Of a stretch of DNA of 64,000 nucleotides, positions 1-64,000 are shown one piece after another; the stretch's first letter is position 1; every line of letters starts with the position of its first letter. A model generated the notes under the pieces. That model did not search any database. It had not been told where the DNA came from and saw only the letters and a list, made by a program, of their open reading frames with translations. The stretch is from an uncultured Gammaproteobacteria bacterium (GTDB taxonomy: Bacteria; Patescibacteriota; Patescibacteriia; UBA9934; GWF2-40-263). Both the position numbers and the translations under genes were made by a program. The stretch is taken from assembly GCA_964538435.1 (NCBI GenBank), contig CAZIDX010000004.1, positions 769-64,768 on the forward strand, given 5' to 3'.

Positions 1-115
1 CTCCATCGTAGTTCTCAACGCCGATAGATTACTAGAAAATCGAATAAATATCAAGTCTTTTGGGTGGATATATTTGCTCCCAAAAATACTGTGTTTATTG
101 TATCATGTACTTACT

Positions 116-1363
116 ATGAAAAAGACCCTTTTTACCCTTTTTGCGCTTGCGCTCTTGTTTTTTTCTCCTGGAGTTTCGCAAGCAGCAGAAGGCCTTAATC
201 TTTATTTCTTTTACGGAGACACCTGTCCGCATTGTGCGGCTGAGGAGGTGTATTTGGATGAGGTGCTTGAGGAGTATCCGCAGATTGAGCTGCATGCGTT
301 TGAGATTTATAAGGATCAGAGCAACGTTCGACTCTTTCAGCAGGTTGCAGAGAAGATAGATGCAGAAGCTACGGGAGTACCTTTTCTTGTGGTTGGTGAT
401 GAGGCGATTGTTGGGTATTTGGAGGGGCTGACAGATGCTGTTATTGATGAGCGTGTTGCGTTTTGTCTTGAGAATGAATGTCCAGACTCGGTTGCTGGCA
501 TGGTTGGTTTGGATGAGCCAGCAGTACCGACTTTGTATGAAGGTGATGGAGACGCAGAGCCGATGCTTGTTTCTGAAATAGAGGAGGAGGTTGAGGGGGT
601 TCAGGAGTCTAGTGTGCGGATGGTGAACCTTCCAATTTTGGGTGAGACAGACTTGGCTCAGTTTTCACTTCCTGTGCTTGCTGTGGTGATTGGTGTGCTC
701 GATGGGTTTAATCCGTGTGCGATGTGGGTACTGCTCTTTCTTATAAGCATGCTCCTCGGAATGGAGAATAAGAAGCGGATGTGGACGCTTGGAACTGTGT
801 TTATTGTTGCGTCTGCGGCAGTGTACTTTGTGTTCATGTCAGCATGGCTTAATCTGATTTTGTTCCTCGGTTTTGTTTTCTGGGTAAGGTTGCTTATCGG
901 TCTTCTTGCGCTTGGGGTGAGTGGTTATAACTTCAAAGAATACTTTTTCAACAAGGAGGCGGTTTGTAAGATTACAAAGGGGCAGAAGAGGCAGAAGGTG
1001 TTTGATAAAATCAAAACGATTATTTCTGAGAAGAGTTTCTGGATTGCGCTTGTGGGGATTGTCTTGCTAGCGTTTGCTGTGAATTTGGTTGAGCTTGTGT
1101 GTTCTGCTGGTCTGCCAGTGATTTTTACACAAATGCTAGCGCTCAATGATTTGTCTGCGTTTCAGCATTATCTCTACATTTTTATTTACATCTTGTTTTT
1201 CATGATCGATGATCTGATTGTGTTTTTTGTGGCTATGATCACACTTCATGTTACGGGAATAACCACAAAGTATACTCGGGCCTCACGGCTTATCGGTGGT
1301 GTTTTGATGCTTATTATCGGGCTGCTTATGTTGTTTAAGCCTGAGTGGCTCATGTTTGGATAA
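116..1363 (+). CDS. Exported thioredoxin domain (CPHC) fused to a CcdA/DsbD-family membrane thiol:disulfide transporter (DG-NPC motif); signal peptide MKKTLFTLFALALLFFSPGVSQA
   Basis: ORF 74..1363; internal Met at 116 begins a classic signal peptide; CxxC thioredoxin motif; multi-TM C-terminal half with 'DGFNPCAMW' CcdA-like motif. Confidence 0.7.
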   Translation: MKKTLFTLFALALLFFSPGVSQAAEGLNLYFFYGDTCPHCAAEEVYLDEVLEEYPQIELHAFEIYKDQSNVRLFQQVAEKIDAEATGVPFLVVGDEAIVGYLEGLTDAVIDERVAFCLENECPDSVAGMVGLDEPAVPTLYEGDGDAEPMLVSEIEEEVEGVQESSVRMVNLPILGETDLAQFSLPVLAVVIGVLDGFNPCAMWVLLFLISMLLGMENKKRMWTLGTVFIVASAAVYFVFMSAWLNLILFLGFVFWVRLLIGLLALGVSGYNFKEYFFNKEAVCKITKGQKRQKVFDKIKTIISEKSFWIALVGIVLLAFAVNLVELVCSAGLPVIFTQMLALNDLSAFQHYLYIFIYILFFMIDDLIVFFVAMITLHVTGITTKYTRASRLIGGVLMLIIGLLMLFKPEWLMFG

Positions 1364-1370
1364 GAGCAAG

Positions 1371-1396
1371 CTCCAGGTTGAGGCCTGGAGTTTTTC
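1371..1396 (+). terminator. Intrinsic terminator (ctccagg-ttgagg-cctggag + TTTTT) after the Trx-CcdA gene
   Basis: Perfect 7-bp stem followed by T-run immediately after the stop at 1363. Confidence 0.55.
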
Positions 1397-1706
1397 TATA
1401 CCAGGAAACCCCGCATGGAGGCGACCTCAAGGGCGCCGGAGTGCGGGGATGAATGGTGCCTGGAGCGAAGCGGAAGTTTTTGCATTCAAACGAATTTTTG
1501 TCATTCTGAAGGAGTCTGAGTTGACTGAAGAATCTCTCATGTTCACAGATCAGGAGATTCTTCGCTACGCTCAGAATGACAAAAATGTGTTTGAATGAAG
1601 CGTTGGAAACCCCGGATGGAGCCGCTAGGCGGAGTCCGGGGAGGATGTCATTGTATTGACAAAGCGCTTCTTTTGGTGCAATGTGTGCAGTCAGGAAGGA
1701 GGATTT

Positions 1707-2717
1707 GTGAGAATTATCCTGATCGGATTGCTGTTTTGTGCCTTGATTTGGGGATGTGAGCTTGAGGAAGGTTTCAACCCTCAAGATGACGATGTGGTCC
1801 AGGATGATGACGATTCGGCCGGAGACGACGATGACATTATCGAAGATGCGTGTCCGAATCCGGATGCTCAGATCAGGCTCGAGGCCGGGACATACGTGCT
1901 GGAGGGGCACGAGCTGGGCAACACAGAGTATATTCCGCAACTTCGACCTGAGAGCGAGCATGACTTCGATGGGCAGACGTGCATTGAAGAGTGTCGATTT
2001 CCTGGTTGTGGGTCCGAGCAGATTGGGCAGCACGAGATCATTGGTGATGGCTTGACCTATCGAATGGTTGAGTTCATTGCAGAGATGGCTCCGCAGCAGA
2101 TCGGACGGAGGCTTTGCACTGCTGCAGAACATCAGGCTGCCTCGGCTCTTCCTGAGAATCCTGCGTACGGGTATGGGGGCGCGTACCAGCAGTTAGCGTG
2201 TGACTCGTCACTGAGTCCGGTCTACTTGATCGGCGAGCTCGACAGTTGTGTGTCTGCGCTTGGATTGCGAGACGTGATGCACCGCGGGGAATGGGTGTTT
2301 ATCGACAAAGAGACAGCTGAGGCATATAACCAATGGTCCCATGATCATGGTTGGACTTGTCTTGGGCCTGAGAGCGAAAATGAGCCAGCGCTTATCGAAG
2401 AGGGGTGGCTTGCGGTCAGTGGGGGAACCAATGATCGTTGCGCAGAGGCCTTTTACGGCTGCTTCGTAAACTCGCTTCACTGGCATGTTCATACTGGAGA
2501 TCCGTTCTCGTATGGAGATCCTGATGTGGAGTATGACGACGACTCGCTCCGGTTCTGTGTGGACATTGACAGCCCGCCAAGCCAGGAGCAAGAGAAGCTT
2601 TACGAGCAGGTGCGAGCTTTGGCTCAGGAGGAGATTTCCTACGAACCCTTGCTCGAGGCTCTGGGGTGGTATAACCAGGCGATCTCAGCCAAAGTACCAA
2701 CGGCCGGTCATCACTAG
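1707..2717 (+). CDS. Hypothetical exported acidic protein (lipoprotein-like N-terminus, D-rich tract, Cys-containing)
   Basis: ORF 1656..2717; GTG at 1707 preceded by AAGGAGG (1696-1702); hydrophobic N-terminus LIGLLFCALIWGC; opposite-strand ORF 1350..2132 judged shadow. Confidence 0.5.
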   Translation: MRIILIGLLFCALIWGCELEEGFNPQDDDVVQDDDDSAGDDDDIIEDACPNPDAQIRLEAGTYVLEGHELGNTEYIPQLRPESEHDFDGQTCIEECRFPGCGSEQIGQHEIIGDGLTYRMVEFIAEMAPQQIGRRLCTAAEHQAASALPENPAYGYGGAYQQLACDSSLSPVYLIGELDSCVSALGLRDVMHRGEWVFIDKETAEAYNQWSHDHGWTCLGPESENEPALIEEGWLAVSGGTNDRCAEAFYGCFVNSLHWHVHTGDPFSYGDPDVEYDDDSLRFCVDIDSPPSQEQEKLYEQVRALAQEEISYEPLLEALGWYNQAISAKVPTAGHH

Positions 2718-2744
2718 ATGATCGGTTTTCTACTATTCAAAAAT

Positions 2745-2770
2745 CCGAGGCTTAACCTCGGACTTTATTA
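2745..2770. terminator. Bidirectional hairpin terminator (ccgagg-cttaa-cctcgg) between CDS 1707..2717 and tRNA-Arg
   Basis: 6-bp GC-rich stem with T-run on plus side and A-run (U-run on minus) on the other. Confidence 0.5.
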
Positions 2771-2775
2771 TTCGG

Positions 2776-2852
2776 TGGCGTACCTGGCAGGACTTGAACC
2801 TGCGACCTTTGGCTCCGCAAGCCAACGCTCTATCCAGCTGAGCTACAGGTAC
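2776..2852 (-). tRNA. tRNA-Arg, anticodon read as GCG (unusual)
   Basis: Reverse complement folds as canonical cloverleaf: 7-bp acceptor GTACCTG/CAGGTAC, D-arm GCTCAGCTGGATAGAGC (A20), anticodon stem TTGGC/GCCAA with loop TTGCGGA, T-arm GCAGGTTCAAGTCCTGC, discriminator G, CCA. Confidence 0.85.
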
Positions 2853-2857
2853 TCGGC

Positions 2858-3376
2858 TTACAGTTTATACAGTCTTCGCATGAGATCCGTCAAGTTTTCT
2901 TCGGTTCTGTCCATGTTTTCGTAGCAATAGTGCATGAGAGCCTCTCGGATTTCATTTGGATCATTGTCTTCTAGTGGAATGGAAAGAAGTGGTTGCCAAG
3001 GAGAGTGGAATTCGAAATAGAGGTACTTTACGTCTGGTGGATCATAGGCAATTGAGAAGTCCTGCAAGGCCTCGTAGTCGTAGTACATGTCACCCACAAC
3101 AACACCTGTGTTGGTAAGGATTACCGGGATGCGGTCAGGTGGCAGAAAAGTTGAGAGAAGGGTGATGATGCCGATCATGAGGATGATGACCGCAAACAGG
3201 AAGTTTGCTGTGGCAATGGAGTACATGATGAGGCCGACTCCAACAATTGCTCCTAATATATACCAATATTGTGAGCGTTTGTGGTGTGGGTATTCATCGA
3301 CTTCCCATTGAACAATTGGTGCACCAATCTCCATTGGGCTTATTTCTTGCTGTGCCATACGCGGGTATTTTAGCAT
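2858..3376 (-). CDS. Hypothetical membrane protein (two TM helices, bacterial PH-like)
   Basis: ORF 2858..3376; hydrophobic core YWYILGAIVGVGLIMYSIATANFLFAVIILMIGIITLL. Confidence 0.45.
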   Translation of the reverse strand: MLKYPRMAQQEISPMEIGAPIVQWEVDEYPHHKRSQYWYILGAIVGVGLIMYSIATANFLFAVIILMIGIITLLSTFLPPDRIPVILTNTGVVVGDMYYDYEALQDFSIAYDPPDVKYLYFEFHSPWQPLLSIPLEDNDPNEIREALMHYCYENMDRTEENLTDLMRRLYKL

Positions 3377-3433
3377 GTTTGGAAGGGGAATTGTAGGTTT
3401 TGTGAAGCTTGCACTCTTGACAAGTTCTCTGAT

Positions 3434-3463
3434 TTGAAGCAGTCAAGAATGCTACGATATTAT
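3434..3463 (+). promoter_or_regulatory. Putative sigma70 promoter (-35 ttgaag, -10 tattat) for the wHTH/Cas2-like gene
   Basis: Hexamers with 18-bp spacing ending ~30 bp before ATG 3495; repeat-A copy (3477-3494) lies between -10 and the start codon. Confidence 0.3.
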
Positions 3464-3476
3464 CATGGTCATTTAT

Positions 3477-3494
3477 ACGACGATCGACGGTTAT
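3477..3494. repeat. 18-bp direct repeat copy 1 (acgacgatcgacggttat), operator-like, abutting ATG of CDS 3495
   Basis: 16/18 identical to 4053..4070; contains CGATCG core. Confidence 0.5.
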
Positions 3495-4028
3495 ATGCCT
3501 AAGAAAGAATCAAGAAAACGTTCGATGAGTTTTTATTCAAGAGCTTCACAAATTTTGATGGGGATTTTTGAGTATGGAGATTTAGTAATTGAGAATATTC
3601 ATCAGCCAGGATTGGCTTTTCGATATGGGCTTGAGAACGCGATCGAGATTCGTGATTCTAAGGAAAAAGCTCTTCAAAAAAGAGAGCTTCGTCGGTTGGA
3701 AGAAAGGAGATTGGTGAAGATTGATAAAACTGCCAAGTTGTATGTTGTGCGTTTGAGTGATGATGGTTTATTGGAGGTTTTGAGGCAAAAAATTAACCAG
3801 GCATATCCATTACCAGACGGGAGGGATTGCATTGTGGTGTTTGATATTCCTGAGTCAAAAAGAAAGCTTAGGGATGGCTTGAGAAGGCTTTTAAAAGACG
3901 TCGGTTTTTTCTGTATTCAGAGAAGTGTTTGGATGTCTCCATTTGATGCTGGCGAGGCGTTCGCCGAGTTTTTTCGATTTGTTGGAAATGAAGACTGGGT
4001 TAGGGTATACACAGGGATAAGGCATTGA
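3495..4028 (+). CDS. Winged-helix (N-terminal) + Cas2/VapD-like (C-terminal) domain protein, PaaX-like architecture; putative regulator or toxin-like module
   Basis: ORF 3465..4028, ATG 3495 preferred; N-terminal 'RRLEERRLVKIDKTAKLYVVRLSDDG' helix+wing; C-terminal 'CIVVFDIPESKRKLRDGLRRLLKDVGFFCIQRSVWMSPFD' matches Cas2 beta1-alpha1-beta2 pattern. Confidence 0.5.
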   Translation: MPKKESRKRSMSFYSRASQILMGIFEYGDLVIENIHQPGLAFRYGLENAIEIRDSKEKALQKRELRRLEERRLVKIDKTAKLYVVRLSDDGLLEVLRQKINQAYPLPDGRDCIVVFDIPESKRKLRDGLRRLLKDVGFFCIQRSVWMSPFDAGEAFAEFFRFVGNEDWVRVYTGIRH

Positions 4029-4052
4029 GTTTTGAATTTTTGAGGCGCATAT

Positions 4053-4070
4053 GCGTCGATCGACGGTTAT
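4053..4070. repeat. 18-bp direct repeat copy 2 (gcgtcgatcgacggttat) containing 12-bp perfect palindrome cgtcgatcgacg, adjacent to 10-bp palindrome cgcatatgcg
   Basis: Direct comparison with 3477..3494. Confidence 0.5.
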
Positions 4071-4225
4071 GTGGTTGAGTTGGTTAATGTTTTGATTTAT
4101 GAAGATTAGTTGGTGAGGCTTTTGGTTTTGTGTTGACAGGGAGATGGGTGCAGGTTAATGTCTGAGAAATCGGAATTGGCATCCTGTGTGGGGTTCGGGA
4201 GTAACCCCGGGTGCGTGGAGTGGTT

Positions 4226-4417
4226 ATGGAACAGGTTGTGGTTTTCACGGCAGAAGACGAGAAGGTTGTCACGCTCGGTGAAAAGATCAGTGAGTGGCTC
4301 AGGACGCATCCGAATATCAGGATCACTGACAGGAAGCAGACCGAGTCGGCAGCCGGTAGTGAGTTGAGGAGAAGTCATTACGTGACGATCTCCATCTGGT
4401 ACATGGAGCCACTCTAG
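4226..4417 (+). CDS. Small hypothetical protein (63 aa)
   Basis: ORF 4211..4417; ATG 4226 (MEQVVVFTAEDEK...), purine-rich stretch upstream; followed by a strong terminator. Confidence 0.35.
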   Translation: MEQVVVFTAEDEKVVTLGEKISEWLRTHPNIRITDRKQTESAAGSELRRSHYVTISIWYMEPL

Positions 4418-4433
4418 GAAGAGTGATTCCACG

Positions 4434-4463
4434 AAGAGCTTTTGCTTCGGCAAAGCTCTTTTC
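4434..4463 (+). terminator. Intrinsic terminator (aagagcttt-loop-aaagctctt + TTTT) separating the small ORF from recG
   Basis: 9-bp perfect stem and T-run. Confidence 0.55.
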
Positions 4464-4489
4464 TAATTGATATGCTAAGATGCAATCGT

Positions 4490-6532
4490 ATGGCGATTCA
4501 CTTAACATCTTCTGTTTCTGAGCTTCCTGGAATCGGGGGAAAGGCTCTTGCGGCGCTTCGGTCGCTTGGGATTTCTTCTGTGCGAGACCTCTTATGGTAT
4601 GTGCCGTTTCGGTATGATGATTTTTCTGTTATTCGTGGAGCTGGTGAGGTGAAGGCTGGGGAGACTGTGACGGTGATTGGAGTAGTCCAATCGATTACGT
4701 CTCGGCCTGCGCAGAATCGTAAACTCAAGATTGTCGATGGGGTGATTGAGGATGAGACTGGGGAGCTTAAGGTGACTTGGTTTAATCAGGCCTATCTTGA
4801 GAAGACGCTTCCGCCTGGGACAAAGGTTGCGGTTGCTGGGCGCGTGGAAAATCGCTACGGGCTCTCGATGACCAGTCCGGTGATTGAGAAGAGAAAGGCA
4901 AGCGTGCACACTGGGCGCATTGTTCCAGTGTATGGCCTCACAGGTTCGCTTACGATGAGACGACTGCGCGATGCCATTCATGCTGCGCTCCCGGCTGCGA
5001 AGGAAATGACTGACTGGCTTCCTGAAGAGATTGCAAAGAAAGAAATTTTCCCGAGCTTGGCTGAGGCGATTCGGGCTGTGCATTTTCCTGAGACTCAGGC
5101 TGAGCTTACGTCTGCGATTGATCGCTTGAAGTTTGGTGAGCTGTTTTTGCATCAACTTATGTTTGCGCATGTGCGGCGTGAGCGAGAGAAAAAGTCTGCG
5201 CATTCGATTAGGCTTGATGAGGAGTTTTTGAAAGAGTTTGCTGCTGGTTTGCCGTTTGAGCTGACTAGCTCGCAGAAAAAAGCAATCTGGAGCACTGTGC
5301 AGGATACGGCTGGCAGTGAGCCAATGAATCGTTTGCTTGAGGGAGATGTTGGGTCTGGAAAAACAGTCGTGGCTGCGGCTGCGATTGCGAATGTGCTCAA
5401 GGGTGGGCTTACGGCCGTGTACCTTGCACCAACAGAGATTCTGGCCATGCAGCAGCATCAGGCGCTATCGAAGTTTTTGTCTGAGCCAGTGGGGCTTCTT
5501 ACACGCTCGCAGTCAAAGCTTGGGGAGGAAGAGATTGCAAAGACTGAGATCCTCGATCAGGCCAAGGGGCGATGCATTGTTGGAACGCATGCACTCCTTC
5601 AGGATAAAATTAAGATTGATGATGTCGCGCTTGTTGTGGTGGATGAGCAGCATCGTTTTGGTGTGGAGCAAAGGCATGCGCTACTTGAGACCGGAAACAA
5701 GCCATCGCCGCATCTTTTGTCAATGACAGCCACACCGATTCCGCGCTCACTATCACTTACAATTTTTGGAGACCTCGATCTGTCAGTACTCACTGAGATG
5801 CCGGTCGGGAGAAAGCCTGTAGCTACTGCGGTTGTTCCTCGAGCAGAGCAACAAGGAATGTGGACGCATGTGCTTGAGCAGGTCAAAGAGGATAGGCAAG
5901 TGTTTGTAGTGTGTCCGCTCATTGATCCATCAGACAAAATGGGAGCAAAGTCAGTAGCCGAGGTCGCACGCGAGCTTTCTAAAGGTCCTCTCAAGAGCCT
6001 CAAGATCGCGCAGCTTCATGGAAGGCTCAAAAGCGAGGAGAAGGAACAGGCGATCAAAAAGTTTCGCGATGGCAAGATCGACGTCCTTGTCTCTACAACG
6101 GTTGTTGAGGTAGGAGTGGATATTCCAAACGCGAGCGTGATGGTGATTGTTGGAGCAGATAGGTTTGGTTTGGCGCAACTGCATCAGCTTCGTGGGCGCG
6201 TTGGGCGTTCTGATATTCAGTCGTATTGTTATCTCTTGCCAGGGGAGGAGATGAGTGTGAATGGAGTGGAGAGGCTCAAAACCATGGAGGTAACCAACGA
6301 TGGGTTTAAGCTGGCAGAGAAAGATTTGGAGCTGCGTGGTCCAGGGAATATTTTTGGAAATGCGCAGTCAGGGTTTCCGGACTTTGTGCTGGCGACCGTG
6401 GCGGATGTGGAACTCATGTCCCGCGCGCGCGAGTGGTCAGGGAAGCTTCTTGGTGCTGATCCGGAGCTTGAGAGGCATCCTTTGATTAGGGATAGGGTAA
6501 AGAGGGAGTTTGATTCGGTTCATTTGGAATAA
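4490..6532 (+). CDS. recG: ATP-dependent DNA helicase RecG
   Basis: ORF 4442..6532; wedge domain, GSGKT Walker A, DEQHRFGV, TATPIPRSL, QLHGR, RGRVGR motifs; start 4472 or 4490. Confidence 0.9.
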   Translation: MAIHLTSSVSELPGIGGKALAALRSLGISSVRDLLWYVPFRYDDFSVIRGAGEVKAGETVTVIGVVQSITSRPAQNRKLKIVDGVIEDETGELKVTWFNQAYLEKTLPPGTKVAVAGRVENRYGLSMTSPVIEKRKASVHTGRIVPVYGLTGSLTMRRLRDAIHAALPAAKEMTDWLPEEIAKKEIFPSLAEAIRAVHFPETQAELTSAIDRLKFGELFLHQLMFAHVRREREKKSAHSIRLDEEFLKEFAAGLPFELTSSQKKAIWSTVQDTAGSEPMNRLLEGDVGSGKTVVAAAAIANVLKGGLTAVYLAPTEILAMQQHQALSKFLSEPVGLLTRSQSKLGEEEIAKTEILDQAKGRCIVGTHALLQDKIKIDDVALVVVDEQHRFGVEQRHALLETGNKPSPHLLSMTATPIPRSLSLTIFGDLDLSVLTEMPVGRKPVATAVVPRAEQQGMWTHVLEQVKEDRQVFVVCPLIDPSDKMGAKSVAEVARELSKGPLKSLKIAQLHGRLKSEEKEQAIKKFRDGKIDVLVSTTVVEVGVDIPNASVMVIVGADRFGLAQLHQLRGRVGRSDIQSYCYLLPGEEMSVNGVERLKTMEVTNDGFKLAEKDLELRGPGNIFGNAQSGFPDFVLATVADVELMSRAREWSGKLLGADPELERHPLIRDRVKREFDSVHLE

Positions 6533-6718
6533 GTTTCGCTTTCGCTCGAATTTTTCTACGGGAGCTTGGGGCGGCCACGAGGTCGTAGGTTAAAAACTCG
6601 CTGCAGATGTTTTTAACCTACGACCTCGAACGGCCGTTTGGCGTCCTGGGCCACTGGGTAGGGTGGTGTTACGACGCTTCGGCACATCGAGTGCCTCGCG
6701 TCGTCATCTTCATTGGGT
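6533..6718 (+). repeat. Family-1 structured interspersed repeat, copy 1 (two conserved hairpins: 6579-6627 and 6671-6704)
   Basis: Aligned by eye with 39821-40012 and 51311-51515; shared core 'ggggcggccacgaggtcgtaggttaaaaa...tttttaacctacgacctcgaacggccgtttggcgtcctgggcc'. Confidence 0.7.
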
Positions 6719-6730
6719 TCTGAGAAATGA

Positions 6731-6759
6731 TTGACACATAGTCCCAATAGGGCTATTCT
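6731..6759 (+). promoter_or_regulatory. sigma70-like promoter (-35 ttgaca, 17-bp spacer, -10 tattct) for NADAR gene
   Basis: Consensus -35, good spacing, GGAGGA RBS at 6768-6773. Confidence 0.45.
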
Positions 6760-6777
6760 TTTTTTCTGGAGGATGAA

Positions 6778-7281
6778 ATGCCGATCGAGATTCCTGGTGC
6801 GATTACTTCTTTTCGAGGAAGCTACCGGTTCCTCTCCAACTTCTACGGGCACAAGCCTGAGCACATCAAGTTCACTGTGGTGGTGGATGGGGTGGAGTTT
6901 CACACGAGTGAACATGGGTTCATGGCTTCCAAGACGACTGACTTGGAGACCAGGCGACTGATCCAGGCTATGCCTGGTGCGATGCAGGCCAAGATGTACT
7001 GGCATGATGAGAGCAAACAGCACCTGCTCCGCGAGGACTGGGATGAGATCAGGCTCTCGACCATGTTGGACATGCTTCGTCAGAAGTTTGCTCATCCGAA
7101 GCTTCAGCAGATGCTGCTTGACACAGGTAACGTGATCTTGATCGAGGGCAACAACTGGGGGGATACGTTCTTCGGTGTCGATGAGGAGACTGGAGAAGGG
7201 GAGAGCTGGCTTGGGCGTTTGCTCATGATGGTTCGCACTGAGCGCGCTCTGGAGGAGTATCTCAAACGGGTCGCTGCGTAG
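6778..7281 (+). CDS. NADAR / YbiA-like (DUF1768) N-glycosidase family protein
   Basis: Motifs FLSNFY, EFHTSEHGFMASK, NNWGDTFFG; GC content visibly higher than flanks. Confidence 0.8.
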   Translation: MPIEIPGAITSFRGSYRFLSNFYGHKPEHIKFTVVVDGVEFHTSEHGFMASKTTDLETRRLIQAMPGAMQAKMYWHDESKQHLLREDWDEIRLSTMLDMLRQKFAHPKLQQMLLDTGNVILIEGNNWGDTFFGVDEETGEGESWLGRLLMMVRTERALEEYLKRVAA

Positions 7282-7340
7282 CAGCGGCTTTTTCTGTGAC
7301 ACAAAAACTCGTAGGTACGAGAATCTGTGTCACGTTTTTG
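7272..7340 (+). terminator. Tandem hairpin terminators after NADAR gene (cgctgc-gta-gcagcg+TTTTT; gtgacaca...tgtgtcac+TTTTT)
   Basis: Two consecutive stems each followed by T-runs. Confidence 0.55.
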
Positions 7341-7388
7341 AAAAAAGTTTGCTAAGTTTAGTTAATAAAAATGTTGTTGGTTTATAAC

Positions 7389-7416
7389 AAAAAACACGTA
7401 TTTACGTGTCTTTTTT
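7389..7416. terminator. Bidirectional terminator (A6-acacgt-attt-acgtgt-T6) downstream of radA
   Basis: Hairpin flanked by A-run and T-run; radA stop at 7422. Confidence 0.55.
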
Positions 7417-7421
7417 GTTTC

Positions 7422-8738
7422 TTAGAGATCTTTGATGTTTGAAATCCTTCTCAGTTCGATGTTGTCTGTTTTTACTTTGCTCTTTGCTGGGATTGCTGCT
7501 GCTGTGATTCCTAGTCTTGAGGTTTCTACTAGTCTTTTTTGTGTGAGTGGGGCTGAGCGCACTTCTCCTCCTAGGCCTACTTCTCCGATGTAGACAGTTG
7601 GGGTTTGGTCGATCTTGTTTGCAAACGCACTCTTGATAGCTGCGCAGATTGCTAGGTCTGCTGCTGGTTCTGAGAGTTTCATGCCTCCGATCACGTTGAG
7701 ATAGACATCTTTGTCTGACAGTTTGAGGTTGGCTCGTTTGGAAAGAATTGCAGTGAGCATTTGCAAACGGTTTTGATCAAATCCGGATGCGCGGCGGATG
7801 GGGGTTCCGTATGAGCTAGTTTCAACAAGCGCTTGGACCTCGACAAGGAATACACGTGAGCCTTCCATGGTTGCTGCGATGACTGAGCCTGGGGTGGCAG
7901 CGCGCTCTTCTAGAAATCGGGCAGAAGGGTTCTCGACAGGGATCAGGCCTTTTTCTGTCATCTCGAACACACCGATTTCGTCTGTGGCTCCAAAGCGATT
8001 CTTTTTGCTGCGGAGCATGCGGTAGGCATGCACAGGATCTCCTTCGATTTCGATAACAACGTCTACGAGGTGCTCGAGTGTCTTTGGTCCGGCAATAGAA
8101 CCGTCTTTTGTGACTTGGCCTACGAGCAGGATTGAGACTCCTGTGCGTTTTGCAACCTCCATGAGTAGAGCGGTTGCATAGCGGACAAGGGTGGGGGAGC
8201 CGGCAGTGGAGTCGAGTTCGTCTGAGGTGATTGTTTGTACGGAGTCAATAATCGCGAGGGCAGGCTTCTCTTTTTCAATTGTTGCTGCAAGAGTCTCGAT
8301 TGGGAGAGGTTCGAGCACATGAACATGGTCGGTTGGTTTTTCAAGTCGTGCAAAACGTGCGGTGAGCTGACCTGGGGATTCTTCTCCTGAAATGTAGAGC
8401 ACGGTCTCCTTGAGTGATCCAGCGATCGCAGCGACCATGGTGGATTTTCCGATTCCTGGTTCTCCTGAGATGAGGATGAGTGAGCCTTTTACAATTCCAC
8501 CTCCGAGTACACGGTCGGTTTCAGTATCGCCGGTGGGGGTGCGTTTGTGCTCATTCTGCTCAGCAATCTCTTTGAGAGGTTGGCTTTTTGAGGCTGCGGC
8601 AGTGCGCGCAGTTTTAAGAGACGAGCTTTTTTTGCTCGTCCTCCCTTGTTCTTCAGTTAGAGTGCCCCATTTGTCGCATACAAGGCATTTGCCTGCCCAT
8701 TTGGGGGATTGTGCGTCACAGTTTGAACAGATATACAT
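7422..8738 (-). CDS. radA: DNA repair protein RadA/Sms
   Basis: N-terminal C4 zinc ribbon (CSNCDAQSPKWAGKCLVC), GEPGIGKST Walker A, KNRFG motif, Lon-like C-terminus. Confidence 0.9.
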   Translation of the reverse strand: MYICSNCDAQSPKWAGKCLVCDKWGTLTEEQGRTSKKSSSLKTARTAAASKSQPLKEIAEQNEHKRTPTGDTETDRVLGGGIVKGSLILISGEPGIGKSTMVAAIAGSLKETVLYISGEESPGQLTARFARLEKPTDHVHVLEPLPIETLAATIEKEKPALAIIDSVQTITSDELDSTAGSPTLVRYATALLMEVAKRTGVSILLVGQVTKDGSIAGPKTLEHLVDVVIEIEGDPVHAYRMLRSKKNRFGATDEIGVFEMTEKGLIPVENPSARFLEERAATPGSVIAATMEGSRVFLVEVQALVETSSYGTPIRRASGFDQNRLQMLTAILSKRANLKLSDKDVYLNVIGGMKLSEPAADLAICAAIKSAFANKIDQTPTVYIGEVGLGGEVRSAPLTQKRLVETSRLGITAAAIPAKSKVKTDNIELRRISNIKDL

Positions 8739-8741
8739 AGA

Positions 8742-10064
8742 TTATCCTCCTGAGTCAGTACAGTATTTTAAGTAGATTTCAGCGGCTTTTGCTGCATAGT
8801 GAGCGGCTTGTGCTCCAGATCCGTTGTAGGCACACATGGCCATAGCAAGGTCGCCAGTTCGATCAAGTCGTTTTTTTACAAATGTTGCTTGAGCTCTGAG
8901 GGTGTTGCTAATACCTCCCCAGTTTGTTCCACCAGTTGAGAGTTTAGTGTCAAAGTACTCTGCACATGAGTCTAGTGCGACTTGGCAAGTCCAGCATACA
9001 GTGGTGTTACAATCTGGAAATTTTGTTGTGTCAGGCGGCCAGGTTGGGTCATAGGATTCATTGCAGTGCGCAGCAACTTGTTCTCCTCGTGTGTGGTCTC
9101 TGGACACTGTACGCACGCAACATTCTTGTCCAAGGGTTGATTCAAAAGATGTTGGCATGAACTGCGCAATCCCAATTTCCCCACATGGTCCACGCTGCGA
9201 GGAATCGTAGTCAATTGTTCCGCTTGTTTCAATCTGTAGATGAGTTGCAAGCTGGAAACGATCAGCTCCTGTTTCGTCTGCAATAGAGTTAACGACGGCG
9301 GTAAGCTCATCAGTCCAACCAGAAGGTTTTTTTAAAACAGTTGCAGAGCAGGCTTTGACCATCCCTTCGACTCCTTCACAGTTTTCAAGTGAGAATGATG
9401 TAAGCGCATCTTCTGCAATGTTGTCTAACGAGATTGTTCGAAGGCGGACAAGTTCGGGGTTCACTGTCCAAAGAATGAGCCAAGTGCTTGAAAGTAGGAT
9501 AAGGCCAATGACAGCGTTTTTGATGCGCTCCTTTGCTTTTGATGTATCTCCATATCCGCCAGCTGCAGCATACTGAAATCCTCCAATCATGACCATGACG
9601 ATTGCAGCAATGGTGGCTATTCCCAAAATGTACTTATAAGCTCCTGCGATGTAGGCACCCAAGAAGGCGATGTGCAGCACCTTACCATCGACCTCAATGG
9701 CATCTGACAGGTCTATGCCTGGGATTTCAACACTGAGGAGCGGGGTGATGGTTTGTGTGCTGTTGTTAGATACAGCTCCTGTGTTTCCAGGTGCGGTTGA
9801 GTAGCCAGAGTTTGTGCACGTTGTCTTACAATCCATGATGTGGCTTGTGCCATCTGGGCACGAGCAGCCAGCATCAGAGAGAATAGTGGCGCCGCTGTCT
9901 CCGCAGTCTGAAATACATTCGTCCGTTGCATCAACTGAGTGCGCAATATTATCTGAGTCATAACAAGTACAACCTCCAGCAGCAAGAGTGGTCAATGGGA
10001 AAAGGGCACTCAGTGTGAGTGTGGAAAGTGCTAGGAGGATTGAAATTCGTTTTGTTAGTTGCAT
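8742..10064 (-). CDS. Modular exported protein: signal peptide + Cys-rich domain + conserved membrane-hairpin module + lytic transglycosylase (SLT-like) domain
   Basis: Signal peptide; module '...IPGIDLSD...FLGAYIAGAYKYILGIATIAAIVMVMIGGFQYAAAGGYGDTSKAKERIKNAVIGLILLSSTWLILWTVNPELVRL'; SLT-like 'ETSGTIDYDSSQRGPCGEIGIAQFMPTSF'. Confidence 0.6.
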   Translation of the reverse strand: MQLTKRISILLALSTLTLSALFPLTTLAAGGCTCYDSDNIAHSVDATDECISDCGDSGATILSDAGCSCPDGTSHIMDCKTTCTNSGYSTAPGNTGAVSNNSTQTITPLLSVEIPGIDLSDAIEVDGKVLHIAFLGAYIAGAYKYILGIATIAAIVMVMIGGFQYAAAGGYGDTSKAKERIKNAVIGLILLSSTWLILWTVNPELVRLRTISLDNIAEDALTSFSLENCEGVEGMVKACSATVLKKPSGWTDELTAVVNSIADETGADRFQLATHLQIETSGTIDYDSSQRGPCGEIGIAQFMPTSFESTLGQECCVRTVSRDHTRGEQVAAHCNESYDPTWPPDTTKFPDCNTTVCWTCQVALDSCAEYFDTKLSTGGTNWGGISNTLRAQATFVKKRLDRTGDLAMAMCAYNGSGAQAAHYAAKAAEIYLKYCTDSGG

Positions 10065-11044
10065 GATCGAGACATTTTTGGATTTTCAAAATGCCAGGCT
10101 TCTGAGTCGAGCAGGCAAAAGCCCTGTGCTTTCATTGCTGAAATAAGAATGCTGTGCCCTGCATTTTTTCTGCATTTATCTACTGCAGGGTTGTTGTCGC
10201 ATTGTGCTTTTGTTACGCAGGGCGAGCCGCTGCATGTTGCCCACATATCGATAGCACGTCCAGTTGTGTGTGGACAGTTTTCTGCTTTTCCGTCTCGGAG
10301 CATGCAGGCGTAGGTAATCCCATCTTTTGGATCACATGTAGCAGAACCTGGTGGGTTGTTGCAGTATTTGAGAATCAGAGAAGTTTGTTTTTCAACGGTT
10401 CGAAAGCTTGAGGCAATGTAGATGCCATATCCTTGAGCATCTACTTGTGCTGCTGCCGCTTCAATCAAGGGAGCTAAGTCTTTTGGTACTTCATTCACTC
10501 CTGGACCTGTTATGTTTGCTGCAACAGGTGCTTGGAATTCAACTGCTACATTACCACCTGTAATGTTTTCTTCTGATCCAAGGGTTGCAAGGCTGATGTC
10601 GTCTACGACATCCACTTCAACAGGACCAAGGCGAACAAGTTCGGGGTTTACGGTCCAAAGTAGGAGATAGACAGATGCTAAGAGCACAAGACCTGTGATA
10701 GCGTCTTTTATTCTCTTCTTTGCTTTTGATGTTTCTCCATGTCCTCCAGCCAGCGCGTATTGAAGGCCGGCAATCATGATCATGACAATGGCAACAATAA
10801 CAGCTGCGTCAAGCAAGTAATCGTAGATGGCCGAGATGTAATCGGAAAGATAATTTACACTCATGACATTCCCTTTGATGCTGATTTCAGAAAGTTTGAG
10901 TCCGGGGATGTCTACGTTAAGAATAGGGGTCTGGGTTTTGACTGAGCTGGTGGTGGCGTGTGCAACAAGGGGGGAGACGAGAAAGAGTCCAGCGATGAGT
11001 TGGAGGAGGAGGCGTGCTGGTTTTGTGAGGAGAGTTTTTTTCAT
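10055..11044 (-). CDS. Modular exported protein: signal peptide + membrane-hairpin module + peptidase M15 (VanY/LAS-like) domain
   Basis: ORF 10055..11077, start MKKTLLTKP at 11044; shared module '...SDYISAIYDYLL...GLQYALAGGHGETSKAKKRIKDAITGLVLLASVYLLLWTVNPELVRL'; M15 motifs SSFRTVEKQ, HTTGRAIDMW, SEAWHFE. Confidence 0.6.
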   Translation of the reverse strand: MKKTLLTKPARLLLQLIAGLFLVSPLVAHATTSSVKTQTPILNVDIPGLKLSEISIKGNVMSVNYLSDYISAIYDYLLDAAVIVAIVMIMIAGLQYALAGGHGETSKAKKRIKDAITGLVLLASVYLLLWTVNPELVRLGPVEVDVVDDISLATLGSEENITGGNVAVEFQAPVAANITGPGVNEVPKDLAPLIEAAAAQVDAQGYGIYIASSFRTVEKQTSLILKYCNNPPGSATCDPKDGITYACMLRDGKAENCPHTTGRAIDMWATCSGSPCVTKAQCDNNPAVDKCRKNAGHSILISAMKAQGFCLLDSEAWHFENPKMSRSCN

Positions 11045-11045
11045 G

Positions 11046-12413
11046 TTAGTAATCCAGGCAGGCAAGTAGGTGACCACCCTTTGTTTTCCAGCTCATGTGT
11101 ACGTGTGGTCCAGAGGTGTTTCCTGACTGCTCTACAACTTGGCAGTCACAATTTTCAAGTTTGTTTGGGTCTGTGCATGGAGTTCCTTCGACATTGCACC
11201 ATCCGTATTTTGCTGTGGCCCATCCTGCAGGAGCTGTTTGTCCATCACAGCAGCGCCCACCAACATGCCCAATGATGTCTCCTTGTGAAACGGCCTGTCC
11301 AGCAAGAATAGCCCCAGAATCATTTACAAAATCTTTTGCGTGACAAATGGTTATGTAGGCTCCAGCAGCATCACCTGTTCCTTCAAGGTAAATTCGATTT
11401 CCACATTTGTTGTTTGTGTCTTCTTGCTTGGCGTAGGTGACAATACCATCAAAAGGTGCGTACACACTTGAACCCCAACCTGCTCCCCAGTCCAGGTGTC
11501 TGATTTTTTTGTAATCACCGTTTGCTCCGTAGTCAAACCAGTGGTGGTTTCCGCAGGATGGTTGAGCGCCGCCCACGGGGGAAGTAACGCTTTGCGCGAT
11601 TTTGCACTCACCATGATCTTTTGCCTTTGCAACAATAGCATCGCATGTTGGGCGGGGGAGGGATCCGAATTTTGCCCCCTCAAAGCCTCTTGTTGCCATA
11701 TCGAGCTCGAGCTCGTCGACTTCTGTAAGGCGGATGGCGTCAAAAAATGTCGTGTTTGGATTTACGACCCACAAGATAAAGTACACGAAGAAGAGGAGGA
11801 CTAGTCCGATTACAGCGTCTTTTATCCTCTTTTTTGCTTTTCCAGTTTCTCCGTGACCTCCAGCAAAGGCGTATTGCAGACCGCCAATCATGATAATGAC
11901 AATTGAAATGATTGCAGCAATACTCAGAAGATATGTATAGACACCTGTGATGTATTCACCAAGCCAGTTGATTTCCATTTCTTCACCATCTGTGACGATT
12001 CTTGAAAAGTAGACACCTGGAATTTCGACCTCGAGTTCTGGTTCGATGTAGCCTTTTTCTGCATATTCAATATCAGATTTTTTTTGCGTTGTGTAACTAG
12101 CGTTTTCAGCAATGCACACCGCAGTGCAATCAAGTTCAGGCAATTCTCCAGTGGCTGGGCAGTTGCAAATACCCGCGTTTGTTTCCATGGCGTCATCATC
12201 GTTGCAGTCGATGATACATTGGGCCGTACCGCTTACGATTACGAGTTTGTCGCCATCGTAGCATTCACAGGCAAGAGCTTGCGTACAAACAAAAAACACC
12301 CCCATTACTACAGACAGGAATGAAAAAAGACACACGAACTTGAGTCTAAACTTAGTGTTGAGAACGTGTGTCATAACAGGAGAATTATTGAAGGGCAGTG
12401 AGTTGCTCTGCAA
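11046..12413 (-). CDS. Modular exported protein: signal peptide + Cys-rich domain + membrane-hairpin module + peptidase M23 (LytM-like) domain
   Basis: Shared module '...GEYITGVYTYLL...GLQYAFAGGHGETGKAKKRIKDAVIGLVLLFFVYFILWVVNPN'; M23 motifs HLDWGAGWGSSVYAPFDG, ICHAKDF, GDIIGHVGG, SGPHVHMSW; start 12413 or 12374. Confidence 0.6.
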   Translation of the reverse strand: MQSNSLPFNNSPVMTHVLNTKFRLKFVCLFSFLSVVMGVFFVCTQALACECYDGDKLVIVSGTAQCIIDCNDDDAMETNAGICNCPATGELPELDCTAVCIAENASYTTQKKSDIEYAEKGYIEPELEVEIPGVYFSRIVTDGEEMEINWLGEYITGVYTYLLSIAAIISIVIIMIGGLQYAFAGGHGETGKAKKRIKDAVIGLVLLFFVYFILWVVNPNTTFFDAIRLTEVDELELDMATRGFEGAKFGSLPRPTCDAIVAKAKDHGECKIAQSVTSPVGGAQPSCGNHHWFDYGANGDYKKIRHLDWGAGWGSSVYAPFDGIVTYAKQEDTNNKCGNRIYLEGTGDAAGAYITICHAKDFVNDSGAILAGQAVSQGDIIGHVGGRCCDGQTAPAGWATAKYGWCNVEGTPCTDPNKLENCDCQVVEQSGNTSGPHVHMSWKTKGGHLLACLDY

Positions 12414-13038
12414 CGATATCTAGAAGATCAGCTGCATCAAGAGCGCCAACGTGGATTTCGTCGTTGATGAACATGGTTGGTGTGGCTGTAAGCCCTAGTC
12501 CCATGGCTTCCTCAAAATCTTTTTTCACGATTGGGAGTGTGTCGCGTGTATCAAAACAGTTTTGGAATTTTTCAGTATCAAGTTCCAGGTCGGATGCGAT
12601 TTGAGAGAAGGTGGAGTCGCTCAGGAAAGATTGTCTGTTAAACAGTTCGTCATGGTAAGCCCAGAACGCATCTTGCCGGTCTGCGCAATGTGCGGCAATG
12701 GCAGCAGGAGTGGCTTGCGCATGAATAGATTCGTTTGGAAGATCTTTCCACACAATGCGCACATCCGTTGGGTGGGCTGTCATCACAGACACAAGATTTT
12801 CTGCGAGTTCACCACATGCATGGCATTGGAAATCACTATAGACAATGATGGAGACGCTTGCGGTATCGCTTCCCAAAGATGGGTTGATAAATGTCACGCT
12901 TGGCTCAGTTACTTCTTCGTAGGATGCCATGATCTCCTCCCGATCAACTTCGATGGGTTGCAGCCGGTACCAGAAAAAAATCATTACCATTACGGTGAGA
13001 AAAGCGATTGTTAAAAATGTGAGCCATTTATGAGACAT
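12385..13038 (-). CDS. DsbA-like membrane-anchored thiol:disulfide oxidoreductase
   Basis: N-terminal TM, CHAC active-site motif in thioredoxin fold. Confidence 0.65.
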   Translation of the reverse strand: MSHKWLTFLTIAFLTVMVMIFFWYRLQPIEVDREEIMASYEEVTEPSVTFINPSLGSDTASVSIIVYSDFQCHACGELAENLVSVMTAHPTDVRIVWKDLPNESIHAQATPAAIAAHCADRQDAFWAYHDELFNRQSFLSDSTFSQIASDLELDTEKFQNCFDTRDTLPIVKKDFEEAMGLGLTATPTMFINDEIHVGALDAADLLDIVAEQLTALQ

Positions 13039-13050
13039 ACAAGCACTGTC

Positions 13051-14286
13051 TTATTTGAGCATTATGAGTTCGAGTCGACCGCTGTCATTTGTGTAGTAGA
13101 TTTTTGATTCATCAGAGCTAACAGAAAGACTATTCATGGATGTTTCATTGTCGGGGATTGCCAAAAGGGAAGTGTGTCCTGTGTTGAAGTCGATTTTGTA
13201 GAGCACATCTGGGAGGTTGTCGTAAATCGATCGTTGTAGGCCGGCGTTGTCTGGGAGGTCCTGAGGCACAGCACAGTAAGCTGTTGAGCTTGATCCCCAG
13301 GTGCATTTATCAACCCAGGTGTTCAGGCCAAGGCTTCGTCTGTTTTCTCCCATGGTTGATGCGGTTCCGTCAACGATCCAGAGAAGAGGTTTGTTGCTTG
13401 AGTAGTCGCCCACAACAGAGTAGAGGATTTGTTTTCCGTTTGGTGACCAGACTGAGTCAAAGAAAAGACCCTCAACCACAAGCCCTTTGTAGTTTTCGTC
13501 GTTGAGGCCGACAGGGTAGATCATTGCACGATTCAGGCCGCCATAAGATGATCCTGATGTGTCAGCAAAGGCAACGACCTGGTCGTTTGGTGACCAATTT
13601 ACATCAACCTTGTCTTCGTTTTCTCCAAGTGCTTGAAAGCTTTTTACGTTTGATCCGTCGTCGTTTGATGTGACAAGGTAGCGGTTGTTTGGGTCAAGAC
13701 CAATGCTTTTTGCAACAATCTCGTCTGCAACAGGAGAGAAGTCGAAGTCTTCCCAGTGTTGTGGAAGGGTGACTTGTTTTTCTGTGTCAAAGTCATAGAT
13801 GATGTTTGATCCATCAGGGAATTCCATGACCGCTTTTTCTGCGTCTTTATTCCACTCAACAGTTTCAACATCAGGGAATTGCGTATCAGACATGCGTACG
13901 ACATTTCCGTCTTCATCGATGGTGTAGAACCTGCCGTCTGTGTCGTCGTAATAGTTCATTGACTGACCATCTCCGCTGAGTGTGGCATTGTATACCGCTC
14001 CGGTTGTAAGGGAGGTTGTTTCTGTCACGCTTCCACGAGCAACTTCATCTGCTTCAGCTAAGGTTCCGGTTCCTGTGTCAGTGGTGTCGTCGTTGGTGAA
14101 GTCAGAAAAGACGCCGTCCATTGAAAACGGAAGTCCAGTGGTTGTGTCTGTTGTTGCGGTGTCGTCTTCAACGGTTGCTTCTGGAATGAAGTCAGCAACA
14201 AACATTCTGTACATTACGAAGGCAATGATAACAACTGAGAGAAGAAATCCAATGATGAGTAAAATGCGTTTTGTTCGTTCATTCAT
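13051..14286 (-). CDS. Membrane-anchored beta-propeller (TolB/PD40-like) protein with Thr/Asp-rich linker
   Basis: N-terminal TM; repeated 'D-G-x' beta-propeller-like segments; same operon as PG-hydrolase triad. Confidence 0.45.
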   Translation of the reverse strand: MNERTKRILLIIGFLLSVVIIAFVMYRMFVADFIPEATVEDDTATTDTTTGLPFSMDGVFSDFTNDDTTDTGTGTLAEADEVARGSVTETTSLTTGAVYNATLSGDGQSMNYYDDTDGRFYTIDEDGNVVRMSDTQFPDVETVEWNKDAEKAVMEFPDGSNIIYDFDTEKQVTLPQHWEDFDFSPVADEIVAKSIGLDPNNRYLVTSNDDGSNVKSFQALGENEDKVDVNWSPNDQVVAFADTSGSSYGGLNRAMIYPVGLNDENYKGLVVEGLFFDSVWSPNGKQILYSVVGDYSSNKPLLWIVDGTASTMGENRRSLGLNTWVDKCTWGSSSTAYCAVPQDLPDNAGLQRSIYDNLPDVLYKIDFNTGHTSLLAIPDNETSMNSLSVSSDESKIYYTNDSGRLELIMLK

Positions 14287-14292
14287 ATGGTT

Positions 14293-15285
14293 CTAAAAAA
14301 TGCCAAGCGCTGAGTATAGTATACCACCCAGACACATGTTTCCGCCGCCGCTTCCAATAGCGTTTAAAATAAATGCAGGGCCTTGTGAGAGGTATTGGTA
14401 GTAGTCAAAACCTGCGCACATGCCAACGGAAAAAATTGCAAAGATAATGAAGATGAGAGCTAAGTCTGCGGCAATAAGAAGACCAGCTAAGATGTTAGCT
14501 TGTGGGTCAACGGGCATTGGGATTGGGTCCCAGGAAAGAGGGGAGATGAAAGGGTCTTTTCCTTGTCGCATTCCTCGTCCGTAAATGAGTTCAAGGTTGA
14601 GCCAACCAAATGTAAAGATGTAAAAAAGGATATCAACTAAGGTTGAGATTCCGGTTGTTCCAATATCAAGACACCCTGCAAGAAGGTCGATGACGTAAAT
14701 GATTCCACGTTTTACTCCTGCTTCAACTTTGCGTTTGACGGCTTTTCGAAGGCGCTGTTTTTGTTTTTCCATCATTGCCTCAAGCTCGTTTTTTGCGTCT
14801 TGGTTGTTTGTGCTTGCTTGCCTGGCTTTGAGGTTGGCCATTTGAGATCGGAGTTGGCTCACGGGTGTTGGGTCCACTTCTCCTGTTCCTCGTGGTTGCA
14901 TTGATTCAGGGGTGTCTCTGTCGATGTCTCGCTGCGCTGCCTGTGCTTCTGGTGTGCGCAGGTTGAGAGGTTGTTGTTGTGGGATTTTGTTTGGACCCAC
15001 GTCATTTGGGTTTCGTATTCCAAGATTAAATGCTTTGTTTAGACCACGACCAACTCTTGAGCCGGTTACGCCACGCGCAATTCCTTCTGCGTTTCCAGTG
15101 TTTGCTTGTTTGATGCCTCGTTGGTAGGCTTGGGCCATGTTTTTTCCGCCGTGTTTTTGTGTGGCAGCTTGTTCTTTGTCACTAAAAATCGTACCAACAA
15201 GTCCTTCGTTGATGTTTCGTTTTGCGTGTCGGTTCTGTGCGAGCTTTTGCTTGTGTCCGATTTGTTGTGCTGTGGCATTAGCCAT
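14293..15285 (-). CDS. Hypothetical protein with disordered basic/Q-rich N-half and multi-TM C-half
   Basis: ORF; hydrophobic C-terminus with 3-4 predicted TM segments; first gene of the minus-strand operon. Confidence 0.4.
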   Translation of the reverse strand: MANATAQQIGHKQKLAQNRHAKRNINEGLVGTIFSDKEQAATQKHGGKNMAQAYQRGIKQANTGNAEGIARGVTGSRVGRGLNKAFNLGIRNPNDVGPNKIPQQQPLNLRTPEAQAAQRDIDRDTPESMQPRGTGEVDPTPVSQLRSQMANLKARQASTNNQDAKNELEAMMEKQKQRLRKAVKRKVEAGVKRGIIYVIDLLAGCLDIGTTGISTLVDILFYIFTFGWLNLELIYGRGMRQGKDPFISPLSWDPIPMPVDPQANILAGLLIAADLALIFIIFAIFSVGMCAGFDYYQYLSQGPAFILNAIGSGGGNMCLGGILYSALGIF

Positions 15286-15291
15286 AACCTC

Positions 15292-17787
15292 CTATTTGCG
15301 CGGTTTAGTGACTGAGATCGTTTTGTTTTTTAGATTCACTTTGAGTTTCTTTGGTTTGTCTTTTTTTGTAAGTCGCTCTGCAATTTTGTGTTCGATGTGT
15401 GTTTGGATTTGGTTTCGGATGTTGCGCGCGCCGTAGGATGGGTCTGCAAGTGTGACAAGGTGGGGGATCAGGCTGTCGTGCACTTGGAGTTCCAGTCCTT
15501 GATCTGAAAGCCTGTCTGTTAGCTCGCCCAGCTGCTTGCGACAAATGTCGTGGAGCACGTCTTCTGTGAGGGGGTCAAACACGCAAACGTGATCGATGCG
15601 GTTGATAAGTTCTGGTCGCATGCGTTCCTCGAGTTCTTGTTTGAGATCTGTGTTTAGCGTCATCTTTCGTTCAGCGTGAGAGCCTTGGAATCCCATATCT
15701 CCTTGACCAAAACGTTCGAGGCCAATGTTTGATGTTAGGATGATAATTGCGTTTTTGAAGTTCACTTTGCGGCCGGTTGCATCTGTGAGTTCTCCTTCTT
15801 CCAAGACTTGAAGGAGGAGGTTTTGAACATCACGGTGAGCTTTTTCGATTTCATCAAAAAGTACAACTGAGTACGGGCGTTGCTTGATGCGGTCAGTAAG
15901 GTTGGCGTTTTCTTTGTAGCCAACATACCCTGCTGGCGCACCGATGAGCTTGGACATGGTAAAGCCTTCTGAATACTCGGACATGTCCAGGCGAATGAAG
16001 TTTTGTTTTCCGAGAAAGAGTGTTTCTGCAACTGTTTTGGCGAGCTCTGTTTTTCCTACACCTGAAGGACCAAGGAACAGAAACGATGCCAGAGGTCGGT
16101 CGGGGTGGGAGACGCCGGTTTTTGCTCGTTTGAGTGCGCCTGATACGCGGTCAATCACATTGTCCTGACCTAGCACGCGTGCGCAGAGTGATCCGTGAAG
16201 GGATTGAAGCTTTGATGTGTTGTCGATCAGAATGTCGTCGATTGGAATACCTGTGATACGCGCGACTACTGCAGCCACGTCGTTTTCTGAGATAACAGGA
16301 ACAGGTCCAACATCGTCAGTTATGCTTGCGCGCGCGATTTGTTCTTTGACACGATCTTCTTCGTCTTTGAGTTCGACTGCGTCAAGAAAACGTTCTTCAA
16401 TAACAGCTTGTCGCTTGGTGTCTTGAACTTTACGAAGTTCTTCTTCGAGTTTTCGTTGAAGGTTTTTTGGGGTTGGGTCTGTGCGCTTGATGTGCGTGGC
16501 AGCGGCAGCTTCGTCAATAAGATCAATGGCTTTGTCTGGGAGGTGCTTGTCCTGGATGTAGCGCTCAGACATTTTTACGGCTTGTTCTAAGGCGTCTGGT
16601 GCAATGCGGACGCGGTGATAGTTTTCATAAAAAGGAGCAATGCCTTGGAGGATCTCGAGTGTTTTTTCAGGTGTTGGCTCGTCAACTAATACAGATTGGA
16701 AGCGGCGTTCAAGTGCACTGTCTGATTCAATGTGTTTTTTGTATTCAGCTGGGGTTGTGGCTCCAATGCAGCGAATCTCTCCGCGAGAGAGCGCGGGTTT
16801 TAAGATGTTGGCTGCGTCCATTGAGCCTGATGCTGCACCTGCTCCGACAATGGTGTGGATTTCATCGACAAATAAAATAATGTCATCATCCTTTTTCACT
16901 TCTTCAATGATTTGCTTGAGGCGCCCTTCAAATTCTCCTCGATACATGGTCCCTGCAATGAGCATGGCCATATCAATGGCGTAGATGCGTTTTGTTTGAA
17001 GCACAGGTGGGACGCGGCCTTCTGTGATGAGTTTTGCCAGCCCCTCAACAATGGCTGTTTTCCCAACGCCTGGTTCGCCCAGTAGGAGAGGGTTGTTTTT
17101 TGTTCTGCGGCAAACGATTTCCATGAGACGTTCAATCTCGCGCTCTCGGCCAATGACGGGATCAATTTTTTTCTGCACTTCTTTTGAGGTGAGTTCTCGA
17201 CTGAAGTATTCAAGAGCGGCTACTTTTTGCTCACCCGCTTTTTCTTCAGTGAGGTTTTTTTCCTGTTGTCCTGATGGTGCAATGAGCATGCCTCCTTCTG
17301 GTGGAATGCTGTCTGTGAGCTCAGGGAATTTTGAAGTACTTTTTAGAACAATGGAAAGTTGATTGCGGAGTTCTTTTAGGTCAGCGCTGAGCACTTCAAA
17401 AAGTTGCCCTACATTTGGGCTGTCGATTTGAATCATTCCTGAGAGGAGGTGCTCTGTTCCTACGTAGCGATGGTTGTAGACGTTTGCAGTGAGGACGGCC
17501 TTTTCTACGATGCGCTTGGCATCATCTGAAAGGTTAAGGGACATGTCTACAGGTGGTGTGCTGGTGCCTGCTCCTTGTTTAGCTCCAACAAGTTTTCTGA
17601 GAGCTGGGGTTTTTACTCCTGATTTTTTGAGGATTTCTGCTCCAATACAACCTTTTTGAGTCCCAAGTGCCCAGAGGAGGTGTTCGGGTTGGATGGTTTT
17701 TTCGTCTGTTTCAACAACAAAGCAAAGCGCGCGCGTAAGCACGTTTTTCAGGTGTGATGAGAACTTGTCGACAATGTCTTGTGGCAT
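15292..17787 (-). CDS. clpC: Clp/Hsp100 AAA+ chaperone, ClpC-like (two AAA modules, short middle domain)
   Basis: Clp_N repeats; [25 protein letters not shown]; second P-loop [16 protein letters not shown]; length 831 aa and short M-domain favour ClpC over ClpB. Confidence 0.8.
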
Positions 17788-17789
17788 AG

Positions 17790-18674
17790 TTAGTCAAGCA
17801 TCCCCCTGAGCTTTTTAATGCGATCTTCAATCGGTGGGTGAGTTGAGAAAAGTGATTCGAACTTTTTTGTCACATGTGGATCGAATGGGTTGGCAAGAAA
17901 CATGTGAGCGGTTGCATGATTGGCTTTGACAAGTGGTTTGTCATGCGTGGCGATTTTTTGCAGCGCGCTTGCGAGGCCTTCTGGGTATCGGGTGAGGAGG
18001 GAAGCAGAAGCGTCGGCAAGGTATTCACGTGAGCGCGAGACAGCAAGTTTAATCATTTGTGCAAACAGCGGTGAGAGCATGGCGAGCACGATCCCGATGA
18101 TGATGAGAGGCAAGGCTCCTTTGTTGTCTCGTCCACGTCCTCCAAAGATGAATGTGCGCATGAGAATGTCTGAGAGGAGCAGTACGACTCCGACAAGCAC
18201 AACGACAATCGTCATGACGCGAATGTCGTAGTTTTTTACGTGTGAGATTTCATGTGCGAGCACGCCTTCGAGTTCTTGCTTGGTCATGATTTGCATGAGG
18301 CCAGTTGTGACGGCAACGGAAGCGTGTTCTGGATCGCGGCCAGCAGCAAAGGCGTTTGGAGAAGGGTCGTTTATCACGTAGATTTTTGGTGTTTGTATTC
18401 CAGCGGTGATAGCAAGATTTTCTACCATGCGAAATAACTGTGGGTTGTCTTGCTTCTCGATTTCTTTTGCCCCTGCGGTTGCGAGTGCGACTTTATCGCC
18501 GCGGTAGTAACCGATGAGGTTCATGAGCGTTGCAATCATTACTGCGCCAATGAGTCCGTAGTTTCCGGTTTCGGTTGCCTGGCCAAACACCCAGCCTAGA
18601 AACACAATCATGACCGTGAAGATCACGATCAGGATCCATGTTTTGCGTTTGTTTGCGTCAATCTGTGAGTACAC
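17790..18674 (-). CDS. htpX: Zinc metalloprotease HtpX (M48)
   Basis: HEISHVKN HExxH motif, 4 TM, typical lemA-htpX pairing. Confidence 0.85.
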   Translation of the reverse strand: MYSQIDANKRKTWILIVIFTVMIVFLGWVFGQATETGNYGLIGAVMIATLMNLIGYYRGDKVALATAGAKEIEKQDNPQLFRMVENLAITAGIQTPKIYVINDPSPNAFAAGRDPEHASVAVTTGLMQIMTKQELEGVLAHEISHVKNYDIRVMTIVVVLVGVVLLLSDILMRTFIFGGRGRDNKGALPLIIIGIVLAMLSPLFAQMIKLAVSRSREYLADASASLLTRYPEGLASALQKIATHDKPLVKANHATAHMFLANPFDPHVTKKFESLFSTHPPIEDRIKKLRGMLD

Positions 18675-18679
18675 ACGCT

Positions 18680-19231
18680 TTAGAACTCAACGGTTGGGGC
18701 TTCGTTTGCAACATCTGGTGCATCAAAGAACTCTCGGTCTTTGAATCCGAACATGCCTGCAATGAGGTTGGTTGGGAAGACTTGGAGCTTGGTGTTGAAG
18801 TCGCGAACGTTTGAGTTGTAGAAGCGACGAGAGGCCTGAATCTTATCTTCAGCGTCTGTGAGTTCGTGCTGAAGGTTCAGGAAGTTTTGTGAAGCTTGAA
18901 GCTGCGGGTAGTTTTCTGATACAGCAAAGAGAGATTTGAGCGTGTCTGAGAGCATGTTCTCTGTTTGAGCTTGCTCCTTCATGTCCTTGGCTCCCATGGC
19001 TGCAGCGCGCGCCTCAGTCACTTTTGTGAATACACTGTCTTCGTGCTTGGCATAGCCTTTGACTGTGTTGACCAGGTTTGGAATGAGGTCGTATCGGCGC
19101 TTGAGTTGCACCTCGATATCAGACCATGCTTCTTCTACGCGATTGCGGGAGCGAATGAGTCCGTTGTATGTTAAAATGAGCCACACAATGACAACTCCGG
19201 CGATTATTACGAGTGCCCAGATGAGTTCCAT
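18680..19231 (-). CDS. lemA: LemA family protein
   Basis: ORF 18680..19294 (TTG); likely start MELIWALV at 19231; LIRSRNRVEEAWSDIEVQLKRRYDLIPNLV signature. Confidence 0.75.
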   Translation of the reverse strand: MELIWALVIIAGVVIVWLILTYNGLIRSRNRVEEAWSDIEVQLKRRYDLIPNLVNTVKGYAKHEDSVFTKVTEARAAAMGAKDMKEQAQTENMLSDTLKSLFAVSENYPQLQASQNFLNLQHELTDAEDKIQASRRFYNSNVRDFNTKLQVFPTNLIAGMFGFKDREFFDAPDVANEAPTVEF

Positions 19232-19299
19232 ATTTTTCTGAAAATTTAGGGAATTTACACCCATAATTGTACGTAAATTAATCATCTCAGTCAAAGTTT

Positions 19300-20673
19300 A
19301 TGAGCTTTCCAAAACACATCTTTAAAATGTATGACATTCGAGGGTTGGTAGATAGTGAAATTACCGATGATTTAGCGGAAAAAGTAGGTCGAGCGTATGC
19401 GAAAATGCGTCAGTCTGAGCTTTCTCCAGGAAAGCCTATGACAGTGGCTGTGGGTAGAGACATGAGAGAGAGTTCGATTCGGTATCAAAAGCAGGTTATG
19501 AGAGGTTTGGTTTTGGCTGGTGTGCGTGTGCTTGATATCGGTTTGGTGTCGACTCCAGCATTCTATTTTGGTGTGGGGCACACAGGGGCTGATGGAGGAA
19601 TCATGGTGTCAGCTTCGCATAATCCAGCTGCGTACAATGGGTTCAAGATTACACGTGAGATGGCGATCCCTGTGAGTGGCGATAGTGGGATCATGGAGAT
19701 TCGTGACATGGTGGACGCTGGGGCGTTTGATGATGCTGAGCAAGCTGGGTCGATTGAGATTGTTGAGGATATTCCAAAGCTGGCTGTAGAGGCAGAGCTT
19801 AACTATGCAGGTAAAGGTGATATCAAGAGATTCAAGATCGTGGCTGACACTGCAAACGGAATGGGAGCGCAGTACTTGGATGAGATGTTTGAGCATGTTG
19901 ATGCAGAGGTGGTGCGAATGTATTGGGATTTTGATGGGAGTTTTCCAAATCATGAGGCGGATCCTTTGAAGCCGGAGAACATCGTTGATCTTCAAAAGCG
20001 TGTTGTGGAAGAGGGGGCAGATCTTGGGATTGCGGTTGATGGGGATGGGGATCGGATTTTTTATGTAGACGAGAAAGGGAATCTTGTGAATCCAGCGATT
20101 GTGCGTGGGCTTTTGGGACAGATTGCACTTCGTGTATTTCCTGGGGCTACGATTTGTCGTGACATTCGGCCTGGGAAGATTACAACTGACATGATTTTAG
20201 AGTCTGGCGGCGTGCCATCTATTACTCGAGTTGGGCATTCGCTTATCAAAGAACAGATGCGCGAGGTTGACGCTGTTTTTGGAGGAGAGTCGTCTGGTCA
20301 TTTCTTTTATCGTTTTAATACAGGGGTGTATGAAGGGCCGGTTGTGGCTACGGTTCAGATTCTTCATGAGATCACTGCGCTTGGAAAGAAGGTCTCTGAG
20401 ATTGTTGAGCCACTTGATCGATATGTACATTCTGGGGAGATTAACTTTGTGGTGGAGGATAAGGATGCGACGGTTCAGAAAATCAAAGATGCTTTTGCTG
20501 ATGGAGAGCTTAGTGAGCTGGATGGGATCACGATTGCGTATGAGGACTTCTGGTTCAATGTGCGTGGATCCAATACTGAGCCAAAGCTGCGGCTGAATCT
20601 TGAAGCCGTAGATCAAGCGACCATGGAGGCAAAAAGAGACGAAATCATTGCACTTATTGAGCAAAAAGCCTAA
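19300..20673 (+). CDS. Phosphomannomutase/phosphoglucomutase (alpha-D-phosphohexomutase family)
   Basis: IFKMYDIRG N-terminus; active-site SASHNPAAYNGFK. Confidence 0.8.
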   Translation: MSFPKHIFKMYDIRGLVDSEITDDLAEKVGRAYAKMRQSELSPGKPMTVAVGRDMRESSIRYQKQVMRGLVLAGVRVLDIGLVSTPAFYFGVGHTGADGGIMVSASHNPAAYNGFKITREMAIPVSGDSGIMEIRDMVDAGAFDDAEQAGSIEIVEDIPKLAVEAELNYAGKGDIKRFKIVADTANGMGAQYLDEMFEHVDAEVVRMYWDFDGSFPNHEADPLKPENIVDLQKRVVEEGADLGIAVDGDGDRIFYVDEKGNLVNPAIVRGLLGQIALRVFPGATICRDIRPGKITTDMILESGGVPSITRVGHSLIKEQMREVDAVFGGESSGHFFYRFNTGVYEGPVVATVQILHEITALGKKVSEIVEPLDRYVHSGEINFVVEDKDATVQKIKDAFADGELSELDGITIAYEDFWFNVRGSNTEPKLRLNLEAVDQATMEAKRDEIIALIEQKA

Positions 20674-20685
20674 GCTAGAGCTTGT

Positions 20686-21879
20686 ATGAATGTATCAACA
20701 GACAAAAAACAGATTGAAAAGTTATTGAATCGTGGGGTGGAGCATGTGTATCCATCAAAGGATTTTCTCGAAGCCAGACTCCTTGAAGGCAAGCAGCTTT
20801 CGATTTATCTCGGGATTGATCCAACAGGACCAGATCTTCACATTGGCCACTCGATTCAGCTTCGCAGGTTGCGGATGTTCCAGGACTTGGGGCATAAGAT
20901 CATCATGCTTGTTGGAGATTTTACTGGCATGATTGGTGATCCAACTGATAAGTCGTCAGCGCGCGTGAAGCTTACGCGGGAGCAGGTATTGAAGAATGCT
21001 GAGAATTACAAAGCACAGGCCTCAAAGATATTGGATTTTGACGGAGAGAATCCGGTTGAGGTGAAATACAACAGTGAGTGGCTTGGCAAGATGAGTTTTG
21101 AAGATGTGGTTGAGCTTGCATCGAACTTTACAGTGCAACAGATGCTGGAGCGGGATATGTTTGATAATCGCATGAAGGAAGGTAAGCCTATTTACCTTCA
21201 TGAGTTTATGTATCCGCTCATGCAGGGTCAGGACTCAGTGGCTATGGATGTTGATGGTGAGGTGGGTGGAAATGATCAAGTGTTTAACATGCTTGCTGGG
21301 CGCACGCTCATGAAGGCTGTGAGTGGAAAAGAAAAGTTTGTGGTGGCAAGTAAGCTTCTTGAAGATCCGACTGGGAAGAAGATGGGGAAGAGTGAGGGGA
21401 ATATGATTCGCCTTTGTGACGCACCAGATGAGATGTTTGGGAAGATTATGAGCTGGACTGATGGCATGATTATGCCTGGGTTTGAGATTCTTACTGATGA
21501 GGATCTTGAAGCTGCTAAGAAAGAGAGTGAAGAGAATCCTCGTGGAGCAAAGGCTCGTCTTGCTAGCCTGATTGTTGCGTACTATCACGGAGAGGAAGAG
21601 GGGAAGGCAGCGGCAGGGCGGTTTGATCAGCTTTTTAAGAAGAAAGAAATTCCAGATGAGATTGATGAGGTGAAGATTAAAGGTTCGATGTCTGTTGTTG
21701 ATGTTTTGGTTGAGACCGGGCTTGTGAAATCTAAGTCAGAGGCTCGACGGACGATTGATGGAAAGGGTGTGAAGGTTGATGGGGAGGTGGTTGAAGGGTA
21801 TGAGCTTGAGATCGAGCCAACAGTAGATGGTGTTCTTATTCAAAAAGGAAAGCGGCACTTTGTGCGGGTGAAGGCTTGA
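20686..21879 (+). CDS. tyrS: Tyrosine--tRNA ligase
   Basis: DPTGPDLHIGH class-I motif, KMGKS, C-terminal S4-like domain. Confidence 0.85.
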   Translation: MNVSTDKKQIEKLLNRGVEHVYPSKDFLEARLLEGKQLSIYLGIDPTGPDLHIGHSIQLRRLRMFQDLGHKIIMLVGDFTGMIGDPTDKSSARVKLTREQVLKNAENYKAQASKILDFDGENPVEVKYNSEWLGKMSFEDVVELASNFTVQQMLERDMFDNRMKEGKPIYLHEFMYPLMQGQDSVAMDVDGEVGGNDQVFNMLAGRTLMKAVSGKEKFVVASKLLEDPTGKKMGKSEGNMIRLCDAPDEMFGKIMSWTDGMIMPGFEILTDEDLEAAKKESEENPRGAKARLASLIVAYYHGEEEGKAAAGRFDQLFKKKEIPDEIDEVKIKGSMSVVDVLVETGLVKSKSEARRTIDGKGVKVDGEVVEGYELEIEPTVDGVLIQKGKRHFVRVKA

Positions 21880-22013
21880 CAAAATTGATAAAAACTGGTA
21901 AAACGTGGGTATCTTGAATGTGGAACACGGTGTGAATCCGTGACTGTCTCTCTGCAACGGTATAACCCCCCAACCCATTAAGTCCGATCTTCATCCAAGT
22001 GCACCCCAAAAAT

Positions 22014-22035
22014 CGCCTCAGAGAGGGCGGTTTTT
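22014..22035 (+). terminator. Intrinsic terminator after tyrS (cgcctc-agaga-gggcgg + TTTTT)
   Basis: GC stem + T-run ~135 bp after stop. Confidence 0.5.
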
Positions 22036-22061
22036 ACTTTGAACGTTTTTTTGTGATGGTT

Positions 22062-22157
22062 GTGAGTTTGCTGCATGAGAACAGCGCGAGGCGGAGCCGG
22101 GCCGTCTCGCAGGATAGACGACCACCACCTCGCACTGTTCTCATGCAGCAAACTCAC
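22062..22157. repeat. Family-2 element, site 1: 30-bp near-perfect palindrome arms (gtgagtttgctgcatgagaacagcgcgagg / cctcgcactgttctcatgcagcaaactcac) enclosing conserved core
   Basis: Core 'ggcggagccgggccgtctcgcaggatagacgaccaccacctc' shared with 37303-37346; arms unrelated between sites. Confidence 0.65.
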
Positions 22158-22238
22158 ATGGTGATTGACGTTCTCTGTGGTTTGGGGTGGGTGTTGTCTT
22201 GCTAAATATGTTTGAAAACGTTATCATTTAGCTGATTT

Positions 22239-23354
22239 ATGGGAACAATTATACTTTTCATCCTTGTCTTGTCCCTCCTTGTTTTTGTGCATGAACTGGG
22301 GCATTTTTTCATGGCTCGGCGCATGGGAATGCGTGTTGAAGAATTTGGATTTGGATTTCCACCGAAAATTTTTGGTGTGAGGCGCGGAGCAACAGAATAC
22401 ACAGTGAATTGGATCCCGCTTGGTGGGTTTGTGAGGATCAAAGGTGAGTCTGGGGATCACAAGTTCGACAGTGACAGTTTTGCTTCAAAAAGTGCTTTGC
22501 AAAGGTTTGTTGTTTTGATTGCGGGAGTGGCTATGAACATTGCTCTTGCTGGAGTGCTTTTTTCAATCGGTTTCATGATTGGCTTACCGAGCGTGATTGA
22601 TGACACATTGTCTGCGAATGCTGTTGTAAGCGATGAGAACATTATGGTCATGAGTGTTCTTGAAGGCTCTCCTGCTGAGGAGGTTGGCATGACACCTGGT
22701 GATGAGCTTGTCTCGATTGATAATCGTGTTTTTGAAAATGATGCTCAAGTTTTTGAGTACATCACAGAGGATGCAGGTGAGAGTCTGAGTGTTGTTGTTG
22801 AGAAGGTTGATGAAGTAAAGATGACGTATGAGCTTAGCCCTGCATTTATTGAAGAGCTTGATAGAGAGGCTTTGGGAGTTGGGTTTGTTTCGACTGGGAC
22901 GGTTGCTTATCCTTTTTTCTCAGCCATTGGACATGGAATTACAACCACGGGATTGATAACATGGGAGGTGATTAAAGCGTTTTATGAGATTATTCGGAAC
23001 TTGATTGTGACGCAGGAGGTTGGCATTGAGATTTCTGGACCTGTTGGGATCGCTGTGATGACAGGGGAGGTTGCAGCGCTTGGCCTTGTGTATCTCATTC
23101 AGTTCACAGCCATTCTTTCAATCAACCTAGCGATCATTAATGCGTTTCCGTTCCCAGCGCTGGATGGAGGAAGGATCTTGTTCTTGTTTGTTGAGAAGAT
23201 TAGAGGGAAGGCGCTTGATGATCGTATCGAGAACGTGATTCACAATTCGGGGTTTCTTCTATTGATGCTACTCGTTGTTTTGGTGACTTACAGAGACTTC
23301 CTTACTTTTTCTGATCAAATTTTAGGCGCTATTAAAGGCGTAATTGGAGTGTAA
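22239..23354 (+). CDS. rseP: RIP metalloprotease RseP (site-2 protease, M50, PDZ)
   Basis: HELGHFFMARRMG HExxH in TM1; PDZ region; second TM block. Confidence 0.8.
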   Translation: MGTIILFILVLSLLVFVHELGHFFMARRMGMRVEEFGFGFPPKIFGVRRGATEYTVNWIPLGGFVRIKGESGDHKFDSDSFASKSALQRFVVLIAGVAMNIALAGVLFSIGFMIGLPSVIDDTLSANAVVSDENIMVMSVLEGSPAEEVGMTPGDELVSIDNRVFENDAQVFEYITEDAGESLSVVVEKVDEVKMTYELSPAFIEELDREALGVGFVSTGTVAYPFFSAIGHGITTTGLITWEVIKAFYEIIRNLIVTQEVGIEISGPVGIAVMTGEVAALGLVYLIQFTAILSINLAIINAFPFPALDGGRILFLFVEKIRGKALDDRIENVIHNSGFLLLMLLVVLVTYRDFLTFSDQILGAIKGVIGV

Positions 23355-23355
23355 T

Positions 23356-24387
23356 ATGAAAAATGATTTAGAGAGATTAAAAGATGAGTTTTTGGAGCTC
23401 GTAGATAAGGTTGCAGACAGAGCTCAGCTTGATGAGCTTAAAAATGAGTTTTTGGGACGCAAAGGAAAACTTAAGGGTCTTATGCGAGACATGGCTTCAC
23501 TTGCTGATGAAGAGCGTCGAGCGATTGGGAAGTTTGCAAACGAAGTGAAGGATGCGATTGAAGCGGTGTACACAGAAAAAGATACTGGTCTTAAAAAACA
23601 GGAGCGAAGCAGTGCCATGGAAAAAGAGTGGGTTGATATGACCCAGCCTTCGCTTAAGAAAAAGTCACAGGGCGCGCTTCATCCCGTAACTCAAGTGCAG
23701 CAGGATCTTGAGGATTTGTTTTCCTCAATGGGATTTGTGGTAGCAGACGGTCCTGAGCTTGAGAGTGATTTTTATAACTTTACTGCACTAAATATCCCTC
23801 CAACACATCCTGCGCGAGACATGCAGGACACGTTTTACATTAAGGGGCAGGATAATGTTGTGATGCGTACGCACACATCTCCTGTGCAAGTGCGCAGCAT
23901 GCGCAAGTGGGGAGTTCCACTTCGCGTGATTAGTCCTGGTAGGTGCTTTCGCAATGAAGCTACAGATGTTCGTCACGAGCACACGTTCCACCAGCTTGAA
24001 GGACTTGTAGTTGATAAGGGAATTACCATGGGTGATATGAAGGGTGTTCTTGAGGTGGTGGCCAAGCACTTGTATGGAGAGGAGACTGAGATTCGTCTTA
24101 GACCAAAGTTTTATCCGTTTGTGGAGCCTGGTGTGAATGGTGAAGTGACATGTTTCTTGTGTAAGGGGGAAGGTTGTCGGCTTTGCAAAAAAACAGGTTG
24201 GCTTGAGGTGTTTGGTGCCGGAATGGTTCATCCAAATGTTTTAAAAGAGGGCGGAATTGATCCAGAGAACTATTCTGGGTTTGCCTTTGGCTTTGGGCTT
24301 ACACGGCTTGTGATGCTCAAGTATGGCATTGATGATATTCGTCATCTTGAAAGTGGTGACCTTCGATTCTTAAAGCAGTTTTCATAG
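23356..24387 (+). CDS. pheS: Phenylalanine--tRNA ligase alpha subunit
   Basis: ORF from 23344 (TTG); ATG 23356 with GGAG RBS; FTALNIPPTHPARDMQDTFYI motif. Confidence 0.9.
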   Translation: MKNDLERLKDEFLELVDKVADRAQLDELKNEFLGRKGKLKGLMRDMASLADEERRAIGKFANEVKDAIEAVYTEKDTGLKKQERSSAMEKEWVDMTQPSLKKKSQGALHPVTQVQQDLEDLFSSMGFVVADGPELESDFYNFTALNIPPTHPARDMQDTFYIKGQDNVVMRTHTSPVQVRSMRKWGVPLRVISPGRCFRNEATDVRHEHTFHQLEGLVVDKGITMGDMKGVLEVVAKHLYGEETEIRLRPKFYPFVEPGVNGEVTCFLCKGEGCRLCKKTGWLEVFGAGMVHPNVLKEGGIDPENYSGFAFGFGLTRLVMLKYGIDDIRHLESGDLRFLKQFS

Positions 24388-24388
24388 T

Positions 24389-26821
24389 ATGCTGATATCA
24401 AAAAAATGGCTTGAGACCTTTGTTGAGATTCCAAAAGATTTGTCTGATGAGGATCTTGCAAAGAAGATCTCGCTTTCAACTGTTGAGGTTGAGGAGACAA
24501 TCGATCAAGCGCAATGCTTTGAGAATATTGTTACTGGTCAAATCACGAGCGTTGAAAAGCATCCAAATGCCGACAAGCTTCGGCTTTGTCAGGTTGATGT
24601 TGGAAAAAAGAACGTGCAGGTTGTGTGTGGTGGAGCTAATGTTGCAGAGGGAATGAATGTGGCCATGGCACTTGTTGGTTCAAAAGTGCGTTGGCATGGA
24701 GAGGGTGATTTGGTTGAGCTTAAGAAAACCAAGATTCGAGGAGAGGAGAGTGAAGGGATGATCTGTGCAAGTGCTGAGATTGGTCTTGTGCAAACAGAAG
24801 GCGATGATGAGATTCGGGATTTGGGGGATGTTGAGGCTCCGCTAGGAACACATTTGGCTGAAGCGCTTGGGATCAATGATGTTGTGTACGACATTGAGCA
24901 TAAGTCGCTTACGAATCGACCTGATCTCATGGGGCATTATGGAATGGCTCGAGAGGTTGCTGCACTTGTACAAAAAGATTTGAAGGCGTTTGAGCTAAAA
25001 GAGATTGTTCAAGGGAAGGGGGTTGCACTTGATGTCTCAGTGAAGGATGCGGCTGCTTGTCCTCGATACATGGCTGTTGCAATGGATGGGGTCAAGATCG
25101 AGTCTTCACCTGAATGGATGCAGCGCAGGCTTGAGGCTTGCGGTGTGCGACCGATTAATAATGTTGTTGATGTTACAAATTTTGTTTTGCTCGAGCTTGG
25201 GCAGCCAATGCATGCGTTTGATGCAGATGATCTTGGAGGAGATAAGGTGAAGATTGTTGTGCGCAGCGCAAAGAAGGGGGAGGAGATTGTCGCGCTCGAT
25301 GAGGAAACATACAAGCTTTATGGAGAAGACCTTCTTATTACAGATGGAAAGCGTGCGCTTGCGATTGCTGGTGTGATGGGGGGAGAAGGAAGTGGTGTAA
25401 CAGAGAAGACGACTCGTGTTGTGTTTGAGTCTGCGAATTTTGATCCAGTTGCAATTCGAAAAACATCCACAAAACTTGGGCTTCGCAGTGAGTCGTCTGC
25501 TCGTTTTGAAAAGTCGCTTGATCCACGCATGTGTAATCTGGCTCTTTGTCGTGCGGCTCAGCTCATGCAAGAGCTCTGTCCTGAGGCAAAGGTTTGCTCT
25601 GAGGTTGTTGATGTGAAGAAGGATCTTCCAAAGCCGCTTGAACTTACATTTACTGTTGATCAGGTTAATGCCTGTCTTGGTGCAGAGATTGGTGTGAAGG
25701 AGATGACTCAAATTCTTGAAAGGCTTGGGTTTGAGGTTGCAGAAAAGAAAGAAGAGCTTAAAGTGATCGTTCCAAGCTGGCGAGCAACAAAGGATGTTGA
25801 GATTAAGGAAGATGTGTTTGAGGAGATTGCTCGGATTTATGGATACGAGCGCATTGAGTCTACGCTTCCGACATTTGAAACAGAGCCTCCTTTTGTTGAT
25901 TCTGTGCGCATGCTTTCACGCACTGCACGTCAGGCTTTGGCTGTTGGTTGCGGAGGGGTGGAGACGTATCAATATGCGTTTGTGCGACCTGAGACATTGG
26001 TAGCGCTGGGGGAAACAGCAAAGGATCATATTGAGCTTGCAAATCCGCTTGCGGCTGATCGTCCGTATCTTGTTCGTTCTCTTGTTCCGAATTTGCTTGA
26101 GGTGGTGGTGCGCAATCAGCGCACAACAGATGAGGTGCGTGTGTTCCAGGTTGAGCGCGTGTTCCGTAAAGATGAGAAAGGGCTTGAGATGGGAGAGGGG
26201 AAGAGTCTTTTGCCAAATCAGCCTCATATGGTTTGCGCTGTGTATTCATGTAAGTGCACAGAAGAGCCGGTTTGGGAGGTAAAGGCCATGCTTGATAACA
26301 CACTTCGTTCGCTTGGGTTTAAGTATGAGCTGAAGACTTCAAAGAAAGTGGCTGATTGGCAGCATCCGCTTCGCGCAGCTGAGGTTGTTGTGTGTGACAC
26401 GGTGATTGGTGCTCTTGGTGAGATTGCACCTGAGAATTCAGAGAATTTAGGGCTTGATCATCGTGCAGCATTTTTTGAGCTTAATTTGGATGTGCTTGCA
26501 GGGCTTGATTCAGATGTGTGTGAGTACAAGACGGTTTCTGTGCATCCACACTCTGATCGAGACTTGGCGTTTGTTGTGGCAGAGCGTGCTCAGTACGGTC
26601 TTATTGAGAGTGCACTTGTGGGTGCGAGCTCACTTCTTGAGTCTGTGAAGCTTTTTGATGTGTATCGAGGAGATGGGGTTGAGGAAGAAAAGAAGTCTAT
26701 GGCAGTCCGCCTGCGCTTCCGTTCTAGTGAGAAGACGCTTGCTTCCGAGGAGGTGGATGCAGAGCTTGAGAAGATTCGGGGTGTGCTTGAGAAGGAATTT
26801 GATGCTACAATGAGATCGTAG
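24389..26821 (+). CDS. pheT: Phenylalanine--tRNA ligase beta subunit
   Basis: 810 aa; tRNA-binding N-domain, B3/4 and B5 regions; immediately follows pheS. Confidence 0.9.
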   Translation: MLISKKWLETFVEIPKDLSDEDLAKKISLSTVEVEETIDQAQCFENIVTGQITSVEKHPNADKLRLCQVDVGKKNVQVVCGGANVAEGMNVAMALVGSKVRWHGEGDLVELKKTKIRGEESEGMICASAEIGLVQTEGDDEIRDLGDVEAPLGTHLAEALGINDVVYDIEHKSLTNRPDLMGHYGMAREVAALVQKDLKAFELKEIVQGKGVALDVSVKDAAACPRYMAVAMDGVKIESSPEWMQRRLEACGVRPINNVVDVTNFVLLELGQPMHAFDADDLGGDKVKIVVRSAKKGEEIVALDEETYKLYGEDLLITDGKRALAIAGVMGGEGSGVTEKTTRVVFESANFDPVAIRKTSTKLGLRSESSARFEKSLDPRMCNLALCRAAQLMQELCPEAKVCSEVVDVKKDLPKPLELTFTVDQVNACLGAEIGVKEMTQILERLGFEVAEKKEELKVIVPSWRATKDVEIKEDVFEEIARIYGYERIESTLPTFETEPPFVDSVRMLSRTARQALAVGCGGVETYQYAFVRPETLVALGETAKDHIELANPLAADRPYLVRSLVPNLLEVVVRNQRTTDEVRVFQVERVFRKDEKGLEMGEGKSLLPNQPHMVCAVYSCKCTEEPVWEVKAMLDNTLRSLGFKYELKTSKKVADWQHPLRAAEVVVCDTVIGALGEIAPENSENLGLDHRAAFFELNLDVLAGLDSDVCEYKTVSVHPHSDRDLAFVVAERAQYGLIESALVGASSLLESVKLFDVYRGDGVEEEKKSMAVRLRFRSSEKTLASEEVDAELEKIRGVLEKEFDATMRS

Positions 26822-27246
26822 TGTGGAATTGGGAATCGGGAATCGGGAATTGAGAATATTAGTTCAGGATCAGAAATAAAGTCATTTCAAGATTTGGTTG
26901 TATGGCAAGAAGGCCACAAACTTGTAGTGAAGACCTATCAAATTACAAAAGTTTTTCCACCTGAAGAGCGATACGGCTTGTCAAATCAAATGCGGAGAGC
27001 TGCTGTTTCTATCACTTCAAATATTGCGGAAGGTTTTGGGAGGTTTACATATAAAGAAAAAATTCGATTCTATTCATTGTCGCACGGATCACTGACAGAG
27101 CTGCAAAATCATTTCTTGATTTCAAAAGATGTTGGTTTTCTTCAAGAGGGGGAACTGGATGAAATTTGGAATCAAACAATTCGTGTCAAGAAATTACTTA
27201 ACGGTCTTATCAGGTCTTCAAAAATGAGAATCTAATATTCTCAATT
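26822..27246. mobile_element. IR-flanked cassette: heptamer tandem repeat (gggaat[ct])x4 + perfect 15-bp inverted repeats (26848-26862 aattgagaatattag / 27232-27246 ctaatattctcaatt) enclosing a four-helix-bundle gene
   Basis: Perfect reverse-complement 15-mers flanking ORF; right IR overlaps stop codon; no transposase. Confidence 0.45.
26894..27235 (+). CDS. Four-helix-bundle protein of the 23S rRNA intervening-sequence (IVS) protein family
   Basis: 'FQDLVVWQEGHKLVVKTYQITKVFPPEERYGLSNQMRRAAVSITSNIAEGFGRFTYKEKIRFYSLSHGSLTELQNHFLIS' matches family signature; TTG start, frame open back to pheT stop. Confidence 0.7.
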   Translation: MVVWQEGHKLVVKTYQITKVFPPEERYGLSNQMRRAAVSITSNIAEGFGRFTYKEKIRFYSLSHGSLTELQNHFLISKDVGFLQEGELDEIWNQTIRVKKLLNGLIRSSKMRI

Positions 27247-27276
27247 CTCATTACTATATTCCAATCTCCTTTCTAT

Positions 27277-27588
27277 ATGTTTTCACCACTTGATATTTTG
27301 TACATTGTGCTGGCGTTTTGTGCGCTGTGGCTGACGGCTGGGGTCTTTTGGCTTATCTGGCAGGTGGCTTCGATTTTCCGCACGGTTAACGATACGGTCA
27401 CCCAGGCTCAGGATACGCTTTGTAAGATTGAGGATGCGCTTGCGGGGATTAGGGCAAAGTTTGAGCATACGAGTTCTGTACTCGGTGTGGTGGTGGATGC
27501 GACCAGTCGGGTTGTGGAGCATGTTATCGACAAAAAACGTGATAAAAAGCGCAGAAAAGAAGAGGATGAAGATGTGATCGATGTTTAA
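27277..27588 (+). CDS. Small membrane-anchored coiled-coil protein with basic/acidic tail (DUF948-like)
   Basis: N-terminal TM; KKRDKKRRKEEDED tail. Confidence 0.45.
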   Translation: MFSPLDILYIVLAFCALWLTAGVFWLIWQVASIFRTVNDTVTQAQDTLCKIEDALAGIRAKFEHTSSVLGVVVDATSRVVEHVIDKKRDKKRRKEEDEDVIDV

Positions 27589-27603
27589 AAACAAAGCAAA
27601 AAA

Positions 27604-27625
27604 GCCCGCTGAAAAGCGGGTTTTG
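27604..27625 (+). terminator. Intrinsic terminator (cccgct-gaaa-agcggg + TTTT)
   Basis: GNRA-like tetraloop hairpin + T-run. Confidence 0.6.
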
Positions 27626-27662
27626 ATATTGTCCTGAGAGGATGGTAAAGTCTGCATAACAT

Positions 27663-30600
27663 ATGAGCAAATTTGTCCATCTTCACAGCCGCTCTCACTT
27701 CTCGCTTCTTGAAGCGCTTCCTAAGGTTGGGGAGCTTATTGAGCATGTGAAAGGCATGGAGATGGATGCGGTGGCGATCACAGACAATGGGACCATGTAC
27801 GGCATGATCGAGTTTTATCAGAAAGCAACAAAGGCTGGGATAAAACCAATCATGGGATGTGATTTTTATGTGGCTCAGCATGGTCGTCATCAAAAGCGTG
27901 CGCGTATTGATACAAAACCTCATCGTCTTGTTTGTCTTGCTGAGACATATGAGGGGTACTTAAATCTCCTTAAGCTGACTTCGGTTGGGTTCCTTGAGGG
28001 GTTTTATTATAAGCCGAGAATCGACAAGGAGATTTTGAAAGGAAACGTGAAAGGAGTGATTGCTCTCTCTGGTGGTCATCTGGGAGAGATCGATGAACTC
28101 TTGCGCCATGACAAGACGGAAGAAGCTGAGCAGCTTGTGAAGGAATTTGTTGATCTGTTTGGTGAGAATAATTTCTTTTTAGAGCTTGTTGATCGGCCTG
28201 AGATTGCAGAGCAGGAAGCAACGAATGCAAAGCTTATTGAGCTTGGGAAAAAGACAGGGGTTGGTGTGGTTGCTACAAAGAATACGTTTTATCTTAAGCC
28301 TCAGGATGTTGAGGCGTGGAAGATTTTGAATTGTATTAAGGGTGGAAGGACGCTTGAGCATTTTGATCGTATCAACCAGTTTGATTTTGATGCGTCCATG
28401 GTGAGTGGGGAGTACATGGAAGAGCGGTTTGCAGATGTGCCTGAGGCGATTGAGAACACAAGAAAGATTGCTGACCGATGTCATGTTGAGCTCGAGCTTG
28501 GGAAATGGCATTTTCCACTTTTTGAGATTCCAGAGAATAAAACATTTCGCGAAGTGCTCACTGAGCAGACGTTTGCGGCGCTTGAAAAAAAGAAGGGTCG
28601 CGAACTCACAGAGGTTGAGGTTGAGCGCTTGAATTATGAGCTTGATATTATTGATCAAAAAGGTTTTTGTGCATATTTTTTGATCACATCTGACTTTATT
28701 CAGTGGGCGCGTGACAATGGAATTATGACCACGACGCGTGGTTCAGCTGCAGGGTCGCTTGTTGGATACTCGATTGGAATTTCATCTATTGATCCGCTTT
28801 TATACGAGCTTCCGTTTGAGCGGTTTTTGAATCCTGAACGACCGAGTGCACCTGATATTGATGCTGACTTTGCTGATAACAGACGTGATGAGGTTTTGAA
28901 TTATGTGCGTGAGAAATATGGCTATGAGAAAGTGGCGCAGATTTGTACATTTGGAACTATGCTTGCGCGTGGATCTGTGCGAGATGTTGGGCGTGCACTT
29001 GGGTTTGAGTATTCGATGATTGATGAGATTGCCAAGCTTGTTCCAATGGGGTCGCAAGGTTTTGCAATGACACTTGCGCGTGCGCTTGATGAGTCGCCAG
29101 ATCTGAAGAAAAAATACAATACAGATGCGAATGTTCGGCGGGTGATTGAGCTTGCTCAGCAGATTGAGGGGTGTTCTCGGCATGTTTCAATTCATGCTGC
29201 AGGAACAGTTATTTCACCAACAGCGCTCACGGATTTTACTCCGCTGCAGATTGATACGCGTGAAGGTAAGATTATTACTCAGTACGAGATGAAATCCGTT
29301 GAGTCGGCCGGGCTTGTGAAGCTTGATTTTCTTGGTATTAGAAACTTGTCGATTCTTGGAGACGCTGTGCATTTGGTGCGAAAGGTGAAAGGGGATGAGA
29401 TTGATGTTGAGCAGATTCCTGTTGATAACAAAAAGACGTTTAAGCTTTTGGCTGCTGGTCATACTATGGGGGTGTTTCAGCTTTCAGGAGATGGAATGAC
29501 AAAGTACCTGATGGATCTGCGACCAGAGCGCGTGGAAGATATTATGGCCATGGTGGCGCTTTATCGTCCTGGGCCAATGGAAATGATCCCGGATTATATT
29601 GATCGAAAGGATCACCCAGCGAAAATCAAGTTTTTGGATCCTCGAATGAAAGAGTTTTTGCAAAAGTCATATGGACTTTTGGTGTATCAGGATGATGTGA
29701 TGCTTACAGCGATTCATTTGGCTGGGTACTCTTGGCTTGAGGCAGATAAGCTTCGAAAGGCCATGGGTAAGAAGATTCCAGAAGAGATGGCAAAGCAGAA
29801 GATTAAGCTTTTGGATGGATTTGTGGAGCATGGGCTTAGCAGCAAGATGGCGCGAAAGCTTTGGAAGCTTATTGAGCCATTTGCAGCGTATGGGTTTAAT
29901 AAAGCTCATGCGGCGAGTTATGGAATGGTGGCGTATCAGACGGCGTACATGAAGGCGAATTACCCGGCTGAGTACATGACAGCGCTCATGACGGCTGAGT
30001 CAGGTGACTTGGAAAAGATTGCAGAGGCAGTGAATGAGTGTGAGCGAATGGGGATTGAGGTGCTTGCGCCTGATATCAATCTTTCGCTCAAAGATTTTAC
30101 GTACATCAATGACAGTGAAATTCGTTTTGGTCTTCTTGTGATTAAGAATCTTGGCAGTGAAGTGATCGAATCCATCATTGAAGAGCGAAAAGAACATGGT
30201 GAGTTTAAGGACCTGGCTGATTTTGCTGGACGGATTTCTCATCGGGCTTTTAACAAGAAATCACTCGAAGCACTTATTAAGGTTGGTGCGCTTGATCGTT
30301 TTGGTGAGCGGAGACGATTGCTTGAGAACATGGATCGAATTCTCATGCATAACAAGGGGGTGCAGCAGCAAAAGGCGTCGAATCAACAAAGTTTGTTTGC
30401 TCTTGCTCCGAATGTGATGGATTCTCAAATCAAGCTTCGGGAGAGTGAGCCAGCAAAGATGCAAAACCTTCTTGCTTGGGAGAAAGAGTTGTTGGGATTG
30501 TATGTTTCTGCGCACCCGTATGATCCTGTTGCTGAGCGGATTGGGACACTTGTTACATCATGCGAGGATGTGCCAAAGCAGGCTAAGGATGCATTTGTGA

Positions 30601-31175
30601 AATGCGGTGGAGTTGTGACGTATCTTAAAGAGATCATTACAAAGAAAGGCGACCCAATGGCGTTCATGGGGATTGAGGATCATACGGGTCAGCAGGAGGT
30701 GATTGTGTTCCCTCGAACGTATGAGCAAGCGAAAACGTTTTTAGAGGAAGATCAGATGTATCTTGTTTCCGCAAAGGTGTCCAAGCGCGAGGGAGAAGAA
30801 GCAAAGCTTATTGCAAATAGTTTTGTGCCGATCAGTGAAGATGTTATTGATGGGGTTGAGAGCATGCTTCGCTCTGGACAATGGGCGAGTGCAAGTGGTC
30901 CACCTCCGTCTGTTGCGCCGCCTCAGGAGAAAAAGGATGAGCCAAAGGATGAAAAAAGTTTGTCTATTGCGCTGAAAGGAAAGCCAACGCCAGACATGGT
31001 TCAGCAGCTTAGGGAGATCCTCTCATCTTCTCCGGGGATTGCGCCGGTGCGACTTTTGGTGGAATCTGGCGGTCAGTTTAGGCGAATTGATACGGATTAT
31101 CGGGTTAGAATCAAAGACCAGCTTGTGTCTGACATTGCCCAGCTTGTGGGTAGGCAGAATGTAATTGTGGAATAG
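27663..31175 (+). CDS. dnaE: DNA polymerase III alpha subunit
   Basis: N-terminal PHP domain (HLHSRSHFSLLEA), polymerase core, OB fold; 1170 aa. Confidence 0.9.
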   Translation: MSKFVHLHSRSHFSLLEALPKVGELIEHVKGMEMDAVAITDNGTMYGMIEFYQKATKAGIKPIMGCDFYVAQHGRHQKRARIDTKPHRLVCLAETYEGYLNLLKLTSVGFLEGFYYKPRIDKEILKGNVKGVIALSGGHLGEIDELLRHDKTEEAEQLVKEFVDLFGENNFFLELVDRPEIAEQEATNAKLIELGKKTGVGVVATKNTFYLKPQDVEAWKILNCIKGGRTLEHFDRINQFDFDASMVSGEYMEERFADVPEAIENTRKIADRCHVELELGKWHFPLFEIPENKTFREVLTEQTFAALEKKKGRELTEVEVERLNYELDIIDQKGFCAYFLITSDFIQWARDNGIMTTTRGSAAGSLVGYSIGISSIDPLLYELPFERFLNPERPSAPDIDADFADNRRDEVLNYVREKYGYEKVAQICTFGTMLARGSVRDVGRALGFEYSMIDEIAKLVPMGSQGFAMTLARALDESPDLKKKYNTDANVRRVIELAQQIEGCSRHVSIHAAGTVISPTALTDFTPLQIDTREGKIITQYEMKSVESAGLVKLDFLGIRNLSILGDAVHLVRKVKGDEIDVEQIPVDNKKTFKLLAAGHTMGVFQLSGDGMTKYLMDLRPERVEDIMAMVALYRPGPMEMIPDYIDRKDHPAKIKFLDPRMKEFLQKSYGLLVYQDDVMLTAIHLAGYSWLEADKLRKAMGKKIPEEMAKQKIKLLDGFVEHGLSSKMARKLWKLIEPFAAYGFNKAHAASYGMVAYQTAYMKANYPAEYMTALMTAESGDLEKIAEAVNECERMGIEVLAPDINLSLKDFTYINDSEIRFGLLVIKNLGSEVIESIIEERKEHGEFKDLADFAGRISHRAFNKKSLEALIKVGALDRFGERRRLLENMDRILMHNKGVQQQKASNQQSLFALAPNVMDSQIKLRESEPAKMQNLLAWEKELLGLYVSAHPYDPVAERIGTLVTSCEDVPKQAKDAFVKCGGVVTYLKEIITKKGDPMAFMGIEDHTGQQEVIVFPRTYEQAKTFLEEDQMYLVSAKVSKREGEEAKLIANSFVPISEDVIDGVESMLRSGQWASASGPPPSVAPPQEKKDEPKDEKSLSIALKGKPTPDMVQQLREILSSSPGIAPVRLLVESGGQFRRIDTDYRVRIKDQLVSDIAQLVGRQNVIVE

Positions 31176-31188
31176 TGTATAATAGTAG

Positions 31189-32499
31189 GTGACAACAAAG
31201 CGAAAAAACGCTATGCCTCCAGCAAAAAAGAAAACAGCTACAAAAAAACGTGTATCCGTGAAAACAGCAAAGAAACCTGCTGCAAAAAAAGCGCCAGCAA
31301 AGAAAAAGCCGGTTGCGAAAAAACGGGTGCCTGTAAAAAAGAAGCCAGCGGTAAAGAAGCCGCCGGTGATTGAGCACGAGCCAGGTGCTGTGCCACTTGC
31401 TATGTATCGCCATATCGCTCTTGCGTTTGTGGTGGTGGTTGCGATTGCCTTGATGGGTATTTTGTATCTTGCAACCATGCAGGCTGTTATTCACGTTGAT
31501 CCTGTTGAGACAGTGGTGAGTGCAGAGTTTATTGTGAATGGAACAGAGACACAAACGAGTGAGCTTGAGATTCCATCAGAAATCATTGTTGGTACGATTG
31601 GAAAGACAGAAACATTCATGCCAAACGGTGATGGCACAAAAGAGGTGTTTGGAGTCGCAATAGGGCAGGTGACCATTTACAATGACATGAGCTCTAGTCA
31701 GCCACTTGTTGCAACAACGCGTTTGCTTACGCCGGATGATGTACTTTTTAGGATCAAAGAAGATGTAACTGTTCCTGCAAATGGTTCTGTGGTTGTGGGG
31801 GTCTATGCAGACGAAGAGGGGGCTTCTGGTGATGTTGAGCCAACCACGTTTACCATCCCAGGTCTTTCAGCGGCCAAGCAAGCGCTTGTGTACGCAGCAA
31901 ATGACGCAGCGTTTACTGGAGGTGTGAGTTTGGTATCGGTTGTGTCAGCAGAGGAGATGGAAGCCGCAGCATCTGGAATGGAAGAGGTGCTACTTGAAGA
32001 TGCAAAATACATGCTCTGGGAAGAGTCATCACAAGAGTATGCAGGTGAGGTATTTGATATTGAGGTGGTGGAGAAGACTTATAGCATTGAACCCGACAGT
32101 GAGGCAGAGAGCTATGACGTAACGATTACGCTTCAGATCGGTGCAGTGTTCTATGATGAGGTTGCGCTTGATAGTTTGGCTGAGATGAAGATTTATGAAG
32201 GCTTGGGTCAAGGGCAAGAGTTTGTGGATACGGGCGTGTCAGATATGGGTGTTGTGCTTGAGGGGTACAATGATGAGTCTGGAATCGCCTCGCTGCACGT
32301 CACTCTTGACGGCAGGGCAATTGCGTCTCGGGCGAGTGATGCACTTGAGGTTGATCGGTTTGTTGGGATGACAGAAGAAGAGGTGAAGACACTGCTTGTG
32401 GATGAGGGTGTGGCTGAGGATGTGAGTGTGGACTTCTTCCCGATTTGGGTAAGCAAGATCCCGAGACTGCAGGATCATGTGTATATTGAAATTGATTAA
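31189..32499 (+). CDS. Hypothetical membrane protein with Lys/Ala/Pro-rich (histone-H1-like) cytoplasmic N-terminus and large extracytoplasmic domain
   Basis: GTG start; AKK/PAKK repeats; single TM ALAFVVVVAIALMGILYLA. Confidence 0.5.
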   Translation: MTTKRKNAMPPAKKKTATKKRVSVKTAKKPAAKKAPAKKKPVAKKRVPVKKKPAVKKPPVIEHEPGAVPLAMYRHIALAFVVVVAIALMGILYLATMQAVIHVDPVETVVSAEFIVNGTETQTSELEIPSEIIVGTIGKTETFMPNGDGTKEVFGVAIGQVTIYNDMSSSQPLVATTRLLTPDDVLFRIKEDVTVPANGSVVVGVYADEEGASGDVEPTTFTIPGLSAAKQALVYAANDAAFTGGVSLVSVVSAEEMEAAASGMEEVLLEDAKYMLWEESSQEYAGEVFDIEVVEKTYSIEPDSEAESYDVTITLQIGAVFYDEVALDSLAEMKIYEGLGQGQEFVDTGVSDMGVVLEGYNDESGIASLHVTLDGRAIASRASDALEVDRFVGMTEEEVKTLLVDEGVAEDVSVDFFPIWVSKIPRLQDHVYIEID

Positions 32500-32504
32500 C
32501 TTGA

Positions 32505-32530
32505 CGCCCCGCCTTGGCGGGGCTATTATT
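32505..32530 (+). terminator. Intrinsic terminator (cgccccgcc-ttgg-cggggc + T-rich)
   Basis: GC hairpin right after stop 32499. Confidence 0.5.
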
Positions 32531-32777
32531 TATCCATCACTGTGATAAAAGACATGTTTGCAAGACATGCGTTGGAAAGAGAAAGAGAGTCTAGGCTGAA
32601 AGCTCTCTACAACAGCGCTTGCAAGTACCACTTTTTGAGTGATCCAGCTCTGGAAGAGCAGAATTGAGCGGCCTGAAGGGTGAACCTGATGGCAATCCGG
32701 GTGGAACCGCCCCGCTGAGCGGGGTCCCGAAGCTTCACTTTTTGTGGAGTTTTTTGATTATTAACTGTTCAATTACT

Positions 32778-34574
32778 ATGGACGATAAATTACATGCCAT
32801 GAGGCATACGGCTGCGCATGTGCTTGCAGCAGCGGCTCAGCGTTTGTATCCGGATGCAAAGTTTGGAGTTGGCCCTGTGGTCGATAATGGGTTTTACTAC
32901 GATATTCTTTTTCCAGAACCTGTTTCTGAAGATGTGCTAGACGCGCTTCAAAAAGAAATGAAAAAGATTCTCAAGGAGAGTCATGCGATGGAGCGTAGTG
33001 AGCTTTCGCTTGATGAAGCTATTGAGTTTTTCGAGGAGAAGAAACAGGATTTTAAAGTTGAACTTCTGCGAGATCTTAAAGAGAAGGGGACAACGAAACT
33101 TAATGCAGATGATGCAGCTGACCTTGATCTTGATCGGCCTGATGTTGCATCGCTGTATACAACTGGAGAGTTTGTTGATTTGTGTCGCGGACCTCATCTT
33201 GAGAAAGCGAAATGGATTGGAGCGTTTAAGCTTTGGAAATTGGCTGGAGCATATTGGCGCGGAGATGAGAAGAATGCGCAATTGCAGCGCGTGTATGGAC
33301 TTTGTTTTGAGACAAAGGATGAGCTCGCTGCCTATTTGAAGATGCTTGAGGAGGCTAAGAAGCGAGATCACAGAAAACTTGGAAAAGATTTGGACCTTTT
33401 TACGTTCTCAGAACTTGTTGGGTCAGGGCTTCCTCTTTGGACTCCAAAGGGTACAACAGTGCGCTTGCTGCTTGATGAGTTTGTGTGGAGTCTTCGTAAG
33501 GCTCGTGGGTATGAGCGTGTTGAGATTCCTCATATTACAAAAAAGGATCTTTATGAGACCTCTGGGCATTGGGAAAAGTATCAGGATGATTTGTTTAAGA
33601 TCACAACGCGTGAGGGGCATGAGTTTTGCATGAAGCCTATGAACTGCCCACATCACACGCAGATTTTTGCACGCAAAAGATATAGTTACCGCGAGATGCC
33701 ACAGCGTTATGCAAACACAACGATGTGTTATCGCGATGAGCAGAGTGGTGAGCTTCATGGTTTGTCTCGTGTGCGCGCGTTTGCGCAGGATGATGCGCAT
33801 GTGTTCTGTCGAGAGTCTCAGGCAAAGGAAGAGTTTTTGAAGATTTGGGATATTGTGGAAGCGTTTTATGCTGGAGTAGGTTTTGGTGAGCTTGATGTGC
33901 GTCTTTCACTTCGAGATCCAGATCAACCTGAGAAATACTTGGGATCGGCTGAGGGTTGGGAGCGTGCTGAAAAAGCGATTCGCGAGCTTGCAGCTGAGCG
34001 TGGTGCTGATACTACTGAGGATTTGGGCGAAGCAGCATTTTATGGGCCTAAGATTGATTTTCACGCAAAGGATTCACTTGGGCGAAGCTGGCAGGTGGCA
34101 ACCATTCAGCTTGATATGAACATGCCTGAGCGGTTTGGGCTTTATTGCGTGAATGAGGAGGGTGAGCAGGAACAGGTTGTGATGCTTCATGCTGCGATCA
34201 TGGGTTCAATTGAGAGATTCCTTTCAAACTTACTTGAGCATACGGCTGGAGCGTTTCCGTTCTGGCTTGCGCCCGTGCAGATCAGGGTTGTGAGTGTGTC
34301 GCAGGATTATGGTGAGTTTGCTCAGGAGTTGACGGACAAGCTTGTAGGCGCTGGTGTGCGCGCAGATCTTGATAATTCTGCAGAGAAGGTTGGGAAGAAG
34401 ATTCGCAGCGCGGCCATGGAAAAGATTCCGTGGACAATCGTTGTGGGGAGCAAGGAGGTTGAGGGAGGGGACTTTAAAATCAATGTGTTTGGGCAGGAGG
34501 AAGATATTGTGTTCTCGCAAGATACATTAATTGAGGAGGCACAGAAGGCTGGTGAGATTCCGAAGGAAAAGTAA
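32778..34574 (+). CDS. thrS: Threonine--tRNA ligase
   Basis: ORF 32664..34574 (TTG); ATG 32778 MDDKLHAMRHTAAHVLAAA; TGS/second additional domain, class II core, anticodon-binding domain. Confidence 0.9.
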   Translation: MDDKLHAMRHTAAHVLAAAAQRLYPDAKFGVGPVVDNGFYYDILFPEPVSEDVLDALQKEMKKILKESHAMERSELSLDEAIEFFEEKKQDFKVELLRDLKEKGTTKLNADDAADLDLDRPDVASLYTTGEFVDLCRGPHLEKAKWIGAFKLWKLAGAYWRGDEKNAQLQRVYGLCFETKDELAAYLKMLEEAKKRDHRKLGKDLDLFTFSELVGSGLPLWTPKGTTVRLLLDEFVWSLRKARGYERVEIPHITKKDLYETSGHWEKYQDDLFKITTREGHEFCMKPMNCPHHTQIFARKRYSYREMPQRYANTTMCYRDEQSGELHGLSRVRAFAQDDAHVFCRESQAKEEFLKIWDIVEAFYAGVGFGELDVRLSLRDPDQPEKYLGSAEGWERAEKAIRELAAERGADTTEDLGEAAFYGPKIDFHAKDSLGRSWQVATIQLDMNMPERFGLYCVNEEGEQEQVVMLHAAIMGSIERFLSNLLEHTAGAFPFWLAPVQIRVVSVSQDYGEFAQELTDKLVGAGVRADLDNSAEKVGKKIRSAAMEKIPWTIVVGSKEVEGGDFKINVFGQEEDIVFSQDTLIEEAQKAGEIPKEK

Positions 34575-34586
34575 GGGTAAAACAAA

Positions 34587-34615
34587 ACACCCTCGCGATT
34601 GCGAGGGTGTTTTTG
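34587..34615. terminator. Bidirectional terminator (acaccctcgc-gatt-gcgagggtgt + T5 / A-run upstream) between convergent thrS and CDS 34624..36582
   Basis: 10-bp stem. Confidence 0.6.
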
Positions 34616-34623
34616 TTCTGTTG

Positions 34624-36582
34624 TTATCCAATCTTTACTGTAAATACATGGCTTGGAGCCTTGTTCGCACGGTCTTTTAGGTCCTGGAACCTACCAAAGG
34701 CAGGTGAGTCTTTTCGGAGTCGAATGTCGCCTAGATCCATAGGTGCATTCTTCAATGCATCAAATGCTTTTTTCATATCAGATTGACCACCAAGCATCTT
34801 CTTAAAGAATCCCTTTAGACCCTTTTCGCTTGTACCAAGCTGAAGAAAATCGTTCCAGGTATTTGGCATTCCAAATGTTTCCATGCTTGTACCTCCACCA
34901 CTCTTTGCTTCATCCATGGCAATGCCTCCTTTAACCATTTCATACCACGCCTTGATTCCGTCGAGTTGTTCGACTGACATGCCAAGTTCTGCTGCAGCAG
35001 CATCAATAACTGCTGAGTCTACAGCAACTTCTTCTTCAGCAAACCACTCTTCCATATCATCGTCTTCTGCTTCTACAGCTGCTTCTGCCACGCCTTCTGC
35101 CCCAGTCTCTGCTTCATCTTCTTCTGTTTCTTTGATATATCCTTCGACTTCTTTTCCATCAAGAATGTCGAGGGTTTGTTTGAGAACATCTTTTTGAGCT
35201 TCTGAAGTGCTTTCTTGACCTAGCATGAAGTCAATGAATTCACGCACTCCTTCTTCGCTTCCGTCATTGGCCATGTCAAGAAGTTGGTCTTGGAGCTCTG
35301 TTTTTGCAGCCGCCTCTTCTTGCTCAACTGAGAAATCAAGCAAAATTCCGCGTTCGCCTAGTTCTGCTGCTTCTTCAGAGAGCTCGTTGAGTGTGTCGAG
35401 GTAGCCACCAGTTTGGTCCATGACAGTTGCTTGTTCGTCTGCATCGTCATCGTCCCAGTCATCCATTCCAAATCCAAGCTGCTCTCCATAATGGGCTGCC
35501 CAGCCGGTTGGATCAGGTAGGCGCTTTGCAGCTCGTTTTAGATGCATTCCCATTGACCATTTTGAGCGATCGATTTGGTCTAATCGATCTTCAATTTCAT
35601 GTGTTTGCTCTGCGATTTGAGATTCTGCTTTTTCTTCTGTCTCTGCAAGAGCTGCGCTGAGTTTTTCAACGTTTCTTAGCATTGGCAGTACAATCTGGTG
35701 CTTTTTCTTTTCGGTGATAAAGGCATTCAACTTCATTGTTTCTGCTGCACTGAGATAGCCTTTGTTTTTATCAAACTTTTCTTCAAGAGCTCGGATTTGA
35801 CCATCAAGCTCGTCGATGCGTCCCTGTGTTGCATCAGCACCTTCCTGGTATACAGCTGAAAATTCTGGCACAACAACACCTTCTGCGTTTGCTCGAGCTT
35901 TGTCAGCGTTGAATTCTCTTCGGTTTTCTTCTCTAATCGCTCCGCTACGTTCATAGGCTGCCGCGCTAGCAAGAAGTGACTTGGCGTCAGCGATTGTTTT
36001 GTCATGCAGTGACGCTGCTTCATCTACATCCACTTGTGCTTTTCGTGCTGCAAGATTTAGTTCGGATAGTTTTGGCCTGTTGGCAATCACTTCTTGCAGC
36101 TGCTTTGGTTTCATTTTCTTAAGCTCAGAAATTTTTGCCGTAATAACTTCACCTGACTTGTCTCCAGCTGCTACTGCATCTAGAAGAGTAAGGGTTTTAA
36201 CTGCTCCAGCAGCCTGCTTGTAGATCTCTTGATCAGCTTTTTCAGTGATTCCCATTGCTACTAGAGACGCTTCTAGTTGGTCATCAAAGGTTGATTGTAG
36301 ATCTGCAACAGTTGGTGCAGATTTTTCTCGAATCTGAACAAAGTTTTCCGGCACAATCACAAATCCTTCTTCTGATTTTAGTGTGTGCTTGCCGTCTTCA
36401 TTGGCAACAAGAGTGAATTCAACCTTGTTTTCTCCAATTTGGATTTCCATTGTTTCCCCAACAGAAAGCTCAGGAAGTTCCTTTTTTGCAGCCCCCTCCT
36501 GGTTATCTTTGCCAGCTTGTGCCTCTTGAGCATCTTTTAGCTCTTTTGGGTCAACAGCTCGCGCTTCGGCAGATTTTGCCAT
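34624..36582 (-). CDS. Hypothetical large acidic coiled-coil protein
   Basis: 652 aa, Glu/Asp/Ala-rich, no recognisable catalytic motif. Confidence 0.45.
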   Translation of the reverse strand: MAKSAEARAVDPKELKDAQEAQAGKDNQEGAAKKELPELSVGETMEIQIGENKVEFTLVANEDGKHTLKSEEGFVIVPENFVQIREKSAPTVADLQSTFDDQLEASLVAMGITEKADQEIYKQAAGAVKTLTLLDAVAAGDKSGEVITAKISELKKMKPKQLQEVIANRPKLSELNLAARKAQVDVDEAASLHDKTIADAKSLLASAAAYERSGAIREENRREFNADKARANAEGVVVPEFSAVYQEGADATQGRIDELDGQIRALEEKFDKNKGYLSAAETMKLNAFITEKKKHQIVLPMLRNVEKLSAALAETEEKAESQIAEQTHEIEDRLDQIDRSKWSMGMHLKRAAKRLPDPTGWAAHYGEQLGFGMDDWDDDDADEQATVMDQTGGYLDTLNELSEEAAELGERGILLDFSVEQEEAAAKTELQDQLLDMANDGSEEGVREFIDFMLGQESTSEAQKDVLKQTLDILDGKEVEGYIKETEEDEAETGAEGVAEAAVEAEDDDMEEWFAEEEVAVDSAVIDAAAAELGMSVEQLDGIKAWYEMVKGGIAMDEAKSGGGTSMETFGMPNTWNDFLQLGTSEKGLKGFFKKMLGGQSDMKKAFDALKNAPMDLGDIRLRKDSPAFGRFQDLKDRANKAPSHVFTVKIG

Positions 36583-36683
36583 ATATGTTGTTTTGTTAAA
36601 GAAATTGTAAAAAGTTAGCCCGCACAGGGGCTTTAAATTCTTTTAAAATATAGCAGAAAAAGGGGGTTTTGTCAATCAAGCTG

Positions 36684-36711
36684 TTGACAAACTTTGAGAT
36701 TTGCGTATACT
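36684..36711 (+). promoter_or_regulatory. sigma70-like promoter (-35 ttgaca within inverted repeat ttgtcaa/ttgacaa; -10 tatact)
   Basis: 16-bp spacer; GGAGG RBS 36725-36729; ATG 36735. Confidence 0.45.
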
Positions 36712-36734
36712 CAAAAGCTGCTATGGAGGCCAAC

Positions 36735-37229
36735 ATGGGAACGATTCACCCTTTTGCCGCGCATGATGCGCGAATCAATCGGGTGTGCCACAGCGCGCTC
36801 CCGAACCATTACCACGTTGCTGAGTTCATCGCTCAGACATTGCGTGATCACGACGGTTCTGTCTTGGTGGCGAGGATGCTCTGCGAGCATCTGACGCGCT
36901 ACGAGTACACTCGTGAAGCATCAGAAGAGCGTGTTCAGGCGTTTGCACCCATGGTGGGCAACGATGCTCTTCGTATGCGTGTGTGCCTGCACATGTCCCA
37001 GAACGATGGGCGGAATGTGGACGCTGCTGACGCGTATGAGGCTGCGTTGGCGAATTGCGCTGAGAACTACTGGTACATGGAAAGTGAGAACAAGGTCTGG
37101 AGTTCGCGGCGTAAGCTCGCGATCAAGAACGGCAAGTTCACGACCGCGTTCTTCGCTTCCATCCTTCACACGGCCTTTGCGATGCTCTCGGATACACCGA
37201 TTGAGCTCGTAGAGACGGCTGCGGTCTGA
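36735..37229 (+). CDS. Hypothetical protein (GC-rich cargo gene)
   Basis: ORF 36669..37229; RBS-supported ATG at 36735; noticeably higher GC than neighbours. Confidence 0.5.
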   Translation: MGTIHPFAAHDARINRVCHSALPNHYHVAEFIAQTLRDHDGSVLVARMLCEHLTRYEYTREASEERVQAFAPMVGNDALRMRVCLHMSQNDGRNVDAADAYEAALANCAENYWYMESENKVWSSRRKLAIKNGKFTTAFFASILHTAFAMLSDTPIELVETAAV

Positions 37230-37235
37230 CAACGA

Positions 37236-37270
37236 CCCTGGGGTAAACAACGATGTCCCAGGGTTTTCTG
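37236..37270 (+). terminator. Intrinsic terminator (ccctgggg-loop-cccaggg + TTTT)
   Basis: Hairpin + T-run directly after stop 37229. Confidence 0.45.
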
Positions 37271-37278
37271 ATACGCTC

Positions 37279-37370
37279 GTTGCTGTGTGTGATTTCATTC
37301 ATTCGGCGGAGCCGGGCCGTCTCGCTAGATAGACGACCACCACCTCATGAATGAAATCACACACAGCAAC
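37279..37370. repeat. Family-2 element, site 2: perfect 24-bp palindrome arms (gttgctgtgtgtgatttcattcat / atgaatgaaatcacacacagcaac) enclosing conserved core 37303-37346
   Basis: Core identical to site 1 except 2 nt (cgcAGgat vs cgcTAgat). Confidence 0.65.
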
Positions 37371-37461
37371 TTCGCTCCAGTTGGGTTATCAATATTTTGT
37401 TCTTCCGATAGAGTTTACGTTGGCAGTTGTGCCTTTTTTTGTTACGCTTGGGCCGAAATCT

Positions 37462-38850
37462 ATGAGCAAGCCAACCTATCACATCACCACCTATGGGTGT
37501 CAGATGAACAAGAATGACTCCGAGCGAATGGAGGCGCTTCTTCAGGCTGTGGGTATGGAGTCGGTTGATGGTCCTGAGAAGGCGGATTTGGTTGTACTAA
37601 ATTCGTGTTCAGTGAGGAAGAGTGCAGAGGATCGAATTTTCGGTCGGGTGCGGACATTGAACAAGATGAAGAAGAAGCGTCCAGGGATGATTATTGCGAT
37701 CACTGGATGCATGCCAGGTAGAGATCGGGATCGTGAATTTCAAAAAAAGATGCCTGGGGTGGATCTTTATTTTCCAACTGCGGATATGGGCCAGCTTCCG
37801 CGTTGGATTGGAGAGCTTCGGCCTGAGCTTGTGAATAGCACTGATGCGGTTGAGGATTATATGAAGCTTAAACCTGAGCGACATTCTGTGCGGCAGGCGT
37901 TTGTTTCGATTCAGACTGGGTGTAACAAGTTTTGTACGTACTGTGTTGTGCCATTTGCGCGTGGGCTTGAGAAGAATCGGCCGCTTAAGCAGATCCTTGA
38001 TGAGATAGAAGATCTTGTTGCTCATGGGTGTGTGGAGATTACGCTCTTAGGTCAGACAGTGAACAGTTATCAAGCACCTGATCCAGACACGATCTCAAAA
38101 AAAAATCCGTACACAGATCATTTTGCTGCGCTCCTTTGGGAGGTGAACCAGATCAAAGGTATTGCTCGTTTGCATTACACTGCGCCTCATCCTGTTCACA
38201 TGAATGATGAGATTATTGATGCAATGACGCTTCCTGCGCATCTCAACTTTATTCATATCCCTGTTCAGTCAGGTGATGATGAGGTGCTGCGTCGCATGAA
38301 TAGACGGTACACAGCAGAGGAGTTTTTGGCTGTAATTGAAAGGATTAAAGCAAAGATTCCTACAATTGCGATTGGGACAGATATCATTGTTGGGTTCTCA
38401 GAAGAGACTGAAGAGCAGTTTGAAAAGACCGTTGAGCTTTATAAGAATGTTGGGTTTGATATTTCTTACACTGCGCAGTACTCAGAGCGTTCTGGCACTG
38501 CAGCGTCGAGTGCATTTCCTGATACGGTTTCACATAAGGAAAAGAAACGGAGGTGGCGAGTGCTTCAGGCTCTTATGGAAAAGATGACGACTGAGAAGAA
38601 TCAGGTTTATGTTGGCAAGACTGTTTCTGTTTTGGTTGAGCGTCATGAACCACCAAAGGTTTCAGATGAGATGATGAAGATGCCGGAGAAAGTAAAAGAA
38701 TTACTTGAGAGTCATCCAGGGTATTGCTATGGCAACTCTCGTGAGATGAAGCTTGTGAGATTTAAGTCTGACGCATCAATGATCGGTGAGATTGTTGATG
38801 TAAAAGTAACTCGCGCGGATGTGTGGGTGCTTGAAGGGCAAATTGTATGA
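37462..38850 (+). CDS. miaB: tRNA-2-methylthio-N6-dimethylallyladenosine synthase MiaB (radical SAM)
   Basis: ORF 37351..38850; start MSKPTYHITTYGCQMN at 37462; CNKFCTYC radical-SAM motif; TRAM C-terminus. Confidence 0.85.
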   Translation: MSKPTYHITTYGCQMNKNDSERMEALLQAVGMESVDGPEKADLVVLNSCSVRKSAEDRIFGRVRTLNKMKKKRPGMIIAITGCMPGRDRDREFQKKMPGVDLYFPTADMGQLPRWIGELRPELVNSTDAVEDYMKLKPERHSVRQAFVSIQTGCNKFCTYCVVPFARGLEKNRPLKQILDEIEDLVAHGCVEITLLGQTVNSYQAPDPDTISKKNPYTDHFAALLWEVNQIKGIARLHYTAPHPVHMNDEIIDAMTLPAHLNFIHIPVQSGDDEVLRRMNRRYTAEEFLAVIERIKAKIPTIAIGTDIIVGFSEETEEQFEKTVELYKNVGFDISYTAQYSERSGTAASSAFPDTVSHKEKKRRWRVLQALMEKMTTEKNQVYVGKTVSVLVERHEPPKVSDEMMKMPEKVKELLESHPGYCYGNSREMKLVRFKSDASMIGEIVDVKVTRADVWVLEGQIV

Positions 38851-39797
38851 AAAAGAAAATCATTGCTGTGGTAGGTCCGACAGCTGCGGGTAAAACCTCG
38901 CTTGGAATTACGATCGCTAAGGAGATTGGTGGCGAGGTGATCTCGGTTGACTCGCGTCAGATTTATCGAGGTATGGATATTGGGACTGGAAAGGAGCCAG
39001 GAGAGTGGGTGGAACATGACATTGAGAAGGGGGGAAGTATTGAACAACTTTATGGTGCAAGGAAGCGTCTCGTAATTGATGGGGTGGTGCACTGGGGGAT
39101 TGATATCGTAGACCCGGATCAGGTGTACTCAGCGTCTGAGTTTAAGGATTATGCAGAGCAGAAGATCGATGAGATTGTGTCTCGCGGGCATGTTCCTGTG
39201 CTTGTTGGTGGAACTGGGTTCTGGCTTAAGGCGATTGTTGAGAATTTGGACCTTGGATCTGTGGCTGCAGATGAAAAACTCAGAGAAGAGCTTGGAACGC
39301 AAGGGGTGGGGTATTTGTTTGCTGAATACAAGCGACTTGATCCTGAGGGGGCTCAAACTATTGATCGAGATAATAAAAGAAAGCTTGTTAGAGCGCTTGA
39401 GGTTACAAAGCTGACTGGTAAGCCGTTTTCAGAGCTTAAAACGTCTGGAGAGCCAAAATACAATGTTTTAACGCTTGGAATTACTCATGAGAGAGATGTT
39501 TTAGCTGAGAGAATTAGTACGCGCGTGGAACAAATGGTGGCAGAGGGGCTGGTTGATGAGGTGAGGGGGCTCAGGGAGAAATATGGGTGTGATATCGAGT
39601 CAATGACAGGGATTGGATATCGGCAGGTTTGTCGATTTTTAGAGGGTGAAGATTCGCTTGAAGAAGCAATCGAAGAGATAAAAAAAGACTCTCGCAGGTA
39701 TGCTAAGAGGCAGATGACTTGGTGGAAACGTGACGGCAGTATTCAATGGGTGCGAGACTTTGGTGAAGCTGTTCCATTGATTGATGCTTTTCTTTAA
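38847..39797 (+). CDS. miaA: tRNA dimethylallyltransferase MiaA
   Basis: GPTAAGKTSL P-loop, DSRQIYRGMDIGTGK. Confidence 0.85.
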   Translation: MKKKIIAVVGPTAAGKTSLGITIAKEIGGEVISVDSRQIYRGMDIGTGKEPGEWVEHDIEKGGSIEQLYGARKRLVIDGVVHWGIDIVDPDQVYSASEFKDYAEQKIDEIVSRGHVPVLVGGTGFWLKAIVENLDLGSVAADEKLREELGTQGVGYLFAEYKRLDPEGAQTIDRDNKRKLVRALEVTKLTGKPFSELKTSGEPKYNVLTLGITHERDVLAERISTRVEQMVAEGLVDEVRGLREKYGCDIESMTGIGYRQVCRFLEGEDSLEEAIEEIKKDSRRYAKRQMTWWKRDGSIQWVRDFGEAVPLIDAFL

Positions 39798-39820
39798 ATC
39801 TTTCCTTTCCTTTACCTTTA

Positions 39821-40012
39821 ATTGGTTTCGCTTTCGCTCGGATCTCGCTGCGGGGGCTTGGGGCGGCCACGAGGTCGTGATTTAAAAATTCGTTGTAAAT
39901 TTTTTTAAACCACGACCTCGAACGGCCGTTTGGCGTCCTGGGCCTATAGGTGGGGTGGTGGGGGCTGCGACCTGTCAGGCCGTCGAGGCCTTCAGGTCGC
40001 CATCTCCATGGA
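39821..40012 (+). repeat. Family-1 structured interspersed repeat, copy 2 (hairpins 39867-39919 and 39967-40000)
   Basis: Alignment with copies 1 and 3; preceded by CT-rich tract 39800-39820. Confidence 0.7.
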
Positions 40013-40034
40013 GGATGAGCTTTAGAAAATCAAC

Positions 40035-40062
40035 AGCCCCCGGATCCTGCGTGGATTCGGGG
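40035..40062 (-). terminator. Terminator of pentapeptide-repeat gene (agcccccg...cgggggct hairpin; U-run on minus)
   Basis: 8-bp GC stem followed on minus strand by ttgattttct. Confidence 0.5.
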
Positions 40063-40080
40063 GCTTGTCGTTGGTGTTGG

Positions 40081-40851
40081 TCAGTCGTTGATGACCTTCA
40101 CCGCGGCCTGGGTCGCTCCGGAGAGGTCGAGGCCTGTGCAATTGACGAACTTCACAGCCTGCAGTGTCGCTCCGTGGAATCGGGCTCCAGTCAGATCGCA
40201 CTCCATGAACTTGGCGGCCATGATGACTGTGTTGGTGAAGTCAGCGTTGCGGAAGTCCTCACTGATGTGCTTGACGCTCATCATGTCCTGGCCGCTGAAG
40301 TCTTGACCTTGGGGCTGCTCATCTTCGTCCGGGGCAATGTACTCGCCTTCGTGGATGATCTGTGTGGGCAGGTTGGGGTTAGGCTGATCCTGGTTCTCCT
40401 CGGTAGAGGCTTGGAGCATTTCGTTCATGGTGTAGAAGACACGACCTTCGACCTCGTGGATGTTGGAGTCGGTGAGGTCGGCGTTGTCGACGAGGAGCAG
40501 GTCAGCGCTCAAGGGCAGCATTGTACCGATGAGGCTGGCTCCAGTGAGTTTGATTCCTTCGAAGGTGGTTTTGGACAGGTCACATCCATCCAGATTCGCG
40601 TGGGACAACAGGTTGGAGTCGAAGATGGCTCCATCCAGGTTGGCTCCGCGCAGGTCGGCGTTGCGCAAGATCATTCCGCTGAAGTTTTGCTCGCGCAGAT
40701 CTGTGCCTCGCAGGTCCAGGTGGGTGTAGAACTTGTGGTTGCACGCGGGACATACATGACCCGTCTCTCCGAGATGTGTGTTGTGCAGATCTGCTTCTGC
40801 CAGGGATCCACAATCGGGGCAAGGGGTGTTGGTGGACAGCAGGTCGCTCAT
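40081..40851 (-). CDS. Zinc-ribbon + pentapeptide-repeat protein (GC-rich cargo gene)
   Basis: CPDC...CPAC N-terminus; tandem A(D/N)LxG pentapeptide repeats; GGAAGGA RBS; ORF 39955..40893(+) is its shadow. Confidence 0.7.
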   Translation of the reverse strand: MSDLLSTNTPCPDCGSLAEADLHNTHLGETGHVCPACNHKFYTHLDLRGTDLREQNFSGMILRNADLRGANLDGAIFDSNLLSHANLDGCDLSKTTFEGIKLTGASLIGTMLPLSADLLLVDNADLTDSNIHEVEGRVFYTMNEMLQASTEENQDQPNPNLPTQIIHEGEYIAPDEDEQPQGQDFSGQDMMSVKHISEDFRNADFTNTVIMAAKFMECDLTGARFHGATLQAVKFVNCTGLDLSGATQAAVKVIND

Positions 40852-40981
40852 CTGGTTTCCTTCCTATCCGAGAGTGAATTCTCGCGGATTTGAGCGATGT
40901 GTTCCAAGTGGCTGTTCCTGTGCCACATTCGTTCGATACAGCCGATTGCACAATGCAATCTGATAGCCGTATAAGAGAGCC

Positions 40982-41010
40982 AGAATAGCACAAAATAGCC
41001 GTTTTGTCAA
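40982..41010 (-). promoter_or_regulatory. sigma70-like promoter on minus strand (TTGACAAAA -35, 17-bp spacer, TATTCT -10) with ~150-nt leader containing palindrome gattgca-ttg-tgcaatc
   Basis: Read from reverse complement; same architecture as five other promoters in window. Confidence 0.45.
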
Positions 41011-41032
41011 GGGTTTTACGTGTTTTTGAATC

Positions 41033-41060
41033 AAAAAACACCCAGTAAATGGGTGTTTTT
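41033..41060. terminator. Bidirectional terminator after gatB (A6-cacccag-taaa-tgggtg-T5)
   Basis: Hairpin with flanking A and T runs. Confidence 0.55.
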
Positions 41061-41073
41061 ATCTTATGTTTGA

Positions 41074-42597
41074 TTACTTGTTGAGCTCTACTTTTAAGAT
41101 GTTTTTTGCTACTCCTGGGTCTGCTGTGCCTTTTGATTTTTTCATGATCATTCCGATGAAAAACTGTAGCAGCTGCTCTTCGCCTGCTTTGTAGCGGGCT
41201 AGTTCTGCTGGGTGTGACTCGATTACGTTCATTACGATTTCGGCTAGCTCACCCTCGTCACTCATTTGGCCGAGTTGCTTGTCTTCCATGATGTGCGTTG
41301 GGCTCTCGCCAGCCTCGAGCATTGCTTCGAGTACTTTGAGTCCAGAGGTGTTGTTGAGTTTTCGTGTTGCTACAAGTGTGATGAACTCAGCAAAGTTTTC
41401 TGGGGTGATTTTCATGATGCGAATGTCGATGGATTTATCTGCGAGCAGTCCACCAAGTTTTGAGAGCAGCCATCCAGCGAGTAGTTTTGCCATTTTCTTT
41501 TTCTCGGTTTCAACTGCTTCAATTTCGTTGACATCAAGTTCTGGAATAGAAGCGAGCCAAGCATGGAGTTCTGAGAATGCACGCTCAACAAAGTCTGCCA
41601 TTACCAGGTCGTCGCAAATCTGTTTTGCATCCGATGGTTTGAGTGCGTATTCTTCTTCGAATCGTGCACGCTTTGCTGCGGGCAGTTCTGGGAGTTCGCT
41701 TTTTAGCTCGTCTGCAATGTCTTTGAGTGCAAGAGGTGGGATGTCAGGTTCTGGGAAGTAGCGGTAGTCAGATGCGCCTTCTTTTGACCGTTGGTCTTCT
41801 GTAATGCCTTTTGCGTCGTTCCATCCGCGTGTTGTTGAGATGGATGGGATTTCATCTTTCTCCCACAGTTTTGTTTGTCTTTGGATTTCGTGTTCGAGTG
41901 CGCGCTCAACATGTTTGAATGAGTTGAGGTTTTTGATTTCTGTTTTTGGGTGCAATGTGGAATCCTTTGGAACTCCGTTTTCGTCTACTTCTCGCAGCGA
42001 GATGTTTGCATCACAACGCAGGTGTCCTTTTTCCATGTCAGCATTGGAGACACCAAGGTAGCGCATGATGAGACGCAACTCTTGAAGGAATATTTTAGCC
42101 TCAAGAGGGGAGCGGAAGTCAGGTTCAGTTACGATCTCGATGAGAGGTGTTCCTCCGCGGTTGAAATCAACAAAGGTTTTTCCGTCTGTGCCGTGAACGT
42201 TTTTTGCTGCGTCTTCTTCGAGGTGCGCACGCGTGATTCCGATGTTTGCAATATCTCGCTCTCCACCTGGAACACGCACACTTAGGTGTCCGTGTTCTGC
42301 GATCGGGAGGTCAAATTGTGAGATTTGGTAGGCCTTTGGGAGGTCAGGATAAAAGTAGTTTTTTCGATCAAATTTTGAGTGATCTGCGATTTTACAATTC
42401 AAAGCAAGTCCCACAAGCACGCCAAAGCGAATGGCTTGCTTATTTGGGACAGGAAGGGTTCCTGGGTTTCCAAGGCAGATTGGGCATACATTGGTGTTTG
42501 GTCGAGCAGCGCTATCGTGCGTGGAACAACCACAAAACATTTTTGTTTTGGTTTTCATTTGCACGTGGATTTCAAGTCCGATTACTGGTTGCAGTTT
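41074..42597 (-). CDS. gatB: Asp-tRNA(Asn)/Glu-tRNA(Gln) amidotransferase subunit B
   Basis: ORF 41074..42654; start MKLQPVIGLEIHVQ at 42597; GatB catalytic and YqeY-like tail. Confidence 0.85.
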   Translation of the reverse strand, partial: KLQPVIGLEIHVQMKTKTKMFCGCSTHDSAARPNTNVCPICLGNPGTLPVPNKQAIRFGVLVGLALNCKIADHSKFDRKNYFYPDLPKAYQISQFDLPIAEHGHLSVRVPGGERDIANIGITRAHLEEDAAKNVHGTDGKTFVDFNRGGTPLIEIVTEPDFRSPLEAKIFLQELRLIMRYLGVSNADMEKGHLRCDANISLREVDENGVPKDSTLHPKTEIKNLNSFKHVERALEHEIQRQTKLWEKDEIPSISTTRGWNDAKGITEDQRSKEGASDYRYFPEPDIPPLALKDIADELKSELPELPAAKRARFEEEYALKPSDAKQICDDLVMADFVERAFSELHAWLASIPELDVNEIEAVETEKKKMAKLLAGWLLSKLGGLLADKSIDIRIMKITPENFAEFITLVATRKLNNTSGLKVLEAMLEAGESPTHIMEDKQLGQMSDEGELAEIVMNVIESHPAELARYKAGEEQLLQFFIGMIMKKSKGTADPGVAKNILKVELNK

Positions 42598-42628
42598 CAT
42601 AAACGTATAGGTTGCTTTGAAATGCAGC

Positions 42629-43360
42629 TTACGCTGTCTGTTTGCTTGTCGCAAGTTGTTTTAAGTGGAGGTAGAGAAGGGTGATGTAGATGGCAAATAG
42701 AGGTACAAAGAACATTTCTCCAATCACTTCAAAGATTTCTACCCAGAGTGGCAAGGTGTCGCTTTCGTAAATAGTAACAGGGTCGATTCCAAAAACAAGA
42801 GCAATGATAGTGATCACGCTGCCCACGAGTGCTGAGTAGACAAACGCGATAGCGACAGGTCCCAAAAGAAGTCTCCATAGCACGCGGAAGAATTGTCCCT
42901 TGAGAAGTTCTTTGCTGGTTGAGAGAGCGTCGAGGTCTTTCTTGCCGTCAATAACGAGAGCTTGCTGTGAGAACGCGAACCAGATAGCAAATACGAGTCC
43001 AGGAATAATGAGAAGAATCAGGCCACCGAGAAAGATGACGAGTTGCAGCAAGATGATGCGTACTGAGGAGGTGATGAGATTGAATGCATCACGTTGAACC
43101 TTTTGCAGATCAAGAGGCTTGCGTCTGGCAATTGCTGTTGTGATCTTGATGTAGATAACAGTGATCCAGATGGCTAGGAAGATTTCTAGAATAGACGCAA
43201 CAACCTCTGCAGCGGTGGTTGCGAGGTGGTCGGGGCTAAGACGTAAAACTACAAACGCCGCAAATGGCACGAGCAGCCATGCGGCGTAACCTAGGTACAG
43301 CCAGAGGTGTTTTTTGTAGAGGTGGTACGTTCGTGTGAGAAGATCTAGCGGTGGCAACAT
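42629..43360 (-). CDS. Hypothetical polytopic membrane protein (paralogue of next gene)
   Basis: 6 predicted TM; N-terminal similarity (Y-x-x-x-W-L pattern) to 43363..44244. Confidence 0.45.
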   Translation of the reverse strand: MLPPLDLLTRTYHLYKKHLWLYLGYAAWLLVPFAAFVVLRLSPDHLATTAAEVVASILEIFLAIWITVIYIKITTAIARRKPLDLQKVQRDAFNLITSSVRIILLQLVIFLGGLILLIIPGLVFAIWFAFSQQALVIDGKKDLDALSTSKELLKGQFFRVLWRLLLGPVAIAFVYSALVGSVITIIALVFGIDPVTIYESDTLPLWVEIFEVIGEMFFVPLFAIYITLLYLHLKQLATSKQTA

Positions 43361-43362
43361 AG

Positions 43363-44244
43363 TTATCGAGTCTCTTTGAGAGATCTGTAAAGAAGAACGT
43401 CTGAAATAATGATAAGTGGGTTGATGAGAACAACGATTAAGATTGGGACAACGGTTTCTGTCATTGTGGTGATTCTGAGTTGAAGGTCAAGGTTCAAGCC
43501 AGCACTGGCGTCGATGAGGATGCGCGCAGCAAACGCAGCCAGGTACATGGCAAAGACACCAAAGATGATAAAGACAAGTTTTGGAACAGCAATGCGAGCG
43601 AGTACAGCCCAGAAGCGATCTCTGACAAGGTCTCGGCTAAGTTCAAGAGCTTTCATTCCTCTGGCTCCGTCTAGCATGGTAGCGATCGGTCCAAAGAAGT
43701 AGTAACCCATCCAGCGGATGCTTAGGAATACGGATACAAACATTCCAGCGATTAGGAGCAGGGAGCCGATGACGATTAAGCTTGTGAGTCCGAAGGATTG
43801 TCCAATTGCAGCAACAATTGCTGGTGGGGCAAAACCAATCAAGATCGCGAGTCCTACCATGAGCACAACCATGATGGTGGTAATGGCAGCAGGGATAAAG
43901 ATTTTCCAACCTTCTTTTAGGGCCTTTTTGTGATCAGGGCGCTTGCGAGAAAGGTGGGTTCTGACCATGCGTGTGATTGATGTGAGCACCCAGAAGGTCA
44001 TGATTGGAGCAATGATGAATGTGGTGAGTGCATACAGATATACACCAAAGACATCTGTTCCTGTGAGCACAGCCCCGAATTGAAGCTTGCTGGCTGCCGG
44101 ATAGAAGGCAAGGGCAACGACATACAAGATGGCTGTGATCAAGATCCAGCAGGAAACAGCTAGGTATTCAACGATTTTGCTTCGGTATGTCTCCCAAGAG
44201 TCGTCAATGAGTTGTCCGACAGTGATGAGTGGTTTTGAAGGCAT
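43363..44244 (-). CDS. Hypothetical polytopic membrane protein
   Basis: 6-7 predicted TM helices. Confidence 0.45.
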   Translation of the reverse strand: MPSKPLITVGQLIDDSWETYRSKIVEYLAVSCWILITAILYVVALAFYPAASKLQFGAVLTGTDVFGVYLYALTTFIIAPIMTFWVLTSITRMVRTHLSRKRPDHKKALKEGWKIFIPAAITTIMVVLMVGLAILIGFAPPAIVAAIGQSFGLTSLIVIGSLLLIAGMFVSVFLSIRWMGYYFFGPIATMLDGARGMKALELSRDLVRDRFWAVLARIAVPKLVFIIFGVFAMYLAAFAARILIDASAGLNLDLQLRITTMTETVVPILIVVLINPLIIISDVLLYRSLKETR

Positions 44245-44252
44245 AGGTTGTC

Positions 44253-44966
44253 TTATCGCGAAAAGATTTGACTGATGAGCTCTGTTGCGCGCGCGCGAGA
44301 GTCATCAACGGTTCCTCCAGTATCGAGTAGATACACACGTGAACCTTTGTTTTTGAAAATAGAATGAAGCCACTTGGCAGCAAAGCGCTCCTCTTGTTTG
44401 AGCAGGAAGGCAAGTTCTGCGAACACACCTTTTGATTCATCGTCGCGAGCATGGATGCGTCTGTGAGCTTCCTGGGCATCAACTTTTGTGAGAATCAGGA
44501 CGTCTGGTGCGTGGTCGAGTGCGAGCTGGTTTCCAGGTAGGGACATGATGAATTCTTCTGTCATCCCTCCGTGCATGACGGGTTGGTAGACTAGCGAAGA
44601 GGAGATGCCTCTGTCTTGGATGACGATTTTTCCTGCTTTGAGCGCTGGGATAACAAGGCGCTTGTACATGATCTGTCGATCAAGAGCGAATGCGTGCGCG
44701 AGCTCTTCGCCTCCGTATGGATCGTCTGAGCGAGAGAGTTCGTAGCGGATGGCGCGACCTGTCCAGGTTCGGGTGGGTTCGTATGTGAAGAAGACGTCAT
44801 GATCTTGCAGGTCTTCAAATGCGGGTGGTTCGTGGTCGATCCAGTCAGAAAGTTTGAATACGTTGTGACCTTGCTCCTGTGTCCACTCTTGAACAGCATT
44901 AAGGACAGTGGATTTTCCACTTCCTGTCATGCCATCAACCATGATGAATTGACCTGATCGCTTCAT
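44253..44966 (-). CDS. Thymidylate kinase-like dNMP kinase
   Basis: P-loop VDGMTGSGKST; YEPTRTWTGRAIR; DRGISSSLVYQ (Tmk-like DRY/SS motif). Confidence 0.6.
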   Translation of the reverse strand: MKRSGQFIMVDGMTGSGKSTVLNAVQEWTQEQGHNVFKLSDWIDHEPPAFEDLQDHDVFFTYEPTRTWTGRAIRYELSRSDDPYGGEELAHAFALDRQIMYKRLVIPALKAGKIVIQDRGISSSLVYQPVMHGGMTEEFIMSLPGNQLALDHAPDVLILTKVDAQEAHRRIHARDDESKGVFAELAFLLKQEERFAAKWLHSIFKNKGSRVYLLDTGGTVDDSRARATELISQIFSR

Positions 44967-45117
44967 ATTATAGCAAATATTGCGTAATAATCCGATTTAG
45001 GGTGCCCCTTAATTCTCAAAGTGAGATCTATCCACAGGTTGCTCTGCAATGTCGTTATTTTAGCGGAAAGATGAGCCCATGGAAACCAGGTGCTTGGGGT
45101 GGTATTCTTGATCTAGT

Positions 45118-45951
45118 ATGACAAACTTTGATCAAATCTATTTAGACGCCATTGGGCGCATTTATAACGAGGGCGATGAAGTGTTTTCTGAGCGCACAGG
45201 ATACTCAACAAAGGCTATTCCGGGTCTTACGCTTGAGATTGAGCCTGCAAAGGGTTTTCCTCTGCTTACATTGCGCAAAATCCCTGTAAGATTGTTTTGT
45301 GCAGAGGTTGTGTGGATGGTAACTGGGCATAAACATCTTGAGTTCCTGCGTCAGTTTACAAAGGTTTGGGATGGGTTTGCAGAAGAAGATGGAACAGTGG
45401 AGGCAGCGTATGGTCACAGGTGGCGTCACTATTTTGGACGAGATCAGCTTTTGGATCTTGTGGATCATTTGCGCGCGGAGCCATCGTCTCGACATGGGGT
45501 TGTTGTGATGTGGGATCCTGCAACAGATGGGCTCACTGCGCCGAAGAAGAAAAATGTACCGTGTCCGTTTTGTTGGACAGCGAATATTATTCAAAATAAA
45601 TTGAATGTGCATTTGGTGATTCGATCAAATGACATGATGCTTGGAAATCCGCACGATACCGCTGGGTTCGCGCTCCTGCAGGCCATGCTTGCGCAGGAGC
45701 TTGGGGTCAATGTTGGGAAGCTTACGATTTCGATTTCGCATGCACATATTTATGAGAATCACTACTCTCAAGCTGTAGAACTTCTTGATCGAGATGATCA
45801 TTCTCATGACGAGATTTTTTGTAACTTGCCTGAGAATTCGTTTAGGCGAGCCATGGATGCTGATGAGACGCTTGTGAAGGAGATGTTTAAAATGTTTAAA
45901 AATCAGTATGAGCCTGCGCCTCCAGTGGAGCGCATGCAGATTGCGTATTAG
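45118..45951 (+). CDS. Thymidylate-synthase-family (ThyA-like) folate-dependent pyrimidine-C5 transferase with Asn->Asp specificity substitution (predicted dCMP- rather than dUMP-directed)
   Basis: Collinear with E. coli ThyA: ERTG (Arg21), PSSRHGVVVMWD, catalytic Cys in NVPCPF, IRSND, HAHIY; E. coli LGLPFN(177) aligns to LGNPHD. Confidence 0.75.
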   Translation: MTNFDQIYLDAIGRIYNEGDEVFSERTGYSTKAIPGLTLEIEPAKGFPLLTLRKIPVRLFCAEVVWMVTGHKHLEFLRQFTKVWDGFAEEDGTVEAAYGHRWRHYFGRDQLLDLVDHLRAEPSSRHGVVVMWDPATDGLTAPKKKNVPCPFCWTANIIQNKLNVHLVIRSNDMMLGNPHDTAGFALLQAMLAQELGVNVGKLTISISHAHIYENHYSQAVELLDRDDHSHDEIFCNLPENSFRRAMDADETLVKEMFKMFKNQYEPAPPVERMQIAY

Positions 45952-45953
45952 AT

Positions 45954-46454
45954 ATGGACGTTATACTTATTGCAGCGGTTTCGGCTGATGGAAAGATTGC
46001 TCAGTCCTCTGATCAGCTTTCTCTTGATTGGACAAGCAAAGAGGATTTGCGGTTTTTTGTTGAAAAAACTAAGGAAATTGGTGTGGTGATCATGGGGCGA
46101 AAGACCTTTGATACGATTGGAAAGCCGCTTAAAGACAGGCAGCTCATAGTGATGACACGCTCACCAGAGGAGCAGGAGACAATGGAAGGGGTGGAGTTTA
46201 CAAGCGAGACACCGCATGAGATTTTGGAGCGATTGGAGGGGCTTGGGCTAAAGAGTGTTGTGCTGGCTGGTGGGTCATCGATTTACAGCAAGTTTTTGTA
46301 TGACAATCTTGTGACAGATGTTTATCTGACGATTGAACCAATCTTGTTTGGTCAGGGTGTGCCACTTGCCTTTGGATTTGATCGAATTGATATGGAGCTT
46401 GAGGATGTGAGCGAGCTGGGGGAGAATGGAATTCTTGCGCATTACACGTTGTAG
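45954..46454 (+). CDS. folA: Dihydrofolate reductase
   Basis: VILIAAVSADGKIA...VVIMGRKTFDTIGKPLKDRQLIVMTRS matches DHFR fold motifs; translationally coupled to thyA-like gene. Confidence 0.7.
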   Translation: MDVILIAAVSADGKIAQSSDQLSLDWTSKEDLRFFVEKTKEIGVVIMGRKTFDTIGKPLKDRQLIVMTRSPEEQETMEGVEFTSETPHEILERLEGLGLKSVVLAGGSSIYSKFLYDNLVTDVYLTIEPILFGQGVPLAFGFDRIDMELEDVSELGENGILAHYTL

Positions 46455-46465
46455 AGAAAAATAAA

Positions 46466-46493
46466 ACCACCCTCGTATAGAGAGTGGTTTTTT
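46466..46493. terminator. Bidirectional terminator (ccaccctc-gtatag-agagtgg + T6)
   Basis: Hairpin between convergent folA and CDS 46501..49617. Confidence 0.55.
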
Positions 46494-46500
46494 GTTTTGC

Positions 46501-49500
46501 TTATTCTTCAGATGGTGGTGGGGCAAGGTCTTTTGGTAGCTCATAGCCCCCAAAGACGCGTTGGACCATTCCTTCTGCAATATCTGTGTTGAAACGGACG
46601 CGCTCGGCAAGTTTTGCATACTCTGGAGTGTTCTGGAGTCCTTCCTCTGCCATGTTCTCGAGTACGCCCCGCTGCTCAAGGGCATAGACCATTTGACGCA
46701 TAACGCGTTCTCCCTGCGTGTTCCAATCGTTGTCGTAGCCTTTGTCTCGGAAGGCTTCGTAGAGCTGGTCCTTTGGCACACCGAACTCGTTTGCAGCATC
46801 TGTCATTTCTGATTTGTTTGCGAAGAAGCCGATGATGCGTGCGGCTGTAACTTCACCTTCATCGTTATAACGGAAACGGATTTTGTTTTCATCTCCCACA
46901 AACTTTTTAAGAGCTTCGGATGATCCTCCCTGTGGTGATTCAGGGGTTGGTGGTGCTTCAACTGGTGGGGGAGGAGTTGGTTGCGGACCTGCTTTTAGGT
47001 TTTGTTGCAGAGTGTCAGGTTTTTCTGGAGCTCCTGCGCTCGCTGTTGAATTCATGTTTTCAGATAGGTTTGCCGATGCTACCACAATGTCGGCGTCAGC
47101 CATGGCTTGCTGCACAATTGGATTTCCTGCGTCAAGGTATCTTCCGTATTCTGCAAGTTCTTGTGCGATTTGTTGTTTGAGAGCCAGAGCTTCACCAGAG
47201 CCACCTTCTCCAACACCCTCTAGCGCACGTAGGGCCTTTTGCATGACAAAGATCTTTGTTGCGCTGTCTTGGATTTGACTTGAGCTTTCAAGAACACTTG
47301 CTTCTGTAGCTTCTTCCCATCCTTCAACAAGAAGACCTTGAGCACTTTCCACAACAGAAGGTTGTGGGTTTTCTAGTAGCGCTTGGAAGTTTTCAATGTG
47401 TGGTCGTCCTGATGCGTCCAGTGTGAAAGAAACTTCACCAACTCCTTCAACGTTTAAGGATTCGATTGGTGGGATTGCATCAGCTTCAGGGTCGAAGTGA
47501 ACAATTTTATCGTAGTGTGTGAAGAATCCTTTGAGTTCTTGGATTGTTTCGCTTTGCTCATCAATGATTCCAAATTGTTTTAACGCATAATAGTGCATTT
47601 CTGCAGTTGAGATTGTTTCCATTGCTTCGGCAGTTTCTAGCAGGTTGTTTTCTTGCAGTGTTTCCAGTAATTGGTGATATCCAGCGAGGTACTCGGCATT
47701 GTGCTGGAAGATTTCAGTGTACTGTCCTGCTAATTCTTGGTGCATTTCAAGCAAGTGCTGAGTTCCTCCATACATTGCTTCGACTTGAGCAAGTTCCTCT
47801 GCAGAGAGTTCGACGTTATCAAGAGCAAGTCCTTCGACAATATCGGTTGAGTCAGATGCGTATTCAAAGTTGATTGAAGATCCGTCTTCTAGGTCGACTG
47901 TTCCGACACCGGTCCCACCTGGGGCTTCGCGTGGGATTTGGGCGATAAGCTGTTCGGTTGGGTTTGGTGGGTTGCCGTGTTCGTAGATAAATCCTTCAGC
48001 GCGAAGTTCGTCCATGCTGAGTACATCTGGTGTATCGGAGCTGATATCAACAAAACCGATATCAAGACCACCTTCGGTTGCGGTTGCAACTACGGATAGA
48101 TTTCCAATGGCTTCTGTGGCTAATCGGGTGTCACCTCCAGTGCGGACAAGTCCTTCTGCACGTGCTGCTGTGAGAGCTTGCTGGTTTGCCCAAGCGTCCA
48201 CATCACCCTCGCCTGAGAATCCAAAACCTTCTGGGTTCGCTTTGAGTTGGGAGGTGATGAGTCCGATGATGCTGTTGTGCTCGGAATCTGCTGCAACGGT
48301 TCCCATTTGGAGTTTTTCAAGATTAAGGCTTGAGCCTTCTGCCGCGTCTGGAGCAACTGTTGCTTCTGTGTTTGTCTCAGGGGAGGCAGGGGTTGCTTCT
48401 TTTGTAATCGCAGCTTCAGTTTCGGGTGCTGGCTCTGCTTCGGTTGGTGCCCCTGTTTCTGTTGCTGCTTCTGCACTGTCTGTGATTTCAGCTTCAGAGT
48501 CGCTTGAGAACAGATCGTTAAACCGCGTGAAGTTTTCAGCTAGGTTGCTCTTGATGGCTTCTGTTGCTCCAAGTTCTTGGAATTTGTCTATTGATTCAGA
48601 AAGGGAGCTTAAAACACCTTCATCCATTGCTTCGGCTCCAGCCAGGAATCCAAGACCAGTGGCTGTGGCAATGGTTCCGAGGGCCTGTGCTCGGTTCATT
48701 GTGCGCTTCAACCCTGTGTCAGCGTTGTCTCCGTATTTGAGTTTTTCGTAGGTCTCTTGAGCGCCGAATACGAACATTTCATTGAAGTAGCTATCTGTTC
48801 GTTTTCCTTCTTCCATTTCAGCAGTGACCTTTTTATGCCTTTCGTAATATTTGAAACCAGCAAGAACACCCACTCGAGCGATGTTGAGGCCAGACATTGC
48901 TAGCATCGAGTTTATGGTTTGCTTGAGAACCTCTGTGTTCTTGATGCGATTATCAATGGCTGTCTGCAGCGCTTCGTCCATTTCTGCGCGCATATTTTCA
49001 CCAGCATCATCGACTTTCTCCCCATAGGTTTCAATAATTTCGTCCAGCTTGGCTTTCATTTCAGCTTTTTTTTCTGGTGTAAGGTGCTTTGATGATTCAA
49101 TCGCTTGAGCAAGAGCGGCTTTTTTCTGTTCAACAGGATTTGGTTTTTCGCCATCCTCTTCAATAACTTCTTGCGCTTTTTCTATTGCATCGAGGATTCG
49201 ATTACGTTCTTTTTTGGTGAAGATTTTTTGAGAAATATATTTTGGGACGTCAACAAAGCCTTTGAGACCGAAAATATGCAAAGGCACAGCCATACCAACC
49301 CCTCCCACAGATAAAACAGCGTCTGTCACTGTTTCTTCAGCGGTTTCTTTTTCTTCCTGTTTTACTTCACCTGTTGCTTCTCTTCGGATGCGTTTTCCAA
49401 TCGCTCGTGCAACGTTCATGAGCTTGTCTCGTGTGCTGGCAGGTGTTTCTTCTGATGGTTCTTCTGCTGGTTGCTCGCCTTCAGGCGAAGGTTCACCCTC

Positions 49501-49617
49501 AGGCGCTGGTTCTGCTTCAGGTTCTGGAGCAGGTTCAGGTTGGTCTTTTTTGGGTTCGGTTGGCGGATCTTGGGCATTCAATTGATCCATGATGTCGTTT
49601 GCTAGTGGATCACTCAT
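46501..49617 (-). CDS. Hypothetical large (1038 aa) acidic low-complexity protein
   Basis: PE/EA-rich N-terminus, one hydrophobic segment, long acidic helical regions. Confidence 0.5.
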   Translation of the reverse strand: MSDPLANDIMDQLNAQDPPTEPKKDQPEPAPEPEAEPAPEGEPSPEGEQPAEEPSEETPASTRDKLMNVARAIGKRIRREATGEVKQEEKETAEETVTDAVLSVGGVGMAVPLHIFGLKGFVDVPKYISQKIFTKKERNRILDAIEKAQEVIEEDGEKPNPVEQKKAALAQAIESSKHLTPEKKAEMKAKLDEIIETYGEKVDDAGENMRAEMDEALQTAIDNRIKNTEVLKQTINSMLAMSGLNIARVGVLAGFKYYERHKKVTAEMEEGKRTDSYFNEMFVFGAQETYEKLKYGDNADTGLKRTMNRAQALGTIATATGLGFLAGAEAMDEGVLSSLSESIDKFQELGATEAIKSNLAENFTRFNDLFSSDSEAEITDSAEAATETGAPTEAEPAPETEAAITKEATPASPETNTEATVAPDAAEGSSLNLEKLQMGTVAADSEHNSIIGLITSQLKANPEGFGFSGEGDVDAWANQQALTAARAEGLVRTGGDTRLATEAIGNLSVVATATEGGLDIGFVDISSDTPDVLSMDELRAEGFIYEHGNPPNPTEQLIAQIPREAPGGTGVGTVDLEDGSSINFEYASDSTDIVEGLALDNVELSAEELAQVEAMYGGTQHLLEMHQELAGQYTEIFQHNAEYLAGYHQLLETLQENNLLETAEAMETISTAEMHYYALKQFGIIDEQSETIQELKGFFTHYDKIVHFDPEADAIPPIESLNVEGVGEVSFTLDASGRPHIENFQALLENPQPSVVESAQGLLVEGWEEATEASVLESSSQIQDSATKIFVMQKALRALEGVGEGGSGEALALKQQIAQELAEYGRYLDAGNPIVQQAMADADIVVASANLSENMNSTASAGAPEKPDTLQQNLKAGPQPTPPPPVEAPPTPESPQGGSSEALKKFVGDENKIRFRYNDEGEVTAARIIGFFANKSEMTDAANEFGVPKDQLYEAFRDKGYDNDWNTQGERVMRQMVYALEQRGVLENMAEEGLQNTPEYAKLAERVRFNTDIAEGMVQRVFGGYELPKDLAPPPSEE

Positions 49618-49934
49618 AGAGTTTCGATAAATTCACGAACTTTATTGATTTGTTCGTTTCTTGTGATTTGATCTGCAAGTTGCAGAGATTGTTTTTGCAT
49701 ATCATGTGCAGCTTCTTTTTCTTGAGCTTCAACTTTTTTTGCAATGTCATCAAAACGTTCAAGAAGTGCAGCAACAATAGCTTGGTCAGCTTCATGCCAA
49801 GCAGCAACAAGTTCACCAAGGTCTTTCTCCAGCTTTGGGTCGTCACTGAGAGAGAGGAGATCAATAATCATGAGTTTTGTCTCACGGTCCAATGAGCCGT
49901 GTTGCAGGGCATCCAGGAGCTTTTGTCTGTTCAT
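49614..49934 (-). CDS. Small acidic coiled-coil protein
   Basis: ORF overlapping start of 46501..49617 by 4 bp (operon). Confidence 0.4.
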   Translation of the reverse strand: MNRQKLLDALQHGSLDRETKLMIIDLLSLSDDPKLEKDLGELVAAWHEADQAIVAALLERFDDIAKKVEAQEKEAAHDMQKQSLQLADQITRNEQINKVREFIETL

Positions 49935-49937
49935 AGA

Positions 49938-50336
49938 TTAGCTCTCCTCAGCTTTTTTAAGGATGTTTTCAATTTCTTCCATTTCAGAAAGAGCCTGCTT
50001 TTCAATCTCTTTGCGTTGTTCTTGGTACTTTGTTTTGACACGTTCGAGTGTTTCAACAAATTCCTGTGTTTCAATTTGAGTTGCGTCAGCAATGTTTGCC
50101 TCGAGCATGGTAGCGAGCTTGTCTATGAGTTCTGGGGTCATGTCAGGCAGAAGTGCCATGTAGGCATCTTTTACGTCGTCTGGGAGCGATGAGGCAGCCA
50201 TGAGCCAGGCTAGGCGTTCACCTAGTTGTTTTGCCTCCTTTTCAATTTCTTGCTCATTGTTTGTTTGGTCTGTCATACGAAAATATGCTAACTTTGATTC
50301 ACGATATTCATAGTATAGCGTATTTATGCCAGACAT
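49938..50336 (-). CDS. Small acidic coiled-coil protein
   Basis: ORF; first gene of the three-gene minus operon. Confidence 0.4.
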   Translation of the reverse strand: MSGINTLYYEYRESKLAYFRMTDQTNNEQEIEKEAKQLGERLAWLMAASSLPDDVKDAYMALLPDMTPELIDKLATMLEANIADATQIETQEFVETLERVKTKYQEQRKEIEKQALSEMEEIENILKKAEES

Positions 50337-51237
50337 TCAGTATCCATATTTACCAGAGGGTAAGACTATTAAGTACACCAGTGCTGACGATCCTTTCATG
50401 ATCGAGGCATCTAAGGTTCGAGATGGTCAAGCGGGTGATACGTTTTTTCCTGTGGGGAGTGTTCTTGTGAAAGATGGGGAGGTTATTGGTCGAGGAGGGA
50501 ATGGGTTTAACAAGGGGCCAGGGCAGCTTCATATTTGTCCTCGGATTGTTATGGATTGTAAGAGTGGAGAAGGGTATGATTTGTGCACGTTTCATGATTC
50601 TCCTGGGCACAGTGAAGCTATGGCTGTGCAGGATGCAATTCATAACGGGAAGGATCCTAGTGGAGCAGATATTTATATGCATGGGCATTGGTGGGCATGT
50701 GAGCCGTGTTGGACGCAGTTTTTGGAAGCTGGAGGGAATGATATTTATGTGCTTGATGATGCGCACGAGCAGTTTACAAAAGAAAAGATGTATGAGAAGG
50801 CCATGACTACGAGTTTGAAGAGTGCTTATGTTGCAGGAGGAATTACGAACATTGAAGATTTTGATGCCAAGGCAAAGTTTTATGAAGAGATTGGAGGTGT
50901 GTGTGATGAGCTTGGGATTGTTTCAAGGATTCCGCATCGAGATAATGCACTCAATGAAGATCGAGATAAGGGGAATTCGCGTGGGGTGTATGATTGGGCG
51001 ACAAAAGAGGCTCAAGACAATTGTGTAACGATTGCTGAGGTGAGTGATCCTTCGCTTGGGACCGGGGGAGAGATTGTGCATGCTGAGCTCTCGGGAAAGC
51101 CGGTTGTGTTGTATTCAAAGAAAGGGGCGAAGGTGTCAAGGTATGTGCTTGGGAATCCGGCGGTTGTGTATCATGTTGAGTATGAGGATTTAGACGATGC
51201 TAAGCGGCAACTTCGGAATGTGCTTCGGTTGATGTAA
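50326..51237 (+). CDS. Fusion protein: dCMP/CMP deaminase zinc-binding domain + DNPH1/Rcl-like 2'-deoxynucleoside-5'-phosphate N-hydrolase (nucleoside deoxyribosyltransferase fold)
   Basis: HSEAMAV (H-x-E) and ACEPCW (C-x-x-C) deaminase motifs; C-terminal AYVAGGI ... DPSLGTGGEIVHAELSGKPVVLY resembles DNPH1 'PSLGVGYELG'. Confidence 0.7.
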   Translation: MPDIQYPYLPEGKTIKYTSADDPFMIEASKVRDGQAGDTFFPVGSVLVKDGEVIGRGGNGFNKGPGQLHICPRIVMDCKSGEGYDLCTFHDSPGHSEAMAVQDAIHNGKDPSGADIYMHGHWWACEPCWTQFLEAGGNDIYVLDDAHEQFTKEKMYEKAMTTSLKSAYVAGGITNIEDFDAKAKFYEEIGGVCDELGIVSRIPHRDNALNEDRDKGNSRGVYDWATKEAQDNCVTIAEVSDPSLGTGGEIVHAELSGKPVVLYSKKGAKVSRYVLGNPAVVYHVEYEDLDDAKRQLRNVLRLM

Positions 51238-51243
51238 GAAACA

Positions 51244-51268
51244 AGCAGTGCAAACGCACTGCTTTTTT
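51244..51268 (+). terminator. Intrinsic terminator (agcagtgc-aaac-gcactgct + T6)
   Basis: Perfect 8-bp stem + T-run. Confidence 0.6.
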
Positions 51269-51310
51269 GATTGTATTCTTTTCCTCCTTCCTTTTCCTCC
51301 CTTCCTTTTT

Positions 51311-51515
51311 AATTGGTTTCGCCTTCGCTCGAACCTTGCTCGGATCTTGCTGCGGGGGTTTGGGGCGGCCACGAGGTCGTAGGTTAAAAACTCGCAGTAA
51401 ATGTTTTTAAACTACGACCTCGAATGGCCGTTTGGCGTCCTGGGCCTATAGGTGGGGTGGTGGGGCTCTGCGACGTGTCGGCACGTCGAGTGCCTCACGT
51501 CGCCATTTCCACGGG
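51311..51515 (+). repeat. Family-1 structured interspersed repeat, copy 3 (hairpins 51370-51422 and 51470-51503), preceded by CT-rich tract 51283-51308
   Basis: Alignment with copies 1 and 2. Confidence 0.7.
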
Positions 51516-51592
51516 GGATTCGGTTGTGTAAACAAAGAAGCACCCGGAGACGAGCTGCGGGTGCAACTTGTCTCGCGGGTGCGAGAGGGGGG

Positions 51593-51668
51593 TGGGGCCG
51601 GCTGCGGGACTCGAACCCGGAATCTGCTGATTACAAATCAGCTGCTCTACCAATTGAGCTAAGCCGGC
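51593..51668 (-). tRNA. tRNA-Thr (anticodon UGU)
   Basis: RC gives GCCGGCT acceptor, D-arm GCTCAATTGGTAGAGC, anticodon stem GCTGA/TCAGC loop TTTGTAA, T-arm CCGGGTTCGAGTCCCGG, CCA; hairpin+U-run downstream on minus. Confidence 0.85.
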
Positions 51669-51683
51669 TGAGTCGTCTTGAGG

Positions 51684-53198
51684 CTACCTCACATCCTTCA
51701 TGATGGGGGTGAAGTAGACAGCCACGACCCGGGGGGTCAGGTAGTGCCCGTCGACTCGGTACAGGACCAGGTCACCCTCGGAGGGGAAGTACCGGTGGTG
51801 TCCGCGCGCCTGCACCATCTTGAGGTGGCCGTGATGGACCAGCATCTGGGTGCCGCCCTTGGGGTGGCGACCTTGCTCGATCGTGCCGTACCAGTAGCCA
51901 GCTTGGTCGAGCCGGTACTCGAGGCTGTCCTCGAGCTGGGGGTGGCTCAGGCCCAAGCGCCTCCAGGCGATGAATGCCGTGGAGATGGTGTTTTCCGTGA
52001 GGGTCGGGGCGACCACTTCGCGGAAGAAGGCTTCACCTTCGCCCTCCAGATCTACCACGAGGCGGAGCAGGAATGAGAACGTGTGCCGTGTCGCGTAGTG
52101 AGGAGTGTGGGCCAGGTCCAGGCGCTTGGCCAGGGCCTTGCGAGTTCTTGCGTCCAGGCGCTTGAGCTCATCCTCGGGGATGCGGTCGAGGCTCTCGAGT
52201 CCCAGGATGGCCTGGGCGATGTGGGCGTCCACGGCCGCGCTGGGCAGTCGACGCTCCATCTGGACCCGTGCACCCATGAGCTTGTTCGGTGCCTTGGATC
52301 CGCAGATGGCCAGGGCGATGGACAGCTCCTGGTTGGTGAGCATGTCCCAGGGCTTGAAGTCGCCGAAGCAGTAGTGCCACTTCTCGGTCTCGGTGTACTT
52401 GCGCAGGTTCATGGTGAACGGCTCGTTCTGATGCGTGTAGCCGTCACCAGCCTTGAGCGAGGTCAGGCATGCGAGTACTTCCTGGTGGATCAGGTCGAAC
52501 CCGTGGGTGGGATCGGACAGGATGCGGTTGTAGAGGTCGCTTCCGCGGCTGACTGCGATTCCGAGGGAGTGCAGGGTGCTGCGGATGGGGGCGCTGTGGC
52601 GGTCGCCGATGCCGTACTCGATGAAGTCGTGCACATCGTTGGCCATGCCATGCCGAACCTGGGTGCGGCGCAGGCGCTCGATGATGGCCTGGGCGATCAC
52701 CTGACGGGTGACACCAGCCATGATGGCAGCATTGATCCAGCCGTTGTTCCACGAGCCGAAGCGCGGGTACAGCTCGTGGATGAACCGCTCGCGCCACTGG
52801 GGCGAGAGCAGGGTCAGGAGCTCTGCGGACTGGATGAAGCCCTGGAAGAACCAGTGCGGTAGGGACAGGAGCGGGGACTCGAAGTCCGTCTGCGCGGCCT
52901 TCTGCTCGCATGCGGTGTCGTACGCGTGCAGTGCGGCCTGCATGAACAGGTCTGCGTCCCCCACGATTTCGGTGAACTTGGTCGGGTTGGCCATGATCCA
53001 GGGCATGCCTGCAGACTGCGGGATCACTTCGTATCCACAGTCATCGACCAGGAGTGCGAAGCTGAGCATGTCCTCGGGCTTGGCCGTGCCGTCTTCGATC
53101 TTCGCCAGGATGGCGTCACGGGCTGCGTTCAGGCGGTCGTAGGACTCGCCGCGGCCACTGATCCACTGGTGGGTCACGTTCTGGGTCTCGATCTGCAT
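51684..53198 (-). CDS. Hypothetical protein (504 aa from RBS-supported start), first gene of GC-rich island
   Basis: ORF 51684..53276; ATG at 53198 preceded by GGAGGA; ~60% GC by eye. Confidence 0.5.
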   Translation of the reverse strand: MQIETQNVTHQWISGRGESYDRLNAARDAILAKIEDGTAKPEDMLSFALLVDDCGYEVIPQSAGMPWIMANPTKFTEIVGDADLFMQAALHAYDTACEQKAAQTDFESPLLSLPHWFFQGFIQSAELLTLLSPQWRERFIHELYPRFGSWNNGWINAAIMAGVTRQVIAQAIIERLRRTQVRHGMANDVHDFIEYGIGDRHSAPIRSTLHSLGIAVSRGSDLYNRILSDPTHGFDLIHQEVLACLTSLKAGDGYTHQNEPFTMNLRKYTETEKWHYCFGDFKPWDMLTNQELSIALAICGSKAPNKLMGARVQMERRLPSAAVDAHIAQAILGLESLDRIPEDELKRLDARTRKALAKRLDLAHTPHYATRHTFSFLLRLVVDLEGEGEAFFREVVAPTLTENTISTAFIAWRRLGLSHPQLEDSLEYRLDQAGYWYGTIEQGRHPKGGTQMLVHHGHLKMVQARGHHRYFPSEGDLVLYRVDGHYLTPRVVAVYFTPIMKDVR

Positions 53199-53330
53199 TT
53201 GTCTTCCTCCGATCGGGTGTCTTTCTTTGACATTGCCGAGTGAGGTCTTTCTGGGAACCGCCCAGAACGGAGCCAAAAGGCTTGTAGGAATGAAAGGAGC
53301 ATGCGCACATTTGTTGTGCGCGAACGGAGA

Positions 53331-53359
53331 AATATATCATAAAATAGGTGTTTTGTCAA
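53331..53359 (-). promoter_or_regulatory. Minus-strand promoter TTGACAAAA-N17-TATATT
   Basis: Reverse complement of 53331-53359. Confidence 0.45.
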
Positions 53360-53452
53360 TCCATTTAGACAAAAAGTAGGTCTATAATAGTCATTTTTGT
53401 AAAAGTGACTCAAAACTCTCACCATGGTGAGGTTTTTGAAACCTTTGAAATT

Positions 53453-53477
53453 GAAAAGATCCGCTTTGTTGCGGATC
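53453..53477 (-). terminator. Terminator (gatccgc-tttgtt-gcggatc; U-run on minus) overlapping stop of CDS 53477..54322
   Basis: 7-bp stem; A-run 53454-53457 on plus. Confidence 0.45.
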
Positions 53478-54322
53478 TAGAGGCTCAGGCCGGGTTTGGT
53501 TGAGCATTCGTAGAGAAAGCCTTCGTAGGCCTGGTTGACGAGTTGTATCCAGCCGCCATCGCGGGGGATGCGGCTGAGGTCTGGCATTGGATTTGTTTTT
53601 ACACGTCGAGGGCGTACGTGGGTGTGTGCGACGATTTGGAGTCGGAGTTTGTCCGGTCTTTGAGGGTCGCGATCCATGATGCGAGCTGTGATCAGCAGAA
53701 GTCTCATCTCAACGCCGATGACCGCACCTTCTGGTCCGTAGACTTCGGTGGCGGCGTAGATTGCTCCGTGTGCGGCTTTGGTTGAGTAGAGTCGCTTGCT
53801 TGGAGCGAAGTTGCCATGCTCGTCCTGGTTGATGATTGCGATCGGGTCCAGGGGACTGGTGTTTCGTTTGCACCAGACCGCGTAGCAGTCGCGCAGACCG
53901 TTGTTGAACGAGTCTGGGAGTTGTAGCTCGCGTTCGTCTGTGGTGCGGTGTCGCCTGTTGTACTGCCGGCGTCCGCTGCTCAGGATCGAGACAAGATAGG
54001 CTTTTGCACGCTCTCGCTCGGCTTTCTCACAAATGTGATGCCAAGCGAGTCTGTCTGCTGAGCGCATGGAAGCAATGCCATGCTGGAGCAGGTTCGTGCT
54101 TGTAGAGTTTTTCCACTGGCCCGGGATCGTGACATAGTGCCGGTCACGTCCCATTTTAGGTTGAATCAGCTCAGCCGAGGGGGTCTTGGTTGTCTGACAC
54201 AGTTCAAGATGTTTGCGTGCAGCAGCTTCGGAGTCGAATCCGAGTGCGGGTGTGATCAGGGACGTTGTGTCCTGTGTGCTCATCAGTCCAGGAAAAGGCG
54301 CAGTCATTGCATCCTCGTACAT
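53477..54322 (-). CDS. Hypothetical protein (281 aa), GC-rich island
   Basis: ORF; own promoter and terminator. Confidence 0.5.
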   Translation of the reverse strand: MYEDAMTAPFPGLMSTQDTTSLITPALGFDSEAAARKHLELCQTTKTPSAELIQPKMGRDRHYVTIPGQWKNSTSTNLLQHGIASMRSADRLAWHHICEKAERERAKAYLVSILSSGRRQYNRRHRTTDERELQLPDSFNNGLRDCYAVWCKRNTSPLDPIAIINQDEHGNFAPSKRLYSTKAAHGAIYAATEVYGPEGAVIGVEMRLLLITARIMDRDPQRPDKLRLQIVAHTHVRPRRVKTNPMPDLSRIPRDGGWIQLVNQAYEGFLYECSTKPGLSL

Positions 54323-54345
54323 TGGGCGTCATCGCCGGGAGCTGG

Positions 54346-54374
54346 AATTTACTGGACAGAGCGTGTTTTGTCAA
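54346..54374 (-). promoter_or_regulatory. Minus-strand promoter TTGACAAAA-N17-TAAATT
   Basis: Reverse complement of 54346-54374. Confidence 0.4.
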
Positions 54375-54404
54375 TCAAAAAGCAGCTCTTGTGAGCTCCT
54401 TTGT

Positions 54405-55061
54405 TTAGATTTTGAACTGATCTTTAAGATCGGTTAGTTTTCCGCTGATGAGCAGCTCGCGCTCGTCGTCTTTGTCTAGTTTGAACGACGGAGAGCCTGA
54501 GTCTGTGTATTTGGCTGCGCTCATGCCGTGAAGGTTGGCCTCTTCTGGAGTGAGGGATTCGTTCAGCTCTTGGAAGATTACCTGGCAGACGCGCTCGCCT
54601 GGATAGATACGGATGACTTGATCGCCTGCTTCGTTTTTCATTGGGAAGATCAGGTGTCCTTTGTAGCCTGTGTCAATGATTCCTGAGAGTGAAAGGTTGA
54701 TTCCGCGGCGGTTTGTGCTGGTGCGAGGAAAGAGGATGGCCATGAGGTTCATGGCGTTGATCTCGATGCGCTCAAGGCTGGTTGCGATTACGAACTCGTT
54801 AGGGAGAAGGTCAAAGTATTGGCCAGGTTGGAGTTGGACTTCGTCGAATTGTTCGCGGTGTGCGTCAACATCGTCGATGGCTACGTTGATAGCTCGTCGT
54901 CCTTTTTCATCCACTGTCCAGTTGCGGGGGATGAGGAACTTGTAGCCGAGGCGTAGGTCAAGGGCGTGTGGTTGGATTTGAAACTTGTCGAGTTCTGGCT
55001 CAAAGACAAGGTCTTTGTCCTCGATGGATTTGATGATTTGTGATCGTGTAAGTATTCCCAT
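54405..55061 (-). CDS. dCTP deaminase / dUTPase-superfamily protein (Dcd-like) with C-terminal extension
   Basis: N-terminal ILTRSQIIKSIEDKDLVFEP...IQPHALDLRLG; RTSTNRRG; SGIIDTGYKGHLIFPMKN...PGERVCQVIF; the Dcd catalytic Glu position appears to be Pro (alignment by eye). Confidence 0.65.
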   Translation of the reverse strand: MGILTRSQIIKSIEDKDLVFEPELDKFQIQPHALDLRLGYKFLIPRNWTVDEKGRRAINVAIDDVDAHREQFDEVQLQPGQYFDLLPNEFVIATSLERIEINAMNLMAILFPRTSTNRRGINLSLSGIIDTGYKGHLIFPMKNEAGDQVIRIYPGERVCQVIFQELNESLTPEEANLHGMSAAKYTDSGSPSFKLDKDDERELLISGKLTDLKDQFKI

Positions 55062-55119
55062 AGTGCTACTACGTTGCCATATTTTTGGGTATTAGAAAAG
55101 GCCCGGACGAATCCGTGGC

Positions 55120-55671
55120 CTAGCGTGGGGTGACCATGTCTTGGAGTTGCCAGAGGCAAGTATCTCGCAGTGCGTAGTCTTCGTCTGTGAGGGAGCCGCG
55201 ATGCCACTTAGCCAGAGCCAGCCAGCACTTCATGGCGTCGCTGGCGCGATTGCATCGAAGTGCCAGGTAAGTGGCCATGCGCAGTGTCCCTTTAGGAAAT
55301 CGAGTGCGAGTTGCAACTGGAGGGATCTTTTCGACCACCTCCCAGGCAGCATTGTCTCGTCCGAGGATTACGAGTGCCCAGGCGCCGTGGGCGTAGCGGT
55401 TGAGGATATTTTCGCCGTAGAAGCAGAACGGCGCTCCGTCAAGGATGCGACTTGCTAGGACAGCGTTAGGATTCTCGTCGCAGAGCCAGATTCGAGGGAG
55501 ATCAGCAAGGGATTCTGGTGATGGCTTCATGCCCTGAAGAGCCAGGGCAAGGATGCCATCGATCTTTTCTGGTTGATCGAAGACGAGAGTTTCGTTGATC
55601 CAGCTGCGCGGGGGCGGCTTTGTGACGTCCATGGCGTTGGGGTATTGCTTTGGTTCGTTTGTGACTACCAC
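55120..55671 (-). CDS. Hypothetical protein, GC-rich island
   Basis: ORF 55120..55683 (TTG); GTG at 55671 with GGGAGGA RBS. Confidence 0.4.
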   Translation of the reverse strand: MVVTNEPKQYPNAMDVTKPPPRSWINETLVFDQPEKIDGILALALQGMKPSPESLADLPRIWLCDENPNAVLASRILDGAPFCFYGENILNRYAHGAWALVILGRDNAAWEVVEKIPPVATRTRFPKGTLRMATYLALRCNRASDAMKCWLALAKWHRGSLTDEDYALRDTCLWQLQDMVTPR

Positions 55672-55696
55672 GTTTCCTCCCAAATGGCTTCAGTGG

Positions 55697-55725
55697 AGGA
55701 TAGATAAAAACGGTCTTTTTGTCAA
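55697..55725 (-). promoter_or_regulatory. Minus-strand promoter TTGACAAAA-N17-TATCCT
   Basis: Reverse complement of 55697-55725. Confidence 0.4.
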
Positions 55726-55763
55726 CCAAAAAACCCGCTTTGCAGCGAGTTTTTCATTTTGGT

Positions 55764-56444
55764 TTATGCTCCAGCGTTGATCTTGATTCCAGGGCCGATT
55801 GTAGATGAAATACTTGCGCCCTTGATGTAGATTCCTTTTGCACCTGCTGGCTTGAGACGCTTGATTTGATCTAGAAGCGCTTCAAGGTTCTGTGCGAGCT
55901 GTTCTTCTGTGAATGATGCTCGTCCAAAGACTTGGTGAATGTTTCCTGTGTTGTCGTTTTTGAAACTCTCTTTACCAGCCTTTTGATCCTCAACCATTTT
56001 CTTTACGTTTGGTCCTACAGTGTCAGACTTTGGGTTTGGCATGAGTCCGCGAGGTCCGAGGAAGCGCGCAAGCTTTGCGAGCTTTGGCATCATGGTTGGA
56101 GTTGCAACAGCGACATCAAAGTCAATGTTTCCTTTTTGAGCAATTTCTTGGATGAGCTCTTCGTTTCCAACGAGGTCTGCTCCAGCTTCCTTTGCCTCTG
56201 CTTCCTTTTCAGGTTCTACGAATGCAGCAACGCGCTTTGTTTTTCCTGTTCCGTGTGGAAGAGAAATGGTTCCGCGTACTTGCTGATCAGACTTTGAAGG
56301 GTTGATTCCTAGTTTTACGTGAAGCTCGATTGCCTCGTCATACTTTGCGGTTGCAAGCTTCTTTGAAAGTGTAAGCGCTTCTGGGATCTCGTAGATCTTG
56401 TCTTTGTCTACTTGAGATCGCGCTTCTGTCATTCTTTTTGTCAT
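55764..56444 (-). CDS. rplA: 50S ribosomal protein L1
   Basis: Characteristic L1 sequence; follows rplK. Confidence 0.9.
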   Translation of the reverse strand: MTKRMTEARSQVDKDKIYEIPEALTLSKKLATAKYDEAIELHVKLGINPSKSDQQVRGTISLPHGTGKTKRVAAFVEPEKEAEAKEAGADLVGNEELIQEIAQKGNIDFDVAVATPTMMPKLAKLARFLGPRGLMPNPKSDTVGPNVKKMVEDQKAGKESFKNDNTGNIHQVFGRASFTEEQLAQNLEALLDQIKRLKPAGAKGIYIKGASISSTIGPGIKINAGA

Positions 56445-56499
56445 AGTGTTCTATTAGTGGTCTAGCGCCATGCCAGTGGCAGAGCTCCCACGATTTAGA

Positions 56500-56925
56500 T
56501 TAACCTTTGATTTCGAGTCCCATTTGCTTTGCTGTGCCTGCAATAATCTTCATTGCTTGCTCAACATCATCTGTGTTGAGGTCAGGCATTTTCTTTTCAG
56601 CAATTTCTTGGAGCTGTGCGCGAGTGATTGAACCAACTTTGGTGGTCAAAGGGTTGCCAGATCCTTTTTTGATCTTTGCAGCCTTCTTGAGCATGTCAGA
56701 GGCTGGTGCTGTTTTTGTAACAAAGTCGAATGATCGATCTTCGTATACGTTGATGATGACCGGAACGATCTCACCGCGACGTTCTTTGGTAGCTCCATTG
56801 AACATGTTCACGAAGTCTCCGATTGGGAGTCCGTGCTGACCAAGTGCTGGTCCGATCGGTGGGGCAGGGGTAGCTGCGCCTCCTGGGATTTGCAACTTGA
56901 TCTGCGTAACGAGTTTTTTCGCCAT
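56500..56925 (-). CDS. rplK: 50S ribosomal protein L11
   Basis: [33 protein letters not shown]. Confidence 0.9.
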
Positions 56926-57007
56926 AGTATTGATATTTACTGGATTCCGCTGCCCGTAGGTAGCAGCAACCAGACTATGAATAATTATCTAGCTTCGGGA
57001 GGGTACA

Positions 57008-57559
57008 CTAAACTTCCTTAACTTGCAAGAAGTCGAGCTCTACTGGAGTCTCGCGTCCAAACATGGAAACAAGCACCTTAACCTTACCGCGCTCTTCGTC
57101 GATTTCAGCCACTTTTCCTTCCTGGTCTTTAAACGGACCGTCGGTGATAAGTACAGGTGATCCTTTTTGCAGATCAAGCTTGTATTCAGGTTCATCAACA
57201 CCCATGCGTTTCTGGAGAGAGTCGATTTCTTCTTGAGCGATTGGAGTAGGGGTTGTTCCGGTTCCAATGAATCCAGTCACGTTTGGTGTGTTTCGTACAA
57301 CGTACCAAGAGTCGTCTGTAACGATCATTTCCACGAGCACGTATCCAGGGAAGATTTTTTCTTCAATGGTTTTTCGTTTTCCGTTTTTGATCTTGATCTT
57401 CTTTTCCTTTGGTACCAAGACGTGAAAGATTTTCTCTTCCATGTCCATGGTCTCAATACGTTGATTGAGGTTCTCAGATACGTTCTCTTCGTATCCTGAG
57501 TAAGTGTGGATCGCGTACCAACGTCGACCCATGTTTGCTGTTTGCTTTGCCATACTCAC
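57008..57559 (-). CDS. nusG: Transcription termination/antitermination factor NusG
   Basis: NGN domain WYAIHTYSGYE; C-terminal KOW. Confidence 0.9.
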   Translation of the reverse strand: MSMAKQTANMGRRWYAIHTYSGYEENVSENLNQRIETMDMEEKIFHVLVPKEKKIKIKNGKRKTIEEKIFPGYVLVEMIVTDDSWYVVRNTPNVTGFIGTGTTPTPIAQEEIDSLQKRMGVDEPEYKLDLQKGSPVLITDGPFKDQEGKVAEIDEERGKVKVLVSMFGRETPVELDFLQVKEV

Positions 57560-57690
57560 GTCTTCAAAATTGACGATCTTTCAGTTCGTGTCTGTGCACT
57601 TCGACGATGTACCGATCAGTACACCTTACTGCAGTGCTCGACACTCACTGAAATCTCATTCAATTTTGCAAACGTTCAATGTTTAAAAAA

Positions 57691-57915
57691 TTAAGAGGTA
57701 AGTGAGATAAGCTGCTCTAGTCCAATGTTGAGCAACCAGTCTAATCCTCCAAAGAAACCAGCAATGATTAGACAAAGAACAATAGTGATAATTGAGTACT
57801 TGACGGTTTCCTTGCGGCTTGGCCAAGTGACTTTTTTCATCTCGCTTCGAGATTCACTAACGTAGCGAAAGAGCCATTTAATAGGATTCTCTTTCTCAGT
57901 AGTTTTGGTTTTCAT
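57691..57915 (-). CDS. secE: Preprotein translocase subunit SecE
   Basis: 74 aa, single C-terminal TM; canonical secE-nusG-rplK-rplA order. Confidence 0.8.
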   Translation of the reverse strand: MKTKTTEKENPIKWLFRYVSESRSEMKKVTWPSRKETVKYSIITIVLCLIIAGFFGGLDWLLNIGLEQLISLTS

Positions 57916-58024
57916 AAAATAAAGCGTGTAGCGGTTAGCGGGTAGCGAGTAGTCTATTCGCTAAACGCTATTCGCTCTTTAGCTGAAGTATTTTAAAAAC
58001 GGGCCCTGGGCCCATTCGATGAGA

Positions 58025-58053
58025 ACTATAAGGTATCTAGGGTATTTTGTCAA
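58025..58053 (-). promoter_or_regulatory. Minus-strand promoter TTGACAAAA-N17-TATAGT upstream of secE operon
   Basis: Reverse complement of 58025-58053; hairpin GGGCC-CAG-GGCCC+U5 just downstream of predicted TSS. Confidence 0.45.
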
Positions 58054-58076
58054 TGGGGTGGGGACAATTGAAAAAC

Positions 58077-58093
58077 CGGCTGGGAGGCCGGCT
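58077..58093 (-). terminator. Terminator hairpin ccggc-tgggag-gccgg (U-run on minus) after CDS 58109..58525
   Basis: 5-bp GC stem; plus-strand A-run 58071-58075. Confidence 0.4.
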
Positions 58094-58108
58094 TGGCGTG
58101 GAGCGCGA

Positions 58109-58525
58109 TCATTCGATCGGGTTTCCTGTGAGAGGGTTCTTCCACTCTGCTCCCTTGGGACCGTTGGCGGTCGTCTTGATCACACAGGACTCGAGATGTT
58201 CTCCGGGCATGAACACGTAGTAGCGTACCTGGTGGCCAGAGCGGTCGGGTACACGGTCGCCTGGTGCGAGCTCTCTGCTCCAGCGAACGGTTTCGCCCTT
58301 GAACAGCCAGGTAGAGCGGATGTGGACGGGGTGATCGTTGTTGTTTTTTACCCAGCCAGGTGCTGCATGGCCTGTCACCTCGACGCCGCACTGCTCAGTG
58401 CGGGCTTGGAGGTGGTCGGAACGTTCCCAGTGGGGGACAATGCTGATGTTGGCGGCCGCAGCCAGTCCCAGAGGGATAAGCATGATCGCGCCAAGCATCC
58501 AGAGGCCTCTGGTCGACATGGGCAC
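58109..58525 (-). CDS. Hypothetical small secreted protein (GC-rich)
   Basis: Signal peptide MPMSTRGLWMLGAIMLIPLGLAAAA. Confidence 0.45.
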   Translation of the reverse strand: MPMSTRGLWMLGAIMLIPLGLAAAANISIVPHWERSDHLQARTEQCGVEVTGHAAPGWVKNNNDHPVHIRSTWLFKGETVRWSRELAPGDRVPDRSGHQVRYYVFMPGEHLESCVIKTTANGPKGAEWKNPLTGNPIE

Positions 58526-58555
58526 CTCCTAAGGTGTTTGTGTGAGAGTGGGGGA

Positions 58556-59035
58556 TTATTCGGGCTTAGGCACCTCTTCTATGCGGAGGAGTAGGTGGAG
58601 ATCACCGAATTGGATGTGGTGCCTTGCATGACTGAGGTAGATGTGCACGAAGGAGACAGGGATGCAGTTTGCAGGGTCAATGATCACACCGTCGATCAGG
58701 ATGGTGTCGGTTGGCTCGTTTTGCCGGTACTTTTTTCTGTTTGGCTGGGATGCTTTTTGTCGCTCGGTGAGCTCGCTGGCGTGCTCCTTGTGGGCAATCA
58801 ATAGCACACAAGGTTTTTGCATCGTCTCCCTTGCTTGCAAAGTTAGAATGTCATCAGAAGCAAGGTTTGCCAGATGGTTGGGGATGTGGTGTCTGAGGAG
58901 CTCCCTGTCCATGAGGATTGTTGGGTTGTATCCTAGGGGATCTGCTGGAGGGGAGCACTCAATGGGTGTGCTAAAGGAGATGTCCAAAGGCTCTCCTGTG
59001 ATTGCATCGATGATACAGAAGCGGAGCATTAGCAT
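58556..59035 (-). CDS. Hypothetical protein
   Basis: ORF with GGAGG RBS (plus 59041-59046 cctccg). Confidence 0.45.
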   Translation of the reverse strand: MLMLRFCIIDAITGEPLDISFSTPIECSPPADPLGYNPTILMDRELLRHHIPNHLANLASDDILTLQARETMQKPCVLLIAHKEHASELTERQKASQPNRKKYRQNEPTDTILIDGVIIDPANCIPVSFVHIYLSHARHHIQFGDLHLLLRIEEVPKPE

Positions 59036-59068
59036 TTTTGCCTCCGTGAGTTTATGAGAGAACCAGTA

Positions 59069-59097
59069 TTATTAGCAAGTTTTTGTGAATTTGTCAA
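59069..59097 (-). promoter_or_regulatory. Minus-strand promoter TTGACAAAT-N17-TAATAA
   Basis: Reverse complement of 59069-59097. Confidence 0.4.
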
Positions 59098-59100
59098 TAC

Positions 59101-59127
59101 AAAAACCCGCAACGTGATTGGTTGCGG
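59101..59127 (-). terminator. Terminator (cccgcaac-gtgattg-gttgcgg; U5 on minus)
   Basis: 8-bp stem; plus A-run 59101-59105. Confidence 0.5.
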
Positions 59128-59146
59128 ATTCTTTACTTTGAAATAT

Positions 59147-61733
<2,587 letters not shown>

Positions 61734-61808
61734 CTATAGATTACACTATTTGAGCGACTTTTCCAAGCCCTGACTGTGGGTGTCTTGAGCGCATTTTTTC
61801 TTTTGTCG

Positions 61809-61817
61809 TGGTATAAT
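61809..61817 (+). promoter_or_regulatory. Extended -10 promoter element TGgTATAAT upstream of CDS 61826
   Basis: tggtataat 9-8 bp before the ATG; no good -35 at canonical spacing. Confidence 0.35.
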
Positions 61818-61825
61818 TTTCTTAC

Positions 61826-62755
61826 ATGAATCAGGAGGGATTTTTATTAGAAGAAGAACAAGAAGATAAGCGGTTTTATCGCTTGTCTTTGTGGTGGGTA
61901 GAGCATCGCGCGCTTCTGCGTCAGATTGGGATTGGAATTTTTATTGCGTTTGATGCTGTGCTCTTGTCTTTTGTTGTCTGGACCATGCTTGATAGCTTTG
62001 CGATTTCCTATGGCGCAGAGCAGCGTGCTGTGGCAGAGATGGTTGCATATGGTCAGTCGGATCTGCATGCGTATACGGTTGCAAATGCAGCAGAGGATTT
62101 GCAGATGGGAAGCGCAAGTGTGTTTTCTACGGGGGATGGCCAGTTTGATCTTGTTGTGTTTGTTCGCAATAAGAATGATGATTGGTGGGCTGAGGTTGAT
62201 TACCATTTCCTCACAGATTCAGGTGAGAGCGAATACCGCTCAGGGTTTATTTTGCCAAGCGAGGAAAAGCCATTTGTAGAGCTTGCATTTGATTCAGGCA
62301 GCACATTGTTTGATGCAGAGTTTGTGGTTGATAATGTTGCGTGGTATCGCGTTGACCATCATCTGATTTCAGACTACGAAGTGTGGTCAGATGATAGACT
62401 AAACATTGCGATTGAGGATGCTGCGTTTACAACTGAGGCGGGGTATGAAGACGAGGTTTATGGGCGTACGTCGTTTTATGCCACGAACAGCACGGCGTTT
62501 AGCTATTATGAGCCAAGGTTTTTTATTATGCTCATGAGAGGTTCGTCAGTGGTTGGAATAAACAGAACATCGGTTTCAGAGTTTGAGAGCGGTGAGATGA
62601 TTGATGTGAGTGTGAACTGGTTTGGGACACTGCCGTCAGTGACAAGTGTTGAGATCAGGCCGGAGATTAATATCTTTGATCTTGATTCGTATAAAGCATT
62701 GGCTGGTGAGACTACGCGAGATACACGTACAAGGGTGTTTGATACTCGAAGGTAG
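61826..62755 (+). CDS. Hypothetical membrane-anchored extracytoplasmic protein
   Basis: ORF; TM IGIGIFIAFDAVLLSFVVWTML. Confidence 0.5.
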   Translation: MNQEGFLLEEEQEDKRFYRLSLWWVEHRALLRQIGIGIFIAFDAVLLSFVVWTMLDSFAISYGAEQRAVAEMVAYGQSDLHAYTVANAAEDLQMGSASVFSTGDGQFDLVVFVRNKNDDWWAEVDYHFLTDSGESEYRSGFILPSEEKPFVELAFDSGSTLFDAEFVVDNVAWYRVDHHLISDYEVWSDDRLNIAIEDAAFTTEAGYEDEVYGRTSFYATNSTAFSYYEPRFFIMLMRGSSVVGINRTSVSEFESGEMIDVSVNWFGTLPSVTSVEIRPEINIFDLDSYKALAGETTRDTRTRVFDTRR

Positions 62756-62831
62756 GTTCAATTCTTAAAAGGAGGCAACCGGGGGTGGTTGCTTTTTTGC
62801 TTGGCTGTGATTAGCTAGGGGAGACATTGAT

Positions 62832-63962
62832 ATGAAACGTTTTCTTCCTAACATTTCAATGGGGTCAGGTCGGTTTAGATCACTGGACTGGCTTCTTTTG
62901 ATTAGTGTGTTTGTTTTGCTTTTGCTTGGTCTTTCTGCGATTTACTCAGTTGAGCTTTCTCAGGCGAGTGGGTTTTTGAATGTGAAAAAGCAGCTTATTG
63001 CTGTTGTGGTGGCAAGTGTGGTTTGTTTTTTTGTTTCGTTTTCAAATTATCAGCTTTTGCGTAATTATAGTTTGGTTCTTTATGTGTTTGGGGTTCTGCT
63101 TTTGGTGGGAGTGCTCGTGCTGGGGGATACCATTCGTGGCGCGCAAGGATGGTTTGTGTTTGGTCCAGCGAGTTTTCAGCCGGTTGAGTTCATGAAGGTG
63201 GCGCTTATTGTGATGCTTGCCGCGTATTTTTCTCGGCATGCAAAACGACCACTTGGGCTCAGGCAACTTGGTGGAAGTATGGTTATCATGCTTATCCCTG
63301 TCACGCTTGTAATGATGCAGCCTGACCTTGGTTCTGCGTCTGTGCTTGTGGGGATTTGGCTTTTCTTGTCACTGTTTGCTGGTATGCGCTGGCTTCACGC
63401 GATTGTCCTGGCTGTGTTTGGGTCTGCACTCAGTGCTTTGGCATGGCTCTTTTTTCTTGTTGAGTATCAGAAGGCTCGCATCATGACGTTTTTGGATCCG
63501 ACGTTTGATCCGTTAGGGCAGGGATATAATGTTGCGCAGGCAATTATTGCCATTGGGTCAGGCGGTTTTTTTGGAAGCGGGCTTGGGTTTGGAACTCAGA
63601 GCCACTTGAAGTTTTTGCCTGAGAGTCAGACAGACTTTATTTTTGCTGTGATCGCTGAGGAGCTTGGGTTTATTGGGGTGCTTATTGTGATGGCCGCGTT
63701 TGCACTTTTGTTTTCACGAATTCTAAGGCTTGTTTTTCGAGCGGCAAATGATTTTTCTGCGTTTTTACTTTTGGGGGTTGGTGCCATGTTCTTTTTGCAG
63801 TTTCTTGTGAACATTGGGATGAATCTTGGTCTCTTTCCTGTGACAGGAATCGGTCTTCCTTTTGTAAGTTATGGAGGAAGCTCGCTTCTCTTTTCGCTTC
63901 TTCTGGTTGCTATTGTTGAGAGTGTTGCTTGTCGAGATCGGGGTGTTCGTCAATCAAGATAG
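62832..63962 (+). CDS. SEDS-family peptidoglycan glycosyltransferase (FtsW/RodA)
   Basis: 10-TM topology, conserved SEDS motifs incl. C-terminal GGSSLL-like region. Confidence 0.8.
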   Translation: MKRFLPNISMGSGRFRSLDWLLLISVFVLLLLGLSAIYSVELSQASGFLNVKKQLIAVVVASVVCFFVSFSNYQLLRNYSLVLYVFGVLLLVGVLVLGDTIRGAQGWFVFGPASFQPVEFMKVALIVMLAAYFSRHAKRPLGLRQLGGSMVIMLIPVTLVMMQPDLGSASVLVGIWLFLSLFAGMRWLHAIVLAVFGSALSALAWLFFLVEYQKARIMTFLDPTFDPLGQGYNVAQAIIAIGSGGFFGSGLGFGTQSHLKFLPESQTDFIFAVIAEELGFIGVLIVMAAFALLFSRILRLVFRAANDFSAFLLLGVGAMFFLQFLVNIGMNLGLFPVTGIGLPFVSYGGSSLLFSLLLVAIVESVACRDRGVRQSR

Positions 63963-64000
63963 CTTGTGGTATTCTGAGAGTAAGGAGAGTCGTGGGGACT

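Follow-up and report, generated by a model that had tools for sequence, protein, structure and literature searches.

Is the GC-rich stretch between the tRNA-Thr gene and rplA a single island that was inserted at the tRNA and brought a dCTP deaminase with it as defence cargo, or does it belong to the resident chromosome? In this study we analysed this locus (positions 51593-55760) in the window, the whole 64,000-nucleotide stretch of DNA under consideration. The original prediction was partly confirmed as an observation; its interpretation as an acquired island is partly supported and mostly fails. We consider it probable that the locus is a conserved neighbourhood of the chromosome, in which certain slots vary, and not one inserted element.

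Composition and transcription units

The locus comprises a conserved backbone and three variable slots: A from gyrB to secE, B from rplA to dcd and C from dcd to a deaminase-like gene. Its features are, in window coordinates:

57920..59579, minus strand: slot A, with p138 (GC3 0.71), p159 (0.61) and p147 (0.41)
55764..56444, minus strand: rplA, ORF, last gene of the conserved secE-nusG-rplK-rplA block, backbone
55697..55725, minus strand: p183 promoter (TTGACA, 17 nt, TATCCT)
55120..55671, minus strand: p183, occupant of slot B, GC3 0.62, terminator-like hairpin after it at 55100-55120
54405..55061, minus strand: dcd, dCTP deaminase with dUTPase fold (PF22769, E = 3.5e-27)
54346..54374, minus strand: p281 promoter (TTGACA, 17 nt, TAAATT)
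53477..54322, minus strand: p281, in slot C, GC3 0.62, terminator at 53457-53478
53331..53359, minus strand: promoter of the p504 module (TTGACAAAAC, T-rich spacer, TGATATATT)
53199..53324, minus strand: 5' leader of p504, structured, about 125 nt
51684..53198, minus strand: p504, 504 aa, GC3 0.87, member of an unnamed family
51593..51668, minus strand: tRNA-Thr(UGU), CCA end encoded, between p504 (15 nt past its stop codon) and the slot terminator
51530..51564, minus strand: slot terminator, GCACCCGCAGCUCGUCUCCGGGUGC followed by a U-run
51275..51530, minus strand: copy of the family-1 repeat, roughly 210 nt, structured, apart from the gene units
50326..51237, plus strand: convergent deaminase-like gene (Pfam: dCMP/cytidine deaminase domain and nucleoside 2-deoxyribosyltransferase-like domain)

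The tRNA-Thr gene, the four minus-strand ORFs and the Dcd-like gene among them were found where they had been predicted. The same is true for the family-1 repeat beyond the tRNA, of which two further copies lie in the window (about 6520-6720 and 39800-40030); the nearest relative, L083, retains at this position no more than about 25 nt from the start of the repeat. The region is indeed the GC maximum of the window (56.6% vs 47.2% in the rest; z = 7.2 relative to all stretches of equal size). However, the excess is uneven across the genes, with 63.8% GC in p504, 56-57% in p183 and p281 and 50% in dcd. In tetranucleotide composition p504 is deviant, its correlation with the genome being -0.01, and dcd is within the normal range (0.53, where the 5th percentile of the controls is 0.47).

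Each gene had been credited with a promoter and a terminator of its own. A hairpin with a T-run follows p183, dcd, p281 and the tRNA, so that the claim on terminators stood. The promoter scan returned three consensus promoters (55725, 54374 and 53359) for the four genes and none before dcd. Hence the units of the window that have a consensus promoter are p183 with dcd, p281 and p504, with a terminator-like hairpin 3' of each gene. The p183 promoter comes directly after the terminator hairpin and T-run of rplA (about 55728-55749). The promoter motif TTGACAAAA is not peculiar to the island; it occurs eight times in the window vs 1.5 expected and also stands before other genes.

Conserved backbone and slot genes

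The backbone gyrB-secE-nusG-rplK-rplA-dcd is common to 12 related loci of the Uhrbacteria (CPR) clade. Identity of rplA is 74-88% in four Uhrbacteria relatives (L001, L083, L088, L089) and 56-87% over all related loci. In most relatives the convergent dCMP-deaminase-like gene comes next. The gene and its convergent orientation are conserved in L003, L004, L005, L008, L010, L012, L083 and L088; by these comparisons it is part of the backbone and delimits slot C on the far side. The window, L083 and L088 then continue with folA-thyA-tmk, and ThyA, DHFR and Tmk were confirmed in the window. Among the 12 loci the three slots are filled by different genes in different relatives. In L005 and L008 slots B and C are empty, with the gene order running rplA-dcd-deaminase directly, and slot A in L083 measures 114 bp. 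The slot occupants are single-gene transcription units, fast-evolving, with a GC3 above that of the host and without known family. Even L083 is already at a core dS of 0.6-1.0.

The product of dcd (218 aa) scores 95.5 bits against the TIGR02274 equivalog, whose cutoff is 92.8. The gene follows rplA in all 12 related loci, with 64-94% identity, its codon usage is host-like (AAA 85%, CAA 82%) and its dN/dS is 0.04. Because the TIGR02274 cutoff is passed, the codons are host-like and identity to the relatives is this high, we regard dcd as a native housekeeping dCTP deaminase and part of the backbone, and not as the cargo for which it had been taken. Like housekeeping Dcd of TIGR02274, with no notable difference, it has the expected length, fold family and a neighbourhood of pyrimidine-deoxynucleotide genes, in this case for dTTP synthesis (the dCMP-deaminase-like gene, folA, thyA and tmk). 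The role of Dcd in this pathway is to supply dUMP to ThyA.

Defence cargo had also been proposed. No relevant PADLOC model matched, the sole PADLOC match in the island being a weak one of a restriction-enzyme model to Dcd (E 0.005), and PHROGs matched Dcd alone, under the annotation of an ordinary dCTP deaminase. The dCTP deaminase known from phage defence has 576 aa and is found in defence islands; its N-terminal part is a kinase domain and its C-terminal part a zinc-dependent cytosine deaminase domain (bioRxiv 10.1101/2021.04.26.441389). The 218-aa Dcd described here shares its nominal chemistry, dCTP deamination, but differs from it in length, fold (dUTPase) and architecture, and lies beside thyA, folA and tmk; the comparison with anti-phage systems thus speaks against such a function.

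The remaining three genes, p183, p281 and p504, are accessory, deviant in composition and without recognisable motif. For p183 no match was found in Pfam, NCBIfam, PADLOC or PHROG. Its homologues lie in the same slot (54% identity in L083, about 60% in L085 and L086, 29% in L001, 26% in L012), and dN/dS is 0.23 vs L083. Judged by its sequence, p183 is a clade-restricted protein without recognisable family, fast-evolving and under purifying selection. The same searches gave no family match for p281, of which only three homologue clusters were found among 5.8 billion sequences; the copy in L083 is 68% identical and in the same place (dN/dS 0.16). It likewise is a clade-restricted protein without recognisable family and is under purifying selection. 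Both genes seem to be clade-specific genes that were inherited with the backbone. A recent arrival of the two was considered and rejected, as they have the same positions in close relatives and a dN/dS of 0.16-0.23.

The p504 module and its leader

The p504 family comprises 137 clusters of proteins of 480-520 aa. Neither Pfam (window p504 and ten other members), NCBIfam and PHROGs (window p504) nor PADLOC (window p504 and three other members) returned a match, and the family was without match in phage or plasmid records and viral contigs. An AlphaFold model from a 31-sequence alignment (pLDDT 93.2, pTM 0.89) argues for a real, folded protein, with about 430 helical residues at the N-terminus and a small beta-barrel at the C-terminus. 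Foldseek found no match to the model in PDB or BFVD. The barrel by itself has a weak likeness to OB folds, uS12 among them (probability 0.5-1.0, E = 0.06-0.8), which might hint at a role in RNA binding. Among the invariant positions of the family there are no evident conserved catalytic residues.

In slot C p504 is present in five Uhrbacteria assemblies (the window, L001, L088, L089 and a contig of P0002; 34-50% identity). It is missing from L083 as well as from L003, L004, L005, L008, L010 and L012. Identity of the protein is 37-42% between genomes whose RplA, Dcd and GyrB reach 74-83%, and in a lineage with 58-62% GC the family is at 38% vs 68-70% for its neighbours; p504 evolves fast, as these comparisons show. 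Its GC3 is 0.69-0.89 in hosts with a core GC3 of 0.27-0.66, and its codon usage is unlike that of the host (AAG 100%, CAG 91%, CTG 57%, ACA 3%). A gene newly acquired from a GC-rich donor would be expected to have such codon usage. In G3/C3 skew, p504 tracks the local values of each host. In the 58-62% GC contigs the family is compositionally native and lies at a conserved locus flanked by DUF3179 and peptidase M17 genes. Other members adjoin rplU in L093 and the L25 gene in L090, from which it follows that the module has moved. In all these places the neighbours are housekeeping genes and not defence islands. In a neighbour-joining tree, which has long branches and an unreliable topology, the slot-C copies do not group and are interleaved with copies from the 58-62% GC lineage.

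The promoter type of p504 is found ahead of nine family members, and nine of the ten homologues with available DNA have both this promoter and the same covarying, structured leader. Its conserved core is CUCACU-NGG-CAA-[4-bp stem]-N-CCN-AUCGGAG, and a 5-bp hairpin upstream covaries as well. The alignment consists of nine leaders, including two pairs of close relatives; in it 97.1% of the cells are paired and seven of the 16 pairs have double changes. None of 500 shuffles reached the observed pairing and slid controls gave 27-53%. RNAalifold independently predicts the same helices, and the window leader alone has a minimum-free-energy fold with z = -2.65. A covariance model finds the window leader at 53198-53269 with 69.8 bits and in 429 kb matches p504 leaders only. 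No family in Rfam 15 matches the leader. The outermost helix, CUC:GAG, is predicted to pair with the Shine-Dalgarno sequence and, because it is invariant, has no covariation support.

The window and L083 align up to the p504 promoter (TTGACAAAAC.CCTATTTT.TGATATATT) and resume alignment at the first base past the tRNA, up to and including the terminator. The DNA between the shared promoter and terminator is unrelated: p504 and tRNA-Thr in the window vs a 219-aa ORF in L083, after which the slot terminator is conserved. The L083 promoter retains the initial transcribed sequence of the p504 type (CGTTGC), which suggests that p504 was there first.

Possible histories of the locus

A single horizontally acquired island at tRNA-Thr, with four independent cargo genes, among them one for a Dcd-like enzyme acting against phages by depletion or modification of nucleotides, is very improbable. 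It would agree with the GC maximum with a tRNA at one end, with three of four genes lacking a known family and with units expressed separately from own promoters and terminators. However, it is contradicted by the synteny of dcd, p183 and p281 with the relatives described above. A conserved neighbourhood of tRNA-Thr and rplA had been assumed, but in a scan of 17 related loci no tRNA turned up near rplA. Since the tRNA is missing at that place in every relative, it lies itself in variable DNA and cannot serve as boundary. Elements that target tRNAs lie at the 3' end of the tRNA. Integrative islands of this type, with integrase and att repeats, resemble the locus as compositional outliers beside a tRNA gene with accessory genes of unassigned function. 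Here, however, the genes are on the 5' side, Pfam detected no integrase domain in any island ORF, and the direct repeat of the tRNA-Thr 3' end that had been expected at the far boundary was searched for and, like any other tRNA-Thr fragment, is absent in and beside the region (the only exact match of 12 nt that the window contains, at 48282-48293, is 3 kb away). Most of the 'island' is conserved synteny, and the tRNA is the novelty of this lineage. Even less probable is an artefact of assembly or binning, in which the GC-rich p504 segment would be a chimeric join from a GC-richer organism of the metagenome. L087, a 100% identical and independent assembly of this strain, does end at 53403, just before the p504 promoter, and has p504 on its own 1.8-kb contig. 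But short unitig-style contigs break at repeats and strain variants, in four other independent assemblies a single contig carries dcd with a p504 homologue directly behind it, and promoter and terminator around p504 are orthologous to those of L083.

Repeated recent import, by which p504 and other GC3-rich slot genes would have been acquired independently in each Uhrbacteria lineage from GC-rich donors (for example a host organism) into recombination-prone gaps, their composition not yet having drifted to that of the recipient, seems unlikely to us. The donor-like codon usage of p504, its native composition in the 58-62% GC contigs, the patchy presence among relatives, the incongruent tree, the members at other loci and the travelling of promoter and leader with the gene all fit such a history. 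Yet five independent insertions in the same slot need a targeting mechanism, of which none was seen; no pair across contexts exceeds 50% identity, and hence no donor-recipient pair is in evidence; the skew matches each host, and CGTTGC in L083 points to earlier residence. A role of the p504 module, and perhaps of further slot genes, in conflict (anti-phage, anti-host or immunity) is somewhat more doubtful still; an arms race would then lie behind the fast evolution, and the leader would be a sensor that switches translation on under attack and not a site of autoregulation. Very fast divergence beside slow neighbours in two unrelated lineages, high turnover of the slots, single-gene units with strong promoters and the lack of evident catalytic residues would be in line with this. 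The PADLOC, PHROGs, phage, plasmid and viral-contig searches for p504 and the housekeeping surroundings of the family weigh against it.

For the reading as a conserved neighbourhood with variable slots we propose that p504 is a self-contained module of promoter, structured leader of ~125 nt, ORF and terminator. As five Uhrbacteria assemblies carry it in slot C, it would probably be the older occupant there. In L083 leader and ORF have been exchanged for an unrelated gene, while promoter and terminator have stayed the same; homologous recombination in these flanks may have brought this about. In the lineage of the window a tRNA-Thr gene would have entered the stretch from the p504 stop codon to the terminator, where it is probably co-transcribed with p504. 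Folding of the leader may pair the Shine-Dalgarno sequence with the invariant CUC, and translation of p504 might then be gated by a binder of the conserved leader loops. The most likely binder would be p504 itself, via its OB-like barrel, by analogy with autoregulated ribosomal-protein leaders; a small-molecule ligand would be the alternative. Such leaders and RBS-sequestering riboswitches likewise have a covarying stem-loop just upstream of the start codon, invariant unpaired nucleotides and the Shine-Dalgarno sequence in or adjoining the closing helix, as predicted for p504. The p504 leader differs from them in its lack of an Rfam match and in its gene, which encodes an uncharacterised protein and not a ribosomal protein or a metabolic function. 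With integrons and other replaceable cassettes the locus shares the interchange of unrelated single genes between conserved flanks at one fixed place in the chromosome. Integron cassettes are promoterless and end in attC sites used by the IntI integrase. The window units, in contrast, have their own promoter and terminator and are bounded by no integrase domain or attC-like repeat; the conserved flanks are here the promoter and terminator themselves.

Composition and gene order of the region

We found the stretch 51593-55760 to be the GC maximum of the window (56.6% compared with 47.2% in the rest; z = 7.2 when set against every window of that size), which confirms the GC-rich stretch of the original prediction. 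The excess is distributed unevenly across its genes. Predicted proteins are named here by their length in amino acids, and correlations refer to tetranucleotide composition against the genome.

Features of the region and its surroundings
59580-61724, minus: gyrB, start of the minus-strand gene order
57920-59579, minus: slot A, with p147 (GC3 0.41), p159 (0.61) and p138 (0.71), of no known family, following gyrB
secE, nusG, rplK, rplA (rplA at 55764-56444), minus: following these three genes
55120-55671, minus: p183, between rplA and dcd; GC 56-57%, GC3 0.62, correlation 0.21
54405-55061, minus: dcd, between p183 and p281; GC 50%, GC3 0.59, correlation 0.53, inside the control range
53477-54322, minus: p281, between dcd and p504; GC 56-57%, GC3 0.62, correlation 0.38
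51684-53198, minus: p504, between p281 and tRNA-Thr; GC 63.8%, GC3 0.87, correlation -0.01 (controls of 1.5 kb: mean 0.78, minimum 0.57)
51593-51668, minus: tRNA-Thr(UGU), followed by a terminator and a ~210-nt repeat
50326-51237, plus: convergent gene with a dCMP/cytidine deaminase domain and a nucleoside 2-deoxyribosyltransferase-like domain (Pfam), called deaminase-like below

The compositional outlier is genuine, but it is essentially a single gene, p504. All four protein genes had been described as GC-rich; this holds for p504, p183 and p281 and fails for dcd, with its control-like tetranucleotides. The claim that each gene carries its own near-identical promoter and terminator stands only in its second half: hairpin terminators lie 3' of every gene, and consensus promoters (TTGACA, 17 nt, -10 box) were found at three sites, 55725, 54374 and 53359. 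The sequence TTGACAAAA, found 8 times in the window (1.5 expected), is the general promoter form of the host organism. The T-run of the rplA terminator (55728-55749) directly abuts the -35 box of p183 (55720-55725). Compact terminator-promoter modules occur in several relatives (L094 20-60, L092 ~5845-5880, L093 ~7870-7900, L082 ~2270-2300), where the -35 TTGACA lies in the loop of the terminator hairpin and the T-run serves as promoter spacer, for example CCGACGA-TTGACAT-TCGTCGG-TTTTTTGATAT.

A conserved backbone with variable slots

For comparison we gathered loci around relatives of RplA, together with contigs encoding homologues of the region's proteins of no known family. The window belongs to a Candidatus Uhrbacteria (CPR/Patescibacteria) genome, and its RplA is 73-78% identical to that of Uhrbacteria genomes assembled from metagenomes. 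The backbone gyrB-secE-nusG-rplK-rplA-dcd is common to 12 related loci, most of which also have the convergent deaminase-like gene, and in the nearest relative (L083; 81-85% nucleotide identity in core genes) and in L088 it extends to folA, thyA and tmk, with two small ORFs and one giant ORF lying in between; ThyA, DHFR and Tmk are likewise encoded in the window. In the minimal state, seen in L005 and L008, rplA, dcd and the deaminase-like gene follow each other with nothing in between.

Three gaps hold different genes in different relatives: slot A between gyrB and secE, slot B between rplA and dcd, and slot C between dcd and the deaminase-like gene. For the most part the genes in these gaps bear no relation to each other, and none matches a known family; when p504, p281, p183, Dcd and the slot genes of relatives were searched with Pfam, NCBIfam, PADLOC and PHROGs, Dcd alone was matched. 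Slot-gene GC3 is typically 0.2-0.45 higher than that of the host core (0.82-0.86 in L012, 0.78 in L009, 0.75 in L089). Slot A is empty in the nearest relative (114 bp against 1.66 kb in the window), and elsewhere it holds proteins of no known family with 540 aa (L012, GC3 0.82), 334 aa (L009, 0.78) or 216 aa (L089, 0.75). Proteins p183 and p281 are present in the nearest relative at 54% and 68% identity, and p183 homologues also occupy slot B of L085/L086, L001 and L012. Relative to L083, dN/dS is 0.23 for p183 and 0.16 for p281, hence both are genuine, fast-evolving genes; dS is 1.5-1.8 for these two and 0.6-1.0 for core genes. In the window the corresponding genes form a conserved trio downstream of the deaminase-like gene (p1038, p106, p132; 46501-50336), in which a giant ORF, 1038-1412 aa long across the loci, accompanies the two small ones. 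The trio is also found in L083 (giant ORF of 1040 aa) and in L088 (1412 aa, with an FtsK_gamma match); in the window it lacks any Pfam match, and it is fast-evolving, with 56% identity to L083 and a dN/dS of 0.23.

The region had been read as a single island inserted at tRNA-Thr, inside an otherwise conserved neighbourhood linking that tRNA to rplA. Such a neighbourhood does not exist, since every related locus scanned lacks a tRNA near rplA; it is the tRNA-Thr itself that is the lineage-specific element here. A search for a direct repeat of its 3' end at the far boundary (~55.7 kb) had been suggested. We searched the whole window with tRNA-Thr 12-mers (exact), 16-mers (up to one mismatch) and 20-mers (up to three mismatches) and found none in or beside the region; the only fragment match in the window is a 12-nt chance match at 48282. 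Apart from dcd, none of the four ORFs has any Pfam, NCBIfam or PHROG match, so no site-specific recombinase (integrase) is seen in the region. The tRNA and all four genes share the minus strand, on which the genes precede the tRNA on its 5' side and do not lie at its 3' end, and no relative shows an empty site with the tRNA kept, dcd, p183 and p281 being present in relatives. We therefore rejected a tRNA-integrated genomic island. Integron cassette arrays, with their IntI integrase, attC sites and promoterless cassettes, differ as well: the units of the window each have their own promoter, and neither an integrase domain in or adjoining the slots nor an attC-like repeat common to the unit borders was found. 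Synteny speaks against the island: dcd, p183 and p281 are shared with relatives, and the p504/tRNA segment is replaced in L083. The original prediction was mostly wrong: we see a conserved neighbourhood with hypervariable slots rather than a horizontally acquired, tRNA-flanked island. A GC-rich stretch beside a tRNA is insufficient to call a mobile island, and here it was synteny that overturned the call.

The ~210-nt repeat beyond the tRNA (family-1 repeat) is present in three copies of the same orientation, 81-84% identical (6520-6720, 39800-40030 and 51275-51530). It contains a long conserved hairpin with compensatory changes in 9 of 53 predicted pairs, it has no Rfam match, and its 17-nt core is missing from 94 related loci; L083 retains about the first 25 nt at the orthologous spot. 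We take it for a small structured RNA gene or else for a MITE-like mobile element, short and non-coding. As a cassette border it was rejected because the copy at 6.5 kb adjoins a plus-strand NADAR gene, the related loci lack it and L083 has just the stub. Two further hairpins of about 100 nt (22061-22158 and 37279-37370) share a 42-nt apical part that is 95% identical (GGCGGAGCCGGGCCGTCTCGC..GATAGACGACCACCACCTC), on stems of 31-34 nt with unrelated sequences, each 90-94% self-complementary; Rfam gave sub-threshold miRNA-hairpin matches only.

The Dcd-like gene had been regarded as possible defence cargo, and this did not survive closer analysis. Dcd (218 aa) scores 95.5 bits against the TIGR02274 equivalog cutoff of 92.8 (NCBIfam), and its Pfam matches are only PF22769, PF00692 and PF06559. 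The gene is present at the same locus in 12 relatives (94% identity in the nearest, 64-83% in the others), with a dN/dS of 0.04 and the neighbours rplA, a dCMP-deaminase-like gene, folA, thyA and tmk. Its codons are of the host type (AAA 85%, CAA 82%, ACA 56%), the raised GC3 being due solely to C-ending codons. The known anti-phage dCTP deaminase has 576 aa and joins a kinase domain to a zinc-dependent deaminase domain, and the family is defined by an N-terminal kinase, a C-terminal zinc-dependent cytosine deaminase domain and a length above 350 aa (bioRxiv 10.1101/2021.04.26.441389). In size, domains and fold the window Dcd is different, without the kinase and zinc-deaminase architecture. 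An anti-phage enzyme would also be expected to match a defence model or to lie in a defence island; the window Dcd does neither, PADLOC giving one weak and irrelevant restriction-enzyme match (E = 0.005). By synteny, codon usage and strong purifying selection, dcd is native and vertically inherited, the gene of a predicted housekeeping dCTP deaminase. The nucleotide-metabolism gene that suggested defence cargo is ordinary housekeeping.

p504 and its structured leader

The residual interest of the region is p504, with no detectable fold match, a persistent GC3 anomaly and a candidate regulatory RNA. Window and L083 can be aligned through the promoter (window GGATTGACAAAACACCTATTTTATGATATATTTCTCCGTTCGC; L083 GGGTTGACAAAACCCCTATTTTCTGATATATTCTCTCGTTGC), and the alignment resumes at the base after the tRNA and continues through the terminator (GCACCCGCAGCTCGTCTCCGGGTGC followed by a T-run). 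The DNA enclosed by these flanks is unrelated: where the window has p504 and the tRNA, L083 has a different 219-aa ORF (GC3 0.82) that is not related to p504. The simplest reading is that the replacement would have occurred by homologous recombination in the promoter and terminator flanks. Behind the L083 promoter the initial transcribed sequence is still of the p504-promoter type, and p504 homologues sit in slot C of five Uhrbacteria assemblies (the window, L001, L088, L089 and the contig of P0002). From this we consider p504 probably the older occupant of the slot and the 219-aa gene the newcomer. An assembly chimera, in which the p504 segment was joined from another organism, might be suspected because the p504-unit borders are breakpoints in an independent short-contig assembly of this strain, but it is unlikely given that a p504 homologue is joined to dcd in four other assemblies. 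In that assembly one contig (L087, identical to window 53403-59782) ends just upstream of the p504 promoter, and p504 lies alone on another of 1.8 kb (the contig of P0001). Strain-level polymorphism, or repeats at the unit borders, may explain the break.

A word-indexed search gave only four relatives of p504, an exhaustive profile search 137 clusters, 46 of them below 1e-30. No Pfam domain was found in ten family members, and the family alignment, run as a profile against PDB sequences, reached a best E-value of 0.15. The AlphaFold model from a 31-sequence alignment (pLDDT 93.2, pTM 0.89) shows a helical body (~residues 1-432) and a small C-terminal beta-barrel. Foldseek returned nothing below E = 0.01 for this model against the PDB (best E = 0.06, TM <=0.2) and BFVD, and likewise nothing for a first shallow model (pLDDT 72); the barrel alone weakly resembles OB folds (uS12, RPA32, the N-terminal domains of LysRS and AspRS). 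Invariant or near-invariant positions are mostly hydrophobic or aromatic, along with Arg, Gly and Pro, and no catalytic constellation stands out among them. The family of p504 is uncharacterised, and no fold match is detectable for it. The family diverges fast: in Uhrbacteria p504 is 37-42% identical, compared to 74-83% for RplA, Dcd and GyrB, and in a lineage of 58-62% GC 38%, compared to 68-70% for the neighbouring M17 peptidase and radical-SAM genes. That lineage (L081, L082, L092) has the conserved order TatD-MetRS-RsmI-DUF3179-p504-...-M17-radical SAM, and further family members adjoin rplU (in L093) and the L25 gene (in L090). As a query for finding loci, a 12-sequence alignment led to one metagenome locus, and the alignment of 31 sequences proved too divergent. 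Family members gave no tblastn match in phage and plasmid records, and scans of viral contigs with protein patterns and the leader motif gave nothing either.

An upstream module is common to nine family members with DNA, from slot C, the rplU locus and the GC-rich lineage. It consists of a promoter (TTGACAAAA, a T-rich spacer and TGnGATATnCT) and a 90-125-nt leader closing with CUCACU-NGG-CAA-[4-bp stem + variable loop]-N-CCN-AUCGGAG, from which 5-9 nt lead to the ATG. The leader is present in 9/9 of the closer members and absent from the distant member in L090. In the nine-sequence alignment 97.1% of cells are in standard pairs, with compensatory double changes in 7 of 16 pairs, both in the middle helix (e.g. 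UCGG/CCGA, UUGG/CCAA, UGGG/CCCA) and in the inner helix (e.g. UGUC/GACA, CGCA/UGCG, CGCC/GGCG, CGUC/GACG, UGCC/GGCA). None of 500 shuffles attained the observed values, and slid controls were 27-53% paired. RNAalifold on the five long leaders independently predicted the same helices and also an outer one, (C)CUC:GAG(G), in which the Shine-Dalgarno sequence is paired; this helix is invariant, so that covariation neither supports nor contradicts it. Folded alone, the window leader recovers these helices (z = -2.65). A covariance model retrieved the nine leaders at 57-75 bits, by construction, and the informative part is that nothing else matched in the 429 kb searched, made up of the window and related loci. 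At gathering threshold Rfam 15 had no match in the window, and a scan of 53150-53480 to E = 10 gave nothing over the leader and two chance miRNA-hairpin matches upstream of the promoter (E >5).

We infer a candidate translational control element. Cis-regulatory leaders, be they riboswitches or protein-binding, combine a covarying structure with a constant position before one family, and the p504 leader has both; it is a new and well-supported candidate regulatory RNA, absent from Rfam. The region offers a concrete candidate cis-regulatory RNA tied to one uncharacterised protein family. As to what it senses, the most economical guess is autoregulation, in which the OB-like barrel of p504 would bind the leader; it is a tentative guess, with perhaps one chance in three of being right. 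A small-molecule ligand controlling the leader would be the alternative.

Third-position GC of p504

In the 58-62% GC lineage the GC3 of p504 homologues (0.80-0.89) equals that of the neighbouring genes, whereas in every lower-GC host there is a mismatch.

GC3 of p504 or its homologue versus host core or neighbouring genes
Window: 0.87 versus ~0.45
L001: 0.89 versus 0.47
L088: 0.69 versus 0.27-0.35
L089: 0.85 versus 0.61-0.66
L093: 0.81 versus 0.51-0.67
L090: 0.85 versus 0.41-0.48

In the window the codons of p504 reverse those of the host (AAG 100% versus 30%, CAG 91% versus 26%, CTG 57% versus 11%, ACA 3% versus 47%). The adjacent tRNA-Thr(UGU) was dismissed as a supplier of its codons, ACA making up 1 of 30 Thr codons. 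DGR-type adenine mutagenesis was likewise rejected as cause of the GC excess, third-position A (0.07) and T (0.06) being equally depleted.

p504 may have long resided in these genomes, its GC3 being held up by selection on mRNA or DNA or by GC-biased gene conversion. Core synonymous sites are near saturation already between the window and L083, yet slot-C copies in far more distant genomes are still high in GC3, and their G3/C3 skew tracks the local skew of each host, all of which fits long residence. Repeated import from unsampled GC-rich donors also fits, and the neighbour-joining tree of the family is star-like and does not settle between the two. Combining long residence with the leader, p504 would form an undescribed RNA-regulated module, sited beside translation genes in CPR and the GC-rich lineage, whose synonymous sites are actively held GC-rich (GC3 0.7-0.9 versus 0.3-0.66 in hosts), by mRNA/DNA selection or by GC-biased gene conversion at a recombination hotspot; we regard this combined reading as rather unlikely. 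If it were true, the GC excess of the region would be no mark of recent transfer, and slot genes throughout this CPR clade would exceed the core in GC, where an accessory genome is usually AT-rich. In any case one gene family keeps foreign-looking codons across hosts with saturated synonymous sites, and its co-occupants of the slots are GC3-enriched too. Should this be general in CPR, it would bear on how composition-based transfer detection is read in reduced, AT-leaning genomes, and on biased gene conversion or mRNA-level selection as forces shaping accessory genes. We found nothing relevant in the literature on GC-rich accessory genes in Uhrbacteria or Patescibacteria.

Three further single genes of the window have a raised GC3. 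Two are closely preceded by a TTGACAAAA promoter match: a pentapeptide-repeat protein (40081-40851, minus; GC3 0.74; promoter at 41002) and a 186-aa protein of no known family (36669-37229, plus; GC3 0.66; opposite-strand match at its start, 36667-36675). The third, a NADAR-domain protein (6778-7281, plus; GC3 0.71), has no TTGACAAAA nearby and a weak PADLOC match to PDC-M42C (E = 3e-4). Accessory-looking genes of this genome are GC-richer than the core, opposite to the usual pattern. Third positions are also asymmetric by strand (plus genes G3 ~0.35 and C3 ~0.10, minus genes C3 ~0.33 and G3 ~0.13), and the cumulative GC skew climbs over nearly all 64 kb, which places the window within one replichore with a pronounced mutational skew.
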